Source: Bacteroidia bacterium (GTDB lineage: Bacteria; Bacteroidota; Bacteroidia; Bacteroidales; BM523). Taken from it: 34,627 nucleotides of DNA. The stretch covers positions 1 through 34,627 of the forward strand of contig JACQWN010000247.1 of assembly GCA_016209245.1 (NCBI GenBank), read 5' to 3'. A program made the translations under genes and the position numbers. Under the pieces are notes generated by a model. The model was not told the DNA's origin, did no database searches, and saw only the letters and a list, made by a program, of their open reading frames with translations. Each line of letters begins with the position of its first letter. Positions within the stretch are counted from its first letter, which is position 1. Positions 1 through 34,627 of this stretch are shown here, one piece after another.

Positions 1-471
1 ATACAGGTTTCTGTTTATCCAAAACCCTTTTTTTATTGTGGTATCAAGTAAAATTTTAAAATTATGGATTAACCCTGTCTTATGTGCTTTTAATAATATT
101 CCAATGAACCCTGTTTTATTAATTTCATAGATTTCAGCAATCCTGCGTGCATCGGTTTCGTCAACAACTATCAGGTCTGCTTTTAACTCCAAAGCCAAAG
201 CAATGACTTCAGATTCGCCGTAATCTAAGTCTTTACGAAATGCTTTTACCAGATATTTGTCTTTTACTTCTTTGATATTAATAATTTTCCGTTCTATCAA
301 TTTATTTATTTCTTCAATTTCATCTTTATGCTTTGCATTAACTACAACCTCTTCATAAACTGCATTTGGAATAATTATTTTAGAATACAGTTTTTCAATA
401 AGATCTAACTTATCAATTTTTGACAAATTGATTAAAGGAGAGGAATTGAAAATAATTTTATGATTTGGCAT
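1..471 (-). CDS. PIN-like toxin of the DUF3368 family (type II TA toxin); C-terminal end runs off the left window edge
   Basis: Hand translation of the minus strand from the ATG at 471-469 gives an uninterrupted 157-codon frame down to position 1: MPNHKIIFNSSPLINLSKIDKLDLIEKLYSKIIIPNAVYEEV...DYGESEVIALALELKADLIVVDETDARRIA...GFIGILLKAHKTGLI.... The SSPLI, GE.E and DE..AR motifs are typical of DUF3368 PIN-like proteins. The ORF is absent from the ORF track because no stop lies inside the window. Its start overlaps the stop of the upstream UPF0175 gene by 14 nt. Confidence 0.8.
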   Translation of the reverse strand, partial: MPNHKIIFNSSPLINLSKIDKLDLIEKLYSKIIIPNAVYEEVVVNAKHKDEIEEINKLIERKIINIKEVKDKYLVKAFRKDLDYGESEVIALALELKADLIVVDETDARRIAEIYEINKTGFIGILLKAHKTGLIHNFKILLDTTIKKGFWINRNLY

Positions 472-709
472 ATTTCAAGTCCTCTTTATAACTTTCAAAA
501 TCATAGTGTCTTTCGATTTTTCGCTTCCCAAGTTCTTCATGAAACTCCCATTTTGTCATTCGTGCTAATTCGCGGGCTTTCCCAAGCGAAAGAATATTTT
601 TTTGATAAAGTATAAAACTTAATTCCCGAAGTAAAACAGCTTCTTTTTGAGGCTCGGGCAGGCAAATAGCTCTATAGATTGTTGAGGGTATTTTTAGATT
701 TAAATCCAT
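458..709 (-). CDS. UPF0175-family antitoxin (partner of the DUF3368 PIN-like toxin)
   Basis: 83-aa ORF from the track. The segment LSLGKARELARMTKWEFHEELGKRKI matches the conserved helix-turn-helix-like core of UPF0175 (PF03683-type) proteins. It sits immediately upstream of the PIN-like gene and overlaps it, the classic antitoxin-then-toxin order. Confidence 0.8.
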   Translation of the reverse strand: MDLNLKIPSTIYRAICLPEPQKEAVLLRELSFILYQKNILSLGKARELARMTKWEFHEELGKRKIERHYDFESYKEDLKYAKS

Positions 710-735
710 AATAAAAAGTATTTTATGATAATATG

Positions 736-766
736 CAAATTTAACTTATTTTAAAGAATATACAAA
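736..766 (-). promoter_or_regulatory. Candidate Bacteroidota-type promoter for the TA operon (-33 TTTG, -7 TAAATTTG)
   Basis: On the minus strand, TTTG (complement of 763-766) is followed by a 19-nt spacer and then TAAATTTG (complement of 736-743). This is an exact fit to the Bacteroides-type TTTG-N19-21-TAnnTTTG consensus. The -7 box ends 26 nt upstream of the ATG at 709. Confidence 0.45.
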
Positions 767-840
767 AAATTGTAACTATCGTCAGTAGAGATGACATCTT
801 TTTGCTATAAATCTTAACTCTATCTCAAATATCGTTATGT

Positions 841-1053
841 TCATTCATTTTTAAGCTTTTGATAATACTCTAGTAAAGCAACTTTTTCGCCCCAATCGTA
901 ATACTCTTTTTCAATTTCATACGAAAATCCATCAGGCATATTAACTGATTTTTAAAAATATTTGACAATTATAGTAATAATAATCCAATCTTCAATTACT
1001 ATCGCCCCTCTTTCGAGGCAACGCTTTGCCGCATGTTCGTGTACTTTAACCAT
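841..1053 (-). pseudogene. Possible decayed remnant of a DUF4258-like toxin gene (two short ORFs of 33 and 32 aa)
   Basis: The minus-strand ORF 952..1053 reads MVKVHEHAAKRCLERGAIVIEDW.... It resembles the N-terminal H-A-x-x-R-x-x-E-R-G-I motif of DUF4258 proteins but stops after 33 aa. A second 32-aa ORF follows at 841..939 (MPDGFSYEIEKEYYDWGEKVALLEYYQKLKNE). The call rests on motif resemblance only and is weak. Confidence 0.2.
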
Positions 1054-1064
1054 AAAAAATAAAT

Positions 1065-4000
1065 CTACCTGATAATCGTCACTGTTCCCGCATACGGCTC
1101 AAGGTCATTATGCAAATCAATAATATACATATATGGTCCAATAGGCAATTTACGTCCATTATATGTTCCATCCCATCTTTTACCATCATATTCACTGCCG
1201 GAGCCATCGGATTCGAATACTTTATCACCCCAGCGGTTAAATACCTGAATTGTAATCTGACGGTAAAGCTCAATATTCAGCAGTTCCCAATCATCATTAT
1301 AATTATCGTCATTCGGTGTAAAGGCGGTGGGAATAGTTAAACATTCCAGTTGAATATAACCGACTTCAATAGTGTCGAACATCGAACAATCGTATTCGTC
1401 TCTTACAGTTACATAATATTTACCAATAACAAGCTCAGTCGCAGGATTGGAAATTTGTCCGTCGCTCCAGTCAAAAGAATATTCTCCTGTTCCACCGGTG
1501 ATTGTCAGGTGAATTTCTCCGTCGTGATGGTCGCGGCAGGATGTTTTGACAACACTGTCTTCGATTACAATTAAAGGAGGCTGGCTGACGCTGATAAACA
1601 TTGTTGTATCGCAGTCCTTTGCATCGGTAATGGTTACATAGTATATTCCGGAACTAAGATTCATTGCAACAGAAGCGAATTGACCGTTTGACCATAAATA
1701 TTGATAGCTGCCATTGCCTCCGGCAGGATACATTTGTATTAATCCATCGTTGCCTCCATAACAGCTTACATTAATAATTGCGGGTATCCCCGGTTCGAGA
1801 TAAAGAGGTTCGGTTATGGTTACAGAAGAATTGGCTGGGCAGCCATTGGCATCCTGCATTAGAACCACATAACCGGCGGTGGTGGGAAGTAACAATGTAG
1901 CTGTATCCGACAGGACGTCAACTGATTGAAATACAATTGTATCTGAAGTATCTGCAAGTACAACAGTAAACGAATAATAAGGTACACCACCGGTTCCTTG
2001 CATAATCACTTGTCCGTCGCCTGCATCACGGCAACTGACAGGTACAGGTGTAGCGGATAAAGTAAGATTTAAAGGCGCCGGGACAATAATGATTGAAGCC
2101 GTACCAGTACATCCAATCGCATCCGTAATAGTCACAGAGTATGAACCCTCGATAAGGCTATCGGCTGTCTGTGTTGTTTGTCCGTCGTTCCATAAAAACG
2201 TAAAAGGCGGTATTCCTGCGGGCATATTAACTGTCGCTGAACCGAGTCCTCCGTGACAAAGTATCTGGTTTACGGGGTAGGGGATAACATTGTTTTGGCC
2301 CTGCGTGTTAACAGAGAACTCAAATGTTGCAGTGCAATTGTTTACATCTGTTATTGAAATATTATGATTGCCATAGTAAAGGTTATTAGCCACTGAATCG
2401 GTCTCACCGTTTGACCAGAGCCATGTATATGGCGCAGTTCCGCCGGTTATTTCATAAAATGTGGCCGAACCTGTGGAATCACCGCAGGCAGTCGGAACAG
2501 GCTCCGGAAACGACCAGCTTAGCTCTTCCGGTTGATAAATCAGCATTGAGTCAATTAATTTACATTTATAATAATCAGTTATCGTAACTTCATATTCGCC
2601 CGCTATTAAGCTGTCAATATCTTGAGTCGAATATCCATAATTCCATAGATAAGTGTAAAAAGGAGTTCCCCCTGTAACTGTGACGTCAATAGCTCCATCA
2701 TCGCCATTATAACAAGTTACATTTGTAACATTAAAGCTGAGCGCCAAAGGTTCTGTTGGCTGAGAAATAATTATAGAATCACATACAACCTGGCAATTAT
2801 TTACATCGGTTACAGTTGCTGTATATATGCCGGAAGAAACATTCATAATATCCTGAGAAGTATGCCCCGAATTCCATAAATATGTGTATGGGATAGTTCC
2901 GCCAAATACTGATAAATTAATACCTCCGGTCGAATCGCCGTAACATAAAGCATCGGTAACAACAATGGCTGCAAATAATGAATCGGGTTGAGTAAGAGAT
3001 ATTAAAGCAGTATCTGCACAGTTATTAACATCGGTAACTGTAAGCGAATAAGTACCAACAGGTAAATTTGTAATGACAGGCGTAGTGTCATTTGTTGACC
3101 ATAAATAATTAAATGGGAGATTACCTCCACCTACATCTGCTATGATTGTTCCATTATTCATTTCATAACATGTCAGGTCGGTCTTAACAAGTGAAATATG
3201 TGGTTTGCTGAAAATTGACATAGAAGTATCTAATATACAATCGTTTGCATCTGTAATTGTAACAATATAAAGGCCCGGTCCGATGCTATCAATATCTTCG
3301 GTTGTTTGACCGTAATTCCATAAGTAGTTATAATAAGGAATCGAATCGTTTTGTGTACCGCCTGAAACGGTTAGATTAATAAATGCTTCGTATTCAAAAT
3401 AACAATTAACCGAGGGTAAAACAATCGAAACAGACAGAGATGTATCGGGTTCGGTTAAGGTATCGCTTGCCATATCTGTACACCCATTGGCATCGGTAAC
3501 AGTAATCATATATATACCTGCTGTAACATTAGAAATAGACGAGGATGACTGACCGTTATTCCATGAATAAGAATAAGCCGGCCTTCCGCCCTGAACATAA
3601 GAAATATCAATTGAACCGGTTGATTCACCATAACAATTCACATCTTGTACTATAAGCTCGCCAATTTGTAGTTCCATAGGTTCTAAAAGTGTCACCGAAT
3701 CAACTTTAATGCAACCATTGGCATCGGTTACTGTAACTTTATAAAAACCGCCCGGTAAATTTGATACGGAAGTTGTAGTGTCGGGAGGGAAAGTATTCCA
3801 TAGATATGAATATGGTGTAACTCCTCCAAATACAACTAAATCCACAACTCCCGTACTATCGCCGTTACACAAAATTTCATTTGTCGTCATTATAGTAGTA
3901 ATAACAGGTGGTTGAGTAATAGCAACCGATGCCGTTGCCAGACAATAATTTGCATCAACGACAGTAACGGAATAATTATTACTGGCATTAATACTATCCA

Positions 4001-7000
4001 AATCTTCATCTGTTTGTCCGTAGTTCCAGTAATACATATAAGGCGATGTACCGCCTGTCACGGTCAATTCAATTGAACCGGTATAATTTCCATAACATAA
4101 AACATTCATTCCTGCGAGGCTTGCAGTTAATTCAGATAATGGCTGGTCGACTATAGCTATATCAATAATTGAACAATTATTAACATCTGTCACTGTAACA
4201 TAAAATGTATCAGCTGGCACATTATTTAAATCCTGGCTATTAAATCCGTTTGACCATTCGTAATAAAACGGCATAGTACCTCCGTTTACCGATAAATCAA
4301 TCATACCGGTTGAGCCTCCATAGCAATCAACATTATAAACAGTAACACCGGTAGTCAGAACACCAGGTTCGGTAATATTAGCAGAAGCTATTGCTGTGCA
4401 TCCGTTAGCATCGGTAACAGTAACTGAATAAATACCCGGAGGAATACCAAGCAAATCTTCTGAAGAAGAACTGTCAGACCATAAATAGGTAAATGGCGCA
4501 GTGCCGTCGCTGGTTTCTAAATCGGCTATTCCATCCGAACTCCCGTTACATGATACGTTGGTTTTTATTATATATGCAGTAAACCATGATGATGGCTGGG
4601 TAATAGTTACTGATGACGATGAAGTACATAAATAATCATCCGTAACGGTAACACCATATACCCCAGCCTGGACATTTGATAAATCTTCATTAGTATTTCC
4701 ATTCGACCATAAATAAGAATACGGGGAAGCGCCTCCTGAAACAACAATATCAGCAGCGCCGGTAGAATTATTAAAGCAGTCAATATTAGTAATATTGGAA
4801 AAAATACTAATACCTGTAGCAGGTTCGGTAATTGTAACCGTGTCTGTCACTGTGCAATTTTTAAAATCTGTCACAATAACATAGTAAATACCTTGTGGTA
4901 CTCCGTATAAACCAGGGTTAGTATTACCATTAGACCAATCGTAAGAATATGGCATAGTGCCGCCTGAAACGGTCAAATAGGCTGAACCGTCAGCTCCTCC
5001 CTGACAAGTTACGTCTGTGGCAGTGATGTTTGCAGTCAACAGTGGAGGTTCGTTTAAAGAAACAGCAGCAGTTGCAGTAATATTATTGGCATCAGTGACA
5101 GTGACAAAATAATTTCCGGCAGCCAGATTTGTCAAATCTTCGGTTGTATCTCCGGTTGACCAGAGAAAGGTATATGGTGGAGTGCCTCCGGAAAACGTAA
5201 GATTCGCTTCGCCTGTGCTTTCTCCATTACAGTTCACATTAGTGCCTGAAATGAAAGCCGAGATAGCTCCGGGTTCATTAATTGTTACGGAAGCTGCGGC
5301 AGTACACCCATTTGCATCTGTTACTATTACTGAATAAGTTCCTGCTGATAAGCTGTCAATATCTTCGGCGCTTTCGCCATTAGACCAGATAAATGTATAA
5401 GGTATAGTTCCATCCGATACTGTTAAATCTGCAGAACCATCATCACCACCAGGAGTAGTTACATCACTTCCTGTAATGCTTGCTGATAATGCCGCTCCCG
5501 GTTGTGTTATTGTAACAGAAGAAGTGGCCGTACATCCGTTTGCATCGGTAACAGTAACCGCATATACTCCTGCTGTAATACTGTTTAAATCCTGACCGAT
5601 TGAACCACCGGGCGACCATAAATAAGTATAAGGCGCTATACCTCCGCTCGGAGTTAGATCGGCACTTCCATTTGAGCCTCCGAAGCAACTTACACCGGTT
5701 CCAATTATTGTTGCTGTTACCGGTGCAGGTTCGGTTATAGAAACGGAAGCTGTAGCTGTACATCCGTTATTGTCGGTAACTGTTACATTATATGTGCCGA
5801 GCGGAATGCCGGTTATTGTTTGAGTATTAACTCCACCTGTCCATAAATAGTTATATCCGGGAGTACCTCCGGTTGGATTCGCAGTTGCCGATCCTGTTGA
5901 ATCTGAGGAACAAGCCACATTAATTTGTGAGGTAAGAACAGATAATGCAGCCGCAGGTTGGGTAATGGTGACACAAGCCGTTGTGGTACAAGAATTTGCA
6001 TCGGTAATTGTAACGCAATATGTTCCGGCCGACAGGTTGGATATAGTTTGTGTAGTTGGTCCGACATTCCATAAATAAGTGTACGGAGAAGTTCCGTCGG
6101 TAGGAGTTGCAGTTGCCGAACCTGTTGAATTTCCAAAACAAGCTACATTATTTTGTGATGTAGTTACTGCCAGCGCTGCGGAAGGTTGACCAATAGTTAT
6201 GGAACCTGTGCCGGTACACCCGTTTGCATCGGTAACAGTAACATTATAGATTCCGGCTGAAATATTTGTTAAATCCTGACTGGTTGAACCGCCTGGTAAC
6301 CATGAATAAGTATATGGTGCAGCGCCTCCGCCTGGTGTCAAATTGGCGATACCGGTTGAACCACCGAAACATGAAGCATCGGTGCCGGTAATTGTTGCTG
6401 TTACAGGATCAGGGTCTGTAATTGTAACCGATGTTGTGACTGTACATCCTTCAGCATCAGTTACTGTAACTCCATAAATACCGGCAGACAGATTTATTGC
6501 CATAGCATTAGCCTGGCCACCGGTCCAAAAATATGTGTATATTGGAGTTCCACCGTTAGCAGCGACAGTCGCAGAACCATTGGCGCCTCCGTCACAGGTC
6601 GCATTGGAAAATGATGTAATGCTTGCGTTCAAAACGGCCGGTTGTGTAATAAGCACTGTAGCATTAGCAGCGCAATTAAGAGCATCGGTAACCGTTACAG
6701 AAACATTTCCTGCACTTAATCCATTAACTGTATTTGTCAATAATGGATCATTCATACTGGATGCCCCTGTAGACCACTCATAATCATAAGGCGATGTGCC
6801 TGATGAAACAGTAACAGTTGCAGAACCGTCGCTGCCTCCATTGCAACTGACATTTGTACTGGAAGTAATAGTAGCGGCAGGGGCGCCTGCATCGCTAATA
6901 TTTGCAGTTATTGTTAATGTGCAGCTATTGTTGTCAGATACTGTCACCGTATATGCTCCCGCACTTAATCCGGATATATCCTGAGTTGTGGATCCGTTCG

Positions 7001-10000
7001 ACCAAAGATATGTATATGGAACGATACCACCCCCAACTGTTAGATCAATTGTTCCTGTCGCTCCTCCGCAAACAGAATTTGTGAAGGTTGATGATAATGT
7101 TATTGATGCAGGTTCATTAATAACCTGGCTATCTGTTGCGGTACATCCATTAAAATCGGTAACCGTAATATTATATGTTCCGTCACACAAATTGTTTGCA
7201 GTCGGAGTTGTTTGCAAATTACTCCATATATAGCTGTAAGGCGCGGTACCTCCGCTTGGAGTAACAGTGGCCGTACCGTTACATGTACCATTGCAGGTTG
7301 CATCAGTTCCCGTCGTTATAAGAGACAGAACCGCCGGCTGCGTAATTGTAACTGAAGTAGTTGCGGTACAGGAATTGGCATCTGTAACCGTCACATAATA
7401 CAAGCCGGCAGGTAGAGACGCAATGCCTTGCGTCTGTGCTCCTGTGCTCCATAGATATGAATAACCAGGTGTTCCGCCCGAAGGATTTACAGTGGCTGAA
7501 CCTGTCGAATTTCCATTACACAGCACATTGGTTTGTGACGTTGTAAGGCTTATTCCCGATGCAGGTTGAGTAATATTGATTGAAACAACATTAGAACATG
7601 CATTTGCATCGGTTATAGTAACAGAATAAGTTCCAGCAGTAATATTAGATAAATCTTGAGAAGTTGCACCGCCCGGGTTCCATAAATAAGTATAAGGAGG
7701 AATTCCTCCGGTTACGGTTAAATCGGTTGCGCCTGTTGCTGCACCATAACATAATACGTTTGTTCCTGTAAGAGTAGTATTCATTTTTGGAGGTTGAGTT
7801 ATAGTAATACATGTAGAAGCGGTACAGGAATTAGCATCAGTAACGGTAACACAGTATGTTCCTTCCGGTAATCCTGAAATATCCTGAGTTGTAACGCCTG
7901 TATTCCATAAATATGAATATGGTGAAGCGCCTCCTGAAACCGTCAAATCGGCGGATCCGTCGCTTAGCCCCTGACAGGTTACGTTTGTGGCGATTATGTT
8001 TGAAGATAATACTGTCGGTTGAGTGATAGTAACAGAAGCTGTTGTTGTAACAGAATTATTATCCGTAACAGTAACTGTATATGTTCCTGCAGTCAAACCG
8101 GAAATATCCTGTGAAGTGGCAGAATTTGACCACAAATATGTGTATGGCGCCACACCGCCGGAAACGCTTAAATCGGCAATACCATTATTACCTCCGTTGC
8201 AGGTAACATTTGTTCCGATAATAGTTGCTGTTAATGGTGAGCCGGGTTGTGTAATTGTTATGCATGCCGAAGTTGTGCATCCGTTAGCATCGGTAACAGT
8301 AACGCAATATGTTCCTGCGGGAATATTTGTTAAATCCTGAGATATCGCTCCCGTATTCCACAGATAAGTATATCCAGGTGTACCGCCCGAAGGTGTTAAA
8401 TTGGCAACTCCATCTGAACCGCCGAAAAATGTAACATTTGTGCCAACAATACTTGCTGAGACTGCAGAAGCCGGTTGTGTAACAGTTACGGAACCTGTCG
8501 AAGTACATCCGTTTGCATCGAATACTGTCACAAAATATGTACCTGCAGGGAGATTAGTTATTGTTTGAGATATTGCCCCTGTACTCCAGGAATAAGTATA
8601 ACCCGGTGTACCGCCTGCAGGATTTGCTGTTGCAGAGCCGGTTGAACCTCCGAAACAAGCAACATTTGTTTGTGTTATTGAAACTGATACGGCGGAAGCA
8701 GGTTGAGTAATAGTTACTGACGCTGTACCTGTGCAACCACCGGCATCGGTAACTGTTACAGTATAAGTTCCTGCCGGGCGATTCGTGATTGTTTGAGTAT
8801 TCGCTCCTGTATTCCATAAATATGAATAACCTGGTGTTCCACCTGAAGGATTTGCAGTTGCAGAACCATTTGAACCTCCAAAACAAGTAACATTTGTTTG
8901 TGTAGTAGTAACCGTTACTCCTGACGGAGGTTGAGTAATAGTAACGGAAGCCGTAGCGGTGCAACCACCGGCATCGGTAACTGTTACAGTATAAGTTCCT
9001 GCCGGACGATTAGTTATAGTTTGAGTATTTGCTCCTGTATTCCATAAATATGAATAACCGGGTGTACCGCCTGCAGGATTTGCAGTTGCAGAGCCGTTTG
9101 AACCACCGAAACAACTAACACTTGTTTGTGAAGCAGTAACCGATACTCCTGATGGAGGTTGAGTTATAGTAGCAGAAGCTGTAGCAGTACAGCCATTGGC
9201 ATCGGTAACTGTTACAGTATAGGTTCCTGCGGGGCGATTGGTGATAGTTTGAGTATTAGCCCCGGTATTCCATGAATATGAATATCCGCCTGCACCGCCT
9301 GAAGGATTTGCTGTAGCCGAGCCGGTTGATTGTCCGAAGCAGGCTACATTAGTCGTTGTTGTTGTAACCGATACTGCTGAGCCAGGTTGGGTAATTGTGG
9401 CTGAGACGGTAGCAGTACATCCTTTTGAATCGGTAATTGTAACAGTATATGTTCCTGCCGGGCGGTTAGAAAGATCTTGTGTAACAGCACCCGTGTTCCA
9501 TAAATAGGAATAGCCGGGAGTTCCTCCGGAAGGCGTTAAATCTATTGCACCTGTTGATTGCCCGAAGCACTGCACATTAGTAATGAGGGTTGAGCCGGAC
9601 AGGGCGGCGGCGGGCTGAGTGATTGTTGTCGAGGAGGTCGCTATACACCCATTAGCATCGGTAACGGTAACATTATAGGTGCCTGCAGGGCGATTGGAGA
9701 TATCCTGGGTAGATGCAGTGAACCCAAATGGGCCTGTCCACCAATAGCTATAGCCAGGAGTTCCGCCGGAAGGGGTCATATCAATTGCACCCGTGGATTG
9801 GCCGAAGCAATTTACATTAGTAATAACGGTAAAGGAAATAGAAGGAGAGCCAAAATTTCCAACTGTTCCGCTTGCTACTGAATTACAGCCGCTTCCATCA
9901 AATACTGTTACGGTATAAGTTCCCGGGGTTAAATTGTTTATACATTGAGTATTCTGTCCTGTATTCCATGAAAAAGTGTAAGGAGGCAATCCTGCATTAA

Positions 10001-11378
10001 TTACTGCACATGCAGAACCGGCGTTTTGCCCTGGGCATGTATTATTTGTTTGTACGGTGACTGAGCCGGGCGGTACGCCAAATATAGCGGTGCTGCCCGA
10101 GGCGTTTATTTCAAAACCGTTACCTCCCGGAGTCCAATCGTTAACCATAAAATAATAGTACTGTCCGGCGCTAACCGCTAAAGTAGCAACCCATCCATCG
10201 CCCAGAACATCTTCGGAAAAATCGCTTGCACCGTTTCCCATTCCCGTGCTACCGGCTCCTTCAGCATAAGAACAGCGGACAGGAGCGGTGCTGTTAATAC
10301 TGCCGCATGGGACATTGGGACCCCATAAAGAAAAATCATAATCATCGCTACCAACAACCGGATTAATGGTTAACGCAAGAGTTCCGCCTGTCCCGATATA
10401 AATCTTGTACCAATTCGAATAGTTTTCACTTATCACACATCCGTTACATTCTGAAGTCAGCCCGGGTCCTGTAGCGACTCCTGTAACAGGTGTATTTCCG
10501 CATATAGAATTTGCTGCTGTGCAGTTATTATCTTCTGTTGCGGTAGGCCCGCCGGAGCAAGCTACACATGAAAGAGTTGCAGCCCATCCTGACGCATTTA
10601 CCGAGCCATCAGAATTAAAACGGAAGCCCAGACAGCCGCTCGCATCTGTTGAAGTTAGTACGCCAGGACTAGTAGCTCCGCTAAATGACCCTAATGATGG
10701 ACTGCCTTGTGTGGCGCCATTCAAAATATTTAAATAATCGAAACCCGATTCAGTGTTAAAAGATGTGAAAGTTACCCGGATACAATTACCAGGTTGGCTT
10801 GGACAGAATGTACGATAAATATAATTAATATTATCTGAATAATTGCCGGCTGCTCCGCCGTTGTCATAATAATTTGCATTGCAGGTGCTTACCATACAGG
10901 CTCCAAGATATGTATTCTGCAATCCTGTAGTTGGATGATTATAACTGGCAAGAGGTGGCGAGCAGCTTACTGAAAGCGTCATACAAGTTGACTGGTCAAC
11001 GCAATAATATTTGTCAACAAGAACACGAACAATTCCGGTAAAGGTAGCTGTCCATGTTATAGTTGAAGGACCAGCAAATGTTCCGCATCCATCATCGTCA
11101 TAACTAATTTGCGCTCCGGTACCTTGGTTGTACGTGGTAATTTGAGTATCAAAATCAGTATCACCGCATGTCTGAAAAGTGTATGTATTACCTGATACAA
11201 CGCTAACGGTGCAATATTCGCCGCCGAAAATACAGGATGTTGAATTAGTTCCGGGACAGGACGGGGGCGTTAAGTCAACCCACAGCGTATTATCGTTAGC
11301 ACACTGCGAAAAAACGCGTGTGGAAAAAATAAACCCTGATAATGAAATTGCTATAAAGCAATAGAATAGTCTTTTCAT
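1065..11378 (-). CDS. Giant (3437 aa) SprB-repeat cell-surface adhesin with a T9SS type B (gliding-motility-associated) C-terminal sorting domain
   Basis: A single uninterrupted ORF in the track. The signal peptide is MKRLFYCFIAISLSGFIFSTRVFS|Q. A non-repeat head spans aa 26-435. I count 38 tandem units of about 72-76 aa with the consensus TNVxCxGxxxGxAxxxxSGGTxPYxYLWSxGxTTQDIxxLxAGTYxVTVTDANGCTxTxSVTITQP (SprB-type repeat, PF13573-like). The last 93 aa form a type B CTD. Confidence 0.93.
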   Translation of the reverse strand: MKRLFYCFIAISLSGFIFSTRVFSQCANDNTLWVDLTPPSCPGTNSTSCIFGGEYCTVSVVSGNTYTFQTCGDTDFDTQITTYNQGTGAQISYDDDGCGTFAGPSTITWTATFTGIVRVLVDKYYCVDQSTCMTLSVSCSPPLASYNHPTTGLQNTYLGACMVSTCNANYYDNGGAAGNYSDNINYIYRTFCPSQPGNCIRVTFTSFNTESGFDYLNILNGATQGSPSLGSFSGATSPGVLTSTDASGCLGFRFNSDGSVNASGWAATLSCVACSGGPTATEDNNCTAANSICGNTPVTGVATGPGLTSECNGCVISENYSNWYKIYIGTGGTLALTINPVVGSDDYDFSLWGPNVPCGSINSTAPVRCSYAEGAGSTGMGNGASDFSEDVLGDGWVATLAVSAGQYYYFMVNDWTPGGNGFEINASGSTAIFGVPPGSVTVQTNNTCPGQNAGSACAVINAGLPPYTFSWNTGQNTQCINNLTPGTYTVTVFDGSGCNSVASGTVGNFGSPSISFTVITNVNCFGQSTGAIDMTPSGGTPGYSYWWTGPFGFTASTQDISNRPAGTYNVTVTDANGCIATSSTTITQPAAALSGSTLITNVQCFGQSTGAIDLTPSGGTPGYSYLWNTGAVTQDLSNRPAGTYTVTITDSKGCTATVSATITQPGSAVSVTTTTTNVACFGQSTGSATANPSGGAGGYSYSWNTGANTQTITNRPAGTYTVTVTDANGCTATASATITQPPSGVSVTASQTSVSCFGGSNGSATANPAGGTPGYSYLWNTGANTQTITNRPAGTYTVTVTDAGGCTATASVTITQPPSGVTVTTTQTNVTCFGGSNGSATANPSGGTPGYSYLWNTGANTQTITNRPAGTYTVTVTDAGGCTGTASVTITQPASAVSVSITQTNVACFGGSTGSATANPAGGTPGYTYSWSTGAISQTITNLPAGTYFVTVFDANGCTSTGSVTVTQPASAVSASIVGTNVTFFGGSDGVANLTPSGGTPGYTYLWNTGAISQDLTNIPAGTYCVTVTDANGCTTSACITITQPGSPLTATIIGTNVTCNGGNNGIADLSVSGGVAPYTYLWSNSATSQDISGLTAGTYTVTVTDNNSVTTTASVTITQPTVLSSNIIATNVTCQGLSDGSADLTVSGGASPYSYLWNTGVTTQDISGLPEGTYCVTVTDANSCTASTCITITQPPKMNTTLTGTNVLCYGAATGATDLTVTGGIPPYTYLWNPGGATSQDLSNITAGTYSVTITDANACSNVVSINITQPASGISLTTSQTNVLCNGNSTGSATVNPSGGTPGYSYLWSTGAQTQGIASLPAGLYYVTVTDANSCTATTSVTITQPAVLSLITTGTDATCNGTCNGTATVTPSGGTAPYSYIWSNLQTTPTANNLCDGTYNITVTDFNGCTATDSQVINEPASITLSSTFTNSVCGGATGTIDLTVGGGIVPYTYLWSNGSTTQDISGLSAGAYTVTVSDNNSCTLTITANISDAGAPAATITSSTNVSCNGGSDGSATVTVSSGTSPYDYEWSTGASSMNDPLLTNTVNGLSAGNVSVTVTDALNCAANATVLITQPAVLNASITSFSNATCDGGANGSATVAANGGTPIYTYFWTGGQANAMAINLSAGIYGVTVTDAEGCTVTTSVTITDPDPVTATITGTDASCFGGSTGIANLTPGGGAAPYTYSWLPGGSTSQDLTNISAGIYNVTVTDANGCTGTGSITIGQPSAALAVTTSQNNVACFGNSTGSATATPTDGTSPYTYLWNVGPTTQTISNLSAGTYCVTITDANSCTTTACVTITQPAAALSVLTSQINVACSSDSTGSATANPTGGTPGYNYLWTGGVNTQTITGIPLGTYNVTVTDNNGCTATASVSITEPAPVTATIIGTGVSCFGGSNGSADLTPSGGIAPYTYLWSPGGSIGQDLNSITAGVYAVTVTDANGCTATSSVTITQPGAALSASITGSDVTTPGGDDGSADLTVSDGTIPYTFIWSNGESAEDIDSLSAGTYSVIVTDANGCTAAASVTINEPGAISAFISGTNVNCNGESTGEANLTFSGGTPPYTFLWSTGDTTEDLTNLAAGNYFVTVTDANNITATAAVSLNEPPLLTANITATDVTCQGGADGSAYLTVSGGTMPYSYDWSNGNTNPGLYGVPQGIYYVIVTDFKNCTVTDTVTITEPATGISIFSNITNIDCFNNSTGAADIVVSGGASPYSYLWSNGNTNEDLSNVQAGVYGVTVTDDYLCTSSSSVTITQPSSWFTAYIIKTNVSCNGSSDGIADLETSDGTAPFTYLWSDSSSSEDLLGIPPGIYSVTVTDANGCTAIASANITEPGVLTTGVTVYNVDCYGGSTGMIDLSVNGGTMPFYYEWSNGFNSQDLNNVPADTFYVTVTDVNNCSIIDIAIVDQPLSELTASLAGMNVLCYGNYTGSIELTVTGGTSPYMYYWNYGQTDEDLDSINASNNYSVTVVDANYCLATASVAITQPPVITTIMTTNEILCNGDSTGVVDLVVFGGVTPYSYLWNTFPPDTTTSVSNLPGGFYKVTVTDANGCIKVDSVTLLEPMELQIGELIVQDVNCYGESTGSIDISYVQGGRPAYSYSWNNGQSSSSISNVTAGIYMITVTDANGCTDMASDTLTEPDTSLSVSIVLPSVNCYFEYEAFINLTVSGGTQNDSIPYYNYLWNYGQTTEDIDSIGPGLYIVTITDANDCILDTSMSIFSKPHISLVKTDLTCYEMNNGTIIADVGGGNLPFNYLWSTNDTTPVITNLPVGTYSLTVTDVNNCADTALISLTQPDSLFAAIVVTDALCYGDSTGGINLSVFGGTIPYTYLWNSGHTSQDIMNVSSGIYTATVTDVNNCQVVCDSIIISQPTEPLALSFNVTNVTCYNGDDGAIDVTVTGGTPFYTYLWNYGYSTQDIDSLIAGEYEVTITDYYKCKLIDSMLIYQPEELSWSFPEPVPTACGDSTGSATFYEITGGTAPYTWLWSNGETDSVANNLYYGNHNISITDVNNCTATFEFSVNTQGQNNVIPYPVNQILCHGGLGSATVNMPAGIPPFTFLWNDGQTTQTADSLIEGSYSVTITDAIGCTGTASIIIVPAPLNLTLSATPVPVSCRDAGDGQVIMQGTGGVPYYSFTVVLADTSDTIVFQSVDVLSDTATLLLPTTAGYVVLMQDANGCPANSSVTITEPLYLEPGIPAIINVSCYGGNDGLIQMYPAGGNGSYQYLWSNGQFASVAMNLSSGIYYVTITDAKDCDTTMFISVSQPPLIVIEDSVVKTSCRDHHDGEIHLTITGGTGEYSFDWSDGQISNPATELVIGKYYVTVRDEYDCSMFDTIEVGYIQLECLTIPTAFTPNDDNYNDDWELLNIELYRQITIQVFNRWGDKVFESDGSGSEYDGKRWDGTYNGRKLPIGPYMYIIDLHNDLEPYAGTVTIIR
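1068..1346 (-). other. T9SS type B C-terminal sorting domain (TIGR04131 / CHU_C-like) of giant gene 1
   Basis: The sequence ECLTIPTAFTPNDDNYNDDWELLNIELYRQITIQVFNRWGDKVFES...KRWDGTYNGRKLPIGPYMYIIDL...YAGTVTIIR carries the IPxAFTPNxDxxND, FNRWGxxVF, WDGxxNGxxLPxGxY and terminal GxVTxIR signatures of the gliding-motility-associated C-terminal domain. Confidence 0.9.
1350..10060 (-). repeat. In-frame coding tandem-repeat array of giant gene 1 (SprB-type units, mostly 216-228 bp)
   Basis: The ITQP-coding unit boundaries at 8245, 8473, 8701, 8929, 9157, 9385 and 9613 are in exact 228-bp register. Neighbouring units share long identical runs, for example gcaaccaccggcatcggtaactgttacagtataagttcctgccgg at 8733-8777 and 8961-9005. 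Units become more divergent toward the 3' end of the gene. Confidence 0.9.
10083..11303 (-). other. Non-repeat N-terminal head of giant gene 1: PPC-like / CUB-like / PPC-like segments
   Basis: aa 26-139 (GNTYTFQTCGDTDFDTQITTYNQGTGAQISYDDDGCG...TFTGIVRVLVDKYY) and aa 286-432 (WYKIYIGTGGTLALTINPVVGSDDYDFSLWGPN...GQYYYFMVNDW) look like pre-peptidase-C-terminal-type beta-sandwiches. aa 161-271 (YYDNGGAAGNYSDNINYIYRTFCP...IRVTFTSFNTESGFDYLNILNG...FRFNSDGSVNASGWAATLSC) follows the CUB pattern. Assignment is by motif only. Confidence 0.5.
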
Positions 11379-11406
11379 AATAGATAATTTTATTAATTAT
11401 TAATCT

Positions 11407-11445
11407 AAATTCAATTGTTATATTGTTATAAATTCAATTGTTATA
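11407..11445 (-). promoter_or_regulatory. Two 16-bp direct repeats (AAATTCAATTGTTATA) upstream of giant gene 1; candidate operator or promoter element
   Basis: Identical 16-mers lie at 11407-11422 and 11430-11445, 23 bp apart start to start. Each contains the palindrome CAATTG. They sit 29-67 bp upstream of the ATG at 11378. No canonical TAnnTTTG box was found in this intergenic region. Confidence 0.35.
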
Positions 11446-11513
11446 CCATTTTACGTTCTAAAATATAATTTGTAATTTGGGTCAAATCTCTCCGGTTGCC
11501 CTATCCGGTCATT

Positions 11514-12584
11514 TTACAGTTTGTCTATTTCGTCTAATGATAATTGAGTTTTTTTATGAATTTCTTCAGGTGAAACACCGTTCTCTTTTAACATTTTGGC
11601 AAAAGATAATATTATATTGTTTTTTTGGTTTAAAGCTTTATCCTTTTCTTGACTTAATTCTTTTTCATTATCCAATTGTTCTTTTGTGTTATCCAATTGT
11701 TCCATATAGTAGCTTATCTTATTATCCCTGTCAATTAATGCCTGCAAATATTCATCCTCGGCATGCATTTGTTCTTCAAGAGAGGGATTGTCGATAGATG
11801 CCGATTGCAACCGCTTAATTACTCTGTCTAAAAAGCCTGGAAAAAATTTCCGTATCAATCGCAAACGATGTTCGTTGTCTTTTACTTTCGATTTCTGGTC
11901 AAAAAGTTTTAATAAAGCATACAATTTGCTTTTGTACTCATCGTTTTCGTATTCAGCCTGTTCTATGTTATACAAGTTTGGCAGTTGAACTACCCATATA
12001 TTATAGCTTAAATTGTCGATGAATTCGTTGTATTTTTGAAGTTGTTTGTTTTTAAATACGCCTGTTTTTATCCTGTCTGTCTTTATCAGTAAATCGTTGA
12101 TTTCGTTTTCTATCCTGAAGTTCAGGATAAATATGGGAATCAACCGAATGGGTTTGTTTATTGTTATTACGGCTTGTGTTTCAGGATCAATAATTTCCTT
12201 TTCCTGTTTTTTTTGAAAATTTTTGCTGATGTAGCGTTTAAATCTAAAAATATCGTCAGGTTCGCTCGCCTTTTGTATTTCTATCATTATCAATTCTTCA
12301 GTACCGTCGGGCAATTCTACGGTTGCAGTAAAATCAAGGTGAAACAACCTGATGTCGTCTTGTGTTTTGGGGTCTTCTATTGTAAAGTCTTCCGGTTTTT
12401 TCTTTTTTTCGGTATGCGTTAAGGGTTCTAAGTGCAATTTTGTTATTTTTTCGTTTATTAATGTTGAAAGAACAATCATAGCGCTTTCGGGATCATCCAT
12501 TAAATACCTGAAAACCACATCATAGATAGGATTGGGGATGATGATATATTCGCTTTCGCTGCCTGTATTTTTTATATCGCTCAT
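11514..12584 (-). CDS. PD-(D/E)XK nuclease family protein, Rpn-like (recombination-promoting nuclease / putative transposase, PDDEXK_2-type)
   Basis: 356-aa ORF. The N-terminal segment PNPIYDVVFRYLM resembles the NP..D..FK.lf motif. The nuclease core is FHLDFTATVELPDGTEELIMIEIQKA (D...E.Q.). There is a long coiled-coil-like, Glu/Lys/Gln-rich region. The C-terminal helix-turn-helix-like tail LKENGVSPEEIHKKTQLSLDEIDKL is typical of this family. Confidence 0.65.
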   Translation of the reverse strand: MSDIKNTGSESEYIIIPNPIYDVVFRYLMDDPESAMIVLSTLINEKITKLHLEPLTHTEKKKKPEDFTIEDPKTQDDIRLFHLDFTATVELPDGTEELIMIEIQKASEPDDIFRFKRYISKNFQKKQEKEIIDPETQAVITINKPIRLIPIFILNFRIENEINDLLIKTDRIKTGVFKNKQLQKYNEFIDNLSYNIWVVQLPNLYNIEQAEYENDEYKSKLYALLKLFDQKSKVKDNEHRLRLIRKFFPGFLDRVIKRLQSASIDNPSLEEQMHAEDEYLQALIDRDNKISYYMEQLDNTKEQLDNEKELSQEKDKALNQKNNIILSFAKMLKENGVSPEEIHKKTQLSLDEIDKL

Positions 12585-12596
12585 ATTATCTCGACT

Positions 12597-13064
12597 TTAG
12601 TCGTTTTTTTCGATTTTGTATTTTTCCGGTTGAGTTAAAATTTGTTGTTGTTTATTTTCAGGCAAATTATTGAATTCTTCAGGTGTAATTATTTGGACAG
12701 GTTGAGATGAAGAAACATTATCAAATATTTTTTGATATTCTTCATAATTGTTCTGATATAACAGATATTTTGCTTTTTTATAATTTTGTTCATCCGCCTC
12801 TTTATTCCCGCTCGGAGTGTACCCGGGTATTTTAAGAGTTCCATCCTCATTATAACTGGAATTTTTTTTCGAAGAATGAGCAGCAGGAATGTCTGTCCTG
12901 TACTTTGAGGTTATACCTTCCGGCATATTCGTGCCGATAATATTACCTTCATTATCAAGATAAATAGTTTCACCTTCTTTCATATCATAGCCGCTTTGCG
13001 AAAAACTGCTCATAGAGATATAAAACAAGGTAAATACTGATAAGATTACATTAGTTATTTTCAT
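12597..13064 (-). CDS. Small secreted hypothetical protein (155 aa)
   Basis: ORF from the track. The signal peptide is MKITNVILSVFTLFYISMSSFS|QS. I recognise no family. Its stop lies 12 nt upstream of the start of the PD-(D/E)XK gene, so the two are probably co-transcribed. Confidence 0.6.
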   Translation of the reverse strand: MKITNVILSVFTLFYISMSSFSQSGYDMKEGETIYLDNEGNIIGTNMPEGITSKYRTDIPAAHSSKKNSSYNEDGTLKIPGYTPSGNKEADEQNYKKAKYLLYQNNYEEYQKIFDNVSSSQPVQIITPEEFNNLPENKQQQILTQPEKYKIEKND

Positions 13065-13100
13065 AAAAATATTATTAAGGATTTAATAAATTTTATATAA

Positions 13101-13298
13101 AATTTTCATGCAAAGTTAGCATTAAAGAATTGCCATGAATTGCACGAATTAAAATTTTTACGCAAAGTTCACAAAATTTTCACGCAAAGTTTTCTTCCCG
13201 CTGACACCGACGGCTAAAGCCTTTGGCGTCGGACGATTTCGCTGATATCCGCAGATACAAAAATTTTTTCTGCAAAATCTGCGAAATTTGCGTGAATT
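13101..13298. repeat. Intergenic cluster of short degenerate direct and inverted repeats and hairpins (includes a candidate -7 box)
   Basis: GCAAAGTT, preceded by AATTTTYAYG-like sequence, occurs at 13110-13117, 13162-13169 and 13184-13191. An inverted, related copy (complement TTCACGCAAATTT) lies at about 13285-13297. The words CATGAATT, CACGAATT and CGTGAATT recur, and CTGCAAAAT / CTGCGAAAT are in tandem at 13270-13287. There is a hairpin CGCAGAT(13250-13256)...ATCTGCG(13277-13283) and a GC-rich hairpin CCGACG...CGTCGG at about 13207-13232. The complement of 13111-13118 is TAACTTTG, which fits the TAnnTTTG -7 consensus 47 nt upstream of the ATG at 13064. Confidence 0.5.
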
Positions 13299-13335
13299 AT
13301 TTAATAGCTCACAGTATAAATAGTAACAATTTTAT

Positions 13336-16300
13336 TTATTTTATAACAACTAACTTCCCTTGTGAAATAATTTCTTGCCCTTCAAAAATACGGAATAGAT
13401 ATACTCCATTATCTAAAATATCGTTATTAATAATAGTGTGGTGGTTATTTGCATTTAATGGATAATAAGCGACAACGGTTCCTTGCATATTTTGAATGAC
13501 CAACATGCCATCCTGTTTTGACTGGAAATAGTAATCCAGTTGCATATTACCGTTGTTTGGATTGGGAAATAGCATGGCATAGGAAGTAACTTCTTGTACC
13601 GGCTTTTTAATTGGTTCGGTTCCGGGTTCTTCTTCACCTGCAAAAAAAAGATTTTTCAAACCTGCTGTTGCAGGGCATTGGGCATACTTTACAGCGAGCA
13701 GTTCATAAGTCAGATTGTTAGCGTACCATTGACTTTGTGAACCTGTACCATAGATGTTATTGTTTGACGATATAACAATATCTGAAAAACTATAATAACC
13801 AGGGTCGGAATACGGTACTGTCCATATCAATTCACCATTATTACTATATTTTTGTAATAAATAAGAATCGGGCAATACATAAATATTTCCCGAGTTGTCT
13901 ATTTCCATATCCCAGAGTTCATTTGGCACTTCCCATAATTTTGCACCAGTAATATTATCATATTTATATAAGCCATATTCGCCAATGGCGATTACATCAT
14001 AATTGTTATCAACCGCTACTTTCTTTAAATTCAAATCAGGTTGAATCCATTGCATAGCGCCATTACTATCGTATTTAATTATTCCTTTTCTACCTGCTCC
14101 AAAAATATTATTATTATTATCAGCAGTTATATCGCTAACAAAAACACCATATTCATAAAAATTAGTTCTTTCCCACAAAAGAATTCCGTTTGCATTAAAC
14201 TTTGCAATATAATATGAAGAATTACCATCAGATATATTTGAATTATAACCACCAATTATTATATTATTTTCATTATCAAGAGAAATAGCATTAATTATTT
14301 GACCGGTATTTATTGGAGGAGCGGGGTTTTGTACCCATAGTAAATTACCATTTATATTATATTTTAGTAAAAAGAAGCCCGTTGCTTGTGGAGTTTGTTT
14401 CATTCCACAGATGTATGTATTCCCTGCATTGTCCACTGCCATAACCGGTGCAAATATTCCATAATATTTTGACTGCCATAGTTCAGCTCCATTGGAATCA
14501 TATTTAATAGTTACATATTCTGATGTTTGATTTTGCATATTATAGCTTAACCCCGAAACATAAACATTCGACAAAGTGTCGGCATATATTGTATAGGCGA
14601 TATCCATTGAATTGCCAATACCATTATAAGTTTGAACCCATTGTAAGAGCCCATTTGTGTTGTACTTTAAAGTAATATAATCAAAAGAGGTGCCTGGTGA
14701 TAATATATACCCGGTTACAAACAGATTGCCATTAAGGTCTATTACCTGTCCTTGAGAATTAATCGAATCTGCTACGCTGTATTTTGATAACCAAACCCTG
14801 TTTACATTGCTTAAGGTCAGGATGATGTTTTCGTCGGCCATCCATTCGGCGAGGGTTTTGAATACGGGTGGTTGCAATTGGAAGCCGTCAATCGTGGCAA
14901 AAGAATAAAGCGCAGCAGGGTCGAGCTTGCTCGTTTCAAAATAGCTGTATTTAAAGCTGCCGTCTGTTCCGGTCACAGCAGGTGTAACAGAAGGTACAAC
15001 TACTATCGCCTCGTCAATAAGCGCAATTTTATAACCCTCAACAGGCATTCCGCCGCAACCGGCGTTTTCGACAACCGTTCCTTCAATGCTCAAATCTTTT
15101 GAAATTGCAGGTTCGAACGGCAGAATAATTCGTTCAGGATAATTTCCAATACCTGCTTGTTCAAGAAGTAATTGTGCCCCTATATATGCATAAGGATTTT
15201 CAGAATCTGCAACCTGTTCAAGAAATGTCAGATTATTATTTACGATAGTAACAAGCTGTTCAGGGTTTTGTCTTATCTGTTCCAATATCTCCTGAAGAGT
15301 GATATATTGTAAAATTTGACTCTTCTTATATTCATTCAGATTTATTATTAGCGGTTGAAGCTCGTTTAATGCCTGCGCCGCTTCGGAATACATTCCCAAT
15401 CTGTTGAAATAAGAAATAAGCAGCATTTTTGCCCTGTAATCATTTTCGTTGTTCAACAATGTAATAAGCGAGTCGCTGTATGCCGGAACAGTATCATTAT
15501 TAAGGCAAACGCCAATGGCTTCCTGTAGTAATATTAGCCGGTCGGCTTTCATGTCGGCAAGCTTTGCATAGCTTTCATCAACTACCGATACACCTGTTTG
15601 TTGTTGTACAACCTGTTGCATGAAGGGCGGCGGAAGCCATGTATTTGGTAATTCAGCTTTTGCAACGCGGGGCAATGGCGAATTGGCAAGAAGAACAACA
15701 CGTTTCTTGTTAGGTTGTCCTTTAAAAGTAATTTTCATAAATTCAACCAATACCTTTCCAGATGCATAAGGCGCTATGCCAATTAAATCCTGGCAAAGAG
15801 CTGAATAATTTTTGGGTTTTACAGTAACAATTCTTTCAAGTAATAGATCTGTATGACCACCGTCAATTGAATTATTAAGCACCGAATCAAAAGCAGCTAT
15901 TGCAGTATTTTGCGCTAACAGGTTATTTGAAATCGCTGTAATTGGCAGTGGTGGCTTGACGATTAGCGATGGACAAGCTTCGTTAATGACAAAATCTGAA
16001 ATATCTCCGGGAAATAAATGCACATAAACCGGAAATGTATATTCGACTTTAGGTTGTGTCTCATCATTATTGGGATAATAGTAATATTCATATTCGTAAC
16101 TATAATATTGTCCGATTGGCCATGGACGGTTTCCAACATAAAATTCTGAGTTATATCCCACTATAACCGGGTCGTACAGATGGTCAAATATATTTCCAAC
16201 AGGTATGGAGATATCAAGGTCGCCATCATATTCCCGCTGTCGCATAGCTATTGTGCCTTCAATAACGGCTAAAGCATATTTATTGTCTTTAAAATGATTG

Positions 16301-18873
16301 CATTTGTATTTCAAACCCATGTCATCGTCGGCGACCAGCTCGCTGTTTTGCCCGGTAGTGATGCAGGAAACGCTCATCCCGTCAAATTGATTTTTATATA
16401 CTTCATTGGGAACATCGCCCGATGATTTGATGATTAGGCCCGGTATCTGATATTTCGTGCTGCTATTATTGTAAAACTTGTTTTCCTGCACTTTATAACC
16501 TGTGCAGCCGTTCAGGTACACACAGTATGATATGGTTTCATAAAGATCCCAACAATAAGGCCAATCAATATCTTCCGGTGGACAATGCGGATCGCCAGGC
16601 ACAGGGAGGTCGCCTGTAGCTAAAGGACCGATAATGAAATCGTTTAATAGTACATCGGCTATTAAATATTGACCTTCAAGTAAAATGCCACGGTGATTAT
16701 TATAAAATACAGCATCTTTTATTGTTATTTTTGAAACACCGCAATAATCGTTCAAGACTTCTATGCCGTAAAACAATCCTTCAAAAAGATTACGGTCTCT
16801 TTGAATACATGGGTACATCATGCCGATACAGCGGGAAGTAACGCTAAATTCCCCGCCTTCGGTACATAAAATTCTTTTTCCCCTGTTTGCAACTTGTACG
16901 TTAGCAGGCTGGCTGTTTTGAAATTTACATCCTTCGAAAGATATTCCTGTTGTTCTGTTTATATCAACTAAAGATTCGGGATAAAGCGATGGATAAGACC
17001 AGTTTTCGTTTGTAATAAATTCGCAATTGGAAAAACTGCTCAGGTTTTTATAAGGAGTATATTCATATCCGGTTGTTTCAAACATTAATGCCTTTTTGTT
17101 ATTGATAAACCTGCAACTGGGGTGGTTGTCGTCATCAAAAGCATTTGCAATGGCTTTTACAAGTCCGTTTGCTACAACATAAATTCCGCATTCGGCATTT
17201 TCGATTACGGTGCCGTTCTTTAGTTCTACATAGCCCTGATGGCTGAGGTCGTTTCCGGGTTGAACGGAACCTTCGACGATGATACCTTGCCAGAAGTGGT
17301 TATAACATCCACTTGAATTTGTGAGAATTGCTTCGTCTAATTCTAATATAGCACCTTGTTTTACGATAATTTTGCTATTAGGGTCAAATCTTATAATAGA
17401 AGTGATTGTTAATTTTGAACCAGGCTCAATAATTAAATCTCCTTTTACATATTTTTCTTCATCCCATATAGTATTAGTAGTAATAGGTGGTATTTCACCA
17501 TAAGTTTGTGCAAGTTGTACAGCTTTGAAAGCGTTTAATCTTCCTGTGCCAACACCATTAGGATAACTAGCTGCATCAGCTATAGGGTCAGTAGTTGATT
17601 TCAAAATTAATTTAACATCATAAGGTTCCAAACAAGGATTAACAGATAGCACAAGTGCAGCTGTACCTGCGACAATTGGTGTAGCAAATGATGTTCCTAT
17701 GCAGGATCCATAATAAGGCCATGTGTTAGGTTCACATCCAATAACTTGCCCATAATCATCATACACTTTTTTTTCTGTACTAATTGCACCCATTACTAAA
17801 TATCCTGGTGCACAAATATCTACATCAGGATAATGTGAATGTGTTTTATCTATTCCATTATCATCTATATATGTATGCGTATCTTCTTTCGTTGTACTTG
17901 AAACAATAATAATTCTGTCATCATATACGGGATGAAGGGGAAACCATGGTTGATCTATTGTGTAATTTTGTGGTCTACAGTGAGATCCAGTTGGTCCATT
18001 TCCTGCTGGCATAACTATAACTGTTCCATTATTCAGAATTTCTTGTACTGCTTCTCTTTCGATGTTATTAACAATAGTGCTACATCTACATGACCATCCA
18101 CCTGCTGAGGAAGTAAGTACTTTAGCACCCATTGCCAAAGAAGCATAATGTGCTCTTTGTAAATAATTACCTGCCCAAGCTTGATAAGGTATAATCATGC
18201 AATTAAATCCAATTGAAGACAATTGACCACCACCATCGGTATGCGCACCTGCAAAGCTTGCAACAGCAGTGCCATGATGATTTTTGTAGCAACTTGAAGA
18301 AAATGGAGTATTGCTAAAAGGGTCATAATTTGTATAAAGTTTGTTGGCTAAATCAGGATGATTAATATCAAACCAAGTGTCAAGAATAGCTATTTTAATT
18401 GATGACTCACCTTTTGTTATATTCCATGCATAATCGGTTTGTATTTTTTTCAAGTGCCATAACCAACCTGTTGGATCTTGAGTGGTTAACCACCACATAT
18501 AGTCAGAAGGTTCATATACAGCTATTTGTTCTTCAACTGGTACTTTTATTATTTCTGTAAATGCACTGTCTAGTTCATCAATAAAATCAACTGTTAAGCC
18601 ATTAAAAATGATTTCATATACACTCAACAGATAATCATTTTTTGAATAAGGAAAAACCTTAGAAAACTTCGTAACTTCGTATGCATTCAGCACATTATTA
18701 AGATTCTGATTTTTAGTAAATATTTTGCCATCAATAAAAGGCTTATTATTTTCGTCGTCAATAATAACCCATATTATACCATCTTGGAAATCATAAGAAT
18801 ATTGTTGGCAATAGTTTTTTGTGCTGATAAATAATACGAATAAAAAAAGCAATGTTATAAATTCAGTTTTCAT
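13336..18873 (-). CDS. 1845-aa secreted S8 (subtilisin-like) serine peptidase fused to beta-helix, helical, beta-propeller and T9SS type A C-terminal sorting domains
   Basis: The signal peptide is MKTEFITLLFLFVLFISTKNYC|QQ. The S8 catalytic residues are in canonical order: Asp165 (IAILDTW), His200 (NHHGTAV), Asn292 (PAGNG) and Ser395 (GTSFATP, codon 17691-17689). A parallel-beta-helix-like region follows, then a helical region. At least 7 blade-like repeats of the form YxTxKYxxNGxxxW (SBBP-like) are present, for example YITLKYNTNGLLQW, YVTIKYDSNGAELW and YLLQKYSNNGELIW. The last 85 aa (13339..13593; LFPNPNNGNMQL...VYLFRIF...GKLVVIK) match the type A CTD (TIGR04183-like). Confidence 0.9.
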   Translation of the reverse strand: MKTEFITLLFLFVLFISTKNYCQQYSYDFQDGIIWVIIDDENNKPFIDGKIFTKNQNLNNVLNAYEVTKFSKVFPYSKNDYLLSVYEIIFNGLTVDFIDELDSAFTEIIKVPVEEQIAVYEPSDYMWWLTTQDPTGWLWHLKKIQTDYAWNITKGESSIKIAILDTWFDINHPDLANKLYTNYDPFSNTPFSSSCYKNHHGTAVASFAGAHTDGGGQLSSIGFNCMIIPYQAWAGNYLQRAHYASLAMGAKVLTSSAGGWSCRCSTIVNNIEREAVQEILNNGTVIVMPAGNGPTGSHCRPQNYTIDQPWFPLHPVYDDRIIIVSSTTKEDTHTYIDDNGIDKTHSHYPDVDICAPGYLVMGAISTEKKVYDDYGQVIGCEPNTWPYYGSCIGTSFATPIVAGTAALVLSVNPCLEPYDVKLILKSTTDPIADAASYPNGVGTGRLNAFKAVQLAQTYGEIPPITTNTIWDEEKYVKGDLIIEPGSKLTITSIIRFDPNSKIIVKQGAILELDEAILTNSSGCYNHFWQGIIVEGSVQPGNDLSHQGYVELKNGTVIENAECGIYVVANGLVKAIANAFDDDNHPSCRFINNKKALMFETTGYEYTPYKNLSSFSNCEFITNENWSYPSLYPESLVDINRTTGISFEGCKFQNSQPANVQVANRGKRILCTEGGEFSVTSRCIGMMYPCIQRDRNLFEGLFYGIEVLNDYCGVSKITIKDAVFYNNHRGILLEGQYLIADVLLNDFIIGPLATGDLPVPGDPHCPPEDIDWPYCWDLYETISYCVYLNGCTGYKVQENKFYNNSSTKYQIPGLIIKSSGDVPNEVYKNQFDGMSVSCITTGQNSELVADDDMGLKYKCNHFKDNKYALAVIEGTIAMRQREYDGDLDISIPVGNIFDHLYDPVIVGYNSEFYVGNRPWPIGQYYSYEYEYYYYPNNDETQPKVEYTFPVYVHLFPGDISDFVINEACPSLIVKPPLPITAISNNLLAQNTAIAAFDSVLNNSIDGGHTDLLLERIVTVKPKNYSALCQDLIGIAPYASGKVLVEFMKITFKGQPNKKRVVLLANSPLPRVAKAELPNTWLPPPFMQQVVQQQTGVSVVDESYAKLADMKADRLILLQEAIGVCLNNDTVPAYSDSLITLLNNENDYRAKMLLISYFNRLGMYSEAAQALNELQPLIINLNEYKKSQILQYITLQEILEQIRQNPEQLVTIVNNNLTFLEQVADSENPYAYIGAQLLLEQAGIGNYPERIILPFEPAISKDLSIEGTVVENAGCGGMPVEGYKIALIDEAIVVVPSVTPAVTGTDGSFKYSYFETSKLDPAALYSFATIDGFQLQPPVFKTLAEWMADENIILTLSNVNRVWLSKYSVADSINSQGQVIDLNGNLFVTGYILSPGTSFDYITLKYNTNGLLQWVQTYNGIGNSMDIAYTIYADTLSNVYVSGLSYNMQNQTSEYVTIKYDSNGAELWQSKYYGIFAPVMAVDNAGNTYICGMKQTPQATGFFLLKYNINGNLLWVQNPAPPINTGQIINAISLDNENNIIIGGYNSNISDGNSSYYIAKFNANGILLWERTNFYEYGVFVSDITADNNNNIFGAGRKGIIKYDSNGAMQWIQPDLNLKKVAVDNNYDVIAIGEYGLYKYDNITGAKLWEVPNELWDMEIDNSGNIYVLPDSYLLQKYSNNGELIWTVPYSDPGYYSFSDIVISSNNNIYGTGSQSQWYANNLTYELLAVKYAQCPATAGLKNLFFAGEEEPGTEPIKKPVQEVTSYAMLFPNPNNGNMQLDYYFQSKQDGMLVIQNMQGTVVAYYPLNANNHHTIINNDILDNGVYLFRIFEGQEIISQGKLVVIK

Positions 18874-19760
18874 AATTTAATAATTTTTTTTGTTAATACT
18901 TCTTTATTTGTAATAATACTGAGTAAATAAAAACCCGGATTAAAATCCCATGTGTTAATAGTTAACACGTTAGTATTCTTGCTTTTACTATTATGGACAA
19001 CCTGCCCATAGGTGTTAGTTATTTGAATATATATTTTATCGTTTTGGTATATCAAACTATCGATAATATTAATATGTAAGACGTGGAAAAATGGATTTGG
19101 TGATATACTTATATGATTCATCCAATTAGAACTTTTAATATCAGATGTATTAAAAGTACATCCTATAAAATTATCATTTTGATTAACATAAAACAAACTA
19201 TCTCTTTCATACTTGCATACTGTGTAGGGGTCTAATATACCCAAATATTCAGCTACAATAATTCCTGTATTTGGTCCCACTCCTTCAATAAAACGAACTT
19301 TTTCATTCCAATTTGTATTTTTATTCTTGAACTCAATATATTTTAAATTATTTTCATAAAAAACGTCTTCAACGGTATCTGTAAAATTGCCATAATTGCT
19401 AAAAGTAAAAGTATCACCTATTGTTAAACTAATATCATATATTAATTTCTCGGTAGTATCATAAGGAAACCAATCTGGTGAAACTACAAACCATAATTTA
19501 CTATTATCCGGATTGCTTTTTATTTTTCCCCAATAAATATCTTCACCTTCTCCATATTGTTGCCTAACCCATATTTCTATATACTCACCAATTTTGTTTT
19601 TTGCAAATAATGTGTCCATAATATTACCTGCTAGTTGTTTATGAGCCAAATACCAAATAGATGTGTCGGGTTTTACTACTGGTAAATACACCTGCCCTCT
19701 CACTGTTTGCACAAAAAACAGAAGGATAAAAAAAATAAAAATAAGAAATTTTGTTTTCAT
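18870..19760 (-). CDS. T9SS type A sorting-domain-containing hypothetical protein (296 aa)
   Basis: The signal peptide is MKTKFLIFIFFILLFFVQTVRG|QV. The C-terminus ISISPNPFFHVLHINI...IQITNTYGQVV...FNPGFYLLSIITNKEVLTKKIIKL has the type A CTD pattern. Its stop overlaps the start of the S8 gene (ATGA at 18873-18870). Confidence 0.8.
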   Translation of the reverse strand: MKTKFLIFIFFILLFFVQTVRGQVYLPVVKPDTSIWYLAHKQLAGNIMDTLFAKNKIGEYIEIWVRQQYGEGEDIYWGKIKSNPDNSKLWFVVSPDWFPYDTTEKLIYDISLTIGDTFTFSNYGNFTDTVEDVFYENNLKYIEFKNKNTNWNEKVRFIEGVGPNTGIIVAEYLGILDPYTVCKYERDSLFYVNQNDNFIGCTFNTSDIKSSNWMNHISISPNPFFHVLHINIIDSLIYQNDKIYIQITNTYGQVVHNSKSKNTNVLTINTWDFNPGFYLLSIITNKEVLTKKIIKL

Positions 19761-19765
19761 TATGT

Positions 19766-20728
19766 TTAAATTTTAATAAAACAATATTTAAAAGATTGCT
19801 GTATATTTTCAAATAAAATATTTATTAAATACATATTATCACTTAAGTTTTCTATATTTATTTGTTGTTTGTTGTTATTTATTTTCCCATTCTGTACCAT
19901 TTGCCCCCATATATTATAAATTTTATATGTTATAGTATGATATAATAAATCAGGATAGTTTAATTGAATAGTAAGATGTTTGTTAGATAATGTGGGATAA
20001 ACTGATATGGCTGGGATATTATTAAGAGGTTCTTTAATTTTGGTATAATATGTAGTATCACAAGGAATGGTATCCCATGTGTAAGATAAACCTAATGTAG
20101 AATCTACTTTATATAAACCCAATGTAGAATCTTCATAACATCGTAATGAATATTCTGATTCATCGGACATGCACGATGATAATATTGGAAACATCCATCT
20201 TATATTACCTAAAAGCTTTATCGTTTGTCCGTATAATTGATAGTTTTGTTGATTTAAATTAATAGTATTTAGATATAACACCTTTAATGTTTGGTTATTG
20301 ATTATTTTATAGTCAACGGAATCAACTACGATAGTAATAGTATCATCACATCCAAAAGATGTTGCTATTATCATAGACCAGGTATCACCTGGGTTTGCAC
20401 TAAAATTATATAAAGTTACAAATGAATCAATTGGTGCCATATACCAAAAAATAACCTCGCTACTATCATAAAGAAATTCAGTATAGGCACAATCATTGGG
20501 TGAATTTTCTCCACAATAAACACCCAATATTCTACAAGTATTTCCTTTAATGATGGTATCTCCCAAAACTTCAATTTTTGTGTATCCTATTCCTCCAACT
20601 GGCGGGCCCCAAATATTTACCGAATACCACCACTTGGCTTCAATAGTTGCAAATTCTGGTTGAGAGAAACCGGCCAATCCGGTTATTAATATCCACATAA
20701 GTCCTAAAATTTTTTTAATCATAGCCAT
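19766..20728 (-). CDS. T9SS type A sorting-domain-containing hypothetical protein (320 aa)
   Basis: The signal peptide is MAMIKKILGLMWILITGLAGFS|QP. The C-terminus ISVYPTLSNKHLTIQLNYPD...YKIYNIWGQMV...NLSDNMYLINILF has the type A CTD pattern. Only 5 nt separate its stop from the start of the next gene. Confidence 0.8.
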   Translation of the reverse strand: MAMIKKILGLMWILITGLAGFSQPEFATIEAKWWYSVNIWGPPVGGIGYTKIEVLGDTIIKGNTCRILGVYCGENSPNDCAYTEFLYDSSEVIFWYMAPIDSFVTLYNFSANPGDTWSMIIATSFGCDDTITIVVDSVDYKIINNQTLKVLYLNTINLNQQNYQLYGQTIKLLGNIRWMFPILSSCMSDESEYSLRCYEDSTLGLYKVDSTLGLSYTWDTIPCDTTYYTKIKEPLNNIPAISVYPTLSNKHLTIQLNYPDLLYHTITYKIYNIWGQMVQNGKINNNKQQINIENLSDNMYLINILFENIQQSFKYCFIKI

Positions 20729-20794
20729 AACTTTTATTCAGTATTAAATCCGTTTATTCGTTTTTACAATAATAATCATTTTTATCGTAAAAAG

Positions 20795-20802
20795 CAAATT
20801 TA
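20795..20802 (-). promoter_or_regulatory. Candidate -7 box (TAAATTTG) for the three-gene T9SS-cargo operon
   Basis: The complement of 20795-20802 is TAAATTTG, an exact TAnnTTTG match 67 nt upstream of the ATG at 20728. No TTTG lies at the expected 19-21 nt spacing. That position falls inside the terminal repeat of the adjacent IS. Confidence 0.35.
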
Positions 20803-20816
20803 TTTTCAAATAATCG

Positions 20817-22995
20817 TTAACCCAACTTGCAAAAGTTGGGTTGTAATTTCCTAAGAATCAATTTTATATGTTTTAAAAATTTCATTTTCGGGTAACACGG
20901 ATTTTTTTATAAACGGACGATATTTATACTTTAATGCGTCATAAATTTGACGCACTTCATTTTTAGGCAAACTGCATTTCCGTATGACTATCCGCTTCCC
21001 ATCTTCCTTATTAATCGTTGACGTTACCATCTTATGGGAATTCATTATACGGACAATATTCTTCCAATCATGGTGAATGTCCTTGTTCTTTAGTTGATGA
21101 CGTATTGTATTTATAACCTGGTAGGCTAAAATACCCAAATGTAAATGAGCAATGGTAGATATGTCTCCTTGATGAAACACAGGACGCAATTTTAAATCTG
21201 TTTTAAGAAACCTGAAAACAGCCTCAATCTGGCGAATCGTATTATATATATTCCAAAAACGCGTTTCGTCAATGTTCTTTAATGTTGTTCTTAAAAAATA
21301 AATTCCTTCGTTTTTCTCCGTATCAGCTATCTTTTTTCGCCATATTATTTGTGCTGCTATTCCTTTTCCATCAGACTTTACTTCAACGTGATAAAACCGG
21401 TTTGCCGATTGGTATTTTTGTTTAAGCCTTCCTATTCGTTCCCATACTTTTTCAAGTTTTTTTGTGCCTCCTTTCTTTTCGAGACCTTGTTTTATTTGTT
21501 CTAAACCGATTTCAAAATTGCTTGTATAGTATTCTTTCATTGATAGTTCCTTGCATGCCTTCTGCTCGCTTCTTACATATAAAAAATTATCGCCGCTATC
21601 TGTATCTTCAAATTTGTATAAATCTATCGGATGCTTTCGTTTATCATATATTTGAACCTTAGTTTGCAGTTCTACATTGTAGTCCTTCAGTTTCTCCCGG
21701 CTTACGCACAAATAATCATATCCTGCTCCCCTTAACATCTTAAGATTATCGCTCGTTGCTATACCTGCGTCTATTACTATCAAAGGTTTTCGTTCATTAA
21801 ACGATGTCTTTTCCGATAACTCTTCTATCGTCTTTTGCAATGTCTTGCAATCACTCATATTCCCTGAAAATATCCGGCTGTGTTTTACAAATCCTTCTAC
21901 ATTTACTACCAATGCCAATACAACTAGTTTCGCATCATTACGTTTTTCTTTACTCTTCCCAAACCAGCATATCTCGCTCAATACTTTCCGCCCTTCAAAA
22001 TATGTGTTAGTCAAATCGTACAAAATAATCTTATCGTCCAAGTCAAATAACTCATTTGTTCTTATACTCAAACCATTTTCAACCGCTTCTTTATCATTGT
22101 AAAATTTCAAGGCGCTTTTATATAAATGATACCTGCTTATGTCGTCAGAACCTAATGAAAACAATTCATTTACTCCAGAATTCAATTTTATCCATCGTTC
22201 TGTCTTGTGTTCAGACGCAGGAAATACGCACCGGCTTATTAAATGTATCAACCCTCGTTTTATCTGGCTTTCATCCCAGTCTTGCTCTATCAGTATTTTC
22301 CGTAATTCTAACTGCTCAATTGCCTGATAGCACATCCATTCCGCCCCGATTTCTCTGCCGTCTTCATGTTCCAGGCTATTTAAATCTACACTCTGTATGT
22401 CTGGCTTTTCTGTTCTTTTCTCTGTGGATGGAATAATCTGTCGTGGCTTGTCTTTCAAGTTCTTATCAATAAGTTGTCTGTAAAAATTCTGTGCGAGTTT
22501 CTCTATAGTTTCATTGCCATGTAATGGTATTGTAAACAAACAGCTATTGACTAATTCTTCTATTCGATCCGCCAATGCTTTTCTTTCGTTTTCGTTTGAT
22601 AATTCATCTAATGTGCCTAAAGTCAAAATGTTACGATGCCGAGGATTATTGCCTATCCTATAACTCTGGCATAATCGGTAATAGGTATACTGCTTACCGG
22701 TTCTTTTATCTGTCTTTGGTATAGATTTTATAAACATGGGGCAATTATAGTCAATGCAATTTATTTCGCCAAATTAATTCGGGGACTACAAAATGGATGA
22801 TTTTTGTTATATATTTGTATATGAGATGGTTAAAATTTTTAAAATAGGAAAAAATACTAAAATGGTTATGTGTTGATTATCAGCTATATAGAAGATTGTG
22901 TTAATATCTTTAATCTAATAATCAGATATTTGTAAAATTTATTAACAATCGTGTTTTTCAATATTGTTCGGGGCATTTTTTCCAAGTTGGGTTAA
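20817..22995 (-). mobile_element. IS1634-family (IS4-like DDE) insertion sequence, about 2179 bp
   Basis: 18-bp terminal inverted repeats match at 17 of 18 positions: TTAACCCAACTTGCAAAA at 20817-20834 and TTTTCCAAGTTGGGTTAA at 22978-22995. They enclose a single transposase ORF. The outermost TTAA is palindromic, so it could instead be a 4-bp target duplication flanking CCCAACTTG... ends. I found no other target-site duplication. Confidence 0.7.
20851..22737 (-). CDS. IS1634-family DDE transposase (628 aa)
   Basis: The N-terminus MFIKSIPKTDKRTGKQYTYYRLCQSYRIGNNPRHRNILTLG is characteristic of IS1634-group transposases. DDE-type motifs are present: LYDLTNTYFEG, LIVIDAGIAT and YNTIRQIEAVFRFLKTDLKLRP (the Y..R..IE..F..LK signature). 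Confidence 0.85.
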   Translation of the reverse strand: MFIKSIPKTDKRTGKQYTYYRLCQSYRIGNNPRHRNILTLGTLDELSNENERKALADRIEELVNSCLFTIPLHGNETIEKLAQNFYRQLIDKNLKDKPRQIIPSTEKRTEKPDIQSVDLNSLEHEDGREIGAEWMCYQAIEQLELRKILIEQDWDESQIKRGLIHLISRCVFPASEHKTERWIKLNSGVNELFSLGSDDISRYHLYKSALKFYNDKEAVENGLSIRTNELFDLDDKIILYDLTNTYFEGRKVLSEICWFGKSKEKRNDAKLVVLALVVNVEGFVKHSRIFSGNMSDCKTLQKTIEELSEKTSFNERKPLIVIDAGIATSDNLKMLRGAGYDYLCVSREKLKDYNVELQTKVQIYDKRKHPIDLYKFEDTDSGDNFLYVRSEQKACKELSMKEYYTSNFEIGLEQIKQGLEKKGGTKKLEKVWERIGRLKQKYQSANRFYHVEVKSDGKGIAAQIIWRKKIADTEKNEGIYFLRTTLKNIDETRFWNIYNTIRQIEAVFRFLKTDLKLRPVFHQGDISTIAHLHLGILAYQVINTIRHQLKNKDIHHDWKNIVRIMNSHKMVTSTINKEDGKRIVIRKCSLPKNEVRQIYDALKYKYRPFIKKSVLPENEIFKTYKIDS

Positions 22996-23043
22996 TCTCG
23001 AATCCTAAATTTTAAATTCCGAAACATTCCCAACACGCAGACG

Positions 23044-23075
23044 CTGTCAGTCCCGAATAATTCGGGAGCTGACAG
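23044..23075 (-). terminator. Stem-loop immediately downstream of giant gene 2 (candidate intrinsic terminator, no U-tract)
   Basis: CTGTCAGTCCCGAA (23044-23057), loop TAA, then TTCGGGA-G-CTGACAG (23061-23075) form a 14-bp stem with one bulged G. It begins 27 nt after the TAG stop (23104-23102). On the transcribed strand the sequence after the stem is cgtctgcg, not a T-run. Confidence 0.45.
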
Positions 23076-23101
23076 GTCAATCAAATCCTGAATCCTGAAT
23101 C

Positions 23102-26100
23102 CTATCTTATAATCGTTATCGTCCCCGCATACGGCTCACGGTCGTTATGCAAATCAATTATAAACATATATGGCCCGATTGGCAGTTGACGGCCGTTGAA
23201 TGTTCCATTCCATCTTTTTCCATCATATTCACTGCCCGAGCCGTCAAAATCAAATACTTTATCACCCCAGCGGTTGAATATCTGAATTGTTATCTGGCTG
23301 TAAAGCTCAATATTAAGCAGTTCCCAATCATCATTATAATTATCGTCATTAGGCGTAAAGGCGGTCGGAATAGTTAAGCATTCCAGTTGAATATACCCGA
23401 TCTCGATTGTGTCAACCATCGGGCAATCGTGTTCATCGGTTACGGTTACATAATATGTGCCGATAACAAGCCCTGTCGCCGGATTTGTAATTTGTCTGTT
23501 GTTCCAGTTATAATAATATTGACCGGTTCCGCCGGTGACAATCAGATGAATTTCTCCGTCGTGATGGTCGCGGCAGGATGTTTTAATAATGCTGTCTCTT
23601 ATTACAATTAACTGCGGTTGGTAAACAGTGACAAACGTTGTTGTATCGCAGCCCTTGGAATCGCTTATTGTCAGAAAATATGTTCCAATTGTAAGATTGA
23701 CAGCCGTTGTGGAATGCTGCCCGTTTGACCATGTAAAATAATAAGGCGGCGTACCTCCGATTCCTGATGTCATTACAAAACCATCGCTTCCGTTGAAACA
23801 ACTTGCATCAACAATAGTATCAATCTGAATCTGTAACGATTTTGCAGGTTCGGTAATAGGTTGCGATGCATTGATGATACAGCCAAATGAATCGGTAACC
23901 GCTACCGAATAGTACCCTGGACTTAAGCCGGTGATAACCGAATCAGTACCTAATGGTAATGAATCGTTCCACAAGTAGTGATACGGCGCGTCGCCATAAA
24001 ACTGCGTTCCACCATCAATATGTACAGTTACTGTACCATTATTATTACCTCTGCATGTAACATTTGTAAATTCGATGTAATTTACCGTTAATGGAGATGG
24101 AGAAGGAGCAATAGTAATTAGAGTATCGGTTCCAATACAATTAAGAGCATCAAATACAGTAACTGAATAATTACCGGCAATTAATCCTGTAGCTGTAGAA
24201 TCGGTTTGTCCATCGGACCAAATATAAGTAAATGGAGTAAAGCCGGCTTGGGGTGTTACGGTCGCAGTAGCAGTCCAACCAGAGCATTTAATTGGTGTTG
24301 TGGTAATGGTTAATGGAATATAGCCGGTCAGGTTAATCGAAAAGTTGAAAATTTCGATACACCCGTTAGCATCGGTTACAGCTATATTATGAGCGCCAAA
24401 AGCTAGTCCCCAAATTGAATCAGCATTAGCTGAGTCGTTTGACCATAGCCATGTATAAGGTGGTAATCCTCCGGCAATATTTGGCAAAACAGCCGTACCA
24501 TTTGTATTGCCGCAGCTTGCCGGCGTAGTATTTATTCCATTGGGCAAGCTTATCGGGTCGGGTTGGGATACTATTACTGAGTCAATCAATTTACATTTAT
24601 AATAATCGGTAACAGTAACTTCATATTCACCTGCCATTAAAGTGTCAATATCCTGTGTAACCCATCCATAATTCCAGAAATATGTATAAAAAGGTGTTCC
24701 GCCTGTAACGGTTGCGTCAATAGCTCCATCTGTACCGCCATAACAACTGACATTTGTAACATTAAAGTTGATTGCCAAAGAATCTGTAGGTTGAGAAATA
24801 ATAATAGAATCACAAATAGCCTGACAATTATTTACATCGGTGACAGTTGCAGTATATACTCCCGCAGTGACATTCATAATATCCTGAGAAGTATGTCCTG
24901 AATTCCATAAATAAGCATAAGGAATAGTACCTCCGAGTACTGATAAATTAATAGCTCCTGTCGAATCTCCGTAACATAAAGCATCGGTTACTACTATTGA
25001 GGCATATAATGAATCGGGTTGGGAAAGAGATATTTCAGCAGTATCGGCGCAATTATTAATATCGGTAACTGTAAGCGAATAAGTGCCAACCTGTAAATTG
25101 GTAATAACAGGTGTTGTGTCGTTGGTTGACCATAAATAGCTAAATGGGAGATTGCCGCCTCCTACATCTGCAATGATTGTTCCGTTATTCATTTCATAAC
25201 ATGACAAGTCGGTTTTAATAAGTGAAATGTGCGGTTTGCTGTAAATCGTCATCGAAGTATCCAACATACAATTATTCGCATCGGTTATTGTAACAATATA
25301 AAGAGCAGGCCCGATACTGTCAAGGTCTTCGGTTGTTTGCCCATAATTCCATACGTAATTATAATAAGGGACAGAATCGTTGGGTGTGCCGCCGGTTACT
25401 GTCAAATCAATAAAGGCATCATATTCTAGATAGCAATTAACTGAAGGTAAAACAATGGAAACAGACAGAGATAAATCGGGTTCGGTGATGGTGTCGCTTG
25501 CCGTAATTGTACAACCATTGGCATCGGTTACTGTGAGCATATATATACCTGCGGTTACATTAAAAATTGTTGAAGCTGTCTGACTATTATTCCATAGATA
25601 AGAATAAGCCGGTCTTCCGCCCTGAACAAAAGAAATAGCAATTGAACCCGTTGATTCGCCATGACATTTCACATCTTCTACTAAGAGTTCGCCGAGCATT
25701 AAGCTCGTTGGTTCTATTACTGTTACCGAATCAATATTAATGCAACCATTTGCATCGGTTACTGTAACGGTATAAGTTCCACCATGCATATTTGATAAAG
25801 CATTTGTAGTGTCGGGAGGGGAAGTATTCCAGAGATATGAAAATGGTGCAACTCCTCCAAGCACAACTAAATTTATATATCCTGTGCTGTCGCCGTTACA
25901 TAAAATTTCATTCGCCGATAATATGGCAGTAATAACGGGTGGTTGAGTAACAGGAACAGATGCTATTGTGATACAATAATTTGTATCAACAACCGTAACA
26001 GAATAATTACCGGCAACGATATTGTTCAAATCTTCAGTTGTTTGTCCATAATTCCAATAATATGCAAAAGGAGAAGTCCCCCCTGTTATGGTCAGGTCAA

Positions 26101-28459
26101 TAGCCCCTGTAGGATTTCCATAACATAAAATATTCGTTCCTGACAGATTTGCGGTTAATGCAGATATAGGTTGGTTGACAACAGCAGAATCAATAACTGA
26201 ACAATTATTTGCATCTGTTACAGTAATATAATATGTACCTGCGGGTATATTGTTTAAATCTTGACTATTATATATGTTTGACCAATTATAAATAAAAGGC
26301 ATAGTACCTCCGCTTACCGATAAATCAATCATACCTGTTGTACCACCATAACATCCTACATCAGTAGTAGAAATGGAATCAATAAGCAGTTGTGGGGGTG
26401 CAATAAGGTTTGTTGAAGCTTCTGCTATACAATTATTTGCATCGGTAACCGTTACCGAATATAAACCTGCGGTAATACCAAATAAATCTTCAGTAACTGA
26501 ACTGTTGTTCCAAAGATATGAATAAGGTAGTGTTCCGCCGTTTACTACTAAATTGGCAATCCCGTCTGAACCTCCGTTACAATCAGGATTAGTTTTGACA
26601 ATATAAGCTGATAACAGAGCGGCCGGCTGAGTTATAGTAAATGATGAAGATGAAGTGCAGAGATTAATATCTGTAACTGTTACACTATAAGTACCAGCTT
26701 GGACTGTATCTAAATCTTCATTATTATCTCCATTCGACCATTGGTAAGCATATAAAGGGGTTCCGCCTGATGTAGTAATATTTATGGCTCCTGAAGGGGA
26801 ATTAAAGCAATCAACATTTGTGATAATTGAAGTGATGCTAATTCCGGCAGCAGGTTCAGAAATATTTACTGCAGCAATGGTAGTGCAACCTTTTGAATCG
26901 GTTACAGTAACACTGTATATACCTTGCGGTACACCATATAAATCTGGGTTAAGATTACCATTAGACCAATTATAAAAATAAGGTATTGTGCCGCCCGTAA
27001 CAGTCAAACCGGCGGAACCGTTACTTCCTCCCTGACAACTTACGTTTGTGGCTATAATGCTTGTGACTAAGGGCTGCGGTTCGTTAACAGTAACGGAAGC
27101 AGTTGCTGTAACACTATTGGCATCGGTAACAGTGACAAAATAATTTCCGGCAAATAAATTTATCAAATCTTCGATTGTATCTCCGGTTGACCATAGATAA
27201 TTGTATGGAGCAACGCCACCGGATACCATAAGATTTGCAGCACCTGAGCTTTCTCCGTTACAACTTACATCTGTACCGGCTATAAGAACAGTCAAGAAAG
27301 ATGCCGGTTGCGTAATTGTTATACATTGACTGATTGTGCATAAATTAGCGTCAGTAACGGTAACACAATATGTTCCTGCTGTTAAATTAATGATATCTTC
27401 AGTAGTTTCGCCGTTTGACCAGTTATATGTATAGCCCGGTGTACCGCCGGAGACGGTCAGGTCGGCCGAGCCGTCACTGCCTCCAAAAGCGCTGACATTG
27501 CTTCCGGTAATACTTGCCGTTAATGATGAAGCAGGTTGGTTTATTGTAACAGATACTGTATCAGTACAACCCGATGCATCAGTAATTGTAACGCTGTATA
27601 TTCCGGCAGTCACGTTCGATATATCCTGATTTACAGAACTATTCGACCACAAATAAGAATAAGGCGTTATTCCGCCTGCAACGGTCAAATCGGCAAGCCC
27701 ATCATTTCCTCCGAAACAATTTACATCGGTGCTTGTTATAGATGCAGTAATATCGGCAGGCTCCGTAATAGTAACCGATGCGGTAGCTGCAACAAGATTG
27801 GAATCAGTAACAGTTACAGTATATATGCCGGCGGGTAAATTAAAAATATCTTCTGTAGTCTCACCATTTGACCAAATAATTGTATATGGTGCGATACCGC
27901 CGGAAACTGATAAATCAGCCGCGCCGGAACTATCATTATAACATGTAAGGTTTGTTCCGATGATTACAGGAATTAAGGCACCGGGTTCATATATTGTCAC
28001 TGAAGCAACCGTTGTGCAACCATTATTATCCGTGACTGTAACAGTATATGTTCCCTGAGCAAGACTATCAATATCTTCTGTAGTTTCGCCATTTGACCAT
28101 AGATAAGTATATGGGGCAGTTCCTCCGGTCACAGTCAAATCGGCAGAACCATCATCAGCTCCGAAAGCGCTAAGATTTGTACCTGTTATACTTGCAGATA
28201 GAGGAGCGCCCGGTTCATTAATAATAATAAAAGTAGAATCAACACAACCATTGGCATCAGTAATTATCACAGTGTAAATACCGGCACTCAGGCTATATAA
28301 ATCCTGATCGGTTGACCCATCAGACCATAAATAAGTATAAACAGGCGTTCCGCCTGCAACGGATAAATCAGCGCTACCGTCATTACCTCCGAAACAATTT
28401 ACATCGTTTACTGCAACCGAAGCGGTTAATAAAGCAGGTTCGGTAATAGTAACCGAATC
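23102..28459 (-). CDS. C-terminal segment of giant gene 2 (SprB-repeat adhesin with T9SS type B CTD); reading frame open from 28459 and separated from the N-terminal segment by a frameshift
   Basis: The ORF track lists 23102..28270, but that 'M' is an internal GTG (Val in ...GIYTVIITDANGC...). Hand translation shows the frame stays open upstream to 28459 (DSVTITEPALLTASVAVNDVNCFGGNDGSADLSVAGGTPVYTYLWSDGSTDQDLYSLSAGIYTV...), with TAA at 28462-28460. It contains 22 SprB-type units. Its last 93 aa are identical to the gene 1 type B CTD at 83 of 93 positions by my count. Confidence 0.85.
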   Translation of the reverse strand, partial: DSVTITEPALLTASVAVNDVNCFGGNDGSADLSVAGGTPVYTYLWSDGSTDQDLYSLSAGIYTVIITDANGCVDSTFIIINEPGAPLSASITGTNLSAFGADDGSADLTVTGGTAPYTYLWSNGETTEDIDSLAQGTYTVTVTDNNGCTTVASVTIYEPGALIPVIIGTNLTCYNDSSGAADLSVSGGIAPYTIIWSNGETTEDIFNLPAGIYTVTVTDSNLVAATASVTITEPADITASITSTDVNCFGGNDGLADLTVAGGITPYSYLWSNSSVNQDISNVTAGIYSVTITDASGCTDTVSVTINQPASSLTASITGSNVSAFGGSDGSADLTVSGGTPGYTYNWSNGETTEDIINLTAGTYCVTVTDANLCTISQCITITQPASFLTVLIAGTDVSCNGESSGAANLMVSGGVAPYNYLWSTGDTIEDLINLFAGNYFVTVTDANSVTATASVTVNEPQPLVTSIIATNVSCQGGSNGSAGLTVTGGTIPYFYNWSNGNLNPDLYGVPQGIYSVTVTDSKGCTTIAAVNISEPAAGISITSIITNVDCFNSPSGAINITTSGGTPLYAYQWSNGDNNEDLDTVQAGTYSVTVTDINLCTSSSSFTITQPAALLSAYIVKTNPDCNGGSDGIANLVVNGGTLPYSYLWNNSSVTEDLFGITAGLYSVTVTDANNCIAEASTNLIAPPQLLIDSISTTDVGCYGGTTGMIDLSVSGGTMPFIYNWSNIYNSQDLNNIPAGTYYITVTDANNCSVIDSAVVNQPISALTANLSGTNILCYGNPTGAIDLTITGGTSPFAYYWNYGQTTEDLNNIVAGNYSVTVVDTNYCITIASVPVTQPPVITAILSANEILCNGDSTGYINLVVLGGVAPFSYLWNTSPPDTTNALSNMHGGTYTVTVTDANGCINIDSVTVIEPTSLMLGELLVEDVKCHGESTGSIAISFVQGGRPAYSYLWNNSQTASTIFNVTAGIYMLTVTDANGCTITASDTITEPDLSLSVSIVLPSVNCYLEYDAFIDLTVTGGTPNDSVPYYNYVWNYGQTTEDLDSIGPALYIVTITDANNCMLDTSMTIYSKPHISLIKTDLSCYEMNNGTIIADVGGGNLPFSYLWSTNDTTPVITNLQVGTYSLTVTDINNCADTAEISLSQPDSLYASIVVTDALCYGDSTGAINLSVLGGTIPYAYLWNSGHTSQDIMNVTAGVYTATVTDVNNCQAICDSIIISQPTDSLAINFNVTNVSCYGGTDGAIDATVTGGTPFYTYFWNYGWVTQDIDTLMAGEYEVTVTDYYKCKLIDSVIVSQPDPISLPNGINTTPASCGNTNGTAVLPNIAGGLPPYTWLWSNDSANADSIWGLAFGAHNIAVTDANGCIEIFNFSINLTGYIPLTITTTPIKCSGWTATATVTPQAGFTPFTYIWSDGQTDSTATGLIAGNYSVTVFDALNCIGTDTLITIAPSPSPLTVNYIEFTNVTCRGNNNGTVTVHIDGGTQFYGDAPYHYLWNDSLPLGTDSVITGLSPGYYSVAVTDSFGCIINASQPITEPAKSLQIQIDTIVDASCFNGSDGFVMTSGIGGTPPYYFTWSNGQHSTTAVNLTIGTYFLTISDSKGCDTTTFVTVYQPQLIVIRDSIIKTSCRDHHDGEIHLIVTGGTGQYYYNWNNRQITNPATGLVIGTYYVTVTDEHDCPMVDTIEIGYIQLECLTIPTAFTPNDDNYNDDWELLNIELYSQITIQIFNRWGDKVFDFDGSGSEYDGKRWNGTFNGRQLPIGPYMFIIDLHNDREPYAGTITIIR

Positions 28460-30140
28460 TTACACCACCGGAAACAGTTAAATCTGCAGCGCCGGTTGAA
28501 TCTCCATTACAATCAACATTCGTTCCTGCAATAAATGCGATTATAACACCGGGTTCATTGATTACTACTGTTGCAATAACAGTACATCCGTTGAAATCAG
28601 TTACCGTAACGGTATAAATTCCTCCTGAAAGACTGTCTAAATCTTCGATAGTATCGCCGTTTGACCACATAAATGAATAGGGAATTGTTCCGCCCGAAAC
28701 CGTTAAGCCGGCAGACCCATCACCGGCGCCTGCTGCCGTAACATCAGCGCCAATAATGCTTGCTGATAAAGAATCAGAAGGTTCGGTAATAGTAACTGAA
28801 GCAGTTGTAGTACATAAATTAGCATCGGTTATAGTTACATCATATATTCCGGCGGTCAGGTTATATAAATTCTGATCGGTTGAAGCGTCAGACCAAAAAT
28901 AAGTATAAGCAGGCGTTCCGCCAGCAACGGATAAATCAGCGCTGCCGTCATTTCCCCCGAAACAATTTACATCGTTTACTGCAACCGAAGCGGTTAATAA
29001 AGCAGGTTCGGTAATAGTAACCGAAGCGGTAACAGATATCGAATTAGCATCGGTAACTGTTACGGTGTAAACACCGGCAGGTAAACCCGATATATCTTCA
29101 GTTGTTGCCCCATTCGACCATAAATAAGTGTAAGGAATTACACCGCCGGAAACAGTTAAATCTGCAGCACCGGTTGAATCTCCATTACAATCAATATTCG
29201 TTCCTGTAATAAATGCGGTTAAAACACCGGGTTCATTGATTACTACTGTTGCAGTAACAGTACATCCGTTGAAATCAGTTACCGTAACGGTGTAAGTTCC
29301 TCCTGATAAGCTATCTAAATCTTCGGTCGTTTCCCCGTTTGACCATATAAATGAATAGGGAATTGTTCCGCCCAAAACTGTCAAGTCGGCAGAACCATCA
29401 TCGGCTCCTGCTGCCGTAACATCAGTGCCAATAATGCTTGCGGATAATGAATCAGAAGGTTCGGAAACAGTAACCGAAGCAGTTGTAGTACACAAATTAG
29501 CATCGGTTATAGTTACATCATATATTCCGGCGGTCAGGCTAGATAAATCCTGATCGGTTGAAGTGTCAGACCATAAATAAGCATAAGCAGGTGTCCCGCC
29601 GGCAACGGATAAATCAGCGCTGCCGTCATTTCCTCCGAAACAATTTACATCGTTCACTGCAACCGAAGCGGTCAATAAAGCAGATTCGGTAATAGTAACC
29701 GAAGCGATAACAGATATCAAATTAGCATCGGTAACTGTTACGGTGTAAACACCGGCAGGCAAATTAGATATATCTTCAGTTGCCGCCCCATTCGACCATA
29801 AATAAGTGTAAGGAATTACACCGCCCGAAACAGTTAAATCTGCAACGCCGGTTGAATCTCCATTACAATTGATATTAGTGCCTGTAATAAATGCAATAAT
29901 AACACCCGGTTCATTGATAGTGACAGTTGCGGTAACAGTACATCCGTTGAAATCAGTTACCGTAACAGTGTAACTTCCTCCTGATAAGCTATCTAAATCC
30001 TCAGTTGTTTCTCCGTTTGACCATATAAATGAATAGGGAATTGTTCCGCCCGAAACCGTTAAGTCGGCAGAACCATCATCAGCTCCTGCTGCTGTAACAT
30101 CAGCGCCAATAATACTAGCGGATAATGGATTAGAAGGTTC
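27539..30140 (-). repeat. Higher-order tandem array: four copies of a 678-bp (226-aa, three SprB units) module, the third copy carrying a 110-bp deletion
   Basis: Module starts (the Glu codon of EPS/GxxLSASI.G) lie at 30140, 29462, 28784 and 28216, and the next related module starts at 27538. The spacings are 678, 678, 568 and 678 bp. Copies 1-3 are nearly identical by eye and copy 4 is more diverged. Related modules also lie at about 30828-31505 and 26860-27538. Confidence 0.9.
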
Positions 30141-33100
30141 AGTGATAGTAGCTGAAGCAGTTGTAGTACATAAATTAGCATCGGTAACTGTTAGATTATA
30201 GATTCCGGCAGTCAGTCCGTTTATATTTTGTGTAATATATCCGCCTGGCATCCATGAATATATATATGACGCTGTGCCACCGCTTGTGTTAACAGTAGCG
30301 CTGCCGTCATTTCCCCCGAAGCAACTGACATTAACCTGAGAGATAGTAGCAGATAATGCTGAGGCAGGTTGCGTTATTGTAACAGAAGCTATTATAATGC
30401 AACCATTAGAATCGGTAACTGTACACGAATACGTGCCTGCTGTTAAGCTGTTGATAGTTTGAGTTGTAAAGCCTCCGGTCCATGAATATGAGTATGGTAA
30501 AGTTCCACCGCTTGGAGTAGCGGTAGCGCTACCATCATTTCCTCCATTACAATTGACATTGGTTTGTGAGGTTGAAACCGATAAAACAGAAGCGGGTTCA
30601 GTGACGGTAGCAGAGATAATAGCAGTACAATTATTTGCATCGGTTATTGTAACGGTATAAGTACCGGCAAAAAGACCCGAAATATCTTCAGTAATATCTC
30701 CATTCGACCATGAATAAGAATAAGGTGATGTACCACCAGATGGGATTAAATCAATAGCTCCTGTTTTTTCTCCGAAACATAGTATATTTGTTATAGTTGT
30801 GGTTGCAGATAATGCTGCTGCGGGCTGGTTAATAGAACCGGTTGCTGAGACCGTGCAATTATTGAAATCAGTTACGGTAACGCTGTATGTACCGGCTGTC
30901 AGATTAGTTATTGTTTGAGTTAAAGGACCGCTTGACCATAAATAAGTATAGCCAGGAGTACCACCGCTTGGATTAGCAGTAGCGCTGCCGTCATTTCCTC
31001 CAAAACAATTTACATCTGTTCCTGCAATAGTTGCTGTTAATGCAGAAGGTTGAGCAATTGTAACCGTTGCAGTAATAGTGATTAAATTATCATCGGTAAC
31101 AGTTACAGTATAAATGTCGGCAGGCAAATCAGAAATATCTTCAGTTGTTTCCCCATTCGACCATAAATAAGTGTAAGGAATTACACCGCCGGAAACAGTT
31201 AAATTTGCAGCGCCTGTTGAATCTCCATTACAATCAATATTCGTTCCGGCAATAGATGCGATTAAAACACCGGGTTCATTGATTACTACTGTTGCAGTAA
31301 CAGTACATCCGTTGAAATCAGTTACTGTAACTGTGTAAGTTCCTCCTGATAAGCTATCTAAATCTTCGGTCGTTTCTCCGTTTGACCATATATATAAATA
31401 AGGGATTGTTCCGTCTAAAACCGTTAAGTTGGCAGAACCATCATCGGCGCCTGCTGCTGTAACATCAGTGCCAAAAATGCTTGCCGATAAAGCTGCAGCA
31501 GGCTCATTAATAATAACTGAGGCAGTTGTAATACATCCGTTATCATCAGTAATAGTAACACCATAAGTTCCGGCTGTCAGATTTGTTATATCCTGATTAA
31601 AAGAGCCTGTTGACCATTGATAGGTATAAGGAGAAACTCCGCCACTAACGGATAAATCAGCCGTACCATCATTGCCTCCATTACAATTAACATCCGTTCC
31701 TGTAATGTTTGCCGTCAAGACAGTTGGTTCCGTAATATTAACTGATGCAGTTACCGTACAGGAATTTGCATCGGTAACTGTTACTACATAAGTATTAGCA
31801 GTTAAACCTGTAATATCTTCAGTTATTGCAAAATTTGACCATGAATAAGTATAAACTACGGTTCCTCCGCTTACAGTGAGGTCAGCAGCACCATTATTAC
31901 CTCCATTACAAAGAACATTAGTTCCGGAAATAGTGGCAGTCAAAGCTGCCGCAGGCTGTGTTATTGTTATAGAAGCTGTAGTTGTACACGAATTAATATC
32001 TGTAACTGTTACAGAGTAAACTCCTGAAGCAAGACCGGATAAAGGCTCGGTTGTCGCTCCTGTATTCCAGAGAATTGAATATGCAGGAGTTCCGCCATTA
32101 ATAGTTAAATCGGCTGTTCCGGTTGTTTCCCCGAAACAGTTAACATTTGTGCCGCTGATAGTTGCAATTAATGCCAGTGGCTCGTTAATGGTTACCGAAG
32201 CGGTTGCAGTACAACTGTTTACATCAGTAACAGTCACAGAATATAATCCTGCGGTTAGATTTGTAATGTTTTGGTTTACTGAGCTATTGCTCCATAAATA
32301 TGTATAAGGAAGCGTACCGCCTGTAACAGTTAAATCGGCTGAACCGGATGAACCACCGTTACATAGCACATCTGAACCGACGATTGAAGCGTTTAAAACA
32401 GCAGGTTGAGTTATATTCGCCGAAGCATCATCGGTACAGCCCTGGCTGTCGGTGACTGTAACAGTATAGGGTCCTGCGGGCAGTCCGGAATAAGTAACAG
32501 TTCCATCACCTGTATATCCATCAGGAGACCAATCATAAAAGTAAATTGGTGTTCCTCCCCCTGCCGTGACGGTGGCTGAGCCTGTCGAAGCCCCGTTACA
32601 ACCAACATTAGTGACCGAGGTTATTGAAGCATTTAGCACAGGGGGCTGTGTGATTGTCACGGAAGCGGAGGCAATACAATTATTGTTATCATTTACAGTT
32701 ACGGAATATGCTCCGGCAATAAGACCTGATATAGTATTAGTCAATAATGGGCTATTCCATGTAGTGCTTCCGTTTGACCATATATAATCATAAGGAGAAG
32801 CGCCTCCTGCAACGGTAACAGTAGCAGAACCATTACTCAATCCATTGCAGCTCACATTTGTCGAAGATGAAATATTAGCTGTCGGGGCAGCGGCATCAAC
32901 AACATTAACAACAGCAGTAGCAGAACAAGAATTATCATCGGTAACAGTAACTGTATATGCACCTGCAGAAACATTAGTGATTGTATTTGATAAAAAAGTT
33001 GTATCATAAGTATTACTGCCGTTAGACCATTCATAATCGTAATTTGGCGTGCCGCCTGCAACATTTACTGTAGCACTTCCATCGCTGGCGCTACAAGTAG

Positions 33101-34627
33101 AATTTACACTGCTTGTAGTTAAAACAATAGCTGCCGGCTCATTAATAGTTTGAGCACCCGTAATTACACATCCGTTTACGTCGGTTACTGTAACGCTGTA
33201 TGTACCATCGCACAAGTTATTAGCGGTCTGAGTAATTTGAAAACCGGTATTTCCATCCCAGTTATAAGTATATGGAATTGAACCGCCTGAAGGGGTAGCT
33301 GTTGCCGTACCATTGCAGGTTCCATTACAAAGGGGATCGGCACCAGACATTGTTAATGATAACACTACAGGTTGGGTGATAGTTGCGGCAGAGGTAATTG
33401 TACATGAATTGGCATCGGTAACTGTAACAGTATAAGTTCCTGCGGGAATATTAATAATATCCTGATTTGTCTGACTTGATGACCACAGATATGAATAAGC
33501 AGGAGTGCCGCCGCTAACGGTTAAATCGGCAGAACCATTAGCGCCTCCGTTACACGATACATTACTTGACGATATTGATGCAGATAAACCGCCTGCAGGT
33601 TGTGTTATAATAACTGAAGCCACAATTGAACAGCTATTGTTATCAGTAACTGTAACCCAATATGTCCCTGCTGTCAGGTTATTGATAGTTTGTGTAATTA
33701 AACCTCCGGTCCATAAATAAGAATAACCCGGTGTGCCACCTGCCGGATTAGCAGTTGCGGAACCGGTAGCTTGTCCGAAGCAGGCAACGTTTGTTTGTGT
33801 TGTTGTTAGTGATAAGGCAGAGGCAGGTTGAGACACGGTAGCGGTGGCTGTTGTAGTACAATTATTTGCATCGGTGATTGTAACAGTATAAGTACCTGCA
33901 AAGAGACCGGAAATATCCTGGGTTGTAGCGCCGTTCGACCATGCGTAAGAATAGGCGGGTGTGCCTCCTGACGGAACCAGGTCAATCGCTCCATTTTTTT
34001 CTCCGAAACATGCAAGGTTTGTAACATTAGTTATTGCCGACAATGGTGCGGCCGGCTGAGTAATAGTAACAGATGCAGAAGCGGTATATCCGCTTGCATC
34101 GGCGACAGTAACCGTATATGTTCCTGCAGGTTGGTTTGAAATTGCCTGAGTTGTAGCGCTTGTGCTCCATGAATAGGAATATGCCGGTGTACCGCCTGCC
34201 GGATTCACTGTGGCGGAACCGGTAGAATTTCCAAAACAAGCTACATTAGTTTGAGAAGTTGTCAAAGTTAATCCTGATACAGGCTGAGTAATAGTTACAG
34301 TAGCAGTTGCCGTACAACCATTGGCATCGGTAACTGTTACCGTATATGTTCCTGCGGGGCGATTCGATATAGTTTGAGTAATAAAGCCGCCTGTCCATAA
34401 ATAGGAATATCCTGGTGTTCCGCCTGCCGGATTAGCTGTTGCTGAACCGGTAGAATTTCCAAAACAAGCTACATTAGTTTGTGTAGTTGTAACTGATACT
34501 GCTGAAGCAGGTTGGGTAATTGTAGCGGATGCAGTTGTGGTGCAACCATTAGCATCGGTAATTGTAACCGTATATGTACCTGCCGGGCGTCCTGAAATAT
34601 CTTGTGTTACAGCGCCGGTGCTCCATA
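28383..34627 (-). CDS. N-terminal and middle segment of giant gene 2 (SprB-repeat adhesin); the 5' end lies beyond the right window edge and the 3' end is terminated prematurely by the frameshift
   Basis: The track lists 28383..34265, but the 'M' at 34265 is an internal TTG (Leu). Hand translation shows the same frame is open up to the window edge (...WSTGAVTQDISGRPAGTYTVTITDANGC...TQPVSGLTLTTSQTNVACFG...). It contains about 27 SprB-type units. The last 25 codons (RFGYYYRTCFINRFGCSKRCKLFRR) are out-of-frame repeat sequence. Confidence 0.85.
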   Translation of the reverse strand, partial: WSTGAVTQDISGRPAGTYTVTITDANGCTTTASATITQPASAVSVTTTQTNVACFGNSTGSATANPAGGTPGYSYLWTGGFITQTISNRPAGTYTVTVTDANGCTATATVTITQPVSGLTLTTSQTNVACFGNSTGSATVNPAGGTPAYSYSWSTSATTQAISNQPAGTYTVTVADASGYTASASVTITQPAAPLSAITNVTNLACFGEKNGAIDLVPSGGTPAYSYAWSNGATTQDISGLFAGTYTVTITDANNCTTTATATVSQPASALSLTTTQTNVACFGQATGSATANPAGGTPGYSYLWTGGLITQTINNLTAGTYWVTVTDNNSCSIVASVIITQPAGGLSASISSSNVSCNGGANGSADLTVSGGTPAYSYLWSSSQTNQDIINIPAGTYTVTVTDANSCTITSAATITQPVVLSLTMSGADPLCNGTCNGTATATPSGGSIPYTYNWDGNTGFQITQTANNLCDGTYSVTVTDVNGCVITGAQTINEPAAIVLTTSSVNSTCSASDGSATVNVAGGTPNYDYEWSNGSNTYDTTFLSNTITNVSAGAYTVTVTDDNSCSATAVVNVVDAAAPTANISSSTNVSCNGLSNGSATVTVAGGASPYDYIWSNGSTTWNSPLLTNTISGLIAGAYSVTVNDNNNCIASASVTITQPPVLNASITSVTNVGCNGASTGSATVTAGGGTPIYFYDWSPDGYTGDGTVTYSGLPAGPYTVTVTDSQGCTDDASANITQPAVLNASIVGSDVLCNGGSSGSADLTVTGGTLPYTYLWSNSSVNQNITNLTAGLYSVTVTDVNSCTATASVTINEPLALIATISGTNVNCFGETTGTADLTINGGTPAYSILWNTGATTEPLSGLASGVYSVTVTDINSCTTTASITITQPAAALTATISGTNVLCNGGNNGAADLTVSGGTVVYTYSWSNFAITEDITGLTANTYVVTVTDANSCTVTASVNITEPTVLTANITGTDVNCNGGNDGTADLSVSGGVSPYTYQWSTGSFNQDITNLTAGTYGVTITDDNGCITTASVIINEPAAALSASIFGTDVTAAGADDGSANLTVLDGTIPYLYIWSNGETTEDLDSLSGGTYTVTVTDFNGCTVTATVVINEPGVLIASIAGTNIDCNGDSTGAANLTVSGGVIPYTYLWSNGETTEDISDLPADIYTVTVTDDNLITITATVTIAQPSALTATIAGTDVNCFGGNDGSATANPSGGTPGYTYLWSSGPLTQTITNLTAGTYSVTVTDFNNCTVSATGSINQPAAALSATTTITNILCFGEKTGAIDLIPSGGTSPYSYSWSNGDITEDISGLFAGTYTVTITDANNCTAIISATVTEPASVLSVSTSQTNVNCNGGNDGSATATPSGGTLPYSYSWTGGFTTQTINSLTAGTYSCTVTDSNGCIIIASVTITQPASALSATISQVNVSCFGGNDGSATVNTSGGTASYIYSWMPGGYITQNINGLTAGIYNLTVTDANLCTTTASATITEPSNPLSASIIGADVTAAGADDGSADLTVSGGTIPYSFIWSNGETTEDLDSLSGGSYTVTVTDFNGCTVTATVTINEPGVIIAFITGTNINCNGDSTGVADLTVSGGVIPYTYLWSNGAATEDISNLPAGVYTVTVTDANLISVIASVTITESALLTASVAVNDVNCFGGNDGSADLSVAGGTPAYAYLWSDTSTDQDLSSLTAGIYDVTITDANLCTTTASVTVSEPSDSLSASIIGTDVTAAGADDGSADLTVLGGTIPYSFIWSNGETTEDLDSLSGGTYTVTVTDFNGCTVTATVVINEPGVLTAFITGTNIDCNGDSTGAADLTVSGGVIPYTYLWSNGATTEDISGLPAGVYTVTVTDANSISVTASVTITEPALLTASVAVNDVNCFGGNDGSADLSVAGGTPAYTYFWSDASTDQNLYNLTAGIYDVTITDANLCTTTASVTITEPSDSLSASIIGADVTAAGAGDGSAGLTVSGGTIPYSFMWSNGDTIEDLDSLSGGIYTVTVTDFNGCTVIATVVINEPGVIIAFIAGTNVDCNGDSTGAADLTVSGGVRFGYYYRTCFINRFGCSKRCKLFRR

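Follow-up and report, generated by a model that had tools for sequence, protein, structure and literature searches.

We analysed a window of 34,627 nt, which is a whole contig of a short-read MAG of 726 contigs (N50 9.8 kb) from an uncultured Bacteroidota bacterium, and which carries two genes of similar design on its minus strand. Gene 1 (1065-11378, minus strand) is an intact paralogue of 3437 aa and consists of a signal-peptide-like N-terminus (MKRLFYCFIAISLSGFIFSTRVFSQ, recognised by eye and not by a predictor), a CUB-like domain, 35 SprB repeats and a CHU_C domain. Gene 2 (23102 to >34627, minus strand) has its 5' end beyond the contig end and is made up of two ORFs in different frames. 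The upstream ORF (28383-34625, minus strand), truncated at its 5' side by the contig end, loses its frame past ...DLTVSGGV and stops at 28383. The downstream frame (23102-28459, minus strand), which combines SprB repeats with a CHU_C type B T9SS C-terminal domain, is open from 28459 and has its first start codon, a GTG, at 28270. Pfam assigned SprB repeats (PF13573) to both genes, 35 in gene 1 and 26 and 20 in the upstream and downstream ORFs of gene 2, as well as the CHU_C/type B sorting domain (PF13585) to gene 1 (E 3e-19) and to the downstream ORF of gene 2 (E 1.4e-18). Judged by these sequence features, gene 1 and gene 2 are predicted to be paralogous giant surface fibres secreted by the T9SS, each a string of Ig-like SprB repeats of ~76 aa.

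The genome encodes dozens of SprB-repeat/CHU_C genes, and PF11751, the family of PorP/SprF-like partners, has 29 matches genome-wide and none on the contig of genes 1 and 2. An IS is located 106 nt downstream of gene 2, and the Logan assemblies of SRR12113402, SRR12113405 and SRR12113406 contain it at 100% identity. We also looked for the missing 5' end of gene 2. Another contig, C307, encodes an N-terminal domain of 46% identity but has no overlap with the gene 2 contig.

Part of the gene 2 stalk is organised in modules of three SprB repeats, A-B-C, that measure 678 bp or 226 aa. The preliminary description of this locus had placed module starts at 31505, 30140, 29462, 28784, 28216 and 27538, and all six do open in-frame units led by E/QP. 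Five of the six modules are 678 nt long, and the one at 28784 is shortened to 568 nt by the loss of 110 nt between 28460 and 28459. The MAG is fragmented and built from short reads, and the contig terminates within the gene 2 repeats, so that the number of modules in gene 2 is a lower bound.

The units are described here in the direction of the gene, all of them on the minus strand. A C-type unit, C0 (31506-31733), stands ahead of the first young A-B pair, and it is here that the homology of the duplicated segment begins (31784). Young copy 1 (A1-B1-C1', 30828-31505) is 83-90% identical to the other young copies over A+B. Its C1' unit is a hybrid, of C-type sequence in its first ~118 nt, the only part common to the other C units, and of N-terminal-type sequence in the remainder. 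An X-Y-Z triple of 687 nt (30141-30827) is interposed next; it consists of ordinary two-Cys units outside the amplified family, and unit X has 77% DNA identity to the unit at 34058. Three contiguous modules follow. Young copy 2 (A2-B2-C2, 29463-30140) diverges from the others in a patch of its own (module nt 210-271), and young copy 3 (A3-B3-C3, 28785-29462) is a consensus-like middle copy with 6 private sites. Young copy 4 (A4-B4del-C4, 28217-28784) carries the 110-nt deletion in B4, which shifts the reading frame, and the final ~72 nt of its C4 unit are 40% diverged and mark the array edge. Old copy 5 (A5-B5-C5, 27539-28216) is 64-68% identical to the young copies. Old copy 6 (A6-B6-C6, 26861-27538) is collinear with gene 1 in its B6 and C6 units (74% and 72.5% DNA identity), and the nearest match of A6 is the gene 1 unit at 8477.

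The corresponding A-B-C module of gene 1 lies at 4827-5504 (minus strand). Its A-B pair at 5504-5052 had been taken for the only one in gene 1, but the cysteine pattern reveals a second pair of A-B type at 8477-8025. Likewise, the copy at 27538 had been named as the one collinear with gene 1. This holds when counting from the 3' side, whereas from the 5' anchors 32897/6893 it is copy 31505 that occupies the ordinal position of the gene 1 A unit. On the unit map, the two genes run collinear on either side of the expanded interval, and between the collinear points gene 2 has ~18 additional Ig-like domains.

In a blastn self dot-plot, a match of 1080 nt at offset 678 had 90.8% identity, and the matches at offsets 1356, 1365 and 2043 had 86.8%, 81.6% and 80.7%, respectively. 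Together with an identity matrix, the dot-plot places the copies at 31505, 30140, 29462 and 28784 far closer to each other (83-94% DNA identity over A+B, with differences of 9-24%) than to the gene 1 module (62-63%). These young copies form one clade in the A+B tree (support 100/99), in which the other four A-B pairs branch deeply and in no resolved order. The amplification of "five or six copies" is therefore borne out as a gene-2-specific event with four young copies, but the modules at 28216 and 27538 are old: they are 60-68% identical to the young copies, no closer than the gene 1 module is, which for these two is the outcome that the preliminary description had named as refuting amplification. 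At the protein level, the 226-aa modules are 90% identical between 30140 and 29462 and 76% between 31505 and 29462, and individual units are 78-92% identical among modules. Module DNA had no match elsewhere in the 5.67-Mb assembly except gene 1 (73.5% over 272 nt).

Among the young copies Ks ranges from 0.07 to 0.56, with a baseline of 0.2-0.5, and Ka/Ks is mostly ~0.13-0.35. Since Ks between gene 1 and gene 2 is ~0.8-0.95, the amplification is younger than the split of the two genes, yet not very recent. The DNA difference of 9-24%, the baseline Ks and a Ka/Ks of ~0.2 indicate that the young copies have long been held under purifying selection and that only tracts of ~200 nt are young, so that the earlier dating of the whole process as very recent is not sustained.

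The whole window contains only nine exact repeats of at least 40 nt. The longest, of 69 nt (28389-28457, minus strand, equal to 28957-29025), begins 2 nt after the deletion junction. Another pairs 29219-29282 with 31262-31325 at an offset of 2043, and the same diagonal holds two more exact matches, of 54 and 44 nt. The preliminary description had quoted the first of these at 29221-29282 and 31264-31325; its positions and offset were exact, but the match extends to 64 nt and not 62.

Repeats of this kind raise the question of assembly artefact. In producing the internal copies, a short-read metagenome assembler might have collapsed, expanded or chimerically joined a repeat array, or strain variants, and no single genome would then have this copy number, a consensus-like copy 29462 or, perhaps, the 110-nt deletion. 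The MAG is indeed fragmented, many of its other contigs begin within repeat arrays as this one terminates in SprB repeats, copy 29462 is nearly without private sites, as a consensus would be, and the exact runs of 64 and 69 nt are longer than common k-mer sizes. In addition, the 69-mer, whose start lies 2 nt beyond the deletion junction, closes a loop of 568 nt in a de Bruijn graph, and skipping this loop yields an in-frame gene. However, a difference of 9-24% between copies far exceeds strain variation. With only those nine exact repeats, nearly all k-mers of 31 or longer are copy-unique, so each copy needs reads of its own, and copy-specific variants lie on either side of every inter-copy junction within read length. 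A path swap at the 64-mer would leave a circular remainder, so that the order of segments is forced if each is used once, and a false join at 28460|28459 has no shared k-mer to account for it. We consider an artefact of this kind quite unlikely.

Taking the copies as genuine, we found a mosaic pattern of divergence between them. The copies at 31505 and 29462 share a tract of ~210 nt at module nt 121-330 (31176-31385 in copy 1 and 29133-29342 in copy 3, both minus strand) that contains the exact 64-nt run. Within it their Ks is 0.12, against 0.46 and 0.61 in the flanks, and Ks between 31505 and 30140 stays at 0.43-0.56 along the entire length. In a sliding window at nt 181-270, copies 31505, 29462 and 28784 are mutually 93-100% identical and copy 30140 only 75-88%. 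A shared-polymorphism run test (a GENECONV-like permutation) gave P=0.0006. The 6 private sites of copy 29462 compare with 28, 30 and 78 in the other young copies, and Tajima relative-rate tests also found this middle copy low (9 vs 29, P=0.0012; 7 vs 19, P=0.019). A max-chi-square breakpoint scan mainly recovered where the duplicated segment begins and ends, and not internal tracts; the case for conversion is therefore built on segmental Ks, the run test and the relative-rate tests. These statistics are moderate, at P ~0.001 per test with several tests run and with tracts that overlap partly conserved motifs. Comparison of the copies nevertheless supports gene conversion between the non-adjacent copies 31505 and 29462, in agreement with the exchange between distant copies that had first been suspected from the exact run.

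The same patchiness could arise from duplication and divergence without conversion, through uneven constraint plus chance. SprB repeats do have strongly conserved motifs, the tests reach only P ~0.001-0.04, and copies 2 and 4 have divergent patches for which the assembly offers no external donor. Against this, the identical tract of 31505 and 29462 spans synonymous sites and a normally variable inter-unit linker, it corresponds to the most diverged stretch of copy 30140, and Ks itself falls fourfold within it; unequal counts of private changes in tandem copies of one gene are not what constraint alone would be expected to produce. Divergence by constraint and chance is thus unlikely, and conversion is the reading that we retain. 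GC-biased conversion in repeat arrays was considered separately and rejected. The GC3 of repeat units (0.26-0.31) is similar to that of neighbouring genes and drops slightly with paralogue identity (rho -0.24), and the higher GC of these genes arises at codon positions 1 and 2.

Overall, the gene 2 stalk has probably passed through a tandem amplification of three repeats, a period of purifying selection, later patches of conversion and then a frame-breaking deletion. The repeat structure, the identities, the clade, the Ks and Ka/Ks values, the mosaic tracts and the Ig-like fold are results of the analysis; how recombination worked, in what order events took place and that extra modules lengthen the fibre are what we infer from the present copies. 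Unequal homologous recombination, acting on similar units three repeats apart, would have duplicated a three-repeat segment (678 bp, 226 aa) in tandem. Later rounds would have given the three contiguous copies (30140, 29462 and 28784) and the fourth (31505), which now stands 1365 bp upstream, past the inserted X-Y-Z triple; two much older A-B-C modules (28216 and 27538) adjoin the array on its 3' side. The copies would then have diverged under purifying selection, which suggests that the cell was using the longer protein. Subsequently, non-reciprocal exchange would have made patches of ~200 nt alike again, with the clearest case in 31505 and 29462, and such conversion would leave the middle copy 29462 consensus-like. 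The 110-nt deletion in copy 4, which broke the frame, would be the latest event.

It is doubtful that the array is unstable at present, with a copy number that differs among closely related strains as in Periscope-type length variation. Exact runs of 40-69 nt could permit RecA-dependent exchange, for which minimal processing segments set the threshold. Still younger copies would be hidden by short-read assembly, and the deletion within the array is out of register. Moreover, the three contiguous copies reach 90% aa identity over 226 aa, beyond the screen for Periscope proteins, which takes tandem repeats of >50 residues with at least 80% protein identity (PMC8201768). On the other hand, the baseline Ks of 0.2-0.5 and the Ka/Ks of ~0.2 mark the copies as individually long-lived, and the strongest length variation in that work accompanies the highest repeat identity (PMC8201768). 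With exact runs of at most 69 nt and an identity of 84-91%, present-day recombination between copies should be infrequent. Among 30 relatives the best match was 54% at the aa level and came from a different genus. In a collection of 5.8 billion proteins the best non-self matches were 50% for the long-ORF query and 59% for a single module. An exact 28-mer pattern scan of metagenome and genome contigs gave no matches, and neither did a protein-guided scan of metagenome contigs with the C-terminal 432 aa of gene 2.

We also modelled the segment C2-A3-B3-C3 with AlphaFold (pLDDT 95.6) and obtained four six-stranded beta domains. In fold, the model came closest to fragments of the Ig-like stem of GhpA, a T9SS grappling-hook protein (E 2.5e-10, TMq 0.56), and a PDB sequence search with the module found no match. 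The A and B units differ from the rest in their cysteines. Every one of the eight A-B pairs has an A unit without the first Cys, followed by a B unit without the second; seven were read directly, and in the pair at 28784 the region of the second Cys of B4 falls inside the 110-nt deletion. Both cysteines are present in 67 of the 68 remaining units scored in the window. Among 118 unrelated SprB proteins, a unit without C1 followed by one without C2 occurred 10 times and the reverse order once. At the array ends of these proteins, first units tend to lack C2 (25 vs 1) and last units C1 (33 vs 1). The order of missing cysteines and the pattern at array ends fit a disulfide from C1 of one unit to C2 of the next, C1(i)-C2(i+1), across each interface. 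A bond between C2 of A and C1 of B, or an intradomain C1-C2 bond, agrees less well with the strand order of the model and with the statistics of first and last units. In the cryo-EM structure of GhpA, disulfides link neighbouring Ig-like domains (bioRxiv 10.1101/2024.01.29.577165).

The linker in the model has 3 residues at A/B and 6-7 at the other junctions. There are six A-B joints in gene 2 and two in gene 1, and they recur at a spacing of three domains. We tentatively suggest that A-B may be an Ig-like junction devoid of the predicted inter-domain disulfide staple found at nearly all other joints, in which case amplification would, besides lengthening the stalk, add unstapled joints and tune the flexibility or extensibility of the fibre. 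If confirmed, the cysteine pattern would allow stapled and unstapled joints of SprB-type fibres to be located from sequence by a simple rule; the mechanics of these fibres bear on gliding and adhesion. More broadly, giant surface fibres of Bacteroidota may grow by tandem copying of multi-domain blocks, long retention under purifying selection and occasional gene conversion, a history at odds with constant rapid churn. Short-read MAGs show only repeat copies that are already ~10% diverged, so that recent length variation is understated.

Among known systems, Flavobacterium johnsoniae SprB and the proteins with a "gliding motility-associated C-terminal domain" resemble gene 2 in PF13573, PF13585 and giant size (PMC9143113, PMC12635249). 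However, gene 2 is at most ~50% identical to any database protein, the contig has no PorP/SprF-like partner, and a part of gene 2 in gliding would be putative. GhpA of Aureispira (PDB 9flw/9flp/9fly; bioRxiv 10.1101/2024.01.29.577165) is the best structural match to the modelled module and is likewise a T9SS cargo, of ~52 Ig-like repeats with disulfide-linked neighbouring domains. The structural alignment has only ~20% identity, with no match to the PDB at the sequence level, and GhpA forms a heptameric rigid stem, whereas nothing in the gene 2 data points to oligomerisation.

The Periscope proteins include SasG/Aap, Rib, the SHIRT domains of Sgo_0707, Esp and CdrA (Whelan et al. 2021, PMC8201768). 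Gene 2 shares with them a surface-anchored fibre with a stalk of tandem structured domains, whose length intragenic recombination alters in those proteins and would have altered in gene 2, and its modules (226 aa, 90% for 30140 vs 29462) fall within the Periscope range of repeat size and identity. In gene 2, however, three different Ig-like domains, and not one, make up the repeated unit, the repeat DNA is 84-91% identical and not near 100%, with longest exact runs of 69, 64 and 54 nt, and the product is a Bacteroidota T9SS type B cargo and not an LPXTG or T1SS protein. The trait that defines Periscope proteins is length variation between strains, and the gene 2 array is known from one MAG. 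The gene 2 array is real and is an ordinary route of fibre length change, resembling that of the known Periscope-like repeat adhesins.

We identified six in-frame copies of a three-unit A-B-C module in gene 2, one of two paralogous giant SprB-repeat genes on the minus strand, when this strand was cut at the six starts proposed in the preliminary description (31505, 30140, 29462, 28784, 28216 and 27538). Each module, named here by its start, has three units of ~76 aa, the 28784 module being shortened. The A unit is without the first cysteine (DVTAAGADDGSADLTV), the B unit has the first cysteine and not the second (…TDANSISVTA), and the C unit is an ordinary two-cysteine unit (DVNCFGGNDG). A 62-mer quoted from two non-adjacent copies was found at both positions, the exact match actually being 64 nt, and its diagonal also holds exact runs of 54 and 44 nt. 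The repeat observation is borne out by a blastn self-comparison: at an offset of 678 the identity was 90.8% across 1080 nt, at 1356 it was 86.8%, at 1365 it was 81.6%, and at 2043 it was 80.7% across 857 nt. In the whole genome, module DNA had no match beyond the gene 1 module (73.5% over 272 nt). The homology of the duplicated segment starts at 31784, inside the C-type unit preceding the first A unit, and so the repeated block can equally be read as C-A-B. The C unit of 31505 (C1', 30828-31055) is a hybrid, C-type (DVNCFGGNDG) for its first ~118 nt and of the N-terminal 'SATANPSGGTPGY' type for the remainder, and this switch is a sign of a recombination junction. The X unit after it (30827-30603) has 77% DNA identity with the unit at 34058. 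Judged from sequence, the hybrid and the resemblance of X seem to be remnants of a second segmental duplication whose source was the 5' part of the gene.

Gene 1 (1065..11378, minus strand) encodes 3437 aa. Gene 2, previously treated as one gene, was called as two minus-strand ORFs in differing frames, 28383..>34625 upstream and 23102..28270 downstream, because of a 110-nt loss in the 28784 module. Pfam assigned 35 SprB repeats (PF13573) to gene 1, 26 to the upstream ORF and 20 to the downstream ORF, and a CHU_C type B T9SS sorting domain ends both gene 1 and the downstream ORF. Between the two genes are small ORFs without a Pfam match, three type-A-CTD T9SS cargo genes, one of them an S8 protease, and a DDE transposase (628 aa) within an IS at ~20815-22996 (about 2181 bp), 106 nt past the gene 2 stop. 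This IS occurs at 100% identity in the Logan assemblies of SRR12113402, SRR12113405 and SRR12113406, and in one of these its flank carries on as C251 contig sequence; the IS is therefore multi-copy or mobile. The window is one complete contig (34,627 bp) of an assembly of 726 contigs (5.67 Mb, 35% GC, N50 9.8 kb) that is apparently a short-read MAG from an uncultured member of the Bacteroidota. Its terminus falls within the gene 2 repeats, leaving gene 2 without its 5' end. We also found a 46%-identical paralogue of the N-terminal (CUB-like) region of gene 1 on a 2.8-kb contig (C307:625-1662), which could be the missing 5' end or that of another family member; a search for overlap between this contig and the window end found none.

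Based on the identity matrix, the six copies fall into four young and two old ones. The A and B units of 31505, 30140, 29462 and 28784 share 83-94% DNA identity; the C units of 30140 and 29462 share 92%, and that of 28784 is 80-82% identical to these two. The unrelated triple at 30827-30141 has 54-59% identity to the other modules. The proposed amplification to five or six copies therefore holds for the four young copies and not for 28216 and 27538, which are 60-68% identical to the young copies, compared with 62-63% for the gene 1 module. When the eight A-B pairs of both genes were placed in one maximum-likelihood tree, the young copies formed a 100/99 clade, within which 31505 branched first and the three contiguous copies grouped together (88/96). 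The four remaining pairs branch deeply in no resolved order, 27538 grouping weakly with the gene 1 pair at 5504 (66/95). Among the young copies, Nei-Gojobori Ks is 0.07-0.56 and Ka/Ks mostly 0.13-0.35. Ks between 31505 and 30140 is 0.43-0.56 in every segment, a value taken here to date the earliest of the young duplications, and is about 0.1-0.4 among the three contiguous copies. Between the two genes Ks is 0.95 over 1391 collinear codons and 0.80 over the 914 best conserved (Ka/Ks about 0.2), and between old and young modules it is saturated. Thus, the young amplification is later than the gene duplication, yet it is not very recent, contrary to what had been suggested: this is a two-tier, fairly old expansion with no very recent burst. 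The young copies have long been held under purifying selection, which implies that the lengthened protein was functional.

On the 3' side, gene 1 5231-2547, from its B unit onward, is collinear with gene 2 27262-24578, from the B unit of 27538 onward (77.8%). On the 5' side, the units at 6893 (gene 1) and 32897 (gene 2) are reciprocal best matches and serve as anchors; five units separate each of them from an A unit, at 5504 and 31505 respectively. Collinearity of 27538 with gene 1 thus stands from the 3' side, and from the 5' anchor it is 31505 that occupies the gene 1 A position. The gene 1 A unit has 70-71% aa identity to the A units of 31505, 30140 and 29462 and 63% to that of 27538. Gene 2 resembles a gene 1 that has gained about 4.08 kb (18 units, ~1360 aa) between the left edges of the first and last A units, as expected from tandem expansion of a once-single module, and 12 of the 18 extra units belong to the young modules. 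With the length of an Ig-like domain taken as about 4 nm, the extra units would make the stalk several tens of nanometres longer. The A unit of 27538 (27314-27538) and a Cys-less gene 1 unit (8253-8477) are mutual best matches (68% aa), both carrying an extra Cys pair (GTYCVTV…C.T..C), whereas the neighbours of this A unit match gene 1 units 5279/5054; the likeness may reflect an old exchange between the paralogues. In addition, gene 1 has its own single-unit tandem array at 8415-9533 (228-bp period, 4.9 copies, units 83-91% aa identical), and hence both paralogues expand, with different periods.

Signs of gene conversion, also noted in the preliminary description, agree across a Ks dip, sliding windows with permutation, and relative-rate tests. 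Ks between 31505 and 29462, which are not adjacent, is 0.12 in module nt 121-330 and 0.46 and 0.61 in the flanks, a dip absent from the control pair 31505/30140. Sliding windows show 93-100% identity among 31505, 29462 and 28784 at nt 181-270, a stretch that takes in the inter-unit linker, variable as a rule, whereas 30140 reaches only 75-88% to these three; from nt 330 on, the closest relative of 29462 is 30140. A GENECONV-like permutation of polymorphic sites gave P=0.0006 for 31505/29462, and Tajima relative-rate tests on 29462 with 31505 as outgroup gave 9 vs 29 (P=0.0012) and 7 vs 19 (P=0.019); these P values are moderate, and they come from a set of several tests. Private sites number only 6 in 29462 and 28, 30 and 78 in the other young copies. 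Since tandem copies in one gene are expected to change at equal rates, 29462 has probably exchanged sequence with related copies more than once.

A consensus-like 29462 would also be expected from collapsed assembly, and a graph with k <70 would turn 28458-29025 into a 568-nt loop from a 69-nt exact repeat; with this loop dropped, an in-frame gene one module shorter would result. It is nevertheless improbable that the array is an artefact of short-read assembly. The copies are 9-24% different, and only nine exact repeats of at least 40 nt occur in the whole window, so every copy was built from its own k-mers; copy-specific variants flank each inter-copy junction on both sides, and a path swap at the 64-mer would leave over a circular remnant. 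Both the repeats and the signal of conversion are real. Copies younger and more alike than these would have collapsed or broken the contig; assembly-wide there is no long repeat above 91% identity, and many contigs start inside arrays. As near-identical copies would be lost, the copy number is a lower bound. The 28784 module (568 nt) has a B unit short of 110 nt between 28460 and 28459, a junction with no microhomology, 2 nt downstream of which the exact 69-nt repeat begins. This out-of-frame deletion may be real, may be polymorphic or may be an artefact; a 1785-codon frame is open downstream, so the lesion, if real, is very recent.

Four consecutive units, the C unit of 30140 and the whole 29462 module, were predicted by AlphaFold2 from an alignment of 55 four-unit windows of both genes as four beta domains with six DSSP strands each (mean pLDDT 95.6). 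A sequence-level PDB search with the module gave no match. Eight of the 84 scored units lack the first cysteine, each directly followed by a unit without the second, the deletion-cut B unit of 28784 being left unscored for the second cysteine. In gene 2 these pairs lie within 26861-31505. Gene 1, thought to have a single pair, has the expected one at 5052-5504 and a second of the same pattern at 8025-8477. The only other Cys-deficient unit, 34286, has C to Y (~34080-34095, …TVADASGYTAS), reachable by a single G-to-A change, which may hint at relaxed constraint on gene 2 or be a sequencing error. Among 118 further proteins with SprB repeats, which comprise 3687 units, 97% of them with both cysteines, a unit without the first cysteine preceded one without the second 10 times and the reverse occurred once; array-first units lack the second (25 vs 1) and array-last units the first (33 vs 1). 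This pattern suggests that a disulfide may join the first cysteine of one unit to the second cysteine of the next, a bond that would tie the A-B loop, at the lower end of a domain, to the F-G loop, at the upper end of its neighbour. The A/B junction would then be the sole junction without such a staple; in the model its linker has 3 residues, compared with 6-7 elsewhere.

SprB-repeat genes are very numerous in this genome, one A unit as tblastn query matching dozens of contigs, and multi-unit tandem repeats also occur at C469:1-2789 (942-nt period, 86.6% over 1850 nt) and C304:272-1770 (774-nt period, 90.9%). PF11751 (PorP/SprF-like) has 29 matches genome-wide, some adjoining giant SprB genes (C303, C244), and none on the window contig beside gene 1 or gene 2. 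A Foldseek search of the PDB with the predicted model placed highest three stem fragments of the Aureispira grappling-hook protein GhpA, a T9SS cargo (E 2.5e-10 to 4e-9); Ig arrays of titin, Dscam and RTX adhesins came next. In GhpA, disulfides link neighbouring Ig-like domains, for example Cys2988-Cys3140 (bioRxiv 10.1101/2024.01.29.577165). Only the cysteine-staple reading of the A-B pair is a mildly new element; the expansion itself is Periscope-like in kind, within a T9SS SprB-family fibre, and this kind is already known.
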